From assembly GCA_964291625.2 (NCBI GenBank), contig OZ220089.1, positions 960,001-1,024,000 on the forward strand: 64,000 bases of DNA, given 5' to 3'. Source of the DNA: Candidatus Latescibacterota bacterium. Lineage in GTDB: Bacteria; Latescibacterota; UBA2968; UBA8231. Both the position numbers and the translations under genes were made by a program. Shown piece after piece: positions 1 through 64,000 of this stretch. Below the pieces are notes generated by a model that worked only from the letters and a program-made list of their open reading frames with translations, had not been told where the DNA came from and ran no database searches. Each line of letters opens with the position of its first letter. The stretch's first letter is position 1.

Positions 1-1017
1 AGTTGTTCCCCGTGTTGCTCTCGCCGCTGACGCTCTCCACACACGCCCCGTAGTGATACGTCCCCGCGCTCGAGGGTGCCCGAAGGCGGATCGACTCGGA
101 GCTGGTCCGGCCGGCCGTCAGGCCGAACACGTAGTCGGTGCCGACCTCGGTGTCGCTCGTGCCGATCGTCGCGTCCGTGGACAGGTAGTAGCGCAGCGTC
201 GTCGAGGCCGAGCGGCCGCTGCCCTGGTTGCGCACCGTCGCCCGCAACGTGAAGGAGGCCCCGGCCGTCGGGCTGCTCCCGCTCACCGTCGGGGATTCGA
301 CGATCAGGTCCGGCGCCGGGGCCGCGCCCACCGTCACCGTCACCGCGCTCGAGCAGTTGTTCCCCGTATTGCTCTCGCCGCTGACGCTCTCCACGCATGC
401 CCCGTAGTAGTAGGTCCCCGCGCTCGAGGGTGCCCGAAGGCTGATCGACTCGGAGCTGGTGCGGGAGGCGAACAAGGTGCTCACGTAGTCGGTGCCGACT
501 TCCGTGTCGCCGGTGGTGATCGTCGCGTCCGTGGACAGGTAGTAGCGCAGCGTCGTCGAGGCCGCGCGGTCGTTCCCCTGGTTGCGCACCGTCGCCCGCA
601 GCGTGAAGGAGGCCCCGGCCGTCGGGCTGCTGCTCACCGTCGGCGCCTCCACGATCAGATCCGGCGCCGGGCCCGCGCCGACCGTCACCGTCACCGCACT
701 CGAGCAGTTGTTCCCCGTGTTGCTCTCGCCGCTGACGCTCTCCACGCACGCCCCGTAGTAGTACGTCCCCGCGCTCGACGGAGCGCGGAGGCTGATCGAC
801 TCGGAGCTGGTCCGGCCGGCCGACAGGCCGAACACGTAGTCGGTGCCGACCTCGGTGTCGCTCGTGCCGATCGTCGCGTCCGTGGACAGGTAGTAGCGCA
901 GCGTCGTCGAGGCCGCGCGGTCGTTCCCCTGGTTGCGCACCGTCGCCCGCAGCGTGAAGGAGGCCCCGGCCGTCGGGCTGCTGCTGCTCACCGTCGGAGC
1001 TTCGACGATCAGGTCCG
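1..1017. repeat. About 3 tandem intragenic repeats of ~351-354 bp (CARDB-like domains)
   Basis: The block agttgttccccgt(g/a)ttgctctcgccgctgacgctctccac recurs at 1, 355 and 706, with near-identical flanks. Confidence 0.9.
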
Positions 1018-2827
1018 GGGCCGGACTGGTGCCCCCGCCTCCCCCAGTGCCGGTACTCGAGGTCCCCCCAACGGCGACACCGGATGGATCGATCAGTCCG
1101 TTGGCCCCGGTGAGCAGGTCTTCCACGCCGGAGCCGTTGAGGTTGGCCCGCTGCACCTTGTTCGTACCCTCGTCGGCCCAGTACATCTTGCCGCCGGAAA
1201 GGTCGAGGGCCAGCCCGTTGGGACTGTCCAGGCCGCTGCTGACAAGATTCTCGACATTGCTGCCGCTCAGGTTCGACCGCTGAATCTTGTCCGTCCCCCG
1301 GTCGGTCCAGTACATCTTGCCACCGGACACGTCCAGCGCCAGACCGGTGGGACTGCTCAACCCGCTGGTGACGAGATCCTCCACATTCGAGCCGCTCAAG
1401 TTCGATCGCTGGATCTTCCCCGCCCCCGAGTTCGTCCAGTACATCTTGCCGCCGGACACGTCGAGGGCCAGGGCCCCGGGAAAGGTCAATCCGCTGGTAA
1501 CCAGATCCTCGACAGCGGAGCCGTTGAGGTTGGCGCGCTGGATCCTGCCCGTCTGCCGGTTGGTCCAGTACATCTTGCCGCCGGACACGTCGAGGGCCAG
1601 CCCGTAGGGGATCCCCAGGCCGGTGACGAGGTCTTCGACACCGGACCCGTCGAGGTTGGCCCGCTGGATCTTGTTGGTGCCCGCATCGGCCCAGTAGATC
1701 TTGCCGCCGGCCAGGTCCAGCGACAGTCCGTCCGGACCATTGAGTCCGGCGCCGGAGACGAGATCTTCGACATTGGAGCCGTCGAGGTCGGACCGCTGGA
1801 TCTTGTCCGTCCCCCAGTCCGACCAGTACAGCTTCGACGCTGGAGGCGGGGGCGGGGGTGGCTGTTGGGTGATGGCGACCCCGATTCCGGCGGGCAGCGT
1901 CGGATCGGAGGGATTCACCGTGTAGGTAGCAATGTGGTAGGCGTCGGTGAGATCGGTCCGGCCGTCCCGGTTGACGTCCCCGAGTGCGATGTCGCCGTTG
2001 TTCGGCATGACGAGGGCGGGATTGGCGCTGTACACGGCCACCAGCAGGGCGTCGAAAATGTCGACCCGTCCGTTGTTGTCGACGTCCCCGAGGATCGCGG
2101 TTGCCGCCGCCTTGGCCCTGGGAGTGCCGCGGGGTTCCACGACGACGATGTCCAGCGGAGCCATGCCGGGCTCCGGACGGAAGGCCGGGTCCACGTAGGT
2201 GACCAGCCCCTCTCTCGAGACAGTCAGTCCATGGACTCTTCCCCCCTCGGGAAACTCCTGGCCCGTGAACGATGGGCCGCCGGGGACCCCAACCGCCGCA
2301 CCCGCCTGCCCGTCGACCAACACCATGCGGCGGGTCAGACGCCTGCCCTCTCCCGTCAGGCGGTAATGGTAGACCCCGGCGGCCACGGCGCGCCCATCTG
2401 CATCGTCGGCCCCCCAGGTCGCCGTGTGGAAGCCGGCCGGACGCTCGCCATCCACCAACGTGGCAACGCGCTGTCCGAGGACGTTGAAGACCTCGAGCCG
2501 CACGAACATCGTCGTCGGTAACTGGTAGGGAATGATCGTGGAAGGATTGAAGGGATTGGGGTAGTTCACCCCCAGCTCGAACCGCTCCGGTGAGGCCCGG
2601 GCCCCGAACGACCCCGACGGCAGCGCGAACCAGCCTCGCTCGTCCGTCGTCGCCGCCGCGGGCGGCGAGCGCAGATCGGCCAGATCGAAGAGCAGCACCT
2701 GCGCCCCCGCGACCGGTGGCCCGGACTCAAGCCGCACCCGGCCCTCGACCACGGGTTCGGCACCCGCCCGGGTCAAGAGGGCTGTCAGCCAGAAGAGCAG
2801 AGAGGAGACGTACCCGCACCGCGCCAT
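2..2827 (-). CDS. Large secreted multidomain protein, 3' end beyond the window edge: signal peptide, FlgD-Ig/T9SS-CTD-like domain, dockerin-like domain, YWTD (LDL-receptor class B) propeller, at least 3 CARDB-like repeats
   Basis: Not in the ORF track because it has no stop in the window. Manual translation from ATG 2827 gives MARCGYVSSLLFWLTALL...NYPNPFNPSTIIPYQL..., LGDVDNNGRVDIFDALLVA/LGDVNRDGRTDLTDAY (dockerin), repeated GKMYWT/KIQRANLDGS (YWTD) and PDLIV...YYGACVESVSGESNTGNNCSSAVTVTV (CARDB). The start and the codons at 4-2 share one frame. Confidence 0.85.
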   Translation of the reverse strand, partial: MARCGYVSSLLFWLTALLTRAGAEPVVEGRVRLESGPPVAGAQVLLFDLADLRSPPAAATTDERGWFALPSGSFGARASPERFELGVNYPNPFNPSTIIPYQLPTTMFVRLEVFNVLGQRVATLVDGERPAGFHTATWGADDADGRAVAAGVYHYRLTGEGRRLTRRMVLVDGQAGAAVGVPGGPSFTGQEFPEGGRVHGLTVSREGLVTYVDPAFRPEPGMAPLDIVVVEPRGTPRAKAAATAILGDVDNNGRVDIFDALLVAVYSANPALVMPNNGDIALGDVNRDGRTDLTDAYHIATYTVNPSDPTLPAGIGVAITQQPPPPPPPASKLYWSDWGTDKIQRSDLDGSNVEDLVSGAGLNGPDGLSLDLAGGKIYWADAGTNKIQRANLDGSGVEDLVTGLGIPYGLALDVSGGKMYWTNRQTGRIQRANLNGSAVEDLVTSGLTFPGALALDVSGGKMYWTNSGAGKIQRSNLSGSNVEDLVTSGLSSPTGLALDVSGGKMYWTDRGTDKIQRSNLSGSNVENLVSSGLDSPNGLALDLSGGKMYWADEGTNKVQRANLNGSGVEDLLTGANGLIDPSGVAVGGTSSTGTGGGGGTSPAPDLIVEAPTVSSSSPTAGASFTLRATVRNQGNDRAASTTLRYYLSTDATIGTSDTEVGTDYVFGLSAGRTSSESISLRAPSSAGTYYYGACVESVSGESNTGNNCSSAVTVTVGAGPAPDLIVEAPTVSSSPTAGASFTLRATVRNQGNDRAASTTLRYYLSTDATITTGDTEVGTDYVSTLFASRTSSESISLRAPSSAGTYYYGACVESVSGESNTGNNCSSAVTVTVGAAPAPDLIVESPTVSGSSPTAGASFTLRATVRNQGSGRSASTTLRYYLSTDATIGTSDTEVGTDYVFGLTAGRTSSESIRLRAPSSAGTYHYGACVESVSGESNTGNN

Positions 2828-2945
2828 GCGAGGTGCCGGTTCCGATCCAAGCACAGGATCACCTTCCCCGATCGACGGCATCGGCAGATTGCCTGAAGGG
2901 CAACTCTCCATTCATCTGTACCTGGGCCGTAGTCCCTGCCTCCGG

Positions 2946-3932
2946 CTATTCCCGGGGGTCCGAGTACAGCGCCACCGCGGCCTTCATCTCCTCCCCGATC
3001 TCCCGGCGCAGATCCTCCGGCGCCAGCACCTCGCACTCCGGCCCCCACGCCCGGATCCAGGACTTGATCTCCAGGACGTGGTTGACCCGGAACGTCAGCG
3101 TGCAGCGCCCTTCCCGGTCTTCCTCGCTGGCCACCACCCCCGGCCAGTCCGATTCGTTCACCCGGTAGACCGCCTTCTTCGAAAACCGCAACTTGACCTC
3201 CACCACCTCGTCCCCGCCCCGGATTCCCCAGGAGTGCCTGAGGTAGTCGTAGGGGTCGAAGTCCGGCAACGGCTCGAAACGGGAATCCAGTACCTCGACC
3301 TCTTCCAACCGCTCGATCTTGAAAGAGCGGATCGCCTTGCGGAAGTGATCGAACCCGAAGACATAGCAGGAGTAGCCCACGAACGACGGCTCGATGAAGA
3401 AGGGGTCGAAGAGGCGCTCCGATCGTTCCCCGGAGATGGGCTCCCGATAGACGAGCTGCACCTGCCGCCGCCCGGCCCAGGCCCGGGTCAGGCCTTCCAG
3501 AACCCTGAGGTAGGCGGGCGCGAGCCGTCTTTGGGAGACGGCCACGGCCGCCTTCTCGACGTGCTCACCGATCGTGTCCGGCAAGGTGGCCGCGAGCTTG
3601 AGGAGGGATGCGACCACGTGCGGGTTGTGCTTGTCGCTGTAGGCCGACAGCATCCGCGCCGCGAGATAGAGGGAGAGGGCCTCGTCGAGGTTGAGCTGGA
3701 CGCGGAGCAGGTCGATGTGCCCGCCTTCCACCAGCCTCCACCGCCGCCCCTCCCGGTACACCGGCAGCCGTCCGTGCTCCGACAGCTCCTTCACGTAGCG
3801 CCGGGCGGTTCGTTGACTCACCCCCAGGAGCCCGGCGATCTCTGCAGTCCCAACCCCTTCCGGCCGCCGCCGGAACAGGATCTTGATCTGTTCGAGTCGA
3901 TCCGTCTTGTGGATCGCGTCCGCAATGAGCAT
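2946..3932 (-). CDS. WYL-domain transcriptional regulator (HTH-WYL-WCX)
   Basis: N-terminal HTH (TAEIAGLLGVSQRTARRY), WYL core (YSCYVFGFDHFRKAIRSFKIERL) and WCX tail (WIRAWGPECEVLAPEDLR). The ATG at 3932 is preceded by GGAGGAGA, so it is preferred over the track start at 4184. Confidence 0.9.
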   Translation of the reverse strand: MLIADAIHKTDRLEQIKILFRRRPEGVGTAEIAGLLGVSQRTARRYVKELSEHGRLPVYREGRRWRLVEGGHIDLLRVQLNLDEALSLYLAARMLSAYSDKHNPHVVASLLKLAATLPDTIGEHVEKAAVAVSQRRLAPAYLRVLEGLTRAWAGRRQVQLVYREPISGERSERLFDPFFIEPSFVGYSCYVFGFDHFRKAIRSFKIERLEEVEVLDSRFEPLPDFDPYDYLRHSWGIRGGDEVVEVKLRFSKKAVYRVNESDWPGVVASEEDREGRCTLTFRVNHVLEIKSWIRAWGPECEVLAPEDLRREIGEEMKAAVALYSDPRE

Positions 3933-3970
3933 TTCTCCTCCTTCCCCGGCGACAAAGATGGGATCCAAGG

Positions 3971-4031
3971 GGACAGGGGGTGTCCGTTGCGCCCCACGGG
4001 CCAAAAAAAACAATGGGGACAGTCTCTGACC
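3971..4031. promoter_or_regulatory. Two palindromic operator-like sites upstream of the WYL gene
   Basis: GGACA-ggggg-TGTCC (3971-3985) and GGACA-gtctc-TGACC (4017-4031), separated by an A8 tract. Confidence 0.55.
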
Positions 4032-4376
4032 GCTTTCTGGATACGGCCGGGCACCGGCCTCACGGAGCGCATCGTACCACATACGACTTTCTCGTATCAG
4101 TGAGCAATGGCCGCGCACGAAGGCGCAGACCAGGGTACCGGCTGGAACCTCAGGCCGAGGGCCCTGCTCCGTGAGCCCCGCCATGCGCGCGTTGAGGTGG
4201 AAGTCGCCAGGGTCAGCAGGAGACCGCCGCCCGCTGGCCGGTCAGAGCATACACCTCCCGCCGCGCCGAACCCGCCATCGCGCAAAAGCGCGGCCCCCGC
4301 GGAAGATGCGTGCCAGCTCGTGGGAGGACCTGCCATGCCGTGCGGGGATCGGGCAAGCCGTCCGACGGCCGGCTGG

Positions 4377-6332
4377 TCAGTACAGCAGTTGCGTCACCGA
4401 CTTCGAGATCAGGGCCACGGCCACCGCTGACATCCCCACCAGCCCCATGCCGCAGGCGTAGCCGGCCAGCAGCACCGGCGCGTAGCGGCGCCAGCGGGCC
4501 GTGCCGAAGCGCTTCTCCAGCCAGTAGCGGGCGAGGAGGGCGCCCACCATCTCCGGGATCAGCAGGTGGGGCAGTCCCGGCAGGCCGCGCACGAACCCGT
4601 AGATCAGCGCAACCGGCAGGCGCAGCAGCGACAGCAGGCCGAAGGTGCCGCCGGCGAAGGCGAAACCGCCGACGATCCACTCGGCCTTGATCGCCTCCTC
4701 GAAGAGGGACTCGCCGCCGAGGGTGGCCGAGTACCACAGGCACTGGCGCAGGGCGATGAGGTGCCACCAGGTCTGGGCGTACTGGAAGGCGGGCGAGGGG
4801 ATCGGCCCCATGCGCCAGATGAGCGACCAGAACAGGAAGCCGCAGACCAGGCTCAGCGGCAGCAGCAGCAGCTCCGCCTTGAGGATGGAGGTGAAGCGCG
4901 TGCCCGTGAGCTCGACCTCGCGGAAGAGCTGGGCCCGCCGCCCGTGGTCGGCGTAGGGGATCGGCACGAACCAGATGTCGACCCCGCGGTAGCCGCTGAG
5001 GATGAAGGCCCCCTCGCGGATCATGGGGAAGCTGATCGGCTGCCCCGTGAGCCCCGCCATGCGGGCGTTGACGTAGGAGATCGCCGGCGTCAGCAGGAAG
5101 CCGAAGAGCAGCAGGAAGGCGAGGGGGAACTCGTCGTCCTCGAGCAGCAGCAGGCAGAGGCCGACCATGGTTAGCGTGGAGAGGACGTAGCCGCCGGCGG
5201 CCAGCCACAGGGGGAAGTCGCCCCGGCCCGGGGGCGCCTGGCCCAGCCGGCCCCGCTCGCCCTGTCCCCGGGATGACCGTCTGAGGGTGACGATGACGTG
5301 TCCGACGCCGATGAGACCGACGGCGACGCCGGCGCCGATGTAGACGCTCATCCACACGTCGACGTCGTTGGAGAAGTTGGTCAGGATCGTGTCCATGCCC
5401 GGGCGCCAGTGGGGCAGGGCCCCGAGGTGGTAGAGGACGGGACTGCCGAGGGAGTGGACCATGGCCGCGGCGAAGGAGCCGACCACGATCCAGAAGGGCA
5501 GGACCGTGCCCACCAGCACCAGGCCCAGGTCGGTGGCCAGGCCGAGGGGCGCCGCCGGCAGGAAGGACTCGGTGGTCCGGGTCAGGTCGATCCAGGGGAT
5601 CGGCAGCAGGGCGATGGGGTCGCTGGCGATGAGCCCGGTCAGGGCCGGCAGCCCGAGGTAGACGGCGCCGAAGAGGAGTCCGATGCCCATGCCCACGGAG
5701 AACACCCGCCAGCGCCAGCCGCCGCGGCCGTCGTCGCCCTCGGCCAGGGCCGTGGCCCCCTGGGCGGCCACCGGGGCCAGGGGGAAGGGCAGGCGCTCGA
5801 CGTCGGAGGTGACCCGGAAGAGGATGTAGCCGAGGGTGAACCACTCGACGCGGGAGAGCACGAGCGAGGCGGCCAGCACCGCCATGGGCGGGATCCACGC
5901 CTTGTGCAGGAAGCTGCGCCCGGTGAGCGCCTCCGAGCCCGGCGGCGGCGAGACCCAGGCCGGCACCTGGTCGGCGATGCCGAAGCCGGCGGCGGCCTGG
6001 GACTGGACCAGGTACTGGTGCCAGACCAGCTGTCCGAAGGGGCCGCCGGCGAGCATGGCGCCGCCCACGGCGCCGGCCAGGCCGCCGGCGATATAGTAGA
6101 TGAGGTAGATCTCCTGGCGCGTCAGCGGCGCGAAGGAGCGCCGCGCCAGCTCCGAGAACAGGATGATCGTCACCCACTCGGCGGCGGCGCCCATGGTGAC
6201 GCCGGCGATGAGGCCCATGTAGATCGCCCCCGGCATCATGATGAAGCCGACGAAGAAGGCGCCGGCCACCGTCCGCAGGGTGAAGCCCTCGGCGTAGCGC
6301 CCGGGCGGCTGCATGCTGGCGGGCTCCGCCAT
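4377..6332 (-). CDS. OPT-like (oligopeptide transporter-related) polytopic membrane protein
   Basis: C-terminal part of ORF 4377..8351. The hydrophobic protein starts at MAEPASMQPPGRYAEGFTLRTVAGAFF (ATG 6332, overlapping the upstream stop). It has many TM segments and an ERLPFPLAPV motif. Confidence 0.75.
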   Translation of the reverse strand: MAEPASMQPPGRYAEGFTLRTVAGAFFVGFIMMPGAIYMGLIAGVTMGAAAEWVTIILFSELARRSFAPLTRQEIYLIYYIAGGLAGAVGGAMLAGGPFGQLVWHQYLVQSQAAAGFGIADQVPAWVSPPPGSEALTGRSFLHKAWIPPMAVLAASLVLSRVEWFTLGYILFRVTSDVERLPFPLAPVAAQGATALAEGDDGRGGWRWRVFSVGMGIGLLFGAVYLGLPALTGLIASDPIALLPIPWIDLTRTTESFLPAAPLGLATDLGLVLVGTVLPFWIVVGSFAAAMVHSLGSPVLYHLGALPHWRPGMDTILTNFSNDVDVWMSVYIGAGVAVGLIGVGHVIVTLRRSSRGQGERGRLGQAPPGRGDFPLWLAAGGYVLSTLTMVGLCLLLLEDDEFPLAFLLLFGFLLTPAISYVNARMAGLTGQPISFPMIREGAFILSGYRGVDIWFVPIPYADHGRRAQLFREVELTGTRFTSILKAELLLLPLSLVCGFLFWSLIWRMGPIPSPAFQYAQTWWHLIALRQCLWYSATLGGESLFEEAIKAEWIVGGFAFAGGTFGLLSLLRLPVALIYGFVRGLPGLPHLLIPEMVGALLARYWLEKRFGTARWRRYAPVLLAGYACGMGLVGMSAVAVALISKSVTQLLY

Positions 6333-8227
6333 CAGATCCGGTACCCCTCCCCCATCTCGCCCTGCCACAGGGCCACCGCCGCCCACAGCAGGCGCATGCA
6401 GACCTCGCCGAAGATCATCCCCAGAAAGAAGGGCAGGACCCGCCGGTAGGTGCGGGCGCCGCCGTAGCGAACGGCCAGCCACTTGCACAGCCAGCCGCAC
6501 AGGACCGACCCCCAGACGAGCCAGCCGAAGCCGGTGCCGAAGACGAAGCCCATGGGGTGCAGGGGCCAGCGCAGGAAGTGCTGGCGCATGAGGGCCAGGA
6601 ACCCGGTGAAGGCGGCGCCGGCGGCGTGGAAGGCCAGCCGCACCCAGTCGGTGGGGCCGGTGACGGTGCCGGCGTCCTTGAAGAGGTAGTTGTAGTAGCG
6701 GCCGATGCGGGCCTCGGCCCGGGCCCCGCCCTGCTCCTGGAGGGCGAAGAGGCCGTGGTCGTAGATCGTCTCCAGGGCGAAGAGGTAGCCGGCCCCCAGC
6801 CCGGCCAGCAGGCCCAGGCCCATGCCCCAGGTCAGGCGCCGCACGGACGCGCCGCTGGTCTCGGCGAGCTTGAGGCCCTCGAGCTGCAGCGCCGGCCACA
6901 GGCCGATCATGGTGAAGCCGAAGACGGCGAGGAAGGCGAAGCCGACGTAGGTGGAGTCGGCGAAGCGCCCGGCGCCGGTGCCGGCGGCCACGAAGAACAG
7001 GTAGCCGGCGAGCATGGGGGTGCCGGTCACCGGCAGGCCGCCGTCGGCGCGCAGGCGCGCGAAGGCGAGGCAGACGAGCAGGATCAGCCCCAGGGCCGCG
7101 GCGCCCAGGAAGGCCGGCACCCCCACGGCCGTGGTCCACCCCCAGAGGAAGACCAGCCCCGCCCCCAGCCCCCAGACCGCCGGGCTGCGCCAGGACCAGG
7201 CCGCGGCCAGGGAGCGGCGCGCCGCCCACAGGCTCATGAGCCCCAGCAGGAGCAGCCCGCCGCGGGCCTGGTTCATGAAGAAGGGGAAGTGGCCCGGCCA
7301 GTCGAGCCACGGCGACCCGTGGCCGGGGATGAACTCGCCCCGGTACTCGGACCGGCCGAGGAAGTGGCCCACCAGCAGCTGGGCGCGGGTCAGCAGGTAG
7401 AAGACCCAGGTGCTGAAGGAGACCTCCACCGGCATGAGGAAGGCGACCCCCACCAGGAGCGGGTCGAAGTCGAACCAGAAGGGCGACTCGAAGGTGGCCA
7501 TCGCCTTCCAGGGATCGTCGAGGAGGAAGTTGGCCAGGTTCACCCCGGCCGGGATCTCGGGCACGTCGGGCGCGTAGTGGTGCAGCCCGTTGACGCCGAG
7601 GAGCACCACCGGCACCAGCATCCCCCACCAGAACGGCCGCCGCCGGAAGAGGCCGCCCTCGATCAGGGCCCGGGGCATCTCCAGCAACGGGAAGCCGAGG
7701 CGCTCGGTCTCCAGCCAGCGGCGGCGCAGCAGCCAGACGAGGCAGAAGCTGGTGAGGAAGAAGGCGCCGAAGAAGGCGGTCCAGGCCGCCAGCGGCAGCA
7801 GCCAGGCCCCCCAGGGCACGGCGGCCCCGCCCTCGAAGGCGCCCACCGCCGGCGCCTCGTTCGGCCCGCCGGGCACCAGCCACCCGGGCACCACCTGGAG
7901 GAAGCGGTGGTACGGCCCGTCGGGGCGGGCGAAGCCGCCGTAGAAGCCGGTCACCAGGGCCGGCAGGAAGCGGTGCATCATCCCCGAGGCGGTGACCGAG
8001 ACGCCGACGGCGAGGCCCGCGTAGAGGACGGCCCGGTCCCCCGGTCCCAGGAGACGCCGGAAGAGGGCCGCCGCGGCCAGCGCCGCCAGGGGCACGGCGA
8101 GGAAGACCTGGCCGCCGGGATTGCTCCCGGCCCCGGCCAGGTAGGGCCCGTTGTAGACCAGCTCGACGCGCTGGGCCAGCCAGGCCGCCCCGGCGGTGAG
8201 GCCGACGATGAGCAGGGCCAGCCTCAT
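6332..8227 (-). CDS. DUF6785/DUF6784-like polytopic membrane protein
   Basis: 631 aa with many TM helices and motifs RRRWLETERLGFPLLEMP and WPLHPMGF...RYGGARTYRRVLPFFLGMIFGE. Start and stop overlap both neighbours. Confidence 0.7.
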   Translation of the reverse strand: MRLALLIVGLTAGAAWLAQRVELVYNGPYLAGAGSNPGGQVFLAVPLAALAAAALFRRLLGPGDRAVLYAGLAVGVSVTASGMMHRFLPALVTGFYGGFARPDGPYHRFLQVVPGWLVPGGPNEAPAVGAFEGGAAVPWGAWLLPLAAWTAFFGAFFLTSFCLVWLLRRRWLETERLGFPLLEMPRALIEGGLFRRRPFWWGMLVPVVLLGVNGLHHYAPDVPEIPAGVNLANFLLDDPWKAMATFESPFWFDFDPLLVGVAFLMPVEVSFSTWVFYLLTRAQLLVGHFLGRSEYRGEFIPGHGSPWLDWPGHFPFFMNQARGGLLLLGLMSLWAARRSLAAAWSWRSPAVWGLGAGLVFLWGWTTAVGVPAFLGAAALGLILLVCLAFARLRADGGLPVTGTPMLAGYLFFVAAGTGAGRFADSTYVGFAFLAVFGFTMIGLWPALQLEGLKLAETSGASVRRLTWGMGLGLLAGLGAGYLFALETIYDHGLFALQEQGGARAEARIGRYYNYLFKDAGTVTGPTDWVRLAFHAAGAAFTGFLALMRQHFLRWPLHPMGFVFGTGFGWLVWGSVLCGWLCKWLAVRYGGARTYRRVLPFFLGMIFGEVCMRLLWAAVALWQGEMGEGYRI

Positions 8228-11200
8228 GCCGGCGCCACCTCAGGCTTGGCCTCCGCGGACCCGTCCTGCTCCCAGCGCGGCAGCTCCGCCGCGTACCGGC
8301 GGCGCTCCTCCTCCTCCAGGGTCCGCCAGACCAGGAACTGCTGGCGCACATCGTCGAGGAAGGTGCGCACCACCCGCCGCCAGGCCGACGGGTCGCCCTC
8401 CAGCAGCTCCAGGCCCATCTCCAGGTCGCAGAACCGGGGGTCCGGCCCCGGGCGGATCCGCAGCTCGGCGCGCTGCACCACCCCCTGGTCGAAGGGGGCC
8501 AGCCACACCCGGGCGGCCAGCCCGAGGCGGTCCTCCCCCCGGCGCAGGTCGAGGGACTCCACGTAGAACCCGGCGCCGATCGACTGCTCCCGGTGCTCGG
8601 CCCAGAACTCGGCCTGGAAGGCGGCCAGCCCCAGGGCCTCGCCCCGCGGCAGGGAGAACGGCAGCGGCACCTCGAGGCGGTCTCCCCCGAAGCCGGCGGG
8701 CAGGCTCCAGCGGCGCTCGATCCCCGGCGTGCAGATGCGTCCGGCGAGATGCGCGGGATAGAGGGCCGAGGCGGCCACCAGCAGCACCACGGAGCCGAGG
8801 GTGAGGACCGCCGCCAGGGACGAGTAGTTCAGCTCCAGCCCCTGGAGCCATCCCTGGTGCCCCAGGAGCTGGGCGGCTGTCTGGCCGAGGAGATACCCGG
8901 CCACGGCGCCGACTACCCCCAGGGCCACGGCCTCGGCCATGAACAGCCCGCTCACGTGGGCCGGCGCCAGGCCGACGGCGTTGAAGGTGCCGATCTCGCG
9001 GGTGCGCTCCCACACGGCGCCGAGCATGGTGTTGAGGACGATGAGGGCGGCGATCAGCAGCGGCACCGCCAGCCCCGCCAGGCCCGAGACCGAGGCGGCG
9101 CCGACGGTGTTGATCAGCAGCCGCCGCCCCTCCAGGCCGCCGAAGAGGTTCAGGTCGAGGGTGCGGGCCAGCTCCACCAGGTCCCGGCGGATCTCCTGGC
9201 GGCCGCCGTCGAGGCGGATGCTCACCGAGGTCAGGGTCGCCCCCTCCCAACGCATGAGGGCGGCGAAGGGCAGAACCAGCGTCGAGTTGCCGGGCAGGTG
9301 GGCGAAGACCAGGGGCTCTCCGCCCTGGCCGCCGACCTCGGCCTCGCGCGGCTGCTGGGCCTCCGGGTCCAGCGGCGTCAGGGGCTCGCCGTTGAGGTCG
9401 GGGCGGTCCAGGGCGCCGGGAGCGAGCAGGCCCGCCACGCGGAAGACCTCGCCGAAGATCCGCACCTCCGCCTCTTCCAGCCGCCCGGGGTCGATCCCCA
9501 GGGAATCGGCCAGGGCCACCGGCAGCAGGCAGGCGTCCTCCTCCCCCCGGCGCAGCCAGCGCCCCGCGACCAGGCCCTCGCCAAGCAGCCCCTCGTCCCC
9601 CGCGGTGAGCCCCGCGAACCCCTGGACCCCCACCGCTCGATCCTCCTCCCCCGGCAGGTCCCCGTCCCCCGCGGTGAGTCCGCCGAACCCCTGGACCCCC
9701 ACCGCCCGGTCCTCCTGCCCCAGCAGGCCCCCGTCGCTCTCGGTGAGCCCCGTGGACCGCTGGACCCCCACCGCTCGATCCTCCTCCCTCGGCAGGCCCC
9801 CGTCGCCGGCGGTGAGCCCCGCGGACCGCTGGACCCCCACCGCTCGATCCTCCTGCCCCTGGCGCTCGACCCGGAAGGCGGCCCCCGCGGACGAGGCCGT
9901 CATCCAGGCCCGCGGCGAGACCCGGTCCGCACCGAACCAGTCGCGCAGCATGCGCCAGCCCTCCAGCTCCATCGTCTTCCACCCCGGCATGCGCACGAGG
10001 GCGCCGTCGTACGCGGCCCCCGGCCCGATGTCGACCCAGTTGGTGCGCAGGGAGTCGCGGATCGATGTGAAGGAGAGGACCGAGAAGGTGAGCATGACCA
10101 GGGTGGCGCAGGTCAGACCGGTGCGCCACGGCCGGCGCCGCATCTGGGCCAGGCCGACGGCGACCGAGGCGAGCACCGCCCCCGAGCGCTGCACCCGCGC
10201 GCGCGCCCGCCGGCCCCCGGTCAGCTCCCGCAGCTCGCGGTTCAGCCGCCCCACGCCGAGAGCGGCCACCAGGATCCCGAGGGAGAGGGTGACGAAGCCG
10301 AGGAGGATGATCACCGGCGAGATCGACAGCTCGAAGGCCGGGTGCAGGTAGCGCAGGGCGACGAAGCCCAGCAGGAAGAGGACGAAGTAGCCGGCCACCT
10401 GGCGCCGCAGGCCGACGAAGCCGAAGAGCAGGCGCTCGGCGAAGTGGGCGAAGGGGATCAGCGCCGCCAGCAGGAAGAGGGCGCCCTGCACGACGCCGGA
10501 GCGGGTGCCCTCGACCTCGCGGTAGGCCGCCGCCGCCAGGGCCCAGGCGCGGCGGGCGCGGTCGACGGAGTCGCGGTGGCGCAAGGCGAGGCGGGCTTCC
10601 CCGGCCTCCCGCAGAAGCTCCCCGGAGCGTTCGTGGAAGGCGGCGAGCCGGGCGTTGCGCACCCCGTGGCGAAGCAGGCCCTCGATGCGCTCGCCGTTGA
10701 GGCCGTGCATGTCGGCCGCCACCCGGTGGGCCGTCTCCGGCAGGCGCCCCGGCCCGGCGGCGTACCCCGCCCCCCCGGGTGTCTCCGGCGAGCCGTTGAC
10801 CAGCAGCAGCCGGCGCCCCAGGCCGTAGCGCCCGGTGGACATGACCGCCTTGAAGCGCGTCTCCGGCCGCGCGAAGAGGACGCCCACGGGCTCGGTCCAG
10901 GAGCCGATGCGGTTGCGGTACCCGAAGAGCTCCATCTCCGGCGCCGTCAGGGGCAGGCAGGCGCCGAAGACGGGCGGCTCGGCCTCCAGGGCCGCGTCGA
11001 TCACCTGCAGGCGCTCCGGGGTGATCAGGTTGCGCGGGTCGAAGAGGGAGAGCAGGGCCGTCCCCCGCAGCGGGGCGGTGACGATCTGCACCTCCTCCTC
11101 CTCGCCGTCCATGGTGACGGTGAGGGTCCGCCGCGGCAGCCGGCGCTCGCCGTTCACGCCCCAGTCCGGGGCCTGGGTCACCGCTCCCGTCTCCGGGTCC

Positions 11201-12831
11201 AGCCCGTAGGCCTCCAGCCGCACCGGCTGGGTATAGATGATCCCCGACTCCAGCCCCGGGATGCGGTAGCGGCCCGAGTCGCCGGCCACGGCCAGGAAGT
11301 CGGGCCGCACCCCGCTCAGGGTGGGTTGCCGCAGGCGCACCCGCACCAGCGCCCCGGCCGTGGGCTGGTCCGGCAGATAGCTGCGGGGGCCGTAGTGGAC
11401 GACGTCCCCGTGGACGGTCCCGAAGGCGTCGTCGCCCCAGGCCCATTCGGGGAGTCCGGGATCCCCGGCCAGACCGGCCACGACGTGGGCGAGCAGGTCC
11501 ACCTGGCGCGCCAGCCGGGCGCAGTCCACCTGCCCGGCGAAGTCCGTGGGCGAGTCGAAGCCGGCGCGGCTGTCGTTGACGGTGACGAAGGCCAGGGCCG
11601 GACACCCGGCCAAAGCGGCCACGGACGCGTCGAGGGGGACAGTCAGGGCGAGGCCGCCGAGCCCCTGGCGGGACAGGTCCGGCCTCAGACCGTTGACAAG
11701 CTGCAGGGCGCCCCCCGCGGCCGAGTCCTCGTACGCGGCGGCCAGCTCCAGGACGCGGGACGTGACCGGCGGGACCAGCAGCGAGGTGCGGTACGGGTCC
11801 CGGGGCTTGAACACCCCCAGGCGCGAGCTGCGCGCCGACAGGTCCAGCCCCGCCACGAAGCGCAGGTCGAGGCCGGAGAGCCGCCGCAACAGGGGCGAGT
11901 CCTCTTCCTGGGTCTCGCGCTGGCCGGCGGCCTGCAGCAGCAGCGGCGTGAAGTGGCGCATCCCCGCCAGGTTCTGGAAGTGGCCCGCCGTCCACAGGAG
12001 CACCACGGTGCGCGCCGGCGGTCGCGCCGCCAGACGCCGGGCCAGCTCCAGCAGGGCCGCCGCGCCCGAGGCCTGCTCCGCCCCCGGCGCCAGGGCCGGC
12101 ACCGGCGAGACGGCGTCGTAGTACGCCGTCAGCAGGACCGCCTCCCCCCGCAGCGCCGGGTCCCGCCCCTCGACGATGGCCACGAGGTTCCGCCCGGCGG
12201 CCTCGCGCCAGGACATGCGCCCGGAGAGGCGCACACGCGCTCCCTCTCGGGCCAGCTGCCGCAGGCGGCCGGCCTCGGGCGCCCGCGCGTAGAGCCGCGG
12301 CAGGTCGGCGGGCACGTCGAGGAACTTCAGCTCCGCCTCCTTGCGGTGGGCCCCCGCCGACTCCAGAAACACCACGGCCGCCGCCCCCAGGTGGAAGGCG
12401 TCGACCCAGGCGCGGCCGGAGTCGTAATCGAGGAGCACGACGCGCCCGGCCACCGGCTGGCCCTCGAGGCCGCCGCCGTCCCCGCCGTCGGCCAGCGGCC
12501 CTTCCAGCCCGCCGGGAGGCAGGGTCGGCGTGCGCACGAGGTTGGGCCACACGCCGAAGAGCCTCAGGGATTCGGTCGCCGTCTCCGCGCGGAACCCCTC
12601 GTCGATTGGTACGGGGACGGGGAACTCGTGGCGGTGGATCTCCTCGATGCCGATGGACTGCAGTTCGGCGGTGAGCCAGTCGGCGGCCTCGAGGATCCCG
12701 GGGTAGCCGGTCATGCGCGAGGTGGGGGCGGAGAGGGCGGTGACGGTGCGGCGGAGGTTTTCCTGCAGGTCTGGGGCGGGGTCCGCGGGGGAGGGGGCGG
12801 CCAGGAGGGGGGAGAGGAGGAGCGCAGCCAT
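8224..12831 (-). CDS. Very large membrane protein: N-terminal M28-peptidase-like domain plus FtsX/MacB-like permease domain
   Basis: Signal-like MAALLLSPLLAAP (ATG 12831, GAGAGG upstream), M28-like AYYDAVS..PGAEQASG, TM bundles, and FtsX motif NTMLGAVWERTREIGTFNAVGLAP. Confidence 0.8.
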   Translation of the reverse strand: MAALLLSPLLAAPSPADPAPDLQENLRRTVTALSAPTSRMTGYPGILEAADWLTAELQSIGIEEIHRHEFPVPVPIDEGFRAETATESLRLFGVWPNLVRTPTLPPGGLEGPLADGGDGGGLEGQPVAGRVVLLDYDSGRAWVDAFHLGAAAVVFLESAGAHRKEAELKFLDVPADLPRLYARAPEAGRLRQLAREGARVRLSGRMSWREAAGRNLVAIVEGRDPALRGEAVLLTAYYDAVSPVPALAPGAEQASGAAALLELARRLAARPPARTVVLLWTAGHFQNLAGMRHFTPLLLQAAGQRETQEEDSPLLRRLSGLDLRFVAGLDLSARSSRLGVFKPRDPYRTSLLVPPVTSRVLELAAAYEDSAAGGALQLVNGLRPDLSRQGLGGLALTVPLDASVAALAGCPALAFVTVNDSRAGFDSPTDFAGQVDCARLARQVDLLAHVVAGLAGDPGLPEWAWGDDAFGTVHGDVVHYGPRSYLPDQPTAGALVRVRLRQPTLSGVRPDFLAVAGDSGRYRIPGLESGIIYTQPVRLEAYGLDPETGAVTQAPDWGVNGERRLPRRTLTVTMDGEEEEVQIVTAPLRGTALLSLFDPRNLITPERLQVIDAALEAEPPVFGACLPLTAPEMELFGYRNRIGSWTEPVGVLFARPETRFKAVMSTGRYGLGRRLLLVNGSPETPGGAGYAAGPGRLPETAHRVAADMHGLNGERIEGLLRHGVRNARLAAFHERSGELLREAGEARLALRHRDSVDRARRAWALAAAAYREVEGTRSGVVQGALFLLAALIPFAHFAERLLFGFVGLRRQVAGYFVLFLLGFVALRYLHPAFELSISPVIILLGFVTLSLGILVAALGVGRLNRELRELTGGRRARARVQRSGAVLASVAVGLAQMRRRPWRTGLTCATLVMLTFSVLSFTSIRDSLRTNWVDIGPGAAYDGALVRMPGWKTMELEGWRMLRDWFGADRVSPRAWMTASSAGAAFRVERQGQEDRAVGVQRSAGLTAGDGGLPREEDRAVGVQRSTGLTESDGGLLGQEDRAVGVQGFGGLTAGDGDLPGEEDRAVGVQGFAGLTAGDEGLLGEGLVAGRWLRRGEEDACLLPVALADSLGIDPGRLEEAEVRIFGEVFRVAGLLAPGALDRPDLNGEPLTPLDPEAQQPREAEVGGQGGEPLVFAHLPGNSTLVLPFAALMRWEGATLTSVSIRLDGGRQEIRRDLVELARTLDLNLFGGLEGRRLLINTVGAASVSGLAGLAVPLLIAALIVLNTMLGAVWERTREIGTFNAVGLAPAHVSGLFMAEAVALGVVGAVAGYLLGQTAAQLLGHQGWLQGLELNYSSLAAVLTLGSVVLLVAASALYPAHLAGRICTPGIERRWSLPAGFGGDRLEVPLPFSLPRGEALGLAAFQAEFWAEHREQSIGAGFYVESLDLRRGEDRLGLAARVWLAPFDQGVVQRAELRIRPGPDPRFCDLEMGLELLEGDPSAWRRVVRTFLDDVRQQFLVWRTLEEEERRRYAAELPRWEQDGSAEAKPEVAPA
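9577..9855. repeat. Four intragenic 69-bp (23-aa) tandem repeats
   Basis: EDRAVGVQRSAGLTAGDGGLPRE / EDRAVGVQRSTGLTESDGGLLGQ / EDRAVGVQGFGGLTAGDGDLPGE / EDRAVGVQGFAGLTAGDEGLLGE in the 8224..12831 protein. Confidence 0.9.
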
Positions 12832-12906
12832 TCCTCTCGTCTTGTGACTACACGTTTGGATACGTATTATCGCCAGTAATGGGGGACGTAGGAGACCCGA
12901 AAGAAT

Positions 12907-13172
12907 ATGGGGACACTCACCGTGCCGTTGGGGGTAGCCGATCCTCAAGGCCGCCGTTACGAGATCGTCGAGGCTATAGTGGACCCGGGGCGACTTACAC
13001 GGCCCTGCCGCTTTCGATCCTGGAACGCCTCGGCGTGGTTCCGCACGGCGCCCGGAGGTTCGTCCTCGCCGACGGCCGCCGCGTCGAGGTAGGCTTCGGC
13101 CGGATCTGGATGCGGCTCGACGGCCGCGAGGAGATCTCGCCAGTCGTCTTCCCGGAGGACTGGCTTCGGTGA
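12907..13172 (+). pseudogene. Frameshifted, 3'-truncated clan AA (retropepsin-like) aspartyl protease
   Basis: MGTLTVPLGVADPQGRRYEIVEAIVD continues in another frame as GATYTALPLSILERLGV...FVLADGRRVE...ISPVVF. Adding one A to gac-cc-ggg restores DTGATYT. The usual C-terminal PLLG segment is absent. Confidence 0.75.
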
Positions 13173-13229
13173 ACCGGGTAGAGATGCAGGAGCCGATGTA
13201 GAACTATTAGAAAGCCTGACCAGACACAC

Positions 13230-13244
13230 CGCTGTGATACAGCG
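13230..13244. promoter_or_regulatory. Palindrome in the putative cas promoter region
   Basis: CGCTGT-gat-ACAGCG, 23 bp upstream of the cas7 ATG and its GAGGAGAGG RBS. Confidence 0.35.
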
Positions 13245-13267
13245 CAGCCAACGAACGAGGAGAGGCC

Positions 13268-14476
13268 ATGACGATCGACATGCAGGTCTTGAAGGACGCG
13301 GTCTCGGGGAGGGCCGCGGCGTTTCGGTGCGTGACAGAATACCAACCGGCAGGAGGCCCCGGGGACAAGGTATTTCCCCCGACGTACGAAGGCGGCAAGT
13401 ACGCCACCGAGGAGCGCGTTGATCCTGGCACTGGCGAGATTCGGCCGTGCGTTCTCTTGGACTCCGTGCAGTCGCAGGCCAACCGGATGGAGTTGGCACT
13501 GCTGGAGGCACACCGAGCAGGAAAGGCAAAGCTTCCCCTGCTGGTAACGCGCTTCGATCAGGAAGAACTGCTCAGAAAGTTCTCGGTGACCAGCCTAGAG
13601 GCGCCTCATCGCATTGCAGACGCCCTCTTCCGCGACAGCCTGCTGGACGGGAGGACCTTTCGCAAGTCTGAGAGGGGCCGCGTGCTCGACACTGCGGACA
13701 TCGGCAACGCCACCGGCCTGTTCGGACTGTGCCCGACAGCGCTGGTGTTCGGACTGTGGGACTCCACCGGGCCTCGCGGCGGACTGGGCTGCAAGTTCCA
13801 GCGCGCGGTCGTATCCGAAATCGTGGGGTACGACGCCGTGGCCGGCGTCAAGACGGCAAGTCGCATTGATCCTGCCCAAATCATGCTCGGGGCAGGCCCC
13901 CTGTACGAGCGCCGGTCTCCCGGCGAGGACAGGCCGGATTGGACTCTGGATGAAGGCGCGGGGTCCAGGAAACTCGGCAAGGACAAGAAGGGCAAGCCGT
14001 CCGAGGCCAACCACGGAAACGTGACCCCGAGTGTCGCGGAAGGAGGCTTCACCATTTCCAGGGCACGGCAGACCACCACCCTGTCACTGGCCGTCCTGCG
14101 GCGTCTCCGGTTCCCGCTTGATGAGGCCGGGGATTCTCGCCCCGAGACCGATCTTGCAGCCCGCACCGCCTTGGCGGCCCTGGGTCTGGCGGCGGGCGCC
14201 TTGGCGCGAATCGATACGGACCTGCGTTCCCGCTGCCAGTTGTTCGCCGCGAGCGAGCCGACGTGGGAACTGCTCGATCATCCCGGGCAGCCACCGTCCG
14301 AATTCGAACTTGGTCCCGAAGATGCGCTGGAGCTGTTGGAAGAAGCGGTTGCCGGCGCCAAGGATGCCGGCCTGCCGTGGGAGGGCGAAATCGAGCTGAC
14401 CCCGTCCCCTGACTTGGTAGTACTCCTCCGGCGCAGCCAGGAATTGGCGGTCGCATCGGGAGATGAGGACGCCTGA
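13268..14476 (+). CDS. cas7: Type I-G Cas7 (Csb1/Cas7g)
   Basis: Motifs PAGGPGDKVFPPTY, LLDSVQSQANRMELAL, TSLEAPHRIADA, PTALVFGLWDS and DLRSRCQL. Strong RBS. Confidence 0.93.
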   Translation: MTIDMQVLKDAVSGRAAAFRCVTEYQPAGGPGDKVFPPTYEGGKYATEERVDPGTGEIRPCVLLDSVQSQANRMELALLEAHRAGKAKLPLLVTRFDQEELLRKFSVTSLEAPHRIADALFRDSLLDGRTFRKSERGRVLDTADIGNATGLFGLCPTALVFGLWDSTGPRGGLGCKFQRAVVSEIVGYDAVAGVKTASRIDPAQIMLGAGPLYERRSPGEDRPDWTLDEGAGSRKLGKDKKGKPSEANHGNVTPSVAEGGFTISRARQTTTLSLAVLRRLRFPLDEAGDSRPETDLAARTALAALGLAAGALARIDTDLRSRCQLFAASEPTWELLDHPGQPPSEFELGPEDALELLEEAVAGAKDAGLPWEGEIELTPSPDLVVLLRRSQELAVASGDEDA

Positions 14477-16833
14477 TGTTCGCCCTTGGCCTCCACTACC
14501 TGAACGGGTGGTCGATGGCAGCGGCGGACGGGCCGCGAAAGGAGCGGGCCGAATGGCCGCCGCATCCGGACCGGGTGTTCATGGCGATGGCGGCAGCCTG
14601 GTTCGAGACCGGCGAAGATCCTTCCGAAGGCGAGGCCCTGCGCTGGCTTGAAGCCTTGCCGCCGCCTTCGATTTCGTCCTCGGAGGCTGAGACTCGCGCC
14701 ACTGTCGTTAGCTATGTACCCGTCAACGACGATGGTGGGGGGAAGAAGAGTAGTCCGAAGACCGAGATCGACAAGCTCAGAAACAAAGGCCTGGCTGTCA
14801 TCCCGGAGGATCGGTTGCGCCAGCCCCGTGGTTTTCCGGTTGCCATTCCCCACGACCCGACGGTGCATCTGATCTGGCCAGAGATCGAGGTAGGTACTCA
14901 TCGCGACGCCCTGGAACGGCTGGCCGCCAAGGTCACCCATGTGGGGCATTCCGCCTCCTTTGTACAAGCGTGGCTGGAAGCTAGTCCACCGGACCGCACG
15001 TGGATTCCGGCGACAGGCGTCGCGCTTCGGCGACTGCGCGTGACGAGCCCTGGGCGCTTGAAGAGCCTGGAAACCCGGGTGAACCGAGCCTCCTGGATAG
15101 CCTTCCACGATCTTCGCGGAGAGATCAAGCAAGCTGAAGCGGACCTCAAGGGCATGAAGCAACCGCCAAGGGTGCCCTGGGAGGCATTCCCGGATGTGGT
15201 GATACTGGCCAGTGAGTCCAAGGTCAAGCAGCATCCAGACTATCCCGACGCGAAATCGAGTCACCACGTGCCTGCTGCTGCCAACCTGGTTGACAGCCTG
15301 GTGGACGAGTCGGGAATCACACAGGTCCGATCACTGATCACTGAAGTTAGCGAGCGCGGCGAGCCCCTGTTGGTCAGCGCAAGCGCCTGTGAGGGCGCAG
15401 GCTTCAATGCAATCCCGGCCTCCTTGGCGAAACTGTTGAGCGAGCGCCTGGACACGTCGACCACCAGGACCGTCGTTCAAGCCAATATCGTCAACCATAC
15501 AGGAGCTGACGGCTATGGCCGACTCGCTCGGCAAGCAGTATTCGAAGGAGTGGTTGAGAAGGGAAGCGAATACCTGATGGTTGATGATTTCGTCGGTCAG
15601 GGCGGCACACTGGCAAATCTACGAGGCTGGATCGAGAAAAGGGGCGGCAACGTCGTCGGTGCCGTTGTGCTGGCCGGCAAGCCGTACTCTGCTAAACTGA
15701 ACCCTTCACAGGAGCAACTGCATGAACTCCGACAAGAGCACGGATCAGACTTTGAAGAGTGGTGGAAGGAGCACTTCGGCCACACCTTCGATTGCCTTAC
15801 TCAATCGGAAGCTCGGTACCTCGCCCGCTCCCCGGATGTTGACACCATCGGAGATCGACTTGCTGCGGCAATGCGTAAAGGAAGTGGAAGATGTCACGCA
15901 CGAAGTCCTCGCGAGCAAAAAAGCCACATCGAGGAAATGAAAGCGTGCCTGGATGACCGCTTTCCCAATGGGGAACCCGTGACCCTACGCCCGGCGCCTA
16001 GCCGCTGGCAGGGATACGATAGACCCCTGAAAGACAAGGCCCCCGATGCCTCCAGTTCGGTCTTTGACCCTCGCCTCACAGTCCTCGGCATCAGAGGCCA
16101 GCGCGTGTCCTTACCGGCGACGCTGAAGCTCACGGCGGCCCTGCGCGGCCTATTGACGAAAAAGTGTCCAGAACAGCCGCCGCCCGAGTGGTTCAGCGGC
16201 CACCGTCCGGACGGTACGCCCACCGCCGAACCGCATCTGGCTTTGACTCCGCTCCCCTTCGTTGGCGCGGAACATGCAGATGGCCGCATTATGGGTCTGG
16301 CCATAGTCCTGCCGGCAGACTTGGACCAAGAGGTGGCCGGAAGGTGTCTATCCTTCCTGCACGATTCCGTTACCGGCTTGCCGTGCGAACATCCGTTGTT
16401 CGACGGCCAGTGGTTCGAGTGCGCCATTGACTTGGAAACCCGCGAACGTCCGCCGACGAACCTGGATCCCGGCACCTGGACAAGGGAGTCATGCGTCTGG
16501 GCAAGCGTGACCCCGGTGGTCCTGAACCGACATTTCGACGGCAAGGACAAGTGGGAGCGAGCCGCCGAGAGCGTCAAGGAGATGTGCGGGCACATCGGTC
16601 TGCCGAGACCTCGCCAGGTTCTGCTGCACCCGGTTTCCTTGGTCGAAGGCGTTCCCCATTCGAGGGAGTTTCCACAGTTGACGCGCAAAGGCGGCGGCGG
16701 ACGACGGAGCCACAACCATGCGGTGATCGTCTTCGACGAGCCGGTGCGCGGGCCGGTGCTCCTGGGGGCAGGACGTTTCCGGGGGTATGGTCTTTGCCGC
16801 CCGCTGGATGAACGAGGTCGGGAGCGTGGCTGA
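14476..16833 (+). CDS. csb2: Type I-G Csb2 (Cas5/Cas6-like fusion) with an internal PRTase domain insertion
   Basis: N-half EWPPHPDRVFMAM, YVPVND, VTHVGHSAS. C-half SGH..DGTP...PHLA..PLPFVG..HADG, WASVTP, FDEPVRGPVLLGAGRFRGYGLCRP. At 785 aa it is about 260 aa longer than I expect for Csb2. Confidence 0.92.
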   Translation: MFALGLHYLNGWSMAAADGPRKERAEWPPHPDRVFMAMAAAWFETGEDPSEGEALRWLEALPPPSISSSEAETRATVVSYVPVNDDGGGKKSSPKTEIDKLRNKGLAVIPEDRLRQPRGFPVAIPHDPTVHLIWPEIEVGTHRDALERLAAKVTHVGHSASFVQAWLEASPPDRTWIPATGVALRRLRVTSPGRLKSLETRVNRASWIAFHDLRGEIKQAEADLKGMKQPPRVPWEAFPDVVILASESKVKQHPDYPDAKSSHHVPAAANLVDSLVDESGITQVRSLITEVSERGEPLLVSASACEGAGFNAIPASLAKLLSERLDTSTTRTVVQANIVNHTGADGYGRLARQAVFEGVVEKGSEYLMVDDFVGQGGTLANLRGWIEKRGGNVVGAVVLAGKPYSAKLNPSQEQLHELRQEHGSDFEEWWKEHFGHTFDCLTQSEARYLARSPDVDTIGDRLAAAMRKGSGRCHARSPREQKSHIEEMKACLDDRFPNGEPVTLRPAPSRWQGYDRPLKDKAPDASSSVFDPRLTVLGIRGQRVSLPATLKLTAALRGLLTKKCPEQPPPEWFSGHRPDGTPTAEPHLALTPLPFVGAEHADGRIMGLAIVLPADLDQEVAGRCLSFLHDSVTGLPCEHPLFDGQWFECAIDLETRERPPTNLDPGTWTRESCVWASVTPVVLNRHFDGKDKWERAAESVKEMCGHIGLPRPRQVLLHPVSLVEGVPHSREFPQLTRKGGGGRRSHNHAVIVFDEPVRGPVLLGAGRFRGYGLCRPLDERGRERG
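15154..15936 (+). other. In-frame inserted phosphoribosyltransferase domain (TraN-like / polyvalent-protein PRTase), residues ~227-487 of Csb2
   Basis: MKQPPRVPWEAFPDVVI..VKQHPDY..AKS, NAIP, VVQANIVNHTGADGYGRLARQ, type I PRTase PRPP-binding motif YLMVDDFVGQGGTL (15571-15612), GKPYSAKL, WWKEHFGHTFDCLTQSEARYL. Confidence 0.85.
15722..15940 (+). CDS. Putative overprinted small ORF (72 aa) in the +1 frame of the PRTase insert
   Basis: MNSDKST...PRMLTPSEIDLLRQCVKEVEDVTHEVLASKK. It has an amphipathic helical C-half, and its TGA falls at the insert boundary (ATGA 15937-15940). Confidence 0.4.
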   Translation: MNSDKSTDQTLKSGGRSTSATPSIALLNRKLGTSPAPRMLTPSEIDLLRQCVKEVEDVTHEVLASKKATSRK

Positions 16834-19800
16834 GTTGAAGCATGGGCCGATGTCCGACGAGCGGAAGCTCGAGTCGATCAAGAGCCTGACGAAGGGTGAG
16901 GCTGGCGTCTCCGGCCAGAGCGACGTTCAGATGGGGCACGCCGAGTTGAGCAGTACAGATTTCGCCGAGTTCTTTGCTGCATTGTGGGGCCATCCCCCCT
17001 TCGCGTGGCAGCAGGCACTTGCGGATAGAGTCCTGGGAAATGCAGAGACGCCTTGGCCCGAAGCCATCGCCCTGCCGACCGCCTCCGGCAAGACCGCGTG
17101 CCTGGACATAGCGATCTTCGCGCTGGCGGTTCAGGCGGTTCGGCTGGACCGGAAGCAGGCGATCACCGCGCCGCGCCGCATTTTCTTCGTGGTGGATCGG
17201 CGCGTAATAGTGGATGAGGCCCATGAACGCGCCTGCCGGATGGCGAAGAAACTGGTAGATGCTGAGGACGGCATTCTGAAGACGGTTGCGGACAATCTCC
17301 GTAGAATCGCTCGCGGGGGGATGGCCGGATCGGCGAAGGAACTTCCGCTCGCTGCCCATGTACTGCGCGGCGGCATGTACCGGTCGGAGGCATGGGCGCG
17401 CCATCCGCTGCAACCGGCGGTCGTGGCCTCGACCGTCGATCAGGTTGGCTCCCGCCTGTTGTTCCGCGCCTACGGACGCAGCCCCGGCACCTGGCCGATC
17501 TACGCCGGGCTCATCGCCAACGACAGCCTGATCCTGCTCGACGAAGCGCACTGCGCGCAGCCGTTCCTGCAGACCTTGCAGGCGGTGAGGCGTTTCCGGA
17601 CGTGGGCGCTTGCTCCTCTGGATCGTCCGTTTCATCCCGTGGTCATGTCGGCCACACCTCCTCCTGGAACAGCGGACGTCTTCGAAGACCCGTCAGGCGA
17701 AGGTCGTGATCCGGATCATCCGCTGGGTCGCCGACAACTGGCGCGCAAGCCCACCGTATTGCAGACAGTCGAGAGAGCCCGGGGGAAGCGGGCCTCGAGT
17801 GAGCTGGCCAAAGCCTTGGCCGAGTCCGCCTCCGGGTTGATCAACGACGACCGCCGCGCCGTCGTGGTGTTCGTCAACCGAGTCGCCGCGGCGCGGGAGA
17901 CTCACCGGCTGTTGGCCTCCGACTACCGGGACCGTGCTCTCCTGCTCACCGGGCGCATGCGTCCCGTCGACAAGGATATCGTCCAGCAACGCCTGCAATT
18001 ACTGGGGTCTGCTCTGGCCACCGAGCGCTCTCTGGATGCGCCATGGATCGTCGTCGCTACGCAGACTCTGGAGGTCGGGGCCGACCTCGATTTCGATGGT
18101 CTTGTGACGGAATGCGCCAGCCTCGACGCCCTGCGTCAGCGCTTTGGCCGCTTGAACCGCATGGGACGACCGATCGAAGCGCGAGCAGTGATCCTCGTGC
18201 GCGGCGACCAAGACGACTCCGGGAAGGCGCAGGACGACCCCGTTTACGGCAAGGCCCTGACCAATACCTGGACATGGCTTAACAAGCTCAAGAACGAGGA
18301 CGATGAGGTTGACTTCGGCATCGCCCATATCGCGGAATACCTCCCCCAGGGCGATGCACTGGACCGGCTCAATGCCCCCGCCGTCGATGCCCCGGTGATG
18401 CTTCCCGCCCACGTCGATTGCTGGGCGCAGACAGCGCCGAAGCCGGCACCCTCCCCTGACGTGGCCCTGTTTCTGCGCGGCCCTCGGGAAGGCGCTGCTG
18501 ACGTACAGGTCTGCTGGCGCGCCGACTTGCTTCTGACGACCGAGGAAGGGCGAATGCACGCGCTGCAGTCATTGTACTTGTGTCCGCCGTGCAGCAGCGA
18601 AACGCTGCCGGTGCCGATCAGCATGTTCAGGGGTTGGCTGGCCGGAGAAGACGCGGAAGATGACAGCAGCGACGTGGAGGGCAGCGCCGCGCCTGGCGAT
18701 AGGGACGAAGAGAGCGTCCTCCATCCAGGTCGCGAGGTGATCCGGTGGAAAGGAGCCGAAACGAAGGCAGGGGACATCACGGCCGACCCCGGGGACATTC
18801 GTCCGGGCGATGTTATCGTCGTCCCCGCCACGCACCCCCTCCCGCGTCATCGGCTTGGAGACCTGTCGCCGGACCTGGACGTAGGAGACCGCGCCTGCCG
18901 TCTCGCGCGGGCAAGACCCATCCTGCGCATCCACAGGGACTTGGTGGACGCCTGGCCGGACACCGGCTCAACCAGCGAAGGCGCTCGTGAGTTGCTGAAG
19001 GACCTGGATCGTCGATTCGAGGACGACCCGGATGGGATCACCGGTGACTTGCGCCACCTGCTCACAGAGCTTTCTGACTCGCCCGAAGCGACTTGGCTAT
19101 CAACAGCGGCAAGGGAACTCTGCGCGGAGTCCAGACTCGACCACGCCTACCACGTGGTCGGCAACAGCATCGTCCTCGTCGGACGCCGTCCGATACCTTC
19201 GCTCACCCACGGCGCCGACAGCTTCAGCGACGAAGACGACGTGGCCACTTCCGGCACATCGCATGGCAATGGGGCCCCCGTTAGACTTCCGACCCACCTG
19301 TCCGGGGTCGAGGCCCTCGCCCGCTGCCATGCCTCCGCATGTGGATTGCCCGAAGACCTGGTCGAGACCATTGCCCGCGCGGGCCGGCTCCACGACTTGG
19401 GCAAGACCGATCGACGGTTCCAGTCCCTGCTGCGGGGCGGCGCTCCCTGGCTCGGCGGGGAACCGCTCGCCAAATCGGCTGGACTCCCCAGAACCCGCGC
19501 TGCCCGGGCGCGGGCGCGCAGGGACTCCGGCTATCCGGAAGGGGGGCGACATGAACTGTTGTCGACAAGGCTGGCCGAGAGTGCGCCGGCCCTGCTTCCT
19601 GACCGGGAGGACCTGCGCGATCTGATCCTCCACCTGATTGCCAGTCATCACGGCCACTGCCGGCCCTTCGCGCCGGTGGTGAGCGACGAGCAGGGCGTGG
19701 ACGTGGACTTCGAGTGGAGCGGACATCGCGCGCAATGGTCCGGGGCCACTGGGCTCGAACGCCTCGACTCCGGGGTCTCAGACCGATACTGGAAGCTGGT

Positions 19801-19903
19801 GCGGCTCTATGGCTGGTGGGGCTTGGCTTGGCTGGAGGCTCTTCTGCGGCTTGCGGACTGGCGGCAGAGCGATCTGGAGGAGGAGACAGATGACGGCCAG
19901 TGA
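16826..19903 (+). CDS. cas3: Type I-G Cas3 (SF2 helicase with C-terminal HD nuclease)
   Basis: LPTASGKT, VVDRRVIVD, STVDQVGSRLLFR, LLDEAH, VATQTLEVGADLDFD, QRFGRLNR, then GRLHDLGK, RHELLS, SHHG and WWGLAWLEALLRLAD. The start is uncertain: GTG 16826 overlapping the csb2 end, or ATG 16931. Confidence 0.95.
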   Translation: MAELKHGPMSDERKLESIKSLTKGEAGVSGQSDVQMGHAELSSTDFAEFFAALWGHPPFAWQQALADRVLGNAETPWPEAIALPTASGKTACLDIAIFALAVQAVRLDRKQAITAPRRIFFVVDRRVIVDEAHERACRMAKKLVDAEDGILKTVADNLRRIARGGMAGSAKELPLAAHVLRGGMYRSEAWARHPLQPAVVASTVDQVGSRLLFRAYGRSPGTWPIYAGLIANDSLILLDEAHCAQPFLQTLQAVRRFRTWALAPLDRPFHPVVMSATPPPGTADVFEDPSGEGRDPDHPLGRRQLARKPTVLQTVERARGKRASSELAKALAESASGLINDDRRAVVVFVNRVAAARETHRLLASDYRDRALLLTGRMRPVDKDIVQQRLQLLGSALATERSLDAPWIVVATQTLEVGADLDFDGLVTECASLDALRQRFGRLNRMGRPIEARAVILVRGDQDDSGKAQDDPVYGKALTNTWTWLNKLKNEDDEVDFGIAHIAEYLPQGDALDRLNAPAVDAPVMLPAHVDCWAQTAPKPAPSPDVALFLRGPREGAADVQVCWRADLLLTTEEGRMHALQSLYLCPPCSSETLPVPISMFRGWLAGEDAEDDSSDVEGSAAPGDRDEESVLHPGREVIRWKGAETKAGDITADPGDIRPGDVIVVPATHPLPRHRLGDLSPDLDVGDRACRLARARPILRIHRDLVDAWPDTGSTSEGARELLKDLDRRFEDDPDGITGDLRHLLTELSDSPEATWLSTAARELCAESRLDHAYHVVGNSIVLVGRRPIPSLTHGADSFSDEDDVATSGTSHGNGAPVRLPTHLSGVEALARCHASACGLPEDLVETIARAGRLHDLGKTDRRFQSLLRGGAPWLGGEPLAKSAGLPRTRAARARARRDSGYPEGGRHELLSTRLAESAPALLPDREDLRDLILHLIASHHGHCRPFAPVVSDEQGVDVDFEWSGHRAQWSGATGLERLDSGVSDRYWKLVRLYGWWGLAWLEALLRLADWRQSDLEEETDDGQ

Positions 19904-20819
19904 GTCTCCGGGCTTGTTGCTCAACGGCCTCGATGGCAGCAATCCACTGGGATTCCTCGCGGCCGTCGGGGTCTTGAGGACTGTGGCTGAGGCCGACTCT
20001 TGCCCGGACTGGCGAGTGCGTTGGGAACTGCGGGAGGGCAGCTGGTCCCCTGTGCTACTGGGAGACACAACCCTGGCCGCAGATGGTCTGATCCAAATCC
20101 TCATGCCCACCCTGATGGGAATGAAGGGCCATCCTGCGCTATCCTTCGCCGATGACCTGACGCTGAGTTGCGCTGACTTCCGGGGAGTGGCTCTGTCCGC
20201 TTGCGACGCTGCCGATCCCAGCGATCGACGCCATGCCGACTTCATGGCCGCCTTCGGCTGCGACAGCCACCCCATCTCTCCCAAGGATCCGCGCATCCAG
20301 GACACAGCGCTGCGAACCATGAGCGGCGCAGGACATCAGCACTTCATCGGCTCGATGCGAGAACTGGTGCAAGAGACCGATGCCGCTCATTTGCGCGCTT
20401 CCCTGTTCGAGCCGTGGCAGTATGCGGATCCCAAGCCGAGCCTTCGCTGGGATCCTGTGGACGACCGCAGGTACGCCCTACGTTGGAGAGCTCCTTCGGG
20501 CGACCCGGTGCGCACCATGCGCGGGGCCAACCGTCTCGCCGTGGAGGCACTGCCCCTTTTTCCGACCGCGCCCGGGGAACGGCGGCTCCAAACGACCGGC
20601 TTTTCCCAGCGCCGGGGCCAGGGCGTGCTGTTCACTTGGCCGATCTGGGAAGGGCCATTGAACATCGATACCCTGCGCTCACTGCTCGGCATGGCCGAAC
20701 TGCAGGAGCCTCGCCCGGATCGAGAGATTCTTCGAGCAAGAGGAGTCGTCGAGATCTACCGGAGTCAGCGCATCACCGAGGGCAAGTATCGCAACTTCAC
20801 CCCTGCTCTACCTGCATGA
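19890..20819 (+). CDS. cas8g: Type I-G Cas8g (short Csb3/Cas8u2-type large subunit)
   Basis: GLDGSNPLGFLAAVGVLR, LRWDPVDDRRYALR, GANRLAVEALPLFP, FTWPIWEGPL. ATG 19890 with a GGAGGAG RBS overlaps the cas3 end. Confidence 0.85.
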   Translation: MTASESPGLLLNGLDGSNPLGFLAAVGVLRTVAEADSCPDWRVRWELREGSWSPVLLGDTTLAADGLIQILMPTLMGMKGHPALSFADDLTLSCADFRGVALSACDAADPSDRRHADFMAAFGCDSHPISPKDPRIQDTALRTMSGAGHQHFIGSMRELVQETDAAHLRASLFEPWQYADPKPSLRWDPVDDRRYALRWRAPSGDPVRTMRGANRLAVEALPLFPTAPGERRLQTTGFSQRRGQGVLFTWPIWEGPLNIDTLRSLLGMAELQEPRPDREILRARGVVEIYRSQRITEGKYRNFTPALPA

Positions 20820-20863
20820 CCACCGCTGCGCCAAGCGACATGCCTCCTGACGGGGGAACATCC

Positions 20864-21970
20864 ATGCCCCGACGCAGACTCCCCATAGGCATCCAGACCC
20901 TCCGCGAGATCCGCGAGCAAGGCTGCTACTACGTCGACAAGACCCCGCACATCCGGTGGCTGCTCGACGGGGGCAAGCACTACTTCCTCACCCGCCCCCC
21001 GGGCTTCGGCAAAAGTCTGTTCCTCGACACCTGCAAGGAGCTGTTCGAGGGCAACGAACCCCTGTTCGAGGGGCTGGACATCCACGAGCACTGGGACTGG
21101 ACGGCGCGCCACCCGGTCGTTCGCCTCGACTTCAGCAGTGGCAACTTCGGCAACTACCAGGGACCGGAAGACCTGCGGACGGAACTGGCGGCGCAGTTGA
21201 GCGTCATGGAGCACCAAGCAAAGGTAACCCCTCGCTACGCCGACCCGTCTATCCGTCTCGGGCGCCTGCTCGAGGAGCTGCACGAGCGTACCGGCCGCCG
21301 CGTGGCAGTCCTCGTGGACGAGTACGAGAAGCCGGTCCTGGACAACCTCGACACCCCCGAAACCGCCCGCGCCATCCGCGACTACCTGTTCGGGTTCTAC
21401 GCGACCATCAAGTCCAGCGACGCCGACATCTACTTCAGCCTTGTCACCGGGGTCCACAAGTTTCCCCTGGCCGGGCCCTTCTCCGGCCTCAACAACCTGA
21501 TCGACATCACCCTGGATCCGCGCTGTGCCGCCATTTGCGGCTTCACCGATTCGGAACTGGACGGGGTGTTCGCCCCTGAGTTGCCGGGCCTCGACCGGGG
21601 CGAAATCCGCGCCTGGTACAACGGCTACAACTGCCGGGGCGATGAGAAGCTCTACAAGCCCTTCGACATCCTGCGGCTCTTCGACAAGCGCGAGTTCGGC
21701 GCCTGGCAGTGCGGGACCGGCCTTTCGGCCTTCCTGGTGGAAGAGCTGACCGGACGCGGGATCCGCTCCGCTGATCTGGACGAAATGCTGGGCACCCCCA
21801 ACCTGCTTGCCACGTTCGACGTGGAGCAATTGACGACGGAGGCGCTGCTGTTCCAGGCCGGCTACATCACGATCACGGAGGAACGGGAACGCGGCCACAG
21901 GTTGTTCTTTGGTCTGGGTTGTCCCAACCGCGCCGCACGCACACGACTCGACAAGGCACTGCGTACTTGA
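20864..21970 (+). CDS. AAA-ATPase-like protein (family usually fused to a PD-(D/E)XK_9 nuclease), lacking the nuclease domain
   Basis: LPIGIQTLREIREQGCYYVDKT, Walker A RPPGFGKS, Walker B VLVDEYEKP, FSGLNNLIDITLDP, WYNGY. Ends shortly after GCPN. An alternative start at ATG 20816 overlaps the cas8g stop. Confidence 0.8.
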   Translation: MPRRRLPIGIQTLREIREQGCYYVDKTPHIRWLLDGGKHYFLTRPPGFGKSLFLDTCKELFEGNEPLFEGLDIHEHWDWTARHPVVRLDFSSGNFGNYQGPEDLRTELAAQLSVMEHQAKVTPRYADPSIRLGRLLEELHERTGRRVAVLVDEYEKPVLDNLDTPETARAIRDYLFGFYATIKSSDADIYFSLVTGVHKFPLAGPFSGLNNLIDITLDPRCAAICGFTDSELDGVFAPELPGLDRGEIRAWYNGYNCRGDEKLYKPFDILRLFDKREFGAWQCGTGLSAFLVEELTGRGIRSADLDEMLGTPNLLATFDVEQLTTEALLFQAGYITITEERERGHRLFFGLGCPNRAARTRLDKALRT

Positions 21971-23679
21971 GCGAACACCGCCAGCTCTCCCTCCCGCTGC
22001 CCCCGGCGCCGGCCGATGGCGACACGCCCCTCGTGCCTGCCCGCATGGTGAACGAGTGGGTCTACTGCCCGCGCCTGGCCTACCTGGAGTGGGTGGAGGG
22101 CGAGTGGGCCGAGAGCGGGGACACGGCCGAGGGGCGGCGCGCCCACGTGAGGGTCGACGAGGGCGGGGGCCGCCTGCCGGACCCCGACGAACTCGGAGAG
22201 GAGAAGGCCCGGGCGCGGTCGGTCACCCTCTCGTCCGAACGCCTCGGCGTGATCGCCAAGATGGACGTGGTGGAGACCGGCGACGGCCTGGCCATGCCCG
22301 TGGACTTCAAGAAGGGCAAGCGGCCCCACGTCGCCGCCGGCGCCTACGATCCCGAGCGCGTCCAGCTCTGCGTGCAGGCCATGATCCTGGAGGACAACGG
22401 CTACAAGGTCGAGCAGGCGGCCTTGTGGTACGCGGGCTCTCGCGAGCGGGTGCGGATCGTCCTGGACCCGGAGCTGCGGGCCACGACCCTGGAGGCGATC
22501 ACGGGCCTGCGCTCCGCCGCGACTGCGGGTCATCGGCCGCCGCCGCTCGAGGACAGCCCCAAGTGCCCCCGCTGCTCGCTGGCCGGGATCTGCCTGCCCG
22601 ACGAGACCAACCTCTTCCGCAAGGGCAATCCCCCGCGCCCCCTCAACCCCTCCGACGACCCGGCCCTGCCCCTCTACGTCCAGACCCCGGGAGCGCGGGT
22701 CCGAAAGACCGGCGACCGCCTGCGGGTGGAGACCGAAGAGGAGAAGGTGGAAGTCCCCTTGATCGATGTCTCCCAGGTCTCGCTCTTCGGTCCCGTCTCG
22801 CTGACCACCCCGGCCCTGCACGAGCTCATGCGCGCCGGGATTCCCGTGTCCTGGTTCTCCACGGGCGGCTGGTTCCTCGGCCACACCACCGGCACCGGCC
22901 ATGGCAACGCGGCCGTGCGCGAGGCCCAGTACCGGACCGCCTTCGACAAGCGCAGCAGCCTGGCCTTCGCGCGGGACCTCGTGGCCGCCAAGGTGCGCAA
23001 CTCGCGTACGCTGTTGCGCCGCAACTGGCGCGTCGACGGCGACGCGGAGGAGAAAAACGAAGTGCTGGTGCGGCTGAAAGGAGTCGCCCGGCGGGTGCCC
23101 CGCGCCGAGGACGACCGGCAACTGCTGGGCCTGGAGGGGGAGGCCGCGGCCGTCTACTTCGCCGCCTTCGAGAGCATGCTGGCCAAGAGTGCGGGACAGG
23201 ACCTGGGCGGCTTCTCCTTCGACAAGCGCAACCGGCGCCCGCCCACCGATCCGGTGAACGCGACCCTGTCCCTGGCCTACTCCCTGTTGACCCGCCACTT
23301 CACGACGGCGATCTCGGCGACCGGACTGGACCCCTACATGGGCCTCTACCACCGGCCCCGTCACGGCCGGCCGGCCTTGGCCCTGGACCTGATGGAACCC
23401 TTCCGTCCCATCGTCGCGGACTCCTGCGTCGTCCAGGCGATCAACAACGGCGAGATCAAGCCGGGCGACTTCGTCTTCAACGGGGCCGCGTGTTCGTTGA
23501 AGCCCGCCGGCCGCAAGGCTTTCCTCGCATCCTTCGAGCGCCGCCTGGAGCAGGAGACCACCCACCCCCTCTTCGGGTACCGCGTCTCCATGCGCCGGCT
23601 CATCGAGGTGCAGGCCCGCTTGCTCGCCCGCCACCTGCAGGGCGAGATCGTCCCCTATCCGCACTATCTTCCCCGGTAG
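21967..23679 (+). CDS. cas1: Cas4/Cas1 fusion
   Basis: Cas4: YCPRLAYLEW, KMDVVE, PVDFKKG, CPRCSLAGIC (four Cys). Cas1: LLGLEGEAAAVYF, RNRRPPTDPVNATLSLAY, LALDLMEPFRPIVAD. The likely start is TTG 21967, overlapping the ATPase stop. Confidence 0.95.
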   Translation: MSEHRQLSLPLPPAPADGDTPLVPARMVNEWVYCPRLAYLEWVEGEWAESGDTAEGRRAHVRVDEGGGRLPDPDELGEEKARARSVTLSSERLGVIAKMDVVETGDGLAMPVDFKKGKRPHVAAGAYDPERVQLCVQAMILEDNGYKVEQAALWYAGSRERVRIVLDPELRATTLEAITGLRSAATAGHRPPPLEDSPKCPRCSLAGICLPDETNLFRKGNPPRPLNPSDDPALPLYVQTPGARVRKTGDRLRVETEEEKVEVPLIDVSQVSLFGPVSLTTPALHELMRAGIPVSWFSTGGWFLGHTTGTGHGNAAVREAQYRTAFDKRSSLAFARDLVAAKVRNSRTLLRRNWRVDGDAEEKNEVLVRLKGVARRVPRAEDDRQLLGLEGEAAAVYFAAFESMLAKSAGQDLGGFSFDKRNRRPPTDPVNATLSLAYSLLTRHFTTAISATGLDPYMGLYHRPRHGRPALALDLMEPFRPIVADSCVVQAINNGEIKPGDFVFNGAACSLKPAGRKAFLASFERRLEQETTHPLFGYRVSMRRLIEVQARLLARHLQGEIVPYPHYLPR

Positions 23680-23683
23680 CCGC

Positions 23684-23977
23684 ATGGCCACGGAACGACT
23701 CTACATCGTCGCCTACGACATCTCCAAACCGAAACGGTGGCGCCGCGTGTTCAAGACGATGAAGGGCTACGGCCACTGGGTGCAGTTGTCGGTCTTCCAG
23801 TGCCGGCTGACGGCCCGTCGCCGCGCCGAGATGGCCGCCCGGCTGGACGGCCTGATCATGCCGGCCGAGGACCACGTCCTGATCGTGGACCTTGGCCCCG
23901 CGGACCAAGTCGATCCTCACGTGGAAAGCCTGGGCAAAGGCTATGCAGCGCCCGTCCGGCAGGCTACGATCGTCTGA
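23684..23977 (+). CDS. cas2: Cas2
   Basis: YIVAYDIS..KRWRRVFKTMKGYGHWVQLSVFQC, 97 aa, directly after cas1. Confidence 0.95.
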   Translation: MATERLYIVAYDISKPKRWRRVFKTMKGYGHWVQLSVFQCRLTARRRAEMAARLDGLIMPAEDHVLIVDLGPADQVDPHVESLGKGYAAPVRQATIV

Positions 23978-24185
23978 GGATACTGCCGGTGCCCCTGCGA
24001 GCGCTCCAGTGCAAGACCGATTCGCCGGGGAGCCCTCGCACCCGCGCTACCTCATGGGTGACAACGAGATAGGTCCATTCCACCCGATGCCCTGTAGCAA
24101 CGAATCACATCCCGAGAGAGCGCCAGGCCCAGAGCTCGCAGTCCGCCTGTCAACCGTCTACCGCGCAAGGAGATAGCGCGGGGCC
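23978..24185 (+). promoter_or_regulatory. CRISPR leader
   Basis: Non-coding 208 bp between cas2 and repeat 1. Contains TGCGAGC and inverted CTCGCA motifs at about 23996, 24035 and 24135. Confidence 0.75.
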
Positions 24186-27100
24186 GTCTTCCGGGGCGAA
24201 GCTGCCCCGGCCTCATTGAAGCTTCTTTGGTGAAGTCTTGCCGGAGATTGCCCGAGGCGTCTTCCGGGGCGAAGCTGCCCCGGCCTCATTGAAGCAGGGG
24301 GGGGAGCTGATCGACGATCCACGACATGATGTCTTCCGGGGCGAAGCTGCCCCGGCCTCATTGAAGCGGGGGGGTGGCCCGGGGGGTTGGGGGAGAACCT
24401 GGCCTGTCTTCCGGGGCGAAGCTGCCCCGGCCTCATTGAAGCCGCCGCGGCCGCCGGCCCGCCGGGCCCGGCCGCCCAGTCTTCCGGGGCGAAGCTGCCC
24501 CGGCCTCATTGAAGCAGGTTGGCGCTTGTCAGGTAGAGGATCGACGGCGCGTCTTCCGGGGCGAAGCTGCCCCGGCCTCATTGAAGCGACGTAGTGGGGA
24601 TTGTCGTCCAACTCCAGGTATCCGTCTTCCGGGGCGAAGCTGCCCCGGCCTCATTGAAGCCCGGGAACTCGGCGAGGAGCTGGCCGAACGCCACGCGTCT
24701 TCCGGGGCGAAGCTGCCCCGGCCTCATTGAAGCGTGAAGTCGGCGCCCGAGGACGCCCCGCTGACGATGTCTTCCGGGGCGAAGCTGCCCCGGCCTCATT
24801 GAAGCCAGGCGGAGGTTGGGTTCGTCCGTCTCGCCCTCGGCCGGTCTTCCGGGGCGAAGCTGCCCCGGCCTCATTGAAGCGACAGCAGGCCGTAGGAGGC
24901 CGCCGTCGCCCCGGCGGGTCTTCCGGGGCGAAGCTGCCCCGGCCTCATTGAAGCGGGCGGACCCTTGTCGCTACGTATGGCTTCAAGGAACGTCTTCCGG
25001 GGCGAAGCTGCCCCGGCCTCATTGAAGCCGCGGGCCCGTCACGGCGCCTCGCCGCCGGCGCCCCGGTCTTCCGGGGCGAAGCTGCCCCGGCCTCATTGAA
25101 GCGTGTACTGGCCCGCGTCGCTGGCGGCCCCGGTCTGTTGTCTTCCGGGGCGAAGCTGCCCCGGCCTCATTGAAGCTGGAGTTAGGAATACGGCCATGCG
25201 ACCGCCGATTGTGTCTTCCGGGGCGAAGCTGCCCCGGCCTCATTGAAGCAGGGCCTCCAGCGGGGTATGAGAGTCCACGACCACGGGTCTTCCGGGGCGA
25301 AGCTGCCCCGGCCTCATTGAAGCATCCCAAGGCGCTCGTCCCCTTCAACGCGATCCTGGGTCTTCCGGGGCGAAGCTGCCCCGGCCTCATTGAAGCCGAG
25401 GCCCTGGAGTCCAACTTCATCACTCAGATCCTGTCTTCCGGGGCGAAGCTGCCCCGGCCTCATTGAAGCGGAACGAATGCGGCAACGGCCGTGTCGTAGC
25501 TTACCAGTCTTCCGGGGCGAAGCTGCCCCGGCCTCATTGAAGCCCCTCCGGGCCCGGCCGCTACCACTTCCGGGTGCGCGCGTCTTCCGGGGCGAAGCTG
25601 CCCCGGCCTCATTGAAGCGCCCTGAACGCCCGGGACAGGTGGGGTACCTTCATGGTGTCTTCCGGGGCGAAGCTGCCCCGGCCTCATTGAAGCCCGGGGG
25701 TGATGGACTACGACTTGACGGAGGTCGAGTCTTCCGGGGCGAAGCTGCCCCGGCCTCATTGAAGCCGACGAGCTCGGCGGGGAGGATCTGCAGAAGCTGG
25801 GTCTTCCGGGGCGAAGCTGCCCCGGCCTCATTGAAGCCGGTGAAGCAGGGTCGCGTCCCAGGCCTTGACCTCCTGTCTTCCGGGGCGAAGCTGCCCCGGC
25901 CTCATTGAAGCCCCGTCGTCTTCATCTTCCCGGTCGTCGCCGGGGTCTTGTCTTCCGGGGCGAAGCTGCCCCGGCCTCATTGAAGCCGGAACATCCAGGC
26001 GGCGCAGGACACGGAATCGGCCTTGTCTTCCGGGGCGAAGCTGCCCCGGCCTCATTGAAGCCCGAGGTCGATTCCACGGACCGGATGCCGGTGAGCCGTC
26101 TTCCGGGGCGAAGCTGCCCCGGCCTCATTGAAGCCTCGACCAGAACCCCACCGACATGCCGGACACGTCCGTCTTCCGGGGCGAAGCTGCCCCGGCCTCA
26201 TTGAAGCGTGAATGCGATCCGGGCCTTGCCGCCCTTCCGGTAGGTCTTCCGGGGCGAAGCTGCCCCGGCCTCATTGAAGCGAGATCACCGGGTTCACCAG
26301 CGGCACGGTCACCACCGTCTTCCGGGGCGAAGCTGCCCCGGCCTCATTGAAGCCGGCCGGCCGTGGCGCTTGTTCCACACGCCGAGCCCGGACCAGTCTT
26401 CCGGGGCGAAGCTGCCCCGGCCTCATTGAAGCCCCGGGCCCCGCGGCCAGGTCGAAGCGCGCGAACGCCGTCTTCCGGGGCGAAGCTGCCCCGGCCTCAT
26501 TGAAGCATAGGGCACGGGCACATCGGCGTCCGGGCGAGGGGAGTCTTCCGGGGCGAAGCTGCCCCGGCCTCATTGAAGCGGCACGACCAGCTGGCTCTCC
26601 ATCCACGCGATGTTCCGGTCTTCCGGGGCGAAGCTGCCCCGGCCTCATTGAAGCGATCCCGCCCGGGCGCACGTGCAGCAGATCCAAAGGGGTCTTCCGG
26701 GGCGAAGCTGCCCCGGCCTCATTGAAGCACGGATCCCCTCTTCTCGGCGAGTGCGATCAGATGGTCTTCCGGGGCGAAGCTGCCCCGGCCTCATTGAAGC
26801 AGGTTGTCGACCGTGATCGTGGCCGTGGACCGGAGCGTCTTCCGGGGCGAAGCTGCCCCGGCCTCATTGAAGCACGGTGATCGGCACCGTGACCGACACC
26901 CCGCCGGACGTCTTCCGGGGCGAAGCTGCCCCGGCCTCATTGAAGCCTCTTGTCAGTTGCCATACCTGCTTCACCGCCTTTCGTGTCTTCCGGGGCGAAG
27001 CTGCCCCGGCCTCATTGAAGCGTATCCCGTGCGTCATCGACGCGCCTCTATCGGGTGTCTTCCGGGGCGAAGCTGCCCCGGCCTCATTGAAGCACGTCCA

Positions 27101-29319
27101 GGTAGTGCCACGGCCCCGGGACGCGGCCCTTGTCTTCCGGGGCGAAGCTGCCCCGGCCTCATTGAAGCACGTAGAAGCTGTAATACTCCCCGGGCGCAAT
27201 CAGCCACGTCTTCCGGGGCGAAGCTGCCCCGGCCTCATTGAAGCCCGGGACTATCGGGGCCCTCCCGGCCCCCTCGAAGATGTCTTCCGGGGCGAAGCTG
27301 CCCCGGCCTCATTGAAGCGACGGCGGCGGGGCCTTCCTTCAGAAGTGGGAGAACAGTCTTCCGGGGCGAAGCTGCCCCGGCCTCATTGAAGCAACGACAG
27401 CTAGCTGCGCGTTGCGATCCGCCGCCTTGTCTTCCGGGGCGAAGCTGCCCCGGCCTCATTGAAGCTACGCCTATGGGAGTCGCTTCAGCATGTCCCGCCA
27501 GTCTTCCGGGGCGAAGCTGCCCCGGCCTCATTGAAGCTGGGAGAGCGTGCGGACCCTGTCCCTATGGAGCGCCGAGTCTTCCGGGGCGAAGCTGCCCCGG
27601 CCTCATTGAAGCTCCTTCTTCGTCCAGTCCTTCCCGGCCGGCTGCAGGCGGGTCTTCCGGGGCGAAGCTGCCCCGGCCTCATTGAAGCGACCAGCCCGTC
27701 CGTCTTCACTTGTCGCCCTCCTCCGCTGTCTTCCGGGGCGAAGCTGCCCCGGCCTCATTGAAGCCCGCTCGGACCCGGCCCGGTATGCCCACGTCTACGG
27801 AGTCTTCCGGGGCGAAGCTGCCCCGGCCTCATTGAAGCCCCAGGCCGTGGTAGTGCAGCGGCGCCGTCGCCGTCCGTCTTCCGGGGCGAAGCTGCCCCGG
27901 CCTCATTGAAGCACGCCGATTCACGCCGATTCACGCCGGAGTCCTCGAGGTCTTCCGGGGCGAAGCTGCCCCGGCCTCATTGAAGCCGATGGCCGTCGTT
28001 GGTCGACGGCTCGCGGGTGGTGGCGTCTTCCGGGGCGAAGCTGCCCCGGCCTCATTGAAGCGGGATGAACTCGATCGAGAGACCGCGGAGGATGCGAGGT
28101 CTTCCGGGGCGAAGCTGCCCCGGCCTCATTGAAGCTGGGTGGCCATGCTGTCCCTCCGTGGGGTGGGTGATCGTCTTCCGGGGCGAAGCTGCCCCGGCCT
28201 CATTGAAGCTTGGATAGCGGGGTGTAGTTGTCCGTCACACGGATGGTGTCTTCCGGGGCGAAGCTGCCCCGGCCTCATTGAAGCACCGTCACCCGCTCAG
28301 GGGATCTATCCATACCCGTATGTCTTCCGGGGCGAAGCTGCCCCGGCCTCATTGAAGCCGCCTTCAGTCATTACCACACGTAACCACGCCGCCGGTCTTC
28401 CGGGGCGAAGCTGCCCCGGCCTCATTGAAGCGGATTGACGGGGCGAAGGGTCTTGAGCAGGGCCGAGTCTTCCGGGGCGAAGCTGCCCCGGCCTCATTGA
28501 AGCGCGTTGAGGATGTAGAGGCCGGTCTTGAGGTTCACCGTCTTCCGGGGCGAAGCTGCCCCGGCCTCATTGAAGCAGGTGCGGACACACTTCGGCTGGT
28601 TGTGCCGGACCGGTCTTCCGGGGCGAAGCTGCCCCGGCCTCATTGAAGCGCTTGTACCCCCTCCAGACGCCTATACGGGCCCCAGAGTCTTCCGGGGCGA
28701 AGCTGCCCCGGCCTCATTGAAGCGCCGTGTCCGACCTGCCGGCCGCCGGCGGGGCCTCGTGTCTTCCGGGGCGAAGCTGCCCCGGCCTCATTGAAGCTTG
28801 TCCAGCGCCTGGCGGGTCAGGCGGAGGGAGCGGGGTCTTCCGGGGCGAAGCTGCCCCGGCCTCATTGAAGCGCCAACAGGGAGGCTTTCGAAGCCTACCG
28901 CCGCGGGGTCGTCTTCCGGGGCGAAGCTGCCCCGGCCTCATTGAAGCGGGCCTCTCTGCGTCCTACGGGCGATCTGCGGCGGTCGTCTTCCGGGGCGAAG
29001 CTGCCCCGGCCTCATTGAAGCACAAGAGGCACCAGGGCCTCCAGATGCGCGATGGCCGCCTGTCTTCCGGGGCGAAGCTGCCCCGGCCTCATTGAAGCCG
29101 TATAGCGCCGGGCTTGACCTACCCTTCCCTCACGTCTTCCGGGGCGAAGCTGCCCCGGCCTCATTGAAGCTCGCTCGGAAACGGCACCAACAACCCGCGC
29201 GGCGGGGGTCTTCCGGGGCGAAGCTGCCCCGGCCTCGTGGACGATTGAAGCGAGCCGTCACCTACATCGGCGGGGTCCTGGGTCTTCCGGGGCGAAGCTG
29301 CCCCGGCCTCCTTGAAAGC
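24186..29319 (+). CRISPR. Type I-G CRISPR array: 70 repeats and 69 spacers; repeat GTCTTCCGGGGCGAAGCTGCCCCGGCCTCATTGAAGC (37 bp)
   Basis: Counted by eye: 68 apparently identical repeats from 24186 to 29134, then two variant repeats at 29208 and 29282. Spacers are mostly 35-40 bp (one 42, last 30). The repeat has a CCGGGGC..GCCCCGG hairpin and an ATTGAAGC 3' end. Leader position and distal degeneracy both indicate + orientation. Confidence 0.98.
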
Positions 29320-29362
29320 GCCGGCCTGGCCGCGGCCAAGGCCGGCGCTTTCAATGAGGCCG
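29304..29362. repeat. Near-perfect 59-bp fold-back at the array end, containing an inverted copy of the repeat 3' end
   Basis: cggcctccttgaaagcgccggcctggccg | cggccaaggccggcgctttcaatgaggccg. The arms differ by one mismatch and one indel. Confidence 0.85.
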
Positions 29363-29569
29363 ACAATCAACCGATCGACCAGAGCGAGTCGTCGCAGGCT
29401 TCCTTACAGAGCTGGCGCGGAATCCGCGGGAGAGGGGGCAGCCAGCGGCGGCGCGAGCAGGATCGCGGCCAAGGCGGTGTGGCGGCCGAGCCTTCGACCC
29501 GTTGTTGCCGGGTTGGCGGACTCGGCCTCGGAAGTGAATATCTTGGGCTGACTTGAAAGGAGCGTCACA

Positions 29570-29815
29570 GTGCCGGAGACAATCAGCGCCAGGGAGTTGC
29601 GGGAGCGCTTGGAGGAAATCGTAGAGAAAGTGCGGCTCGGTGGACGATTCACCGTTCTCTACCGCGGTCGACCCGCCTTCGACATCGTCCCGGTCGCGAG
29701 TCCACCGATCGGTAGCGTGCCCTTGGCACTGGACCCTCTCTACCAGGCGCCGGCCGTTGGTGCGTCCGAGACCGGGGACGCCGCCGCCCGGCATGACGAG
29801 GTCCTACACCGGTGA
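29570..29815 (+). CDS. Phd/YefM-family antitoxin (orphan)
   Basis: ISARELRERLEEIVEKVRLGGRFTVLYRGRPAFDIVP, GTG start with AAGGAG RBS. No PIN toxin follows. Confidence 0.8.
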   Translation: MPETISARELRERLEEIVEKVRLGGRFTVLYRGRPAFDIVPVASPPIGSVPLALDPLYQAPAVGASETGDAAARHDEVLHR

Positions 29816-29842
29816 GCGCCCGGACGGTCCGTCTCGCGCCCC

Positions 29843-30259
29843 TCACGCCCCCGGCTGCTTCGCCTCCACCGCGTAGAGCGGTATGCCGCCCAGGTGCTGC
29901 CCGTCCACCCTCAGGACGAACTCGTACGGTCCCGCCCTGGCCAGGGGCAGGTTCTGGATGTTCATCACCACTTCGGCGAAGACGGGTACGCCCGGTGCGG
30001 GCCGGCTCTTCTCATCGAGTCGGAACTCCGCCTTCATCGGCTTCGCGATGTCCTTGTAGTCGGCGTCGACGAAGGACAGCTCGATCTCGTGGGAACCCGT
30101 CTCCGAGAGGTCTCCCTCGATCCGGATGAGCAGGGAGAGACTGGGGTGCAGGCAGGGAAACTTCCCGGCGTGGATCGCCTGGAAGGTCCCGATGATGTTC
30201 ATCTTGCCCTGGGCGCCCGGGGCCACCGAGTCGGCCAGGAGGCCGTATTTCAAATGCAT
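29843..30259 (-). CDS. DUF6941-like small beta-sandwich protein
   Basis: MHLKYGLLADSV...GKMNIIGTFQAI...GPYEFVLRVDGQHLG, the C-terminal 138 aa of ORF 29843..31408. Confidence 0.7.
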   Translation of the reverse strand: MHLKYGLLADSVAPGAQGKMNIIGTFQAIHAGKFPCLHPSLSLLIRIEGDLSETGSHEIELSFVDADYKDIAKPMKAEFRLDEKSRPAPGVPVFAEVVMNIQNLPLARAGPYEFVLRVDGQHLGGIPLYAVEAKQPGA

Positions 30260-30265
30260 GACGTG

Positions 30266-31849
30266 ATGGAGCATCGAAGATCGGCGGACGCCGCGCAAGG
30301 CCCCCGCATGATCAGCAACGACGACGGCTGGCTGGTCTCCAACGGCGATGTGGAAGCCACGCCGGAGGCGATCCAGGAGCACATGGTCCGCACCTACGAG
30401 GGCTCCCCCGTCGACGCCGTGAGCTGGTGCGTGGGCAACCGCGAGGTCTACAACCACGAGACCGACGTGGGCGAGCGCTTCGGCGAGGGCCGGGACGACC
30501 TGGAGGGTCCGGACGCGGTGCGCAAGGCCAACCGCGAACGGCTCATCGAGGCCGCCGGGGGTCCCCTGACCGAGATCACCCGCCAGTTCCACGAGGCGGG
30601 GATGAGGCTGCTGGCCTCGGTGCGCATGAACAGCCACTACGTCGCCGAGTACGCGTCGCCGGGCTTCGGCGAGTTCCGGCGGCGACACGCCGACTGCCTC
30701 ATCGGCCGGCCCGACGAGGACATCCCGGCGCCGAGCGTGGAGCACGCCATCCACCGCGGCGTGGACTACAAGTATCCGGTCGTTCGCGAGCACATGGAGG
30801 CCATCGTCTGCGAGCTGTTCGAGCGCTTCGACGTGGACGGCGTCGAGCTCGACTACATGCGCCATCCCGCCTTCTTCCGGGTCGAGGAGGGCCTGGCCTG
30901 CGGCTACCTGATGACCGACTTCCTGGGCCGCATCCGCCGGCGCCTCGAGGCCGAGTGCTCCCGGCGCGGCCGTCGGGTGGAGCTGCTGGTGCGCGTGCCC
31001 CCGACCCTGGCCGACTCCCGGCGCCTCGGCCTGGACGTGGAGCGCTGGATCGGCGACAGCCTCGTGGACGCGGTGGCGGCCGGGGGCGGCTTCATCCCCT
31101 TCGAGACCCCCGTCGAGGAGTTCGTCGCCGCCGCCGAGGGCACCGACTGCCGCGTCTACGGCAGCCTCGAGGCCCTGCGCCCCTGCCTGGACGAGGGGGC
31201 CCTGCGGGCCCTGGCGGCGCGCTGGTGGGACGCCGGCGTCGACGGGCTCTACCTGTTCAACTACTACGGGGCGCCCAGTGAGTGGAAGCGGCGCGTCCTC
31301 GGCGGGATCGCCGACCGCGAGGGGCTGTCGCGCCGTGACAAGCGCTACGGTCTCGACCGCTGCCTGCTCGGCAAGGAGGGCCACGGCGGCGCCTTCAACC
31401 ACGCCCACCCGCTGGTCTCCCTGCCCGTCTTCCTGGAGGAGACCCGGCCCGGCGGCGGCTGCGAGCTGAGCCTGGAGATCGCCGACGACGCGGAAGCGGC
31501 CGCGGCCGACGGCAGGCTGGACCGCTGCGTCCTCGGCCTCGGGCTGGAGGGGCTCTCCGAGGGCGACGAGCTGGAGGTCCGGTGGAACGGGCGGGTGCTG
31601 CCCTGGGAGGAGCGGCGCGTCTCCCGCGACGGCTGGACCGCGGCGGCCCTGGCCGGCCCGCCCCTCGATCCGAAGATCGGCACCACCACCGAGGAGGGGA
31701 CGCTCATCGAGCTGGACGCCGCGTCTCCGCCGCCACGGCGGGGGAAGAACCAGCTGCGCATCCGGCTGGTGCGAGGAGTGGACTCCCCTCGACGGGCCGT
31801 GGTGCTCAAGGAGGTCCGCCTCGACATCTCCTACCGGCAGGAGGGGTAG
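30266..31849 (+). CDS. Glycoside hydrolase-like TIM-barrel protein (GHL10-like)
   Basis: ISNDDG, LASVRMNSHY, VDYKYPVVREH, ERFDVDGVELDYMRHP, GVDGLYLFNY. Start is 30266 or 30308. Confidence 0.7.
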   Translation: MEHRRSADAAQGPRMISNDDGWLVSNGDVEATPEAIQEHMVRTYEGSPVDAVSWCVGNREVYNHETDVGERFGEGRDDLEGPDAVRKANRERLIEAAGGPLTEITRQFHEAGMRLLASVRMNSHYVAEYASPGFGEFRRRHADCLIGRPDEDIPAPSVEHAIHRGVDYKYPVVREHMEAIVCELFERFDVDGVELDYMRHPAFFRVEEGLACGYLMTDFLGRIRRRLEAECSRRGRRVELLVRVPPTLADSRRLGLDVERWIGDSLVDAVAAGGGFIPFETPVEEFVAAAEGTDCRVYGSLEALRPCLDEGALRALAARWWDAGVDGLYLFNYYGAPSEWKRRVLGGIADREGLSRRDKRYGLDRCLLGKEGHGGAFNHAHPLVSLPVFLEETRPGGGCELSLEIADDAEAAAADGRLDRCVLGLGLEGLSEGDELEVRWNGRVLPWEERRVSRDGWTAAALAGPPLDPKIGTTTEEGTLIELDAASPPPRRGKNQLRIRLVRGVDSPRRAVVLKEVRLDISYRQEG

Positions 31850-31920
31850 CGGTTCCGCCCGTTGCAGAAAGGGCCGGCGCCGGGTACATTCGCCGAAGTG
31901 AACGGATGATCCGGCTTCGT

Positions 31921-32287
31921 GGGGGCGACTTGGCTTCGACGGGGGTGGAGAATTCGAGAGCGCGTGCCGAGGTCCCCGACAACCTCGCTAATCCTCGGGA
32001 ACTCTTACAAACGCCGACGATAACTCGTACGCGTTGGCCGCCTGAGCAATCAGGTAGCCCGTCGGGGCCGGTGGAGCCTGCGCCGCCGGCCCTCGGCGAC
32101 ATCATAGCAGGCTAGCTTGCGGTGACCGTCCCGGCTCCGCCGGCGAAACCTTCGGGGCTGGTCCTATCCGGATCCTGTCGATCGGAACCGGTGCGGACGA
32201 GAGAGCACCAGAGTAGATCGACTACGCACGTAGTGGTCTCGAAGGACTCGCCTTCGGACGCGGGTTCGATTCCCGCCGCCTCCACCA
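31921..32287 (+). ncRNA. ssrA: tmRNA
   Basis: 5' GGGGGCG..GGCTTCGAC and 3' GCGGGTTCGATTCCCGC-CGCCTCC-ACCA form an acceptor stem with a G3:U pair. The tag frame 32013-32045 encodes ADDNSYALAA*. Confidence 0.95.
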
Positions 32288-32319
32288 GAATACCAATGCA
32301 GCCTCTCTCCCAAGCAGGT

Positions 32320-32742
32320 ATGTCGCACACCGAAGCTGAGAAGTATTTGTCACTTGCCAGGCAGCACTTGGAACGTGTCCTCGCTGCATGGGATGACCCC
32401 ACCGATTGGTCAGACCTTTCGCTCTATGGATTCTATTGCCTCGAAGCCTCCGTGGTTTCGGCAGCAATACAGGTGGGGCTCGAGCCCAAGAGGACCCACA
32501 CACGGAAAGCTGAACTGGCGCGAACGCTCCAGCCTCACGGCCTGCCCGATATTGACACTTTGCTCTCGGACCTCAACATGGCTCGCAAAGCGGCCGCCTA
32601 TGGTGATGTAGACTTCCCAGAACTCGATGCAGAAGATGTGGCTGCCAGAATCGAGGAGTATGTGGACGCAGTTTCTGCCTTGTCTGTAGACGAGTCAGAT
32701 GAGGAAGCAGACGAGTCAGATGCGCAGCCAGCTGATGAATGA
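32320..32742 (+). CDS. HEPN-domain protein
   Basis: MSHTEAEKYLSLARQHLE..YCLEASVVS..KRTH..LNMARKAAAYGD. Immediately downstream of ssrA and visibly more AT-rich. Alternative start at 32296. Confidence 0.7.
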   Translation: MSHTEAEKYLSLARQHLERVLAAWDDPTDWSDLSLYGFYCLEASVVSAAIQVGLEPKRTHTRKAELARTLQPHGLPDIDTLLSDLNMARKAAAYGDVDFPELDAEDVAARIEEYVDAVSALSVDESDEEADESDAQPADE

Positions 32743-33406
32743 CACACACCAGTTCATGGATCCGTCCGAAGTGCTCGGAAGGATTGGCAATTGGCCCAGT
32801 ACTCTTGCCAAGGAGTGGGTTCAGAATTGCCTGCAGACATGGCGTCGGAACTCCGCCATCCGGGCAGTTGTCATTCTGGGGTCCATTGTCCGTCCAAGAG
32901 CCAAGTACAGCATTGATGTCGACTTGTTGGTCATCTATGAGAAGGAGAAGCCGGAATACCCGCTCCCACCGCTTGACGTCGATCTTCGATCCTATCGTCA
33001 AGGGGATGTGGAATCTCTTCTGCTGCAGGGACATGAACTGCTGTGCTGGTCAATCCGATTTGGGAAGGTCCTATACGAATGCGATGGATACTGGACAGCC
33101 CTCTGCGACAACTGGAAAGATCGCCTCCCCTTTCCGTCTGCAAGAAAAGCGGATGAACGCGCTGAGAGAGCGAAGAGAGTCCTGCAGGATCTCAGAGTGA
33201 TCGGTGACGAGGAGGCCGCTCACGAGCAGCACATTACCATGCTGACCCAGACTGCCCGTGCATCTCTGATCAGGTCAGGTACCTATCCTGCGTCCCGCCC
33301 TGAACTACCAGATCAGCTGAAGTCGATTGGAGAACAGGAGCTGGCTTCCCAATTGGAGAAAGCACTGCAGACACGACGTGAATGGACCGAAGAGCAAGCA
33401 GTCTAG
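32735..33406 (+). CDS. Minimal nucleotidyltransferase (MNT) with a helical C-terminal extension
   Basis: AVVILGSIVRP....SIDVDLLVI (GS..DxD). Overlaps the HEPN gene end. Confidence 0.75.
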   Translation: MNDTHQFMDPSEVLGRIGNWPSTLAKEWVQNCLQTWRRNSAIRAVVILGSIVRPRAKYSIDVDLLVIYEKEKPEYPLPPLDVDLRSYRQGDVESLLLQGHELLCWSIRFGKVLYECDGYWTALCDNWKDRLPFPSARKADERAERAKRVLQDLRVIGDEEAAHEQHITMLTQTARASLIRSGTYPASRPELPDQLKSIGEQELASQLEKALQTRREWTEEQAV

Positions 33407-33464
33407 CCTGATGCCCTCTGTCGGTGAGGATTCCCGCACGCTCTGCCCCTTGCGTAGTACCCCC

Positions 33465-33732
33465 CTCACTCCCCCAGATTCCCGGGGGTTGTCGTCCAGG
33501 CAATAGAACTCGTCGAAGTCCCAGCCGTTCCAGTACAGCTTCCAGGGCCGTCCCGGACGAGCGCCGGGAGGTAGCGATCCCTTGGTGCTCGGCGAAGCCG
33601 GGGGGTGAAGTCGCCGGCTCTCCCTCGTGGTCCTGCCGGGCGCCGGCAGAGAGTGTGAGTCCGGCGCGCCCATCGTCTCCAGGCTGGCCAGCTCCGGCAG
33701 CGTCAGGCACAGATCCCGGCTGGTGACGCCGG
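33465..33732 (-). pseudogene. Decayed, internally deleted copy of the 3' end of the sulfatase at 38805-40211
   Basis: Shared blocks: ctcactcccccag (the stop region), WKLYWNGWDFDEFY vs WKLCWNGFDFDELY, and LASLETMGAPDS vs LAGLETIGAPDS. Confidence 0.75.
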
Positions 33733-33739
33733 CGGGCTC

Positions 33740-34042
33740 CGGGACTCGCGCATCCCGTCCCTCGGCTATCCCCCGATCCGGGCCCACAGATTCTCGAAGG
33801 AGGCCTACCGGCAGGGCATCGAGACCCATCGGATCGATGGCGCACCGGTCAAGATCTACAGCCGCGAGAAGACCCTGGCGGACTGCTTCAAGTTCCGCAA
33901 CAAGATCGGCGTGGACGTGGTGCTCGAGGCGCTGAAGCTGCATCGGCAACGGAACGGATTCGACCTCCCTGCCCTGGTCGACTGCGCCAGGGCCTGCCGG
34001 GTGGAGAAGGTGATGCGCCCCTACCTGGAAGCCACTGCTTGA
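33740..34042 (+). pseudogene. 5'-truncated AbiEi-family (type IV TA) antitoxin fragment
   Basis: Startless frame RIPSLGYPPIRAHRFS..GIETHRIDGAPVKIYSREKTLADCFKFRNKIGVDVVLEALK..CRVEKVMRPYLEA*. No AbiEii gene follows. Confidence 0.75.
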
Positions 34043-34157
34043 CCTGAGTGTCCAGGGGGGAGGCGAGGCGGAAGGCCGGCTCCCAGCCCCCTTGATCCCC
34101 CCGTGAGAATCCGACATTGTACAGAGCAACATACCCCTTGGCTTGGGAGGAGCATCC

Positions 34158-34457
34158 ATGTATTTCGCCGTCTTCGTGACACACAGAGAAGGAATGGAGC
34201 AGGAGCGGGTCCGTCTCCGGGACGGGTTCGCCGCCTATCTTCGCGATCACGCCGACCATCCGGACGTGGTCGTTCACCACGGGGGGCCCACCCTCGGCGA
34301 CGACGGGGAGACCGTCAACGGTCTGCTCCTGGCGCTCGAGGCTCCCTCCCTCGAGGCGGCCCGGGCCTTCGTCGCCGGCAGCCCCTACGGCCAGGCAGGT
34401 CTCTTCGCCGAGTCCCACGTCCGCCCGTGGGACTGGTTGACGGGGCGGCCCGGCTGA
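34158..34457 (+). CDS. YciI-family protein
   Basis: GGPTLGDDGETVNGLLLALEAPSLEAARAFVAGSPY, with a GGAGG RBS. Confidence 0.8.
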   Translation: MYFAVFVTHREGMEQERVRLRDGFAAYLRDHADHPDVVVHHGGPTLGDDGETVNGLLLALEAPSLEAARAFVAGSPYGQAGLFAESHVRPWDWLTGRPG

Positions 34458-34647
34458 GCTGATCGCGGATCACCCGGCACGCCAGTCCCCACCGGCGGGG
34501 ACCGCGGAGATGCAGCGGTCCCCGCCGGTCCCCCTTGGACTCGGCCGCGTGCAGTGTCCCGTCCACCCTCCGATCCACCGTCCCACATCGGTTGCCGGGG
34601 CCCTGCGCCGTGAGCGTTGACGTGCCTTCCCGGGAGAGAACCCTGCT

Positions 34648-36390
34648 GTGAGCAGCGGTAACCCGCAGCCGGACACCGGCATCCGCTACGAAGCCGACGA
34701 CAAGCCGCCGGCGGCCCTCGCCTTCGCCTGCGGTCTGCAGCTGGTCATCCTCGGCATCACCAGCATCATCTTCATCCCCACGATCGTCATCCGGGCCGGC
34801 GGGGGGACCGACGCCTACCTCTCCTGGGCGGTCTTCGGCGCGGTCTCCGTCAGTGGCATCTGCACGGCCCTGCAGGCGCTCCGGCTGGGCCGGGTCGGAG
34901 CGGGATACCTGCTGTTCATGGGCCCCGCCGGGGCCTTCATCGGGGTCTGCGTCAGTGCCCTCCACGAGGGCGGTCCGGCGCTGCTGGCCACCCTGGTCGT
35001 GGCGTCGTCCCTCGCCCCGATCGTGATCTCCATGCGCCTCGCCCTGTTCCGGCGGCTTCTCACGCCGACGATCGTCGGCACGGTGAACATGCTCGTGCCG
35101 GCCACCGTGCTGCCCGTCGTCTTCAGCCGCCTGACCGACATGCCGGACGACATGGCCCTGAGCGCGCCCCTCACGGCCGTAGCAACACTTCTGGTGATCA
35201 GCGGCATCTCCCTGAAAGCGGGTCCGACGCTGCGTTTGTGGGCTCCCCTCGTCGGGGTCGTCGCCGGCTCGCTGGTCGCCGGATCGCTGGGCCTCTACGA
35301 TCCGGAGCGCGTGGCCCGGGCGCCGTGGATCGGCGCGCCGGAGGGTGGCTGGCCGGGTGTGGGGCTCGACCTCGGTCCCGCCTTCGTGCAGCTGCTGCCC
35401 GCCTTCGTATTCGTGGCCCTCATCGGCGCCATCCAGACGATCACCGCTTCCGTCGCCATCCAGCGCGTCTCGTGGCGCCGGCCGCGGGCCGTGGACTACC
35501 GGGCGGTCGAGGGGGCCGTGGCCGCCGACGGCATCGGCAAGCTGCTCTCCGGCGTCGCGGCGATCGTGCCGACCCAGACGATCGGGGTCAGCGTCCCCAT
35601 GACCGAGCTGACGGGGGTGGCGGCGCGGGTCGTGGGAATCGCCGCCGGCGCCGTGCTGGTGGCGCTGGCCTTCCTGCCCAAGGCCCTGGCCCTGATCCTG
35701 GCCATCCCCAGCCCGGTGATCGTCGCCTACCTCGCCGTCGTGCTGGCCATGACCTTCGTCCGAGGCATGATGGAAGTGGTGCAGGGCGGCATCGACCATC
35801 GCAAGGGACTGATCTGCGGCGTCGCCTTCTGGGTCGGCGTCGGCTGCCAGAACGACCTGCTCTTCCCCGGGCTTCTCTCGGAGCTGGCGGGCGGCCTGCT
35901 GAAGAACGGCATCACCGCCGGGGGGATCGTGGCGATCCTCATGACTCTCTTCCTCGAAGCCACCGCACCGCGCCGCAGCCGCATCGAAGGGGAGCTCGAT
36001 CTTTCGGTGCTGCCAAGGCTCAGGGAGTTCCTCGGCGCCTTCGCCTCCCGCAGCGGCTGGGGGGAGAGCATGGTGGACCGCCTCGACGCCGCCACGGAGG
36101 AGACCCTTCTGACGCTGATCGGCGAGGAGGAGGACGGGAAGCGCGACGGGCGGCGCCTGCTGCTGCAGGCGCGCAAGGAAGCCGACGGCGCCGTCCTCGA
36201 GTTCATCGCCGCCTCCGGCGAGGAGAACCTCCAGAACCGGATCGCCCTGCTCACGGATACCCCCGACGAGGTGCTGATGGAGCGGGAGGTCTCGCTGCGG
36301 CTGTTGCGGCACATCGCGTCGTCCGTCCGCCACCAGCAGTTCCACGACACGGAGATCGTGACGGTCCACGTGAAACCGCCGGATTCGTGA
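34648..36390 (+). CDS. NCS2 (xanthine/uracil) family permease with a C-terminal HATPase/RsbW-like soluble domain
   Basis: NCS2-like TM region (LQALRLGRVGAGYLL, GAVAADGIG, ELTGVAAR) followed by ~130 soluble residues (RLDAATEETLLTL, SLRLLRHIASSVRHQQFH). Confidence 0.8.
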   Translation: MSSGNPQPDTGIRYEADDKPPAALAFACGLQLVILGITSIIFIPTIVIRAGGGTDAYLSWAVFGAVSVSGICTALQALRLGRVGAGYLLFMGPAGAFIGVCVSALHEGGPALLATLVVASSLAPIVISMRLALFRRLLTPTIVGTVNMLVPATVLPVVFSRLTDMPDDMALSAPLTAVATLLVISGISLKAGPTLRLWAPLVGVVAGSLVAGSLGLYDPERVARAPWIGAPEGGWPGVGLDLGPAFVQLLPAFVFVALIGAIQTITASVAIQRVSWRRPRAVDYRAVEGAVAADGIGKLLSGVAAIVPTQTIGVSVPMTELTGVAARVVGIAAGAVLVALAFLPKALALILAIPSPVIVAYLAVVLAMTFVRGMMEVVQGGIDHRKGLICGVAFWVGVGCQNDLLFPGLLSELAGGLLKNGITAGGIVAILMTLFLEATAPRRSRIEGELDLSVLPRLREFLGAFASRSGWGESMVDRLDAATEETLLTLIGEEEDGKRDGRRLLLQARKEADGAVLEFIAASGEENLQNRIALLTDTPDEVLMEREVSLRLLRHIASSVRHQQFHDTEIVTVHVKPPDS

Positions 36391-36391
36391 G

Positions 36392-37054
36392 ATGGGACCC
36401 CTGGGGCTGGGGGAGGCGGCGGACTCGGTGACCCGGCTGAACCATGAAGAGGCCTTCGAGCGGGCCTGGGCCGACCCGGCCAACACCCGGATCGAGCTGC
36501 CTCCGGTCGACGTCAACCGGGTCCTCGCCAGGCACTACCGCACGAGCGAACCGCTGAGGTTCACCCGGACCATGCTGTGGGAGATGGAGGTGAAGAAGGC
36601 CTTCCGGCCCGACCTCTACATCCCTTCGGTCGTATCCGAGGGAAGCTCCCGCTGCTGGGGCCGCCAGGCGGAGGCCGGAGGCGCCGAGTCGTTCGTGCGC
36701 TGCTCGCGGCAGCGTCTCTGGCTCGAGCCGTCGGAGCACGGGCTGGTCCTGGAACGGGTCTTCCTCAACCCGGCGCGGCAGAGCGCCACCTTCATCGGGG
36801 CCGCGGAACTCCTCGACGGAGGCGGGAACCGGCTTCGAGCCGGCGAAGGGCAGCCTCTCTTTCACGTCGAGCATTCGGTCGACGGCGGCGAGTCGCGGCC
36901 TCTCAACCTGTGGCGCATCGTCTACCTCACGGACCGGCCCGAGGCTCGACTGATCGAGCGGTTCACCCTTGCCAAGGACGTGTGGCTGCGGGAGTTCATC
37001 GAGATCTACATTCGGCGGGACCTGAAGATCGAGCTGACCCGGAGGGAGTCGTGA
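36392..37054 (+). CDS. Hypothetical protein (possibly START/Bet v1-like)
   Basis: 220-aa ORF packed between the permease and the dioxygenase, with natural-looking composition. The fold call is weak. Confidence 0.6.
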   Translation: MGPLGLGEAADSVTRLNHEEAFERAWADPANTRIELPPVDVNRVLARHYRTSEPLRFTRTMLWEMEVKKAFRPDLYIPSVVSEGSSRCWGRQAEAGGAESFVRCSRQRLWLEPSEHGLVLERVFLNPARQSATFIGAAELLDGGGNRLRAGEGQPLFHVEHSVDGGESRPLNLWRIVYLTDRPEARLIERFTLAKDVWLREFIEIYIRRDLKIELTRRES

Positions 37055-37965
37055 AGATCCGGGACATCCGCCACGTGGGGTTGCTGTCGCCGGCGATCGC
37101 GGCCCAGGCCGAGTACCACCTGGAGGCCCTGGGACTTCAGGCGGCCGGAGAAGACCGGCACGCGCGCTATCTCCGCGCCGCGTCGGGCGAGCACCACATT
37201 CTCAGCCTGCATCCCGCTGACCGGACCGGGCTCCACCACCTCGCCTTCCGCCTTGAGGGACGCGCAGCCGTCGACGCGGCGGCCGCCGAGCTCGAAGGGC
37301 GGGGAATCCCCCTCGCGGCGCCGCCGGACGGCCTGGACGAACCCGGCGGCGGATACGGCCTGCGGTTTCTCGACCCGGAGAACCGCTGCATCGAGCTGTC
37401 GGCCGGCGTGGCCGAACACCCGAACCGCGGGCCTGCCGGGAAAGCCGGCCCCCGCCGGCTGTGCCACGTCGGTCTCAACACTCCGCGGTTCGAGCCGATC
37501 GTGGAGTTCTACACCGGTGTTCTGGGGTTCCGGGTCTCGGACCGGATCGAGGACCAGATGGCCTTCCTGCGATGCGGCCGGAGACATCACGCCATCGTCT
37601 TCAGTCGCGCCGATCACCCATCGGTCAACCATGTCGCGTACGCCATGGCGAACGTGGACGACGTGATGAAGGGGGTCTCCCGCCTGCGCGCCCGGGGGCA
37701 GGAGCCCGGCTGGGGACCGGGGCGCCACGGCCCGGGCCACAACATCTTCTGCTACTACGAGGACCCGGCCGGATACCTTGTCGAGCTCTCCAGCGACCTG
37801 GAGGAGATCGAGGACGAGGCAGCGCACGAACCCGCGGTGTGGAGACGAGTGCCGGAAACCGCGGACCTCTGGGGTACGGCCGGACCGCCTGGCGCCGAGA
37901 TCCGCAAGGCGATGGCCGGCGACCCCGATCCGGGGTGGGCCGTCAAGGACACCGCCGCGGGTTGA
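37051..37965 (+). CDS. VOC-family extradiol (catechol 2,3-dioxygenase-like) enzyme
   Basis: GTG 37051. Two VOC domains with RLCHVGLN, HHAI, VNHVAY and WGPGRHGPGHNIFCYYEDPAGYLVE. Confidence 0.85.
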   Translation: MKIRDIRHVGLLSPAIAAQAEYHLEALGLQAAGEDRHARYLRAASGEHHILSLHPADRTGLHHLAFRLEGRAAVDAAAAELEGRGIPLAAPPDGLDEPGGGYGLRFLDPENRCIELSAGVAEHPNRGPAGKAGPRRLCHVGLNTPRFEPIVEFYTGVLGFRVSDRIEDQMAFLRCGRRHHAIVFSRADHPSVNHVAYAMANVDDVMKGVSRLRARGQEPGWGPGRHGPGHNIFCYYEDPAGYLVELSSDLEEIEDEAAHEPAVWRRVPETADLWGTAGPPGAEIRKAMAGDPDPGWAVKDTAAG

Positions 37966-38026
37966 TTGGCCAAGGAGATCCCTGTCCAAGCATGGCGAAG
38001 GGCAAGCGCGGACAGCGGGATGGTAG

Positions 38027-38803
38027 CTACCAGCGCGACAGGCAGTCGTCGCTCAGCGGTTCGATCGGCCGGAAGTCGCGGTGGGCGATCCATTCCGGGC
38101 GCTTGAACCGGCGGATGTGGTTGTCGACGCGGCACAGGCTCAGGTAGACGATCACCCGGCCCCAGGGGCTGATGTTCGGGGGAGAGGCGTGCACGATGTT
38201 GGAGTGGAACATCAGGACCGCCCCCGCCTTCCCCTTGGGCGCGGCGATCCCCCCTTCGTCCGCCAGCCGGGTCACCGTTTCCTGGTCGAGGGTCCACAGC
38301 GGGTAGGAGGTGGTCAGGGTGTCGTGGCCGGCCTCGATCACGCCCTGCCTGTGGCTGCGTGGGATGATGTACAGAGGGCCGTTGAACTCGCTCACCTCGT
38401 CGAGAAAGACGGCGATGTTCATCGCCTTCGGTTCCGGCATCCCGTCGTCCCGCGCCCATGTTCCGTAGTCCTGGTGCCACTGCCAGACGTCACCGGTAAA
38501 GGCCGCCTTGCCGTTGATCTTGTACTGGTGCATGTACACCGGCCCGTCGAGGAGCTGCATCACGGGCCCGATCAGGCGCGGGTGGCTCCCGAGACGGGCA
38601 AAAGCCTCGTTGTAGGTATGGGCCGCGAAGGCTGTGCGCACCGCGTCGGTATCCTTCTCGCGCCAGACCTCCTCCCGGTGCATGTCGAAGATCACCGGCA
38701 GCTGGTCCTTCAATACGCCGACCTCCTCCTCGGTAAACAGATCGGGAAGGAACAACCAGCCCTCGGTCTCGAACTGGCGCAACTGATCTTCGTTCAGTCT
38801 CAC
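38027..38803 (-). CDS. PhyH-family 2-oxoglutarate/Fe(II) dioxygenase (ectoine/proline hydroxylase-like)
   Basis: HQYKINGKAAFTGDVWQWHQDYGTW, NGPLYIIPRSH, VHASPPNISPWGR. Confidence 0.85.
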   Translation of the reverse strand: MRLNEDQLRQFETEGWLFLPDLFTEEEVGVLKDQLPVIFDMHREEVWREKDTDAVRTAFAAHTYNEAFARLGSHPRLIGPVMQLLDGPVYMHQYKINGKAAFTGDVWQWHQDYGTWARDDGMPEPKAMNIAVFLDEVSEFNGPLYIIPRSHRQGVIEAGHDTLTTSYPLWTLDQETVTRLADEGGIAAPKGKAGAVLMFHSNIVHASPPNISPWGRVIVYLSLCRVDNHIRRFKRPEWIAHRDFRPIEPLSDDCLSRW

Positions 38804-38804
38804 C

Positions 38805-40211
38805 TCACTCCCCCAGGATCCCCGGCCCGTACCGCCCCAGCCGCAGGATCGGGTAGTGCGAGCCGAGCAGGGTCTGGTCCCCCGTCTCCCGCACCACCTG
38901 CCACGCGTACCGCATCAGGGAGCGGATCACCTCCTCGTGCCCGTCCACGTCGATCAGGTTGCGCATCTCGAAGGGATCGTCGTCCAGGTTGTAGAGCTCG
39001 TCGAAGTCGAAGCCGTTCCAGCAGAGCTTCCAGGGGCCGTCCCAGACGATGCGCTGGGAGACGCGGTACCGGCTGCCGTGGTACTCGGCGAAGCCGCGGG
39101 TGAAGTCGCCGGCCCCTCCCTCGGGGTCCTGCAGGGCGCCGGCGAAGGAGCGTGAGTCGGGCGCGCCGATCGTCTCCAGGCCGGCCAGCTCCAGCAGGGT
39201 CGGGGCCAGGTCGTGGAGGCCGACGCGGGCCTGGCTGGTGACGCCGGGCAGCGCCCCGGGGCCGGCGACCACCATGGGGACCGAGTAGACCTCCTCGAAG
39301 CCCGTCCAGTTCTTGCAGTAGAGGCCGTGGGAGCCGAGCAGCTCGCCGTGGTCGCTGGCGAGGACGACGATCGTGTCGTCGAGCTGACCGGAGGACTCGA
39401 GGAAGTCGAGGAGGCGCCCGTACTGGGTGTCGATCTCGGTGATCGAGGCGTAGTAGCAGGCGGCGGCCTCCCTCTTCTGGCGTTCGTCCATGTCCCGCCA
39501 CGCGGCCCCGGCCTTGCGGTAGAGGTTCGGCTGGCCCTCCAGGTCGTTGCCGACGTTGGGCTGCAGGGGAAGGCTGTCCACGTCGTATTTCGCGAAGGCC
39601 TCCCGGCCGGTGACGAAGGGGTCGTGGGGCTCGGTGATGCTGACGAAGCAGCACCAGGGCGATTCACCGCTGGCGGCCTCATCGAGGAAGGCCAGGCCGA
39701 GGTCGGTGGTGACGCCCACGCCCCGCTTCTCCGGCGGGACGTCGGTCACGCCGTAGAGGAGGGTCTTCCGGTAACCCTCGGGGTGGCCGTCCCACTTCTG
39801 CAGGGAGAGGGGTCCATCCTGCTTGCCGCCCGCCTTCGGGGTCCCGGCCACCTGCCAGCCGAACGGCCCCAGGTCGCCGGAGCGCTCCACGTGCCACTTG
39901 CCGAAGTAGCCGGTGCGGTACCCGGCCCCCTCCAGCCGCTGCGCCCAGTGGGGGAGCCCGGTGCGCAGGCAGGACTGGTCGTCGTCCACCGTGTGGGTCA
40001 CCTCCAGGACGCCGTGGGAGTGGGGCAACAGCCCGGTCATCAGGCTCGCCCGGGCGGGTGAGCAGACCGCGTTCGGCGTGTAGGCCCTGGGCAGGCGCAC
40101 GCCTCGGGCGGCGAGGCGGTCGAAGTTCGGCGTCCGGCAGGGGTGGCCGGGATCGAGGACCCGCCCCTGCATCTGGTCGGTCATCAGGAACAGGATGTTG
40201 GGCGGTCTCAC
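38805..40211 (-). CDS. Sulfatase (formylglycine-dependent, Cys type)
   Basis: PNILFLMTDQ, CSPARASLMTG, GKWH, SDHGE. Likely GTG start at 40211. Confidence 0.92.
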   Translation of the reverse strand: MRPPNILFLMTDQMQGRVLDPGHPCRTPNFDRLAARGVRLPRAYTPNAVCSPARASLMTGLLPHSHGVLEVTHTVDDDQSCLRTGLPHWAQRLEGAGYRTGYFGKWHVERSGDLGPFGWQVAGTPKAGGKQDGPLSLQKWDGHPEGYRKTLLYGVTDVPPEKRGVGVTTDLGLAFLDEAASGESPWCCFVSITEPHDPFVTGREAFAKYDVDSLPLQPNVGNDLEGQPNLYRKAGAAWRDMDERQKREAAACYYASITEIDTQYGRLLDFLESSGQLDDTIVVLASDHGELLGSHGLYCKNWTGFEEVYSVPMVVAGPGALPGVTSQARVGLHDLAPTLLELAGLETIGAPDSRSFAGALQDPEGGAGDFTRGFAEYHGSRYRVSQRIVWDGPWKLCWNGFDFDELYNLDDDPFEMRNLIDVDGHEEVIRSLMRYAWQVVRETGDQTLLGSHYPILRLGRYGPGILGE

Positions 40212-40218
40212 GGGCGGC

Positions 40219-41286
40219 TCACGCGGGGGCCGCGCCCCACGCCTCCCTGAGCCGGCGGACCCAGTTGCCGTGCATGATGCCGGCGATCTCATCCGTCCCG
40301 TAGCCTCGCTCCTCCAGGAGCGCCGGGATGCGCTGCAGGTCGGCGATCGTCTCCATGTCGGCGGGGCTCTGCTCCTTGCCGTAGCCGCCGTCGAGGTCGG
40401 TGCCGATGGCGGCGTGGCGGGCGTTGCCGGCCAGCTGGCAGATGTGGTCGATGTGGTCGACCACCGTGGAGAGGGTGATGCCGGTGTTGTCGGCCGCCTC
40501 GTGGTCCCACAGGGGCGAGAGCATCCAGTCGTCGAAGGCGATGCCGACGACGCCGCCGCGCTCCACCAGCGCCTGGATCTGGCGGTCGTCGAGCTGGCGG
40601 TCGTGGTCGCACAGGGCGCGGCAGCAGTTGTGGGTGGCGATGACGGGCCCGCCGAAGACCTCGAGGGCCTCCCGGAAGGCCTGCTCCGCCAGGTGGCTGA
40701 CGTCGAGGACCATGCCGGCCTGGTCGAGGGCCCGGAGCATCGGCGCCCCTCTCGGCGTCAGGCCGCCGGGGGCCTGGGTGCCGTGGGAGTAGGCGCTGAC
40801 GCCGTAGTGGCAGAGGCTGACGACGCGCAGGCCCTCGTCCCACCACTCCCCCACCTGGTCCTCGTCGACGATGCCGTCGGCGCCCTCCATGGCGAGCACG
40901 TACCCGAGGGTGGCCGAGGCGGGGTCCCGCTCCCACTCCCGCAGGTGGGCGTCGAGGCCGGCGGTGTCGCGGACCTGCCTGAGCACCCCCTTGGCCTCCA
41001 TCAGGCGGTAGTAGGCGACCTCGCCGCGGCACTTGGCGTAGGCGATATCCTGGGTGCGCACCCCGGAGAACCGCTTCCCCACCGAGGCCAGGCGGCAGTG
41101 GCAGGTGGCCATGAAGAGGCCGATCCGGCCGCGGCGCAGCTCGCTGAAGCTGACCACGTTGGCGCCCCGCCCCTTGCCGCCCATCCCGGCCTCGGAGGCG
41201 CGGATCGTCTCGATCGGCTGCAGCAGGTCGCGGTCCCACTCCAGGGCGTTGAAGGCGATATCGAGGTGCGAGTCGACGATGAGCAT
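40219..41286 (-). CDS. Membrane dipeptidase (M19)
   Basis: MLIVDSHLD, MEGAD, LDVSHL, ATHNCCRAL, DHIDHICQLAG, IGTDLDG. Confidence 0.9.
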   Translation of the reverse strand: MLIVDSHLDIAFNALEWDRDLLQPIETIRASEAGMGGKGRGANVVSFSELRRGRIGLFMATCHCRLASVGKRFSGVRTQDIAYAKCRGEVAYYRLMEAKGVLRQVRDTAGLDAHLREWERDPASATLGYVLAMEGADGIVDEDQVGEWWDEGLRVVSLCHYGVSAYSHGTQAPGGLTPRGAPMLRALDQAGMVLDVSHLAEQAFREALEVFGGPVIATHNCCRALCDHDRQLDDRQIQALVERGGVVGIAFDDWMLSPLWDHEAADNTGITLSTVVDHIDHICQLAGNARHAAIGTDLDGGYGKEQSPADMETIADLQRIPALLEERGYGTDEIAGIMHGNWVRRLREAWGAAPA

Positions 41287-41411
41287 GGGCACTGGCTCCT
41301 GAAGGGGGAAGGTGATGGAGTTGTTGGAAAGGCCGGCCCTGGGATACGGAGGAACCGGGGCGCGTCCGGCCTGACCTGCGGGAGACGGGCCCGGACTCGC
41401 AGCCCGTCGTC

Positions 41412-42281
41412 CTAGTGCCCCTCCACCCCGTGGGCGGCGGCGGCCTCCACCAGGCGCAGGGCGTAGGCCAGGCCGATCCCCACGACGAGGGCCAGGATGA
41501 GCTTGCCGCGGTCGTGGCTGTGAAAGTGGATCTCGGGCAGCAGGTCGCTCAGGGCGATGCACAGGAAGGCGCCCGCCGCGAAGGCGAGCACGTAGCCGAC
41601 GGTGGCCGCGGCGCCGAAGGGGTCGAGGAGTCCCACGCCCAGAAAGCTCACCAGCGCCACCAGGGGGCAGAGCAGGGCGAACCCCAGGTTGGCCGCCGAC
41701 AGCGCCCGCCGGCGGTAGCCGGCCGCCTTCATCATGCCGACGATGGAGTAGGCGTCGAGGGGCTTGTGCACCAGGATGACGAGGAAGACGCCCATCCCCG
41801 CCAGGATCTCTCCGCCCGCCTGGGCCGCGCCGAGCCGGACGGTGGTTCCCAGGGCGACTCCCTCGGTCACGGTGTGCACCCCCAGGCCGAAGGCGATGCC
41901 CAGCAGGCGCCGCGGATGCATGCCGGATTCACCCTCCCCCTCCCCCCCGCCATGGCCGTGGCCGTGGCCGTGGTAGTCGCTGGCCTCGTCGCTGAAGTCG
42001 TGTCGGTGGAACTGGAAGATGCGCAGCAGGAAGACCATTAGGAGCATGCCGGCCATGGTCCATCCCACGGCCTTGTTCACCGCGCCGGGCCCCGGGATGT
42101 GCTCCAGGCTGTGGGGCAGGAGATGAAAGATGGCGATGCCGAGGATGAAGCCGGCCACCAGGCTCATCAGCATCTGGGTGCGCAGGTGGGTCATGGTGGC
42201 CAGGGCCGACAGCCTGCCGCCGAGGATGGCGGCGGCGAAGATTCCGGCCGAGTAGACCGACAGGACCAGCAGGGAGCTCAA
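41412..42281 (-). CDS. ZIP-family metal transporter
   Basis: FHLLPHS, His-rich loop HGHGHGH, VHTVTEGVALG, HKPLDA, LSDLLPEIHFHSHD. Start is approximate (TTG 42281). Confidence 0.85.
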   Translation of the reverse strand: MSSLLVLSVYSAGIFAAAILGGRLSALATMTHLRTQMLMSLVAGFILGIAIFHLLPHSLEHIPGPGAVNKAVGWTMAGMLLMVFLLRIFQFHRHDFSDEASDYHGHGHGHGGGEGEGESGMHPRRLLGIAFGLGVHTVTEGVALGTTVRLGAAQAGGEILAGMGVFLVILVHKPLDAYSIVGMMKAAGYRRRALSAANLGFALLCPLVALVSFLGVGLLDPFGAAATVGYVLAFAAGAFLCIALSDLLPEIHFHSHDRGKLILALVVGIGLAYALRLVEAAAAHGVEGH

Positions 42282-42491
42282 GGTGGACCGAAGGACCGGG
42301 TCGGGGGAACGAAGCGGGTCGGTCCGCCGAGGATGGGGAAGAGGTGTACCGACGATCTCTCCGAGCGCATTCGCCTCTCTCACTCCCAGGCCGTGCCGGG
42401 GACCAGCGGCCATCGCTGGACCCGGCCACGTGGACAGGCCCGAACTCGTGATTTCACTTAAGATAGAGCAATCCCGCCGCCAGGAGACCTC

Positions 42492-43952
42492 ATGCGCATC
42501 GCCACCGGCTCCTTCACCCACGAGTCGAGCACCTTCACCACCGTCGAGACCACCCGCGACAGCTTCCGCACCCAGCGCTTCGGCTACCTGCGGGCCCAGG
42601 AGGTCTTCGAGCGCTTCGACGGCACCAACTCGGCCGTGGGCGGCTTCCTCGCCGGCTGCCGTGAGCACGGCTACGAGCTGATCCCCACCATCTACGCCGG
42701 GGCCCCGCCCAGCGGCCCGGTGCCGCGCGCCGTCTTCGACGAGATCCTCGGCGACCTGCTCGGCCGCATCGAGGCGGCCGGCCCGGTGGACGGCGTCCTC
42801 CTCGACCTCCACGGCGCCATGGTGGCCGAGGGCATCGACGACGGCGAGGGGCACATCCTCGCCGCCGTGCGCCGGGTGGTGGGAGAGGTCCCCGTCATCG
42901 CCCAGTTCGACATCCACTCCAACGTCTCGCCGGCCATGGTCGAGTTCGGCGACGTGCTCATCGGCCACGAGACCTACCCGGAGATCGACCAGGAGGAACG
43001 GGGCCGGGAGTGCGCCGAGGTCATGCGCCGCGTCCTGGAGCACGGCCTGCGGCCGGTGATGGCCCTGAGCCGGATCCCCCTGATGTGGGGCATGAACCAG
43101 GTCACCGCCCACCCGCCGATGCGCCAGCTCATCGAGTACCTCCACCGCATCGAGACGCGGCCCGGGGTGATCTGCGGCTCCGTCGCCACCTGCTTTCCCC
43201 TGGCCGACATCCCCCACATGGGCGCCTCGGTCTACGTGGCCGCCGACGGCGACGCCGAGCTGGCCCAGGGTTGCGCCGACGAGCTGGCCGCCTGGATCTG
43301 GGAGCGCCGGGCCGACTGGCAGGCCCCCATGCCCTCCACCGCCGAGGCGCTGAGGGAGGCCGGGGAGGTCGGGAGATTTCCCGTGGTGCTGGCCGACCGC
43401 AACGACAACACCGGCGGCGGCGCCCCCGGGGACAGCACCGGCATGCTGCGGACCTTCCTGGAGCGGAAGCTCGACCGGGCCTGCATCCTCTACATCGTCG
43501 ACCCCGAGGCCGTGGCCCTCTGCGAGCGGGCCGGCGCCGGGGCCCGCCTGCGGCTGGAGGTGGGCGCGAAGTCGACCCCCCTCCAGGGGCAACCGGTGAC
43601 GATGGACGCCGAGGTCGTCGCCCTCGGCGACGGGCGCTTCCGCTACGAAGGGCCCCGCAACCGGGGGCTGGCCGGCACCATGGGCCCCTCGGCCCACATC
43701 CGCCAGGACGGCGTCCACGTGCTGCTGGTGACCCGGCGGGAGCAGCCCTACGGCGTGGCCTTCTCCCTCACCATGGGGCTCGACCCGCGCCGGATGCGCT
43801 ACGTGGGCGTCAAGTCGGCGGCCCACTTCCGCGGCGGCTTCGAGTCCTGGGCCGGCTGGATCCAGGTCGTCTCCGAGCCCTGCGTGCACAGCCCCGAGGG
43901 GCTCACCTATCGCAACCTGGGCCGCAAGGTCTATCCCCTCGACGACATCTGA
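42492..43952 (+). CDS. M81 (MlrC-like) metallopeptidase
   Basis: HESSTF, LDLHGAMV, DIHSNV, ETYPEID, DNTGGGAPGDST, VKSAAHFR. Confidence 0.9.
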   Translation: MRIATGSFTHESSTFTTVETTRDSFRTQRFGYLRAQEVFERFDGTNSAVGGFLAGCREHGYELIPTIYAGAPPSGPVPRAVFDEILGDLLGRIEAAGPVDGVLLDLHGAMVAEGIDDGEGHILAAVRRVVGEVPVIAQFDIHSNVSPAMVEFGDVLIGHETYPEIDQEERGRECAEVMRRVLEHGLRPVMALSRIPLMWGMNQVTAHPPMRQLIEYLHRIETRPGVICGSVATCFPLADIPHMGASVYVAADGDAELAQGCADELAAWIWERRADWQAPMPSTAEALREAGEVGRFPVVLADRNDNTGGGAPGDSTGMLRTFLERKLDRACILYIVDPEAVALCERAGAGARLRLEVGAKSTPLQGQPVTMDAEVVALGDGRFRYEGPRNRGLAGTMGPSAHIRQDGVHVLLVTRREQPYGVAFSLTMGLDPRRMRYVGVKSAAHFRGGFESWAGWIQVVSEPCVHSPEGLTYRNLGRKVYPLDDI

Positions 43953-43961
43953 AGGCACGCC

Positions 43962-45074
43962 ATGCCCCCGCGTCTCATCTTCGACGGCGACTACCCCATG
44001 GCCATCGGCGCCCTGGACATGGACCGCGACCTCACCCGCCCCATCGAGGAGGTCCGCGCCGCCGAGCCCCGGAGCCGGGGCTACCGCCGCTGGCCCGACA
44101 GCGAGACCATGGCCAGCCTGCCCGAGATGCGCCGCGGGCGCATCGCCGCGGCCCTGGTCAAGGCCGTGGGCCGGGTGCAGCGGTCGGAGATCATCTGGGG
44201 ATACCGCAGCCCCGAGAACGCCTGCGCCGCGGCCCTGGGCCAGATCGCCTACTACCGCCTCCTCGAGCAGCGGGGGGAGGTCCGCATCCTGCGCACGGCC
44301 GCGGACCTGCGGGCCCACACCGCCGCCTGGCAGGCCGCCCCCGGCGGCGAGCTGCCCGTGGGCCTCGTCCTCGGCCTGGAGGGGGCCGACCCCGTCCTCT
44401 GGCCGGGCCACCTGACGGACTGGTGGGACCAGGGCCTGCGGGTGATCAGCCTCTCCCACTACGGCCCCAGCGCCTACTGCCACGGCACCGGCACCGGCAC
44501 GCAGAAGGGGCTCCTGCCGCCGGCGCCGGAGCTGCTCGAGGAGATGGACCGGCTCGGCTTCGTCCTCGATCTCACCCACGCCTCCGACGCCTCGGTGCGC
44601 CAGGCCCTGGAACTATTCCCCGGCCCCATCGTCGCCACCCACCAGAACTGCCGGGCCCTGGTCCCGGGGGAGCGGCAGTTCCCCGACGACCAGCTGCGGG
44701 CGATCATCGACCGCGGCGGCGTCATCGGCGTCTCCATGGACACCTGGATGCTCTACAGGCCCGGCGTCGACTGGGCGCACATCCCGCCCCGCCGCGAGGT
44801 CTTCGAGCGCCGCGAGGTCACCCTGCACGACCTGGCCGACCACATCGACCACATCTGCCAGCTCGCCGGCGACGCCCGCCACGCCGGCATCGGCGGCGAC
44901 ACCGACGGCCAGGGGGGCCGCGAGGGCGCCCCCTGGGAGATCGACACGGTGGCCGACTACCAGAAGGTGGGCGGCGTCCTGGAGGGACGGGGCTACGGGG
45001 AGGAAGAGATCGCCGGCATTCTCTACGGCAACTGGCAGCGCTTCTTCGAGGCCCACCTGCCCGACTCCGGATGA
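43962..45074 (+). CDS. Membrane dipeptidase (M19), second paralogue
   Basis: LEGAD, LDLTHASD, ATHQNCRAL, DHIDHICQLAG, IGGDTDG. The N-terminal motif is DGDYP instead of DSHLD. Confidence 0.85.
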   Translation: MPPRLIFDGDYPMAIGALDMDRDLTRPIEEVRAAEPRSRGYRRWPDSETMASLPEMRRGRIAAALVKAVGRVQRSEIIWGYRSPENACAAALGQIAYYRLLEQRGEVRILRTAADLRAHTAAWQAAPGGELPVGLVLGLEGADPVLWPGHLTDWWDQGLRVISLSHYGPSAYCHGTGTGTQKGLLPPAPELLEEMDRLGFVLDLTHASDASVRQALELFPGPIVATHQNCRALVPGERQFPDDQLRAIIDRGGVIGVSMDTWMLYRPGVDWAHIPPRREVFERREVTLHDLADHIDHICQLAGDARHAGIGGDTDGQGGREGAPWEIDTVADYQKVGGVLEGRGYGEEEIAGILYGNWQRFFEAHLPDSG

Positions 45075-46540
45075 CGATGGCGGTAGAGAGAACGCCCCCC
45101 GCCGTCGAGCGCGGCCAGGCCCAGTTGTTCCTCGACGATGAGGGCCTCGCCGAGCGCAGGAACGTGACCCGCCGGTGGCACCGGCTGCGCAAGCACCCGG
45201 CCAACCCCCTCTTCACGCGCTCCGGCGAGGAGGCGCAGGTCTACCTCTCGGGGACGGTCCTCCACGAGCCGGAGCCCGGCGGCAGCGAGCCTCTCTTCCG
45301 CATGTGGTACTACGCCCGGTCCGAGAAGGTCCGCTGGGTCGCCTACGCCCGCAGCCGCGACGGCATCCGCTGGGAGAAGCCGGACCTCGGAGTCCTGCCC
45401 GCCGGCCGGGGGCTGCCGGGAAACGCCGTCTTCGCCCCCCCGGGGTGGCGGCTCATCGACTTCTCCGGTCTCGTCAAGGACCCCCGCCCCGGCGCCGCGG
45501 ACGAGGAGCGCTACAAGCTGATCGTCTCCGCCGACACCCGCGGCGCCGTGGAGATCGACGAGCCCCTGGAGGGCCTGGAGGGGAAGCACTTCGTCCGCGG
45601 CACCTCCCCCGACGGCTGGCGCTGGACCTTCCACGGCGCCTTCAAGCCCGCCATGCCCACCTACCCCGACCGAGGCTGCCTCACCTGGGACCCCTTCCGC
45701 GAAGAGTTCACCCAGTTCGGCCGGTCGCGCCACACGCCGCCGGAGCTGGTGGAGCGGGGAGGTCCCAACTATGCCGGCCGCGCCGTGGGACGGGGGACGA
45801 GCGCCGACTTCGAGAGCTGGTCGGAGGACTGGCCCCACGTCATGCACGCCACCGGCGAAGACCCGGACGGCACCGAGATCTACGGCTGCTCCGCCTTCCC
45901 CGCCGGCGGTCAGTGGATCGCCCTGACCCAGATGCACCACTCCCTGCCCCACCTCGCCTTCATCGACATGGCGATCTCCCACTCGCGGGACGGCGTCGAC
46001 TGGACGCGGGAGGACCACGTGGTGTTGCCCGGCGGCGACGTGGGGGACTGGGACCGCTTCAACCAGTGCACGGCCACCGCGCCCCTGCGCGTGGGCGACG
46101 AGCTGTGGGTCTACTACTGCGGCCGCTCCTTCCGCCACCGCGAGTACCTCGGCTGCCCCGAGTGGAGGCCGGAGATCCCCCGCGGCGACAGCGGTCCGAA
46201 CTTCGCCAGGATCGGCCTGGCCGCGATCCGCCTCGACGGCTGGTGCAGCCTGGCGGCCGGGTACGACGGCGGCGACGTGGTCACCGGGCCGGTGGTCCTG
46301 CCCGCCGGCGGGCTGCGGGTGAATGCGAGGTCCCCGTGGGGGGCGGTGACCGTGGAGGTCCTGGACGAAGGGGGGAACCCGATCCCCGGGGTGGCGCGGT
46401 CGGCCCCCGTCTCCGCCGACGGCGTGGACCTGCAGGTGGAGTGGCCCGGCGGCGCGGCCCTGGACAGCCTCCGGGGGAGGCCGGTGCGGCTGCGGTTCAC
46501 CCTCGAGAACGCCCACCTCTACTCGTGGAGGATCGCATGA
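45071..46540 (+). CDS. Predicted five-bladed beta-propeller glycosidase-like protein
   Basis: C-terminal 489 aa of ORF 43010..46540: QLFLDD, FRMWY, YARSRDGIRWEKPDLG, SRDGVDW, GDELWVYY, RLDGWCSL, AHLYS. Confidence 0.75.
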   Translation: MTMAVERTPPAVERGQAQLFLDDEGLAERRNVTRRWHRLRKHPANPLFTRSGEEAQVYLSGTVLHEPEPGGSEPLFRMWYYARSEKVRWVAYARSRDGIRWEKPDLGVLPAGRGLPGNAVFAPPGWRLIDFSGLVKDPRPGAADEERYKLIVSADTRGAVEIDEPLEGLEGKHFVRGTSPDGWRWTFHGAFKPAMPTYPDRGCLTWDPFREEFTQFGRSRHTPPELVERGGPNYAGRAVGRGTSADFESWSEDWPHVMHATGEDPDGTEIYGCSAFPAGGQWIALTQMHHSLPHLAFIDMAISHSRDGVDWTREDHVVLPGGDVGDWDRFNQCTATAPLRVGDELWVYYCGRSFRHREYLGCPEWRPEIPRGDSGPNFARIGLAAIRLDGWCSLAAGYDGGDVVTGPVVLPAGGLRVNARSPWGAVTVEVLDEGGNPIPGVARSAPVSADGVDLQVEWPGGAALDSLRGRPVRLRFTLENAHLYSWRIA

Positions 46541-48972
46541 GGCCCGTCCGGGGCGGCGGCATGGCCCGCCCCCTTGCCGCGATCGTGGTCCTCCTCGGTC
46601 TCGCCGCCGGCGCCGGCGCCCAGGGGGAGCGCAAGCACACCCTCAGCGGCTACGTGGAGGACGCCGCCAGCGGCGAGAAGCTGATCGGCGCCGTGCTGCA
46701 CGAGCCCGACCTGCGCCAGGGCACCACCACCAACCGCTACGGCTTCTTCAGCCTCACCCTGCCCGCCGGCCCGCGGCGGGTGGTGGTCTCCCACATCGGC
46801 TACCAGAGCGACACCCTCGCGACCCCGCTCGAGGGGGACCTGCAACTGAACATCGCCCTCGAGCCGGAGGCCCTGCAGATGGAGGCCGTCGAGGTCGAGG
46901 CCGAGCGGCTCGAACCGATCCAGATGGAGAGCCGCATGAGCGTCGTGCAGGTGCCGGTGCGGCAGATCAAGAGCGCCCCCGTCCTCATGGGCGAGGTCGA
47001 CGTGCTCAAGACCCTGCAGCTGCTGCCCGGCGTGCAGTCCGGCGCCGAAGGCATGAGCGGCCTCTACGTGCGCGGCGGCAGCCCCGACCAGAACCTCATC
47101 CTCCTCGACGACGCCCCGGTCTACAACGTCTCCCACCTCTTCGGCTTCTTCTCCGTCTTCAACGCCGACGCCATCAAGAACGTGCAGCTCACCAAGGCCG
47201 GCTTTCCCGCCCGCTACGGCGGCCGCCTCTCGTCGGTGCTCGAGATCGACATGAAGGACGGCAACATGAAGGAGTTCGAGGCCGAGGGCTCGGTGGGGCT
47301 CATCGCCTCGCAGCTCACCGTGCAGGGGCCGCTGCGCAAGGACCGCACCTCCTTCATCGTCTCCGGGAGGCGCACCTACGCCGACCTGCTGGTCCGCCCC
47401 TTCCTCCGCAGCGACGACCGCGGCGGCTACCACTTCTACGACGTCAACGCCAAGGTCAACCACATCTTCTCGCCCCGCAGCCGGGTCTACCTGAGCTGGT
47501 ACGGCGGCGACGACCGCTTCTGGAGCGAGGTCCGGGACGAGTACGACATGGCCTACGAGAACCGGGATGGCCTGTACCGCGAGGAGGACGCCATCGATGC
47601 CGACTTCGGATGGGGCAACGTCACCTCCACGCTCCGCTGGAACTACCTGTTCAGCAACCGCCTCTTCGGCAACCTCACCGCCATCTACAGCCGCTACCAG
47701 CTCACCACCAGCGTCGACCGCACCACCGAGATCATCGGCGAGCTGCGGGAGACGGAGAGCCTGCGGCTGCGCTACCTCTCCGGCATCCGCGACTGGGGGC
47801 TGAAGCTCGATCTGGACTACATCCCCGACCCCGCCCACTACGTGCGCGCCGGCGGCAGCGCCACCCTGCACACCTACCGCCCCGGGGCGGCGCAGATCAA
47901 GTACGATCGCGTCGACGGCACCCCCGAGGACACGACCCTGACCGCCCGGGTCACCGACGCGGTGGAGTACAGCCTCTACGCCGAGGACGACGTGCGGCTC
48001 ACCAGCCGTCTGAAGGCCAACCTGGGGGTTCACACCTCCGGCTTCCAGGTCGACGGCGAGCTCTACACCTCGCTGCAGCCGCGGCTGTCGGTGCGCTACC
48101 TGCTGCCTTCGGACTGGGCCGTGAAAGCCTCGTACGCCCGCATGCGCCAGTACATCCACCTGCTCTCCAACAGCACCGTCGGCCTGCCCACCGACCTGTG
48201 GCTGCCGGCCACCGAGCGCGTGCGCCCACAGCGGTCGCAACAGGTCGGCGTCGGCCTGGCCCGCCAGCTCAGGGAGCAGTACGAGTTCAGCGTCGAGGGC
48301 TACTACAAGACCATGGACGAGCTCATCGAGTACCGCGAGGGGGCCAGCTTCCTCGTCGGCTTCGGCGAGAGCGAGGACTGGCAGGACAAGGTCGAGACCG
48401 GACGCGGGTGGTCGTACGGCGCCGAGCTGTTCGTCCAGAAGAAGAGGGGCCGCACCACCGGCTGGGCCGGCTACACCCTCTCCTGGACCCGGCGGCGCTT
48501 CGACGGGCTGAACGAGGGCCGGTCCTTCCCCTACCGCTACGACCGCCGTCACGACGCCTCCCTCGTCCTCTCCCACCAGGTGTCGAGGTCCCTCTCCCTC
48601 TCCCTCACCTGGGTCTACGGGACGGGCCAGGCCGTGACCCTTCCCCTGGCCCGCTACCACAGCGACCCCATCGGTCCCGGCTCCCTCCGGTTGCCCCGGC
48701 GCGACCTGCCCTACGAGACCGTGGTCTACGCGGAGCGCAACGGCTACCGGATGTCCGCCTTCCACCACCTCGACCTCAGCCTGAATCTCGGCGGCTACGG
48801 ACAGGGGGGGCGGCATGGGTTCAGCTTCGGCGTGTACAACGCCTACAATCGCAGGAACCCCTTCTTCATCTACTTCGAGGAACGCTCGAACCGGGATGCC
48901 CGATGGTTCCGGGCCAAGCAGGTGAGCCTCTTCCCTCTCCTTCCCTGGATCAACTACAGGTTCAAGTATTGA
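46537..48972 (+). CDS. TonB-dependent receptor (carboxypeptidase-regulatory-like domain, plug, barrel)
   Basis: Signal peptide, SGYVEDAASGEKLIGA..TNRYGFFSL, DVLKTLQLLPGV, GLYVRGGSPDQNLILLD, GFPARYGGRLSSV, C-terminal YRFKY. Start is 46537 or 46561. Confidence 0.92.
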   Translation: MRPVRGGGMARPLAAIVVLLGLAAGAGAQGERKHTLSGYVEDAASGEKLIGAVLHEPDLRQGTTTNRYGFFSLTLPAGPRRVVVSHIGYQSDTLATPLEGDLQLNIALEPEALQMEAVEVEAERLEPIQMESRMSVVQVPVRQIKSAPVLMGEVDVLKTLQLLPGVQSGAEGMSGLYVRGGSPDQNLILLDDAPVYNVSHLFGFFSVFNADAIKNVQLTKAGFPARYGGRLSSVLEIDMKDGNMKEFEAEGSVGLIASQLTVQGPLRKDRTSFIVSGRRTYADLLVRPFLRSDDRGGYHFYDVNAKVNHIFSPRSRVYLSWYGGDDRFWSEVRDEYDMAYENRDGLYREEDAIDADFGWGNVTSTLRWNYLFSNRLFGNLTAIYSRYQLTTSVDRTTEIIGELRETESLRLRYLSGIRDWGLKLDLDYIPDPAHYVRAGGSATLHTYRPGAAQIKYDRVDGTPEDTTLTARVTDAVEYSLYAEDDVRLTSRLKANLGVHTSGFQVDGELYTSLQPRLSVRYLLPSDWAVKASYARMRQYIHLLSNSTVGLPTDLWLPATERVRPQRSQQVGVGLARQLREQYEFSVEGYYKTMDELIEYREGASFLVGFGESEDWQDKVETGRGWSYGAELFVQKKRGRTTGWAGYTLSWTRRRFDGLNEGRSFPYRYDRRHDASLVLSHQVSRSLSLSLTWVYGTGQAVTLPLARYHSDPIGPGSLRLPRRDLPYETVVYAERNGYRMSAFHHLDLSLNLGGYGQGGRHGFSFGVYNAYNRRNPFFIYFEERSNRDARWFRAKQVSLFPLLPWINYRFKY

Positions 48973-48989
48973 ACTCCACGGCCCTCGCG

Positions 48990-49925
48990 ATGAAAGGCGC
49001 CCGGCGCCTCCTCCCGCTCCTGATCGCCCTCTCCGCGTGCGAGCAGGTGATCGAGCCCGACCTGCCCGATCACACCCCGCGGCTGGTGGTGCATTCCCTG
49101 TTCACCTCCGACGGCGGCTGGAGCGCCCACGTGGGCCGCTCCACCGGAATTCTCCAGCCCCTGCCCCACGTCGACCGGGCGGTGGCCGATGCCGACGTGA
49201 GACTGCTGACGGGAGAGCGGGTCGTGGGCGAGCTGAGGTTCGACGAGGCGGCCCAGGTCTACGTGCTCGATGACGGCGGCCTGCAGGCAGGGGAGACGTA
49301 CTCCCTTCAGGTATCGGCCCCCGGCTTCGAGACGGCCCGGGCCACCGACACCGTGCCCGTGCCCGTGCCGACCTCGGTCCGGCCCGGGAGCCGCGGCGGC
49401 TTCTCGATCGAGCTCGAGCTCCAGGACCCTCCCGGCGAGGCGAACTACTACCAGGTCAGCCTGTACCTCGTCTTCCCCGGGAGAGGGGCGACGAGGGTGG
49501 AAGGACTCCTGTCGACGAGGGACCCCTCGATCATGGCGGACAGCCGGGGCGACGACTCTCCGGTCGAAGAGGGGAGCTTCGAAGGCCCGGCGCCGTACTT
49601 CAGGGACACCCTCTTCGACGGCCAGACCCACCAGATCGAGCTGAACTACGCCGGAGACTGGGTCGAGGGACTGGGGAGGATCATCCGGGAGGAGGAGGAG
49701 CTGGAGGAGGAGCAGGACGACCCGGAGCACGCCGGCTCCACGGCCTACCTCCAGGTCCTGTACATCAGCGAGACCTACTACGAGTATCTCAAGACCGCCC
49801 GGCTCCACGACGAGATCCGCGAGAATCCCTTCGCCGAGCCCCTGAACGTGCACGGCAACGTCGAGAACGGGTACGGCATCTTCGCCGGGTACAGCTCGCG
49901 GACCTTCGAGTTCACGGTCGAGTGA
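48990..49925 (+). CDS. DUF4249-like lipoprotein, partner of the TonB receptor
   Basis: Lipobox LSAC and ENPFAEPLNVHGNVENGYGIFAGY. Confidence 0.8.
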   Translation: MKGARRLLPLLIALSACEQVIEPDLPDHTPRLVVHSLFTSDGGWSAHVGRSTGILQPLPHVDRAVADADVRLLTGERVVGELRFDEAAQVYVLDDGGLQAGETYSLQVSAPGFETARATDTVPVPVPTSVRPGSRGGFSIELELQDPPGEANYYQVSLYLVFPGRGATRVEGLLSTRDPSIMADSRGDDSPVEEGSFEGPAPYFRDTLFDGQTHQIELNYAGDWVEGLGRIIREEEELEEEQDDPEHAGSTAYLQVLYISETYYEYLKTARLHDEIRENPFAEPLNVHGNVENGYGIFAGYSSRTFEFTVE

Positions 49926-50032
49926 GAGCGGAGGAGAGCGGCGGTCGCCGTCCGCCCCTCCCCGAGTGGTACATGTCCTCTGAACCGAGGCGCCGGAGCG
50001 AGCAGGCACGCTCGGAGCCTGTTCCCGCGGTA

Positions 50033-50051
50033 TATAATGCTTATTATAAGC
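50033..50051 (+). promoter_or_regulatory. -10 box and palindromic operator of the TA operon
   Basis: TATAAT (50033-50038) followed by near-palindrome GCTTATTATAAGC, an AT-rich patch 26 bp before the antitoxin start. Confidence 0.55.
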
Positions 50052-50077
50052 CAGCCCCCTAACCGCAAGGTGCAAGA

Positions 50078-50305
50078 GTGCTCTCCTTCAAAGTGACCAC
50101 CGTCGGCGCGTCGTCGGGAATCATCCTCACAAAGGCCGCGATGGCGCAGCTGAGGGTCAGGAAGGGCGACACCCTCTATCTGACCGAGGCGCCGGACGGG
50201 GGATACCGGATCACCCCCTACGACCCGGTGTTCGCCCGCCAGATGGCACTGGCCGAAGAGATCATGCACGACGACCGTGAGGTGCTCCGGGCGCTGGCGA
50301 AGTGA
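50078..50305 (+). CDS. AbrB/MazE-type antitoxin
   Basis: KVTTVGASSGIILTK..LRVRKGDTLYLTE..ITPYDP..RALAK. Confidence 0.88.
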   Translation: MLSFKVTTVGASSGIILTKAAMAQLRVRKGDTLYLTEAPDGGYRITPYDPVFARQMALAEEIMHDDREVLRALAK

Positions 50306-50709
50306 GCCAGGGGGATTCCGGGGCGCAGCCATCGTGGCGTTGGGTTGACGTCTCCGTCGTCCTTGCGATCCACGACCGTCAGCTCGGCGAGCACGGCGGA
50401 GCGGATGGGATCCGCGACCTGGGGCTGGTCGAGTCCGCCCTCGCCCGTCCCGTCAACCTCGCAACCTACGCAGACCCGGATGCGGCCGAGTTGGCCGCGG
50501 CCTATGCCTGGGGCCTGGCCAGGAACCACGGCTTCGTCGACGGCAACAAGCGCACCGCCTGGGTCGTCGCCCGCCTGTTCCTGGCCGACAACGGATGTGG
50601 CTTCGAGTTCGAGGCCCTGGACGCAATCCGCCTCATGGAAAGTGTGGCCGCCGGCAACATCGAGGAGGCGGCGCTCGCCGCTTGGTTCCGGTCCCGCGTC
50701 AAGAGTTGA
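50302..50709 (+). CDS. doc: Doc/Fic-family toxin
   Basis: HGGADGIRDLGLVESALARP and Fic motif HGFVDGNKRTA. GTGA overlap with the antitoxin stop. Confidence 0.92.
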   Translation: MSQGDSGAQPSWRWVDVSVVLAIHDRQLGEHGGADGIRDLGLVESALARPVNLATYADPDAAELAAAYAWGLARNHGFVDGNKRTAWVVARLFLADNGCGFEFEALDAIRLMESVAAGNIEEAALAAWFRSRVKS

Positions 50710-51914
50710 GACCGGATGGCAGCGACCATCCGGGGGTTCGTCTGCGGTACTGCACCGCCTGCCACCGTAGCAGACTGGCGTCTCTGGGGCCGCCCTTCGC
50801 CCTGCCGTGGACCGGGGCCCTCGCCGCGGCCCTGCTGCTGGCGGCGCCTCCCGCCGGAGCCGGTCCCCCCCACGAGGCCACCGGCCTGCGGCCTACGGCG
50901 ATCCCCCTGCTGAACTTCAGCTCCGACGACGGCGCCGGGTACGGCCTGCGCGCCTCTCTCTTCGAGTACGACGGCCGCACCGTCCCCTACCTCCGCAAGT
51001 ACTCGGCCCAGCTATTCTTCACCAGCAGGGGCCGCCGGGTGCACTTCCTGTCGATGGACGCGCCGCGCTTCCGCGGCGGCGGCGACCGCCTGGAGATGAC
51101 CCTGCGGTTCGAGGAGGAGGCCTTCGCCAACTACTACGGCTCCCTCACCGACGCGGAGGCCGACCGCCTCGAGCGAGATCACAAGAGCTTCCGGTATGCC
51201 CTGCCCTCGATGGAGCTGCGCTGGATCCGGCGCCTGGAGCCGCGGCCGGCGCCGGCCCCCTGGGGGGTCGTCCTCGGAGGCCGGTTGAGCCGCGCCGGCA
51301 TCACCCCCAACGCCGTCGCCGGGAACATCCTGGCCGAGGCCGCCCCTCCCGGCATCGACGGCGGCCTCCTGGGACAGGTCAAGGCCGCCCTGCGTCACGA
51401 CACGCGGGACGACTACAACGATACCTCCACCGGCCTGCTGGAGGAGCTGCTCTTGGAATACGGGACCGGCGGCGGCTACAGCGGCCTGACCGTCCGCTTC
51501 GAGCACCGGCACTTCGCCGCCCCCCTCGCCGGACTCGTGGCCGCCCACCGGCTCGCCCTCGACTGGACCGCGGGGGACCTGCCGTTCTACGAGTGGCCCG
51601 AGGTCGGGGGCGGCGACACGCTCCGCGGCCTCGTGCGGGGGCGGGACCGGGGCCGCGGCCGGGTGCTGCTCAACGGGGAGCTGCGCTGGCGCGGCATGCG
51701 CCTCTCCTCGAGGCAGAGCATGCACCTCGGCGCCGTCGCCTTCGCCGACGCCGGGCACATCCTCGGCGGCGGCGCGCTGGCCGCCCCCGGCCGCTGGCGC
51801 CACGGCCTGGGGATCGGTCTGCGGGGCCGCTGGCAGAGCACGGTGGTGCGCGCCGACTGGGGCCGGGCGGGCCACGGCTCGGGCCTCTACCTCACCTTCG
51901 CCCACATGTTCTGA
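50706..51914 (+). CDS. POTRA-less Omp85/BamA-like beta-barrel protein (paralogue 1)
   Basis: HDTRD, GGGDTLRG (Omp85 VRGY-like loop), NGELRW, FADAG, terminal AHMF. The start is uncertain (TTG 50706). Confidence 0.75.
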   Translation: MRPDGSDHPGVRLRYCTACHRSRLASLGPPFALPWTGALAAALLLAAPPAGAGPPHEATGLRPTAIPLLNFSSDDGAGYGLRASLFEYDGRTVPYLRKYSAQLFFTSRGRRVHFLSMDAPRFRGGGDRLEMTLRFEEEAFANYYGSLTDAEADRLERDHKSFRYALPSMELRWIRRLEPRPAPAPWGVVLGGRLSRAGITPNAVAGNILAEAAPPGIDGGLLGQVKAALRHDTRDDYNDTSTGLLEELLLEYGTGGGYSGLTVRFEHRHFAAPLAGLVAAHRLALDWTAGDLPFYEWPEVGGGDTLRGLVRGRDRGRGRVLLNGELRWRGMRLSSRQSMHLGAVAFADAGHILGGGALAAPGRWRHGLGIGLRGRWQSTVVRADWGRAGHGSGLYLTFAHMF

Positions 51915-52237
51915 AACCCCGGGTCCCCGGCCGTGACGGTGCGCGCCCACGCCTTGCGCCACGCCTCCCGGCCTCACACCCGCCATCGGCGCGCCCCCCC
52001 GGGTCGGTCTCCGGTCCCGCCACGGGCCTCCACCCACCCCCTGGCCCTGACCTGCGCCGCCCACGCCCCGGGGACCGCGGCCTCCGGGCCTCACGCCCGC
52101 CCTTTCGATGCCCCCCAAACCCGTCTCCGGCGCCCTCCTCCCGCGGCACTTCGGAAACTCTGGCGCCCTCGCGGGCGCCCGGCCCGCGCATCCGTCGCGC
52201 GGTTGCCCGCCGGGGCGGTTGTTCGTGTCTTGTGGGC

Positions 52238-53434
52238 ATGAGAGCCGCCGCCCTCCTGCTCGTCCGGGGCGCCCTCGCCTCACTCGGAGTCCTGCTGCTG
52301 GTGCTGCTGATCCCGACGGCCCGCGACGCCTTCTGGGGACTGCTCTTTCTCGGCGACTTCGTCGCCGGGGAGCGCACGACCCCCTACGACCTGCTCACCC
52401 GCGAACCGAAGACCACCAGCGGCGAGCTGACGGCCGGCGACGCCGTGCGCGTGCCCTTCGACTTCTACAGCCCGCGTGCGGCCTCGGAGCCGGCCGCCGC
52501 CGGCGAGCGCCTGCCGGCGTTCCTGCTCGCCCACGGCGCCGTCCACGAGGGGAACCGCGACGCCAGGGTGATCGCCATGGCCCGGCGGCTGGCCCGCGGC
52601 GGGTTCGTGGTGATGGCCCCCGACCTGCTGCAGATGAAGAGCTACCGCCTGGGGTTCGAAGACGCCGACGCCCTCCACGCCTGTCTCCAATACCTGTTCG
52701 ACTCCGCCTTCGTCGACGGCGGCCGGGTCGGCGTGATCGCCCCGAGCTTCGGCTCCGGGCCGATGCTGATGGCCCTGGGCCGGCCGGGCCTGCGCGGCCA
52801 GGTCCGCTTCGGCCTGCTCTTCGGCGCCTACCACGACATGCGGCGCACCCTGCGCTTCACCCTCACCGGCTCCTACGAGGCCCCGGGTCTTCCGGCGGTC
52901 GATTCCGGCCCGAGCAACCGGCGCAATCGCTGGCGCCTCCTGCGCGGCAACATCGACCTCGTCCCCTCCTCTCCGAGCCGCGGCGAGTTCGCTGAGTTCG
53001 TGGCCGCCCGCGCCGACACCCCCTCCTACGACGACCCGGTCCTGCGCGCCGGCTTCTCCGCCGAGGAACGCCTCATGCTCGAGTTCACGGCCAACACCGA
53101 CCCGGCCCGCTTCGACTCGCTCTACCCGCTGCTGCCGGAGACCTTCCGCACCTGGGTCGACACCTTCTCCCTGCGCCATCACACCGCCGGCGTGAGGACG
53201 AAGCTGCTCCTCGCCCACAGCAGCGCCGACAAGGTGATCCCCTACCCGGAGAGCATGGCCCTGGCCGCCGACCTGCCGGACGCGCCGGCGCCGGACGTCT
53301 CGATCCTCGATCTCTTCACCCACGTGGACATCAAGATCGACGGGACGTCTCTGCGGGCCCTCGTGACCGACGTCATCCCCGGTCTCTTCCGGATCTGGGG
53401 CATCGCCCACGCCCTCATGGAGCAGCGCAGGTAG
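52238..53434 (+). CDS. Membrane-anchored alpha/beta-hydrolase-fold protein
   Basis: N-terminal TM, LLAHGA, RRLARGGFVVMAPDL, RVGVIAPSFGSG, AHSSADKVIP, FTHVD. Confidence 0.75.
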   Translation: MRAAALLLVRGALASLGVLLLVLLIPTARDAFWGLLFLGDFVAGERTTPYDLLTREPKTTSGELTAGDAVRVPFDFYSPRAASEPAAAGERLPAFLLAHGAVHEGNRDARVIAMARRLARGGFVVMAPDLLQMKSYRLGFEDADALHACLQYLFDSAFVDGGRVGVIAPSFGSGPMLMALGRPGLRGQVRFGLLFGAYHDMRRTLRFTLTGSYEAPGLPAVDSGPSNRRNRWRLLRGNIDLVPSSPSRGEFAEFVAARADTPSYDDPVLRAGFSAEERLMLEFTANTDPARFDSLYPLLPETFRTWVDTFSLRHHTAGVRTKLLLAHSSADKVIPYPESMALAADLPDAPAPDVSILDLFTHVDIKIDGTSLRALVTDVIPGLFRIWGIAHALMEQRR

Positions 53435-53444
53435 GAGGCCGCCC

Positions 53445-54605
53445 ATGGTCCCTCCACGGATCGATCGACGGAACCGCTGCTCCCCAGTCGCGGGGCTCTT
53501 CTGCGCCGTGGCCGGCCTGCTGCTGCTCCGGCCCGCCCCGGCCGACGCCGGCGCCGCCCACGAGAGCACGGGCTGGCGGCCGACGGCGATCCCCCTGCTG
53601 AACTTCAGCTCCGACGACGGCACCGGGTACGGGCTGCGGGCCAACCTCTTCGAGTACGACGGCCGCACCGTCCCCTACCGCCGCAAGTACTCGGCGCAGC
53701 TGTTCTTCACCACCGGGGGCAAGTGGGTGCACCGGCTGCTGATGGACACGCCGAGGTTCCGCGGCGGCGGCGACCGCCTGGAGCTGGAGCTGGTCTACGA
53801 GAAGGAGGAGTTCGCCAACTACTACGGCGGCCTCTCGAAGGAGGAGACCCGCGGCCTCCACCGCGACCAGCGGACCTTCTCCCAGGCCTTCCCGGAGCTC
53901 AAGGCGAGGTGGATCCGTCCCCTGGGGTTGAGTGATTCCACCCCCTGGAGGCTGCGCCTCGGCAGCCGCCTGAGCTACCACGAGATCACGCCCAACGCGG
54001 AGGCCGGCAACATCCTGGCCGAGCAGGACCCCCTCGGCGCCGACGGCGGACCCCTCGCCCAGGCCGGCGCGGCGCTGCGCTACGACACCCGGGACAACTA
54101 CAACGACAGCTCCGCCGGCCTTCTCGAGGAGCTGGTCGTCCAGTACACCTTCGGCGCCGGCGGCGACTACAACGGCCTCCAGGTCCGCCTCGAGCACCGG
54201 CACTTCGCCTCCCTCCTCCCCGGCCTCGTCGCCGCCCACCGGATCGCCCTCGACTGGACCGCCGGGGACCTGCCCTTCTACGAGGAGCTGGCCCTGGGCG
54301 GCAGCAGCACGGTCCGCGGGCTCCCGAAGGCCCGGGACCGCGGCGAGACGCGGGTGCTCCTCAACGGGGAGCTGCGCTGGCGCGGGGTGCGCCTCTCCTC
54401 GGCGCAGAACATCCACCTCGGGGGGCTGCTCTTCGCCGACGCCGGCCAGATCTTCGCCGGCGGCGAGTGGCCCGCCGCCGGCGACTGGCGCCGGGGAGCG
54501 GGCCTCGGGCTGCGCTTTCTGTGGCAGAGCACGATCGTGCGCGCCGACCACGGCTTCTCGGGCGGCGGCCGCGGCATCTACATCACCTTCTCCCAGCTCT
54601 TCTGA
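53445..54605 (+). CDS. POTRA-less Omp85/BamA-like beta-barrel protein (paralogue 2)
   Basis: YDTRDN, LGGSSTVRG, NGELRW, FADAG, terminal SQLF. Long identical blocks shared with paralogue 1 (PTAIPLLNFSSDDG, FEYDGRTVPY). Confidence 0.8.
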   Translation: MVPPRIDRRNRCSPVAGLFCAVAGLLLLRPAPADAGAAHESTGWRPTAIPLLNFSSDDGTGYGLRANLFEYDGRTVPYRRKYSAQLFFTTGGKWVHRLLMDTPRFRGGGDRLELELVYEKEEFANYYGGLSKEETRGLHRDQRTFSQAFPELKARWIRPLGLSDSTPWRLRLGSRLSYHEITPNAEAGNILAEQDPLGADGGPLAQAGAALRYDTRDNYNDSSAGLLEELVVQYTFGAGGDYNGLQVRLEHRHFASLLPGLVAAHRIALDWTAGDLPFYEELALGGSSTVRGLPKARDRGETRVLLNGELRWRGVRLSSAQNIHLGGLLFADAGQIFAGGEWPAAGDWRRGAGLGLRFLWQSTIVRADHGFSGGGRGIYITFSQLF

Positions 54606-54607
54606 CC

Positions 54608-55918
54608 ATGCCCGCAACGACCGACCGCGACTACCGGAAGACCGTCAACGCCTGGTGCCTCTACGACTGGGGCAACTCCGCCTTCGCCACCACCATCATG
54701 GCCGGCGTCTTCCCCCTGTTCTACCGGTCCATGGCGACCACCGCCGGCCTCGGCGAGGCCGACGCCACCGCGGCCTGGGCGTACACCACGTCCCTGGCCC
54801 TGCTCATCGTCGCCGTCATCGGCCCGGTCCTCGGGTCGTACTGCGACCAGGTCCGCAGCAAGAAGCGGTTCCTCGCCTTCTTCGCCGGCCTCGGGGTCTG
54901 CGCCACGGCCCTCTTCGTCCTCCTCGGCGACGACGACTACCTGCTGGGTTCGGCGCTGTTCATCGCCGGCAACATCGGCTTCGCCGCCGGCAACATCTTC
55001 TACGAGTCGCTGCTGCCCCACGTGGCGCGGCCCGGCGACCTGGACCGCGTCTCCGCCCGGGGATACGCCATGGGCTACATCGGCGGCGGGATCCTGCTGG
55101 TGATCAACCTGCTCTGGATCATGCACCCCGGGTGGTTCTCCCTGCCCGGCACCGGGTTCGCCCTGCGCCTGACCTTCTTCAGCGTCGCCGTCTGGTGGGC
55201 CGCCTTCGCCGTTCCGCTGATGCGCCGCGTCGAGGAACCGCCTGTCGCCGGCGGCGGCCCCCGTCGCCCCGGCCTGGGGGACGCCTTCTCGCGCCTGGCC
55301 CGGACCTTCCGCGAGGTGCGGCGCTACCGGCAGCTGCTGCTCTTCCTCGTGGCCTTCTGGGTCTACAACGACGGCATCGGCACGATCATCAAGATGGCGA
55401 TCGCCTACGGGGACGAGGTCGGCATCGGCCGCAACGACCTGATCACGGCGCTGGTGGTGACCCAGTTCGTCGGCATCCCCTGCACCTTCCTCTTCGGGAG
55501 GCTGGCGGGGGTCCTGGGGACCAAGAGGTCGATCCTCGCCGGCCTGGGGGTGTACCTGCTGATGACCGTGGGCGCGTACTTCATGGAGACCGCCCTCCAC
55601 TTCTACATCCTCGCGGTGATGGTCGGCCTCGTGCAGGGAGGCACCCAGGCCCTGAGCCGCTCCCTCTACGCCTCGATGATCCCCCGTGAGAGGTCGGCCG
55701 AGTTCTTCGGCTTCTACAGCACCAGCTCCCGCTTCGCCGGGATCTTCGGCCCCCTGATCTTCGGGATGGTGGGCCAGCTCACCGGCGGCAGCCGCCTCGG
55801 CATCATCTCGCTGGTGATCTTCTTCGTGGTGGGAGGGGCGCTGCTGCTGCGCGTCGACGAGCGCGAAGGGGCCCGCGCCGCCCACGGGGAGGAGCCCCCG
55901 GCCGAGGCGGGCGTGTAG
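54608..55918 (+). CDS. MFS transporter (UMF1/Atg22-like family)
   Basis: WCLYDWGNSAF, SARGYAMGYIGG, YNDGIGTII, GGTQALSRS, EFFGFY. Confidence 0.9.
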   Translation: MPATTDRDYRKTVNAWCLYDWGNSAFATTIMAGVFPLFYRSMATTAGLGEADATAAWAYTTSLALLIVAVIGPVLGSYCDQVRSKKRFLAFFAGLGVCATALFVLLGDDDYLLGSALFIAGNIGFAAGNIFYESLLPHVARPGDLDRVSARGYAMGYIGGGILLVINLLWIMHPGWFSLPGTGFALRLTFFSVAVWWAAFAVPLMRRVEEPPVAGGGPRRPGLGDAFSRLARTFREVRRYRQLLLFLVAFWVYNDGIGTIIKMAIAYGDEVGIGRNDLITALVVTQFVGIPCTFLFGRLAGVLGTKRSILAGLGVYLLMTVGAYFMETALHFYILAVMVGLVQGGTQALSRSLYASMIPRERSAEFFGFYSTSSRFAGIFGPLIFGMVGQLTGGSRLGIISLVIFFVVGGALLLRVDEREGARAAHGEEPPAEAGV

Positions 55919-56004
55919 GACCGTCCCGCCCCAGCGGCCGGTACGTCGCCGTCGAGGCTGGGCGGGCGCCGCCGAGGCGGACGGACCGCGCTGGACCTTG
56001 CCAG

Positions 56005-59000
56005 CTACCAGTCGAAGGTGGCGCGCAGGCGGATCTCGTGGGAGGACCCCGCGGCAGCCAGCGCGCGCCGGGCGCCCGCCACTTCGACCTTCAGGTTCGA
56101 CTCGACCCCCTGCAGCCGCCAGCCCAGGCGGCACGTGCCCCGGCCGTCGCCGGAGAGCCCCACGCCCGCGTACGGCGTGAGCCGGCCGCCGAGCGCCTCC
56201 AGGCCGTATCCTACCTCGGCGTGGAGACCGCCGCCGAGGGGCGCCTCGATGGAGGCCGGCGCCGCGCCCGGGACCTGCTGACCCCAGAGACGGTCCAGGC
56301 CGCTCGAGGCCGCGCCCCAGAAGGACCGCAGGTCCAGCCACACCCCCTCCTGGAGCACACCGGGGTCGAAGGTGAAGGAACCGGCCACGCCCCACTCCTC
56401 GTAGCCGTCGTCCCGGTGCGCCAGCAGCCGGCGGGCGGTGGTCTCCATGGACAGGCCGCGGTCCGGATCGGTGTAGCCCAGTCCGCCGCCGATCTCCATG
56501 CCCATGCCCGTCTCGGCGTCGCCGCCGTCGCGGCGCAGGCCCAGGTCCAGGGTCGGCGACAACCCCCGGCCTTCGCTCAGGGCGAAGTGGCGGGACCCCT
56601 CCAGGGCGAGTCTCACCCGGCTGACATCGGCCTCCACCTCCGGCCGTTCCCGCGTCTCCGGGGCGTCCATCCTCACCCAGAAGGCGTCGGACCTCACGGC
56701 CAGGTCGAAGGTCCGCAGCCGCCCGGGAGTCCCCAGGGCGCCGCGCACACCGATGCCGCCCATGCGCATGGCAATCCCTCGGGAGGCGCGCCCCGTGCTC
56801 TTCCCCATGAGACCCCGGCCGTAGCCCAGGACGCCCCAGGCCGACAGCCGCTCGGTCAGGGCGTACTGGACGTACGGATGCATGCTGGCCAGGTGGTTGT
56901 CCAGGTCGTCGCGGCGGACCGATTCGTCGGCGCTGCGAATGTCGTAGTCGCCCATGACCAGGTTGTGGGCCATCATGAGGCCGGCCAGCATGCGGTTGTG
57001 GTGCCAGTCGATGCCGATCACACTGGTGATGGCGCCGCCCTTGAGCCACAACTCCGGGGAGTTGTGCTCGAAGTTGGTCGTCACCCCGCGGCCCCAGGCG
57101 GTCCACCGGGCCTCTCCCTCCGTGTCCTCCCCGTCGCCGTCCTCGCCATCGCCGCCCGAGGAGACCAGGAAGGAACTCCGCGACAGGAGCTCGATGAGAG
57201 AGCCGCGCCTCGGGCCGTGGACGGGAGACAGGCCCCCGGCGAAGGAGAGATCGCGGCTCCGGGGACCGGATCCGCCCATCCATGCGTACGAGTCCCGGCC
57301 CCGAGCGGCGGCTCCGGGCCCGCCGAAGGAGAGCCGCGCCCCGCCCAGGGTGAGGTAGTCGCCCTGGCGCGTCCGGGCCCTCAGACGGCTGGCGAGAGCG
57401 TCCATCACCTGGGTCGCCGTGGTCCGCCCGAACCGGGCCAGCCAGGCCTTCTCCAGGGAGAGGTCGTCGTCGATGATGGTGCCCTCCGCGGCGCCGTCGG
57501 CCACGTCCGCGTTCACCGCCCTGCTCAGCGACACGACGAGAGTCTCCTCGGTCTCGTCGAGGGCGTCGTTGAAGACCGCCACCTCGATGGTGCTTTGCGT
57601 CCCACCCGGGGGAATGATCAGGGTGCCGGAAGACGCCGTGTAGTCCTTCCCGGCGGCGGCCGTGCCGTCGGACGTGGCCCAGTCCACCCTCACCTCGAGG
57701 CCGCTCACCGCCCCCAGGGAGACGGCGAAGGAGAGGGCCCCGTCACCTTCGGGAGCCGCGGCATCGGCGATCGTCAGGGCCGGGGCCGCGTCGTCGTCGG
57801 TGATCGTGCCCGTGGCCAGGCCGTCGGCCAGGGTCGCGTTGACCGGGGCACTCAGGGAGAGGGTGAAGCTCTCCCGGCCTTCGTGGAGGGCGTCGTCGAC
57901 AAGAGGCACGGCGAAGCTCTTGGCCGTCTCGAGGGGAGCGAATTGCAGGGCGCCCCCCCGCTGCTCGTAGTCGGCTCCCTCGATGGCCGTTCCGTCGGCC
58001 GTCGTCCACCCCACCCCCACCTCGAGGCTGCTGGGCACGTCGAGGGTGACGGTGAAGGAGATGGAGTCGGCCTCCTCCGAGGCGACCGCGTCGGCGATCG
58101 TCAGGGCGGGACGGTCGTCCTCGGTTACCGAAACCCTCACGCCGGCCGCGGAGACGAGGTCGTAGTCGCCGCCGCTGACGGCATGAGTCAGGGTCACGGG
58201 CGGATCGACCACGGCGTCGTCGTCCTCGGCGGCGGTGACCGTCACCCGCTGCGACTGGCGCCAGGTGGCGGCCGTGAAGGTCAGCTCCGTGGGCGACGCC
58301 GAGACCTCGGCGCCCGCCGGCGCCCTCACCGCGACGGTGACCGTGTCCGACGGCTCGGTCTCCAGCGCCACCCTGTAGCTGCCTCTCTCGCCCTCGGCCA
58401 GGGTCAGCGCTTCCACGGAGACGCGGACCCCGGGCGTGTCGTCCTCGGTGACCGACACCGTCACGCCGGGGACCGCGACTTTCCCGTAGTCGCCGCCGCT
58501 GGCCGAGTGCCCGACCTGCACCGGGGGATCGGTCACGGCGTCGTCGTCCTGGGAGGCCCTCACGGTCACCTCCTTCGGCTGGCTCCAGTCGGCGGCCGTG
58601 AAGGTCAGCGTCCTCGGCGACACGGAGAGGTCCGTCTCCCCCGGGAGCTCCACGGCCACCTGGACCATGCCCGACGGCTCGGTCTCCAGCACCACCTCGT
58701 AGCCGGCCGTCCCGCCCTCCGCCACGCTCAGGGAAGCGACCGAGACCGTCACGCCCGGAGCGTCGTCCTCGGTGACCGAGACGACGACGGCGGGGGCGGT
58801 GACGCCGTCGTAGTCGCCGCCGCGGACGGCATGGGCCAGGGTCGCCGCCGCGTCGGCCACGGCGTCGTCGTCCTCGGCGGCGGTCACGGTCACCTCCTGC
58901 GCCTGATCCCAGTTGGCGGAAGTGAAGGTCATCTCTGCAGGCGACGCGAAGAGGTCGGTCCCCGCCGGGACCGCCACCGCCACGGTGACGGGGCCCACGG

Positions 59001-62000
59001 GCTCGGTCTCCAAGGCGACGGTGTAACTCACGGACTCGCCCTCCGCCACCGTCAGCTCCGCGGCCGAGACCACCACACCCTGCACGTCGTCCTCGGTGAT
59101 CGACACCTCGACGGAAGGAGCGGCCACGCCGTCGTAGTCGCCGCCGCTGACGGCATGGGTCAGGGTCACCGCGTCGGCCGCGGCGTCGTCATCGTGGGCC
59201 GCGGTTGCGGTGACGGTCTGCGCCTGATTCCAGTTCGCCGCCGTATAGGTCAGGGAGCCCGGGGAGAGGTCGACGTCTCCGTCCTCCGGGGCCCCCACCG
59301 TCACGGTGACCTCGCCGGCCGGTTCCGTCCGAAGGACGACGGCATAGCTGCCCGAGGCGCCCTCCGCCAGGGTCAGAGTCTCCACCGAGACCGTCACGCC
59401 GGGGGTGTCGTCCTCGGTGATCGACACCTCGACATCCGGCGCCGACAGGCCGTCGTAGTCGCCGCCGCTGACCGCGTGCGACAGGGTCGCCGCAGCTTCC
59501 GCCACTGCATCGGCATCCTGGGCCGCGGTCACGGTCACGGTCTGCGCCTCGTCCCAGTGGTCCACGGTGAAGGTGAGCTCACTCTCGTCCACCGAGACTT
59601 CCGATCCGTCCGGCACCTCCACCGTCACCGTCACTGCCGCCGACGGCTCCGAGGTGAGGGCCACGGTGTAGGTTCCGCTCTGGCCTTCCACCACCCTCAA
59701 CGCCGACGGCGTCACCTCGACGCCGCGCTCGTCGTCGTCGCTCACCCTCACCGCGGCCTTCGCCGCAGTCCCGATCCGGTGCGTCGCCGCTTCGGCGATC
59801 TCCGCCGACACCCAACCATCGGGCTCGTCCACCTCGTCATCCGCCGTCGCCACCGCCAGGGCCACCCTCTCCTCGCCCGCGGCAAAGGCCGCCTCGGCCG
59901 GCGCCTCTCCCGAAAGGAAGTCACCCTCCTGCTCCACTTGCACCGCCACCCGCAGAGGCACGTTCAGATCGCCCGCGCGCGTCAGTGTGAAGGGGGCCGC
60001 CGCCCCTTCCGCCACCCTCTCCGCCTCGGCTTCGATGTTCACAACGGGCAGGTCGTCGTCGACGATCACACCCGTCGCCTGACCGGTGCCGAGTATGCCC
60101 GCCCTCGACGCCTCCCTCAGGACGACGGTGAAGCTCTCCTCCGCTTCGTCGACCTCGTCGTCCAGGATCGTCACCTGGAAGGACTGCTCCGTGGTCCCGG
60201 AGGGAAACGTCAGGGTCCCGGTGGTCCCCTCGTAGTCGGCGCCCTCGGCAGCCGTACCCGGCGAGGTGGCATAAGCCACGGTCACGTCGAAGCTGCTGGC
60301 CACGCTCAGCTCCACCGCGAAGTCCATGGCGCCGTCGCTTTCGTCGGCCGCACCGTCGGCGATCGACAACAGGGGCATGTCCCTCTCGGCGATGGAGACC
60401 TCGACGGTGGAGACGGATACGCCGACGTAGTCGCCGCCGGTCACAGCATGCGTCAGGACCACGGGCTGGTCGACCACGGCGTCCTCATCGGCCGCGGCCG
60501 TCACCGTCACCGTCTGCGGCTGCCGCCAGCTCTCCGGACCGAAGGTCAGCTCGGTGACGTCCACGGAAACCTCCGCCCCGTCGGGTACCTGCACGGTGAC
60601 GGTGACCTCCCCCGCCGGCTCGGAGTCGAGGACGATCGTGTAACCCTCCGAGGCACCTTCCGCCACGGTCAGCGCCATGGTCGACAAGGACACACCCTGC
60701 CTGTCGCCCTCGCTGATGGAGACCTCCACATCGTCGACGGAAAGACCGTCGTAGTCGCCGCCGCTGACCGTGTGCTTCAGGGTCACCGGATCGTCGACCA
60801 CGGCGTCCTCGTCCTCGGCCGCGGTGACCGTCACCGTTCGGGGCTCGCTCCAGTTCTCCGGAGTGAAGGTCAACCCGGTGACGTCTACCGAGACCTCGGC
60901 CCCTGCGGGAACCTCCACGGAGACCGTGACCTCGCCGGTCGGTTTCGAGTCGAGCACGACCGTATAGCTGCCGGTGCCGCCTTCGGGCACGGTCATCGCA
61001 TCCACCGAGAAGGAGACCCCGGGCGTGTCGGTCTCCGTGATCGACACCTCGATACCGTCCCCGGAAACCTCCAGGTAGTCGCCGCCGCTGGCCGTATGGG
61101 TCAGGACGACCGGATCGTCCGGTACGGCGTCGTCATCGGCGAGGGCCGTTGCGGTGACCGTCTGCGGCTCCCGCCAGCTCTCCGGCGTGAAGGTCAGTTC
61201 CGTCGGAGAGAGCGTGAGGTCCGAGCCCTCCGGGACCTCGACGACCACAGTCACCTCCCCCGTGGGCTCCGAGTCCATGACCACCGTGTAGGTGCCGGAC
61301 GAGCCTTCGGAGATGATCAACGTCGCCGACGAGACCGAAACGCCGCGGCTATCGTCCTCGGTGATCGACACCTCGAGGCTGGGCGCGGAGAGGCCTTCGT
61401 AGTCGCCGCCGCCGACGGAGAGCGTCAACTCCGCCTCATCGGCCACCGCGTCGTCGTCCTGGGCGGCGGTGACGGTCACGCTCTGCGGCTGGTCCCAGCT
61501 CTCCGGCGTGAAGATCAGCTCCGTCATGTCGGCGGTGACGTCCGCGTCCCCCGGCCACTCCAGGACCACCGTCACGTCCGAGGTCGGCTCGGAGGTCAGC
61601 ACCACCGCGAAGCTGTCGCTCTCCCCTTCCTCGATGGTGAGGGACGCCGGCGTCACCACCAGGCCGCGTTCATCGTCGTCCGTCACGGCTGTGGTGGCCG
61701 CCGCCCCATCGCCTGCGCGGTGGGAGTCACCCGCCGCGAGCGTTGCCGAGACCGAGCCGTCCGGTTCGTCGACGGCGTCGTCCACCGTCGCCAGGGAGAG
61801 CGTCACGGTCGAGTCGTCCGCCGCGAAGGTAGCCGAGGCGGGCGGCTCCTCCGCGAGGAAGTCGCCCGCCTGCGTGACCTCCACCGACACCTCCAGCGGC
61901 CCCGTCAGGTCGCCCGCCCGCGTCAGCGCGAAGGTCACCGTCTCGCCTTCGGCCACCGAGGAGTCGGCCGCCGAGATGCTGACCACGGGAAGGTCGTCGT

Positions 62001-63999
62001 CTTCGATGACTCCCGTCGCTTCACCAACGCCGATGGTCGCGTTGGAGGGGTCGCTCAACGTGACGGTGAAGGTTTCCTCCGCCTCGTCGGCGTCGTCGTC
62101 GATGACGGGCACTTGCAGAGAGAGCTCCGTCGTCCCCGCCGGGAACCGCAGCGTTCCGGTCGTGTCCTCGTAGTCGGCCCCCGCCGCGGCAGTGCCCGCC
62201 GAGGTGGCGAAGTCGACCGTCACCTCGCGGTCGCTGGCGGTGCCAAGGCGGATGATGAACTCGACCGATTCGTCGCCCTCGGAAGCCTCCGAGCGCGCCC
62301 GCAGAAAGGAAATCCCGACCTCGTCGACGGGGATCTCTTCCGGATCCTGGAGCGTTACCGTGGAAGTGGCGGGACCGCTGGCGCCCACGGCGTCGGGCAG
62401 CGTCCCGAAGCCGAGGCCCACCGTCTCGCCGCCGTCGTCTTCTTCGTCGGCGGCTGCCTTCAGGTAGAAGGACTGCTCCCTCTCTCCTGGCGCGAAGGTC
62501 ACGCTTTCCGGGATTCCCGAGTAGTCGGCAGCCTCCGCCCCCATGCCGGGCTCCGCCGTCAGCGGGATCTCCACCGCCTCCTCGGGAGCGGGCGCCAGGC
62601 TCACGGTCACCTGAACGCTGTCGCCCTCGCTCACCTCGTACTCGGCCTGGTCGAAGGAGACGTAGTTGGAAGCGGGCGGCCTGTCGAGGATCTCCACCGT
62701 CGCCCTGAATGGAGCGCCGGGGAGGACGCCCGGCGGCAGTCCCCCAAGACTCAGGAGCACCCGTTCCCCGGCATCGGCGACATCATCCCGTGCAGCCGTG
62801 AACTCGAAGCTCCTCTCGGTCTCGTCGGCGCCGAAGGTGAGGCTCTCGGGGACTCCCGAATAGTCGGCGGAGCCGATGCCCTTCTGATGACGCACCCCCA
62901 GCCCGATCTCGACCTTGCGCTCGGGCGTGGAGTTCAGCCGTACCGCAATGGTCACGCTCTCGCCCTCGGCCACCTTGTAGCCGTCGGCGTCCAGGGAGGC
63001 GTGGACCACCTTCCCGGAGAACCGTGCCGCGGGCTCGCCGCTGTCGCCGCCACTACCAATAAGACTACCACGTACGAATCCACCACCATCACCGCCGCTG
63101 GTGGAGATCGTCACACTCACATCCGAGGCAGATACGTTGTTGTAGTCGCCGCCGCCGACCGCATGCCGCAACACCACCGGGCCCACCGCCGCTTCCTCGT
63201 CCGCGGTCACCGTCACTCTCTGCGCCGTCTGCCAGTCATCGGTGGTGAAGGTCAGAGGTGTCGTCGGGTCCACCGACAGATCCGTACCCGAATGCCCGGA
63301 TATGGTCACCGTTACCGAAGACGTGGGCTCGGAGGTCAGCACGACCGTATAGGTACCCGTTGCGCCCGGCCTCACGGTGAGGGCGGTCCGACTCATCCTC
63401 ACGCCGCGGGTGTCGTCGTCGACGATCGTTCCGGTGACGGCGAGGCTTGACCCGCCCCCGACCAGCAGCACGCCCTGCGGATCGGGGTTGCTCAGGGTCA
63501 GCGTGAAGGTCTCGTCCTCCTCGTCCACCCTGTCGCCGCTGATCGGCACGCGGATCGTCTGCGAGGTCCTGCTGTTGGCCGGGAAGGTCAGGGTCCCGCT
63601 CTGCCCGGTGTAGTCGTCCGCCGAAGCCGTACCGTTTGACGTGGCGTAGGCCACCGTCACCTCGTTTGCGTTCGACTTGCTGATGGTCACGGTGAAGACC
63701 ATGTCGCCCACGCTCTCGGAGGCGCGCACGTCACTCACGGAAAGGGTCGTGGCGTCATCCTCGATGACGGTCACTGTCACGCTTCCCGCCGACTCGCCGG
63801 CGTAGTCGCCTCCGCCGACGGCGTTGGTCAGCGTCACCGGGGGATCGGCGGTCAGATCGGTATCCTCCGCCGCCCTCACCCGCACCGTCTGCCGCCGGCT
63901 CCAGCTGTCGGGCCTGAAGGTCAGCACCTTGCCCGCGGGGGACTCCACCGCCACGTCCCCCGACTCCCCGCCCACCGTCACCGTCACGTCCTCCGTCGG
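56005..63999 (-). CDS. Giant surface protein, 5' end beyond the window edge: Calx-beta and Ig-like repeats plus a C-terminal autotransporter-like beta-barrel
   Basis: More than 2660 aa, and the frame stays open to the window end. Calx-beta motifs (DGTA..GADY...SGTL.F, I.DD..DE..ETF) and many ~100-aa repeats (YTV.L..EP...VTV, LTFT..NW...QTVTVTA..D.DA, GGDY). Then WLARFGRT and a barrel ending in ATFDW. Confidence 0.88.
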   Translation of the reverse strand, partial: PTEDVTVTVGGESGDVAVESPAGKVLTFRPDSWSRRQTVRVRAAEDTDLTADPPVTLTNAVGGGDYAGESAGSVTVTVIEDDATTLSVSDVRASESVGDMVFTVTISKSNANEVTVAYATSNGTASADDYTGQSGTLTFPANSRTSQTIRVPISGDRVDEEDETFTLTLSNPDPQGVLLVGGGSSLAVTGTIVDDDTRGVRMSRTALTVRPGATGTYTVVLTSEPTSSVTVTISGHSGTDLSVDPTTPLTFTTDDWQTAQRVTVTADEEAAVGPVVLRHAVGGGDYNNVSASDVSVTISTSGGDGGGFVRGSLIGSGGDSGEPAARFSGKVVHASLDADGYKVAEGESVTIAVRLNSTPERKVEIGLGVRHQKGIGSADYSGVPESLTFGADETERSFEFTAARDDVADAGERVLLSLGGLPPGVLPGAPFRATVEILDRPPASNYVSFDQAEYEVSEGDSVQVTVSLAPAPEEAVEIPLTAEPGMGAEAADYSGIPESVTFAPGEREQSFYLKAAADEEDDGGETVGLGFGTLPDAVGASGPATSTVTLQDPEEIPVDEVGISFLRARSEASEGDESVEFIIRLGTASDREVTVDFATSAGTAAAGADYEDTTGTLRFPAGTTELSLQVPVIDDDADEAEETFTVTLSDPSNATIGVGEATGVIEDDDLPVVSISAADSSVAEGETVTFALTRAGDLTGPLEVSVEVTQAGDFLAEEPPASATFAADDSTVTLSLATVDDAVDEPDGSVSATLAAGDSHRAGDGAAATTAVTDDDERGLVVTPASLTIEEGESDSFAVVLTSEPTSDVTVVLEWPGDADVTADMTELIFTPESWDQPQSVTVTAAQDDDAVADEAELTLSVGGGDYEGLSAPSLEVSITEDDSRGVSVSSATLIISEGSSGTYTVVMDSEPTGEVTVVVEVPEGSDLTLSPTELTFTPESWREPQTVTATALADDDAVPDDPVVLTHTASGGDYLEVSGDGIEVSITETDTPGVSFSVDAMTVPEGGTGSYTVVLDSKPTGEVTVSVEVPAGAEVSVDVTGLTFTPENWSEPRTVTVTAAEDEDAVVDDPVTLKHTVSGGDYDGLSVDDVEVSISEGDRQGVSLSTMALTVAEGASEGYTIVLDSEPAGEVTVTVQVPDGAEVSVDVTELTFGPESWRQPQTVTVTAAADEDAVVDQPVVLTHAVTGGDYVGVSVSTVEVSIAERDMPLLSIADGAADESDGAMDFAVELSVASSFDVTVAYATSPGTAAEGADYEGTTGTLTFPSGTTEQSFQVTILDDEVDEAEESFTVVLREASRAGILGTGQATGVIVDDDLPVVNIEAEAERVAEGAAAPFTLTRAGDLNVPLRVAVQVEQEGDFLSGEAPAEAAFAAGEERVALAVATADDEVDEPDGWVSAEIAEAATHRIGTAAKAAVRVSDDDERGVEVTPSALRVVEGQSGTYTVALTSEPSAAVTVTVEVPDGSEVSVDESELTFTVDHWDEAQTVTVTAAQDADAVAEAAATLSHAVSGGDYDGLSAPDVEVSITEDDTPGVTVSVETLTLAEGASGSYAVVLRTEPAGEVTVTVGAPEDGDVDLSPGSLTYTAANWNQAQTVTATAAHDDDAAADAVTLTHAVSGGDYDGVAAPSVEVSITEDDVQGVVVSAAELTVAEGESVSYTVALETEPVGPVTVAVAVPAGTDLFASPAEMTFTSANWDQAQEVTVTAAEDDDAVADAAATLAHAVRGGDYDGVTAPAVVVSVTEDDAPGVTVSVASLSVAEGGTAGYEVVLETEPSGMVQVAVELPGETDLSVSPRTLTFTAADWSQPKEVTVRASQDDDAVTDPPVQVGHSASGGDYGKVAVPGVTVSVTEDDTPGVRVSVEALTLAEGERGSYRVALETEPSDTVTVAVRAPAGAEVSASPTELTFTAATWRQSQRVTVTAAEDDDAVVDPPVTLTHAVSGGDYDLVSAAGVRVSVTEDDRPALTIADAVASEEADSISFTVTLDVPSSLEVGVGWTTADGTAIEGADYEQRGGALQFAPLETAKSFAVPLVDDALHEGRESFTLSLSAPVNATLADGLATGTITDDDAAPALTIADAAAPEGDGALSFAVSLGAVSGLEVRVDWATSDGTAAAGKDYTASSGTLIIPPGGTQSTIEVAVFNDALDETEETLVVSLSRAVNADVADGAAEGTIIDDDLSLEKAWLARFGRTTATQVMDALASRLRARTRQGDYLTLGGARLSFGGPGAAARGRDSYAWMGGSGPRSRDLSFAGGLSPVHGPRRGSLIELLSRSSFLVSSGGDGEDGDGEDTEGEARWTAWGRGVTTNFEHNSPELWLKGGAITSVIGIDWHHNRMLAGLMMAHNLVMGDYDIRSADESVRRDDLDNHLASMHPYVQYALTERLSAWGVLGYGRGLMGKSTGRASRGIAMRMGGIGVRGALGTPGRLRTFDLAVRSDAFWVRMDAPETRERPEVEADVSRVRLALEGSRHFALSEGRGLSPTLDLGLRRDGGDAETGMGMEIGGGLGYTDPDRGLSMETTARRLLAHRDDGYEEWGVAGSFTFDPGVLQEGVWLDLRSFWGAASSGLDRLWGQQVPGAAPASIEAPLGGGLHAEVGYGLEALGGRLTPYAGVGLSGDGRGTCRLGWRLQGVESNLKVEVAGARRALAAAGSSHEIRLRATFDW

Positions 64000-64000
64000 C

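Follow-up and report, generated by a model that had tools for sequence, protein, structure and literature searches.

How many proteins does the middle of the csb2 gene encode in this type I-G CRISPR-Cas locus? Within csb2 lies an inserted enzyme domain of the PRT type, and a short ORF in the +1 frame overlaps the 3' end of this insert. An earlier note on this DNA suggested that the insert may be a complete two-gene cassette made of the enzyme and a small overlapping partner, possibly related as toxin and antitoxin. The features that bear on this idea are collected in Table 1, with positions numbered along the window, that is, the whole 64,000-nt stretch of DNA that was analysed. Inspection of the coordinates modulo 3 confirmed that the 72-aa ORF begins with an ATG, has the peptide quoted in that note and reads in the +1 frame relative to the 785-aa csb2 ORF. 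Its TGA (15938-15940) does overlap an ATG that is in frame with csb2 (read as ...gaggaaATGAaagcg...).

Table 1. Features of the csb2 locus, in positions of the window
Feature	Position	Strand	Basis or remark
csb1/cas7g, type I-G backbone subunit	13268..14476	+	PF09617 E 5e-53, TIGR02570 E 4e-19
csb2 with KfrC-like PRTase insert, single 785-codon frame	14476..16833	+	
PRT-type-I (KfrC-like) enzyme domain within csb2	15154..15885	+	
PRPP-binding loop VDDFVGQGGT of the enzyme domain	15580..15609	+	
Shine-Dalgarno-like AGGAG	15710..15714	+	read from sequence, 7 nt 5' of small-ORF ATG
72-codon overprinted ORF, +1 frame of csb2	15722..15940	+	ATG start
In-frame ATG, Met488 of csb2, overlapping small-ORF TGA	15937..15939	+	judged incidental
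Cas6-like C-half of csb2	15940..16833	+	PADLOC Cas56g 490-780; insert-less Csb2 alignment
cas3g	16787..19903	+	TIGR02621 E 4.5e-218
CRISPR array, ~66 repeats, period ~74 nt	24257..29310	.	Tandem Repeats Finder

The host ORF matched type I-G Csb2, a Cas5-Cas6 fusion, in two stretches (TIGR02165, E 7e-85). The PADLOC model Cas56g (E 1.5e-118) covered residues 1-245/265 and 490-780, so both halves fit the family. When the protein was aligned with 10 insert-less Csb2 proteins, the N-half ended at about residue 217 and Csb2 homology was back at about residues 480-489 (approximately nt 15915-15940). The insert ends at about residues 470-488, after which the frame continues as Csb2. The earlier note had the small ORF end exactly at the insert boundary; the two ends match to about 10 codons, given where Csb2 homology returns. 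Searching with the insert region of csb2 gave 384 related proteins at E<=0.001, and the best 120 of these 384 are mostly about 785 aa long with 65-80% identity. The CRISPR array suggests that the locus is a working CRISPR-Cas system.

The enzyme domain starts at Met227 of csb2, the residue that lines up with the initiator Met of stand-alone homologues. This residue is retained in 24 of the 28 insert-bearing csb2 genes that make up our main comparison set, which is non-redundant (pairwise <95% identical). The match of the insert to PF00156 is under the Pfam gathering cutoff (20.4 bits vs 26.3, E 3.4e-4). The insert has a PRPP-binding loop and a predicted PRT fold. An AF2 model of the domain (pLDDT 90) matched ComF (E 2e-6), OPRT, XPRT and APRT in Foldseek with a probability of 1.00 and E-values of 2e-6 to 4e-4, at modest TM-scores of 0.3-0.5, and ShosT (8zvc) was among the matches (E 7e-5). 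The loop motif [VIL]DDF[VI]GQGGT is intact in 29/29 full-length fused homologues examined, and its residues are invariant across an alignment of stand-alone homologues (A3). Stand-alone homologues are numerous (>2140, about 248 aa), and the insert matched phrog_22413 in PHROGs (E 3.7e-54). Over 95-97% of its length, the domain shares 39-41% identity with the N-terminal region of IncP-1 KfrC, a plasmid stable-inheritance protein; identity to IncU KfrC is about 36%. A weak match to PRTase_III-A (E 0.02) was the only one that PADLOC gave for the insert. The label 'TraN-like' in the earlier note was not supported for this domain; the homologues found carry the annotation KfrC or phosphoribosyltransferase.

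Out-of-frame overlapping genes in bacteria are rarely accepted, since the length of an open frame is no proof in itself. The same caution applies here, where 72 codons are by themselves no more than chance: csb2 also has stop-free runs of 122 and 67 codons in the +1 frame and of 120, 126 and 76 codons in the +2 frame, and antisense runs reach 312 codons. The case for an overprinted gene rests instead on several independent lines. Suppressed synonymous variation had been set beforehand as a test, and it was found over the small ORF in the csb2 set. Synonymous-codon identity, taken pairwise among the 28 genes, is 0.808 over codons 416-484 vs a mean of 0.505 elsewhere (z 6.4; 32 background windows in csb2, SD 0.047, maximum 0.594). 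Third-position entropy in frame 0 falls from about 1.2-1.4 to 0.25-0.8 over the small ORF, and at 15859-15912 first-position entropy (0.76-0.97) is higher than third-position entropy (0.61-0.65). The following counts overstate independence because the homologues are related: the +1 frame is open in 27/28 genes, whereas resampling of synonymous codons gives a mean expectation of 0.146 per sequence; the ATG is present in 27/28 vs 0.55 expected from the same resampling; and the +1 frame is open at 16 of 24 distant loci vs 2.7 expected, the +2 frame at 0 vs 2.6 expected. The Shine-Dalgarno-like sequence, as (A/G/C)AGGAG, is present in 24 of 28 homologues, even through Q/K/E/R changes in frame 0.

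The kinds of substitution point in the same direction. The fraction that is synonymous in the +1 frame is 0.21-0.33 vs 0.09-0.12 in control regions, replacements in this frame have a mean BLOSUM62 score of -0.2 to -0.3 vs -1.2 to -1.4, and over codons 464-484 the pattern favours the +1 frame over frame 0. These patterns show coding-type selection on the +1 frame. Taken with the synonymous constraint, integrity, start codon and Shine-Dalgarno sequence, conservation of the small ORF is far more than chance, and we consider positions 15722-15940 to be, very probably, a real translated gene. The frame-0 'linker' that rejoins the enzyme to Csb2 would then be the small gene read in the other frame. 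In the predicted small protein, a disordered stretch (residues 1-20) is followed by a helix (22-31), a conserved PRMLTP loop and a long helix (42-71). An antisense ORF at 15745-15927 was also considered. It cannot be separated from the +1 frame by phase shift alone because the two have the wobble position in common, but it is open in only 11/28 genes vs 0.47 expected, which is chance, its stops fall inside the most conserved stretch and its replacements are non-conservative (BLOSUM -1.14 vs -0.20 for the +1 frame). It was therefore rejected.

A further proposal was that the ATGA overlap allows separate translation of the Cas6-like half, so that the locus might give up to four products. This was not supported. 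The csb2 codon at 15937 is ATG in 12/28 genes, TTG in 7/28 and CTN in 9/28, and many small ORFs stop four codons earlier. We rejected a conserved restart at this place because the start codon is not conserved, and the overlap at Met488 appears to be a by-product of a Met/Leu-Lys dipeptide.

The idea of a two-gene cassette fared better. Wherever a locus holds the 3' part of the enzyme, the +1 ORF is there too: at 38 loci and one more (L030), and at 14/14 viral-contig loci. At 11/11 plasmid loci read (IncP-1/IncU kfrC), it is open at the same place with the motif LT.SEI..LR; a few distant homologues (L098-L100, L104, L110) have a degenerate form of this motif. In the viral contigs, the domain sits in long multi-domain ORFs. 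Across viral and plasmid loci the ORF persists where frame-0 identity is down to 32-55% and the nucleotides have diverged. In stand-alone enzyme genes it runs beyond the enzyme stop by 37 nt (L044) or 25 nt (L053), and an in-frame deletion variant (L031/L077) has lost, along with the PRT core, the initial two thirds of the ORF. Among the loci read that hold the 3' part of the domain, the enzyme never occurs without the small ORF, but the small ORF also occurs as an orphan. A profile of the small protein matched 36 places in 22 of 168 genomes across the phylum, 34 of them stop-free. In seven distinct solo copies, entropy at codon positions 1/2/3 is 0.51/0.35/0.70, and there are 0 stops in their own frame vs 30 and 27 in the other two, one of which is that of the enzyme; the solo copies thus evolve like any coding sequence. 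The host gene is deleted and the overlapping gene kept in some genomes; therefore, selection on the two frames is separable.

A profile search among proteins matched 325 representative sequences at E<=0.001, 94 of them at E<=1e-10; most have 55-90 aa, which is the length range of the small protein elsewhere (72 aa here). Named relatives are labelled 'hypothetical protein' only. The small protein gave sub-threshold noise in Pfam and NCBIfam and nothing in PADLOC or PHROGs; the ESM Atlas had unnamed 'hypothetical protein' clusters only (64-71 aa, best score 0.91), and Foldseek of the model against the PDB had no match at E<=0.001 (best 2.4). We found no annotation of the small gene and no paper on it; in a limited literature search, none dealt with an ORF overlapping kfrC or with a PRT insert in Csb2.

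What might the small protein do? Complex prediction with the enzyme domain scored 0.89 (runs 0.88, 0.89 and 0.89), whereas the best of three controls scored 0.00. This mark is reached by 58 of 80 solved complexes and by 2 of 110 mismatched pairs, counts that hold only roughly here because our own custom alignments were used. The runs share at least 91% of contacts, and the pLDDT of the small partner is at least 73. From this model, the small protein probably binds the PRT domain. Inhibition is a further step. The PRPP loop (residues 146-154 of the domain) does not itself belong to the predicted interface; we therefore infer inhibition and do not see it, and put its odds slightly short of even. 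The analogy comes from KfrC of plasmid RA3, a homologue only about 36% identical to the insert. An excess of its PRT domain is reported to be toxic, cloning of kfrC1-249 was not possible and toxicity was abolished by a DDT-to-AAA change; that study did not consider an overlapping ORF (PMC8124265). Together with the predicted binding, this makes a toxin/antitoxin-like relation of enzyme and small protein plausible.

We therefore favour the reading that the small ORF is an overprinted, antitoxin-like partner gene of a KfrC-like PRT enzyme, and give it a probability of roughly 0.6. The small protein would be translated from its own conserved ATG and Shine-Dalgarno sequence, out of frame with the 3' end of the enzyme. 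Enzyme and small gene would form one old, mobile two-gene cassette, found as stand-alone genes, in plasmid kfrC and in the long ORFs of viral contigs, and in this lineage it would have entered type I-G csb2, keeping the frame, at the linker that connects the Cas5-like with the Cas6-like half. With its helical hairpin, the small protein would bind the PRT domain at the face of the PPi-loop and flexible loop and restrain a potentially toxic activity, as an antitoxin or immunity protein does. Solo copies and multiple copies next to type I-G cas genes would be orphan immunity genes.

The strongest alternative, although we think it unlikely, is that the small protein is real but has another main job, either as a cofactor, chaperone or assembly subunit of the PRT enzyme or as a type I-G partner acting with Cas3g or in regulation of the cas operon. 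Solo copies lie directly 5' of cas3g at five loci (L074, L075, L083, L078 and L079; the last two with TIGR02621 at E 6.6e-154 and 9.5e-114), and at L044 the cassette lies directly 3' of an ORF like the Csb2 C-half. In a single genome, nine paralogues surround a second cas3g and a complete type I-G operon that lacks the insert. In genomes with solo or multi-copy small genes, the enzyme query yielded remnants only and no full PRT domain. This is unexpected for a plain cis-antitoxin; therefore, 'orphan immunity' or some other function is needed. The position of the PRPP loop outside the predicted interface also suits another job. By contrast, the small gene is conserved in plasmids and viral contigs without nearby cas genes, so the enzyme is its constant companion, and the predicted binding to the PRT domain, on a rough benchmark, stands far from its best control. 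The nine paralogues are also interspersed with what we take, from their translations, to be toxin-antitoxin-type genes (nucleotidyltransferase, DUF4258-like and zinc-ribbon antitoxin-like), an arrangement that resembles arrays of immunity genes.

It is very unlikely that there is no separate gene and that programmed ribosomal frameshifting gives the enzyme, with or without the Csb2 N-half, an alternative C-terminus ending at 15940. The +1 stop at the insert boundary would fit this, as would two database proteins (P0269, P0390) in which the PRT N-part is joined in frame to small-ORF sequence, but these may be sequencing frameshifts or deletions. The conserved ORF start, with its ATG in 27/28 and Shine-Dalgarno sequence in 24/28, argues against frameshifting, as do solo copies and called small proteins that start with Met at or near the same position. 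A constraint on the nucleic acid itself (an RNA structure, an internal promoter or ribosome-binding site serving downstream genes, or a recombination site), with the open frame as a by-product, is highly improbable. Nucleotide conservation is very high at 15775-15860 and the segment recurs beside cas3g starts. However, Rfam gave no match at E<=1, the RNAalifold consensus was weak, at -12.8 kcal/mol for 277 columns and with compensatory changes in 1 of 29 pairs, and replacements in the +1 frame are conservative; the solo copies, moreover, show codon periodicity and no stops vs 27-30 in other frames, and the ORF survives nucleotide divergence at the 32-55% frame-0 identity given above. A functionless chance frame in GC-rich DNA, which similar or longer alternative-frame runs in csb2 might suggest, has next to no chance of being the answer and is refuted by the conservation evidence as far as sequence comparison reaches.

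The small gene belongs to an unannotated family that accompanies more than 2140 stand-alone enzymes, a PHROG without assigned function and the KfrC proteins of RK2, R751 and RA3. It offers a concrete hypothesis for the toxicity of RA3 KfrC and for the truncation that could not be cloned. It also draws attention to an accessory module, so far unexplored, within type I-G CRISPR effector complexes, and illustrates that the 'linker' of a fusion protein can be another gene in a different frame. A more speculative extension, improbable as it stands, is that the Csb2-tethered PRT domain and its overprinted inhibitor form a built-in suicide or guard module of type I-G Cascade, with the solo and multi-copy small genes around type I-G loci as a host immunity repertoire against KfrC-like PRT effectors. 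Loss of a short-lived small protein, when translation is shut off or the complex is attacked, would unleash the enzyme. Were this true, the hidden gene would also be an unrecognised player in classic IncP-1/IncU plasmid biology. In plasmids kfrC lies next to traM, and on viral contigs the domain is part of long multi-domain proteins.

As a comparison with known systems, the closest is KfrC of IncP-1 (RK2, R751) and IncU (RA3) plasmids, which shows homology to the insert over roughly its first 235 aa. Like the insert, KfrC contains a type-I PRT domain, which has a DD motif and for RA3 is reported to be toxic in excess (PMC8124265). Unlike the insert in csb2, KfrC goes on in frame 0 with an alpha-helical C-terminal domain, and its gene belongs to a kfrA-kfrB-kfrC operon beside traM, whereas the neighbours of the insert are cas genes. 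The small ORF is unannotated in the kfrC plasmid records read, for which the PLSDB gene tables are incomplete. A second comparison is with ShosT, a PRT-fold toxin that has the antitoxin ShosA (PMC11961720). The proposed cassette would resemble ShosTA in having a toxic PRT-fold enzyme that is countered by a partner. ShosA differs in being a separate DNA-binding protein that acts indirectly (type IV), with genes that are not overprinted, whereas our small protein, of about 70 aa, is predicted to form a helical hairpin that binds the enzyme directly. For the enzyme, the PADLOC models gave no sequence match besides the weak one to PRTase_III-A.

The cassette also resembles type II toxin-antitoxin systems. 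Its genes are co-inherited, the small and labile-looking partner has a disordered N-terminus and is predicted to bind, orphan copies of the partner occur and some relatives (P0239, P0280) are fused to MqsA/Aca2-like HTH domains. By contrast, type II pairs usually overlap by a few bases whereas nearly all of this small gene is contained in the enzyme gene, in a different frame, and we found in the small protein no DNA-binding domain typical of type II antitoxins. Cas11 small subunits, finally, come from internal translation within cas8 genes at in-frame starts and are a piece of the same protein. The small gene would be like Cas11 in giving a hidden second product from a type I cas gene, but unlike Cas11 it is out of frame and arrived with a foreign insert.

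The open reading frame described in the earlier note is present. It runs from 15722 to 15940 in the +1 frame of csb2, begins with ATG, has 72 codons, and its TGA overlaps an ATG at 15937 in the csb2 frame. Its length carries little weight because the same csb2 has other stop-free alternative-frame runs of 67–126 codons, and of up to 312 codons in antisense. To look at selection, we built a codon alignment of this csb2 with 29 uninterrupted homologues, excluding L003 (stop) and L030 (frameshift); statistics used 28 sequences mutually less than 95% identical, and since these homologues are related the counts overstate independence. The suppression of synonymous variation that the earlier note had proposed to look for was found: pairwise synonymous-codon identity is 0.808 over codons 416–484 (n = 28, z 6.4) versus 0.505 outside the small ORF (SD 0.047, maximum 0.594, 32 windows). 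Over the ORF, frame-0 third-position entropy drops from about 1.2–1.4 to 0.25–0.8.

At 15859–15912 the first position of frame 0 is the most variable, which points to a frame with its wobble at that position. Both the sense +1 frame and the codon-aligned antisense frame fit this phase. The antisense frame was rejected: only 11 of the 28 sequences keep it open (0.47 expected), and stops fall within its best conserved stretch. In 27 of 28 sequences the +1 frame runs without a stop (0.146 expected per sequence), and 27 of 28 have the ATG of the small ORF (0.55 expected). Substitutions that change the +1 product are conservative (BLOSUM –0.2 to –0.3 versus –1.2 to –1.4 in control regions), and over codons 464–484, where frame 0 encodes a linker rich in G, S, and R, the +1 frame encodes the better conserved protein. 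AGGAG stands 7 nt before the ATG in 24 of 28 sequences, also where the frame-0 residue differs. A conserved RNA element found little backing: an Rfam search of the segment gave no match and the consensus fold was weak, with compensatory pairs at 1 of 29.

The proposal that the ATGA couples the small ORF to a separately translated Cas6-like half fared less well. The codon at 15937 is ATG in only 12 of the 28 sequences, TTG in 7, and CTN in 9, so separate translation of the Cas6-like half is not supported; in many homologues the small ORF stops four codons earlier, and the ATGA at 15937 arises automatically from a Met-Lys dipeptide.

Features of the type I-G CRISPR-Cas locus and nearby array in the window
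Feature	Coordinates	Assignment
csb1/cas7g	13268-14476	type I-G CRISPR-Cas locus
csb2, 785 codons	14476-16833	type I-G CRISPR-Cas locus
cas3g	16787-19903	type I-G CRISPR-Cas locus
Cas3-extension gene	19809-20819	type I-G CRISPR-Cas locus
CRISPR array, ~66 repeats	24257-29310	

Residues 1–245/265 and 490–780 of the host protein match Csb2 models, and alignment with 10 insert-less Csb2 proteins places the extra segment at about 218 to about 480–489. Counted from its first listed ATG, the cas3g ORF shares 47 nt with the 3' end of csb2 (16787–16833). Upstream of the cas genes, the minus strand has a 1574-codon ORF (8224–12948) with a 69-nt unit repeated four times at 9585–9859. A small ORF that looks retropepsin-like (...ILERLGVVPH..RRFVLADG..) lies at 12879–13172 and also in L075, L076, and L080; it turns up repeatedly at the 5' border of type I-G loci and beside solo small genes, and P0261 is a fusion of it with the small protein.

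The Pfam phosphoribosyltransferase (PRT) match to the insert is sub-threshold (E 3e-4), and against PHROGs the insert matches phrog_22413, of unknown function (E 3.7e-54). The domain model (pLDDT 90) has fold matches to ComF (E 2e-6), OPRT, XPRT, APRT, and ShosT (E 7e-5), and the PRPP loop is intact in 29 of 29 full-length fused homologues. Stand-alone relatives of about 248 aa number more than 2140, and a few carry the name 'phosphoribosyltransferase'. The insert region is matched by 384 proteins at E ≤ 0.001; among the 120 matches listed, most are about 785 aa and 65–80% identical. A contig scan of genomes gave 65 loci, with the insert-bearing ones in records titled for several phyla. The fusion is widespread: it occurs, at 50–78% identity (L001–L033), in assemblies titled Latescibacterota, Binatia, Nitrospira/Nitrospirales, Gammaproteobacteria, Terriglobia, Entotheonella, and Dehalococcoidia, and this distribution suggests that the whole fused gene spread horizontally. 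Met227 (ATG 15154–15156), the ancestral enzyme start, lines up with the first Met of the stand-alone PRT proteins. Of 28 fused genes, 24 retain it and one has GTG, usually directly after AAGGAG; it may be a relic or an internal start.

Decay variants of the fused gene include a TAG at csb2 codon 374, within the PRPP loop (L003), a frameshift in the PRT part (L030), and a locus split by a transposase gene (L036). A 5'-truncated remnant (L046) retains the small ORF, the Cas6-like half, and cas3g, and an in-frame deletion (L031/L077) removed the enzyme core together with most of the small ORF.

The small ORF was found in all loci examined that have the 3' part of the domain, 38 by its motif plus L030, which departs from the motif at one residue. 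In stand-alone genes it extends past the enzyme stop by 37 nt (L044) or 25 nt (L053), and in L053 RMLTPSE is preserved through changes that alter frame 0. On viral contigs (39–55% identity) the +1 frame is open for 61–86 codons in 14 of 14 loci, and the +2 frame for 5–42 codons in 13 and 83 in one. On plasmids (IncP-1, IncU, Acinetobacter, Azotobacter, and others) the corresponding runs are 60–92 codons in 11 of 11 loci and 10–51 codons. A deliberately crude resampling of the last 50 domain codons in 24 of these distant loci had the +1 frame open in 16 (2.7 expected) and the +2 frame in none (2.6 expected). Several viral PRT domains are embedded in ORFs ranging from 500 to more than 1200 codons. 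In L089, L098, L099, and L100 the surrounding frame has 1000 to more than 1200 codons and has the look of the 'polyvalent' multi-domain proteins known from phages and conjugative elements. In plasmid gene tables, which are incomplete, kfrC abuts traM on IncP-1 plasmids, and on an IncU plasmid (L108) an annotated antirestriction protein is encoded two small genes upstream of the kfrC-like gene.

An enzyme-domain search of the phylum gave weak, stop-ridden matches in 8 genomes, which turned out to be solo small genes with a decayed enzyme frame. Several lie directly 5' of cas3g (confirmed by TIGR02621 for L078 and L079). Seven distinct copies, with one L080 copy entered twice, have ordinary codon periodicity (entropy 0.51/0.35/0.70 by codon position) and 0 stops in the small-gene frame versus 30 and 27 in the other two. 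They look like a natural experiment in which the small gene was kept while the enzyme frame decayed. Of 168 genomes in the phylum, 22 had matches to a small-protein profile, at 36 places of which 34 are stop-free. One genome (L124) has nine paralogues within 17 kb (1638–7001, 16265–16639, 18111–18401 on its contig): seven in an array interspersed with toxin-antitoxin-type genes, and two flanking a complete insert-less type I-G operon and a second cas3g. Many of these have an acidic C-terminal tail, and the ORFs between them are, presumably, nucleotidyltransferase-, DUF4258-, and zinc-ribbon-antitoxin-like by the look of their translations. Three genomes with fused csb2 (L125, L126, L080) have extra solo copies 3–17 kb away; in L080 two copies stand in tandem in one open frame. 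Among 1.84 billion representative proteins the profile found 325 at E ≤ 0.001, of which 94 reach E ≤ 1e-10; most are 55–90 aa, and those with a name are called only 'hypothetical protein'. In some relatives (for example P0280) the small protein is joined to an MqsA/Aca2-like HTH domain; P0239 has the same HTH fused to the PRT domain. P0381 has three tandem MLTP.EIE.LRQ repeats.

For the small protein the model (pLDDT 74) predicts a disordered N-terminus followed by a short helix, the conserved loop, and a long helix; a fold search of this model against the PDB gave no match at E ≤ 0.001. Its predicted complex with the PRT domain scored 0.89 (runs 0.88, 0.89, and 0.89), with 0.00 for the best of 3 controls; contact agreement among runs was at least 91% and partner pLDDT at least 73. 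Solved complexes attained this mark in 58 of 80 cases and mismatched pairs in 2 of 110, counts that hold only roughly since our own alignments were used. The predicted interface covers domain residues 39–49, 77–99, 105–116, and 128–133, which we take to be the PPi loop and flexible loop next to invariant Q111 and N113, and excludes the PRPP loop. We infer that the small protein would bind the PRT domain and may inhibit it.

The N-terminal part of IncP-1 KfrC is 39–41% identical to the insert over 95–97% of the insert's length, and homologues on IncU plasmids are 36% identical. For KfrC of the IncU plasmid RA3, an excess of the PRT domain is reported to be toxic; kfrC1-249 proved unclonable, and replacing DDT with AAA abolished toxicity (PMC8124265). 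By the coordinates of the IncU homologue L108, truncation at codon 249 would take away roughly the final 11 codons of the overlapping ORF as well; this agrees with an antitoxin-like partner without being evidence for one. ShosT, a PRT-fold toxin that has an antitoxin, is a precedent (PMC11961720).
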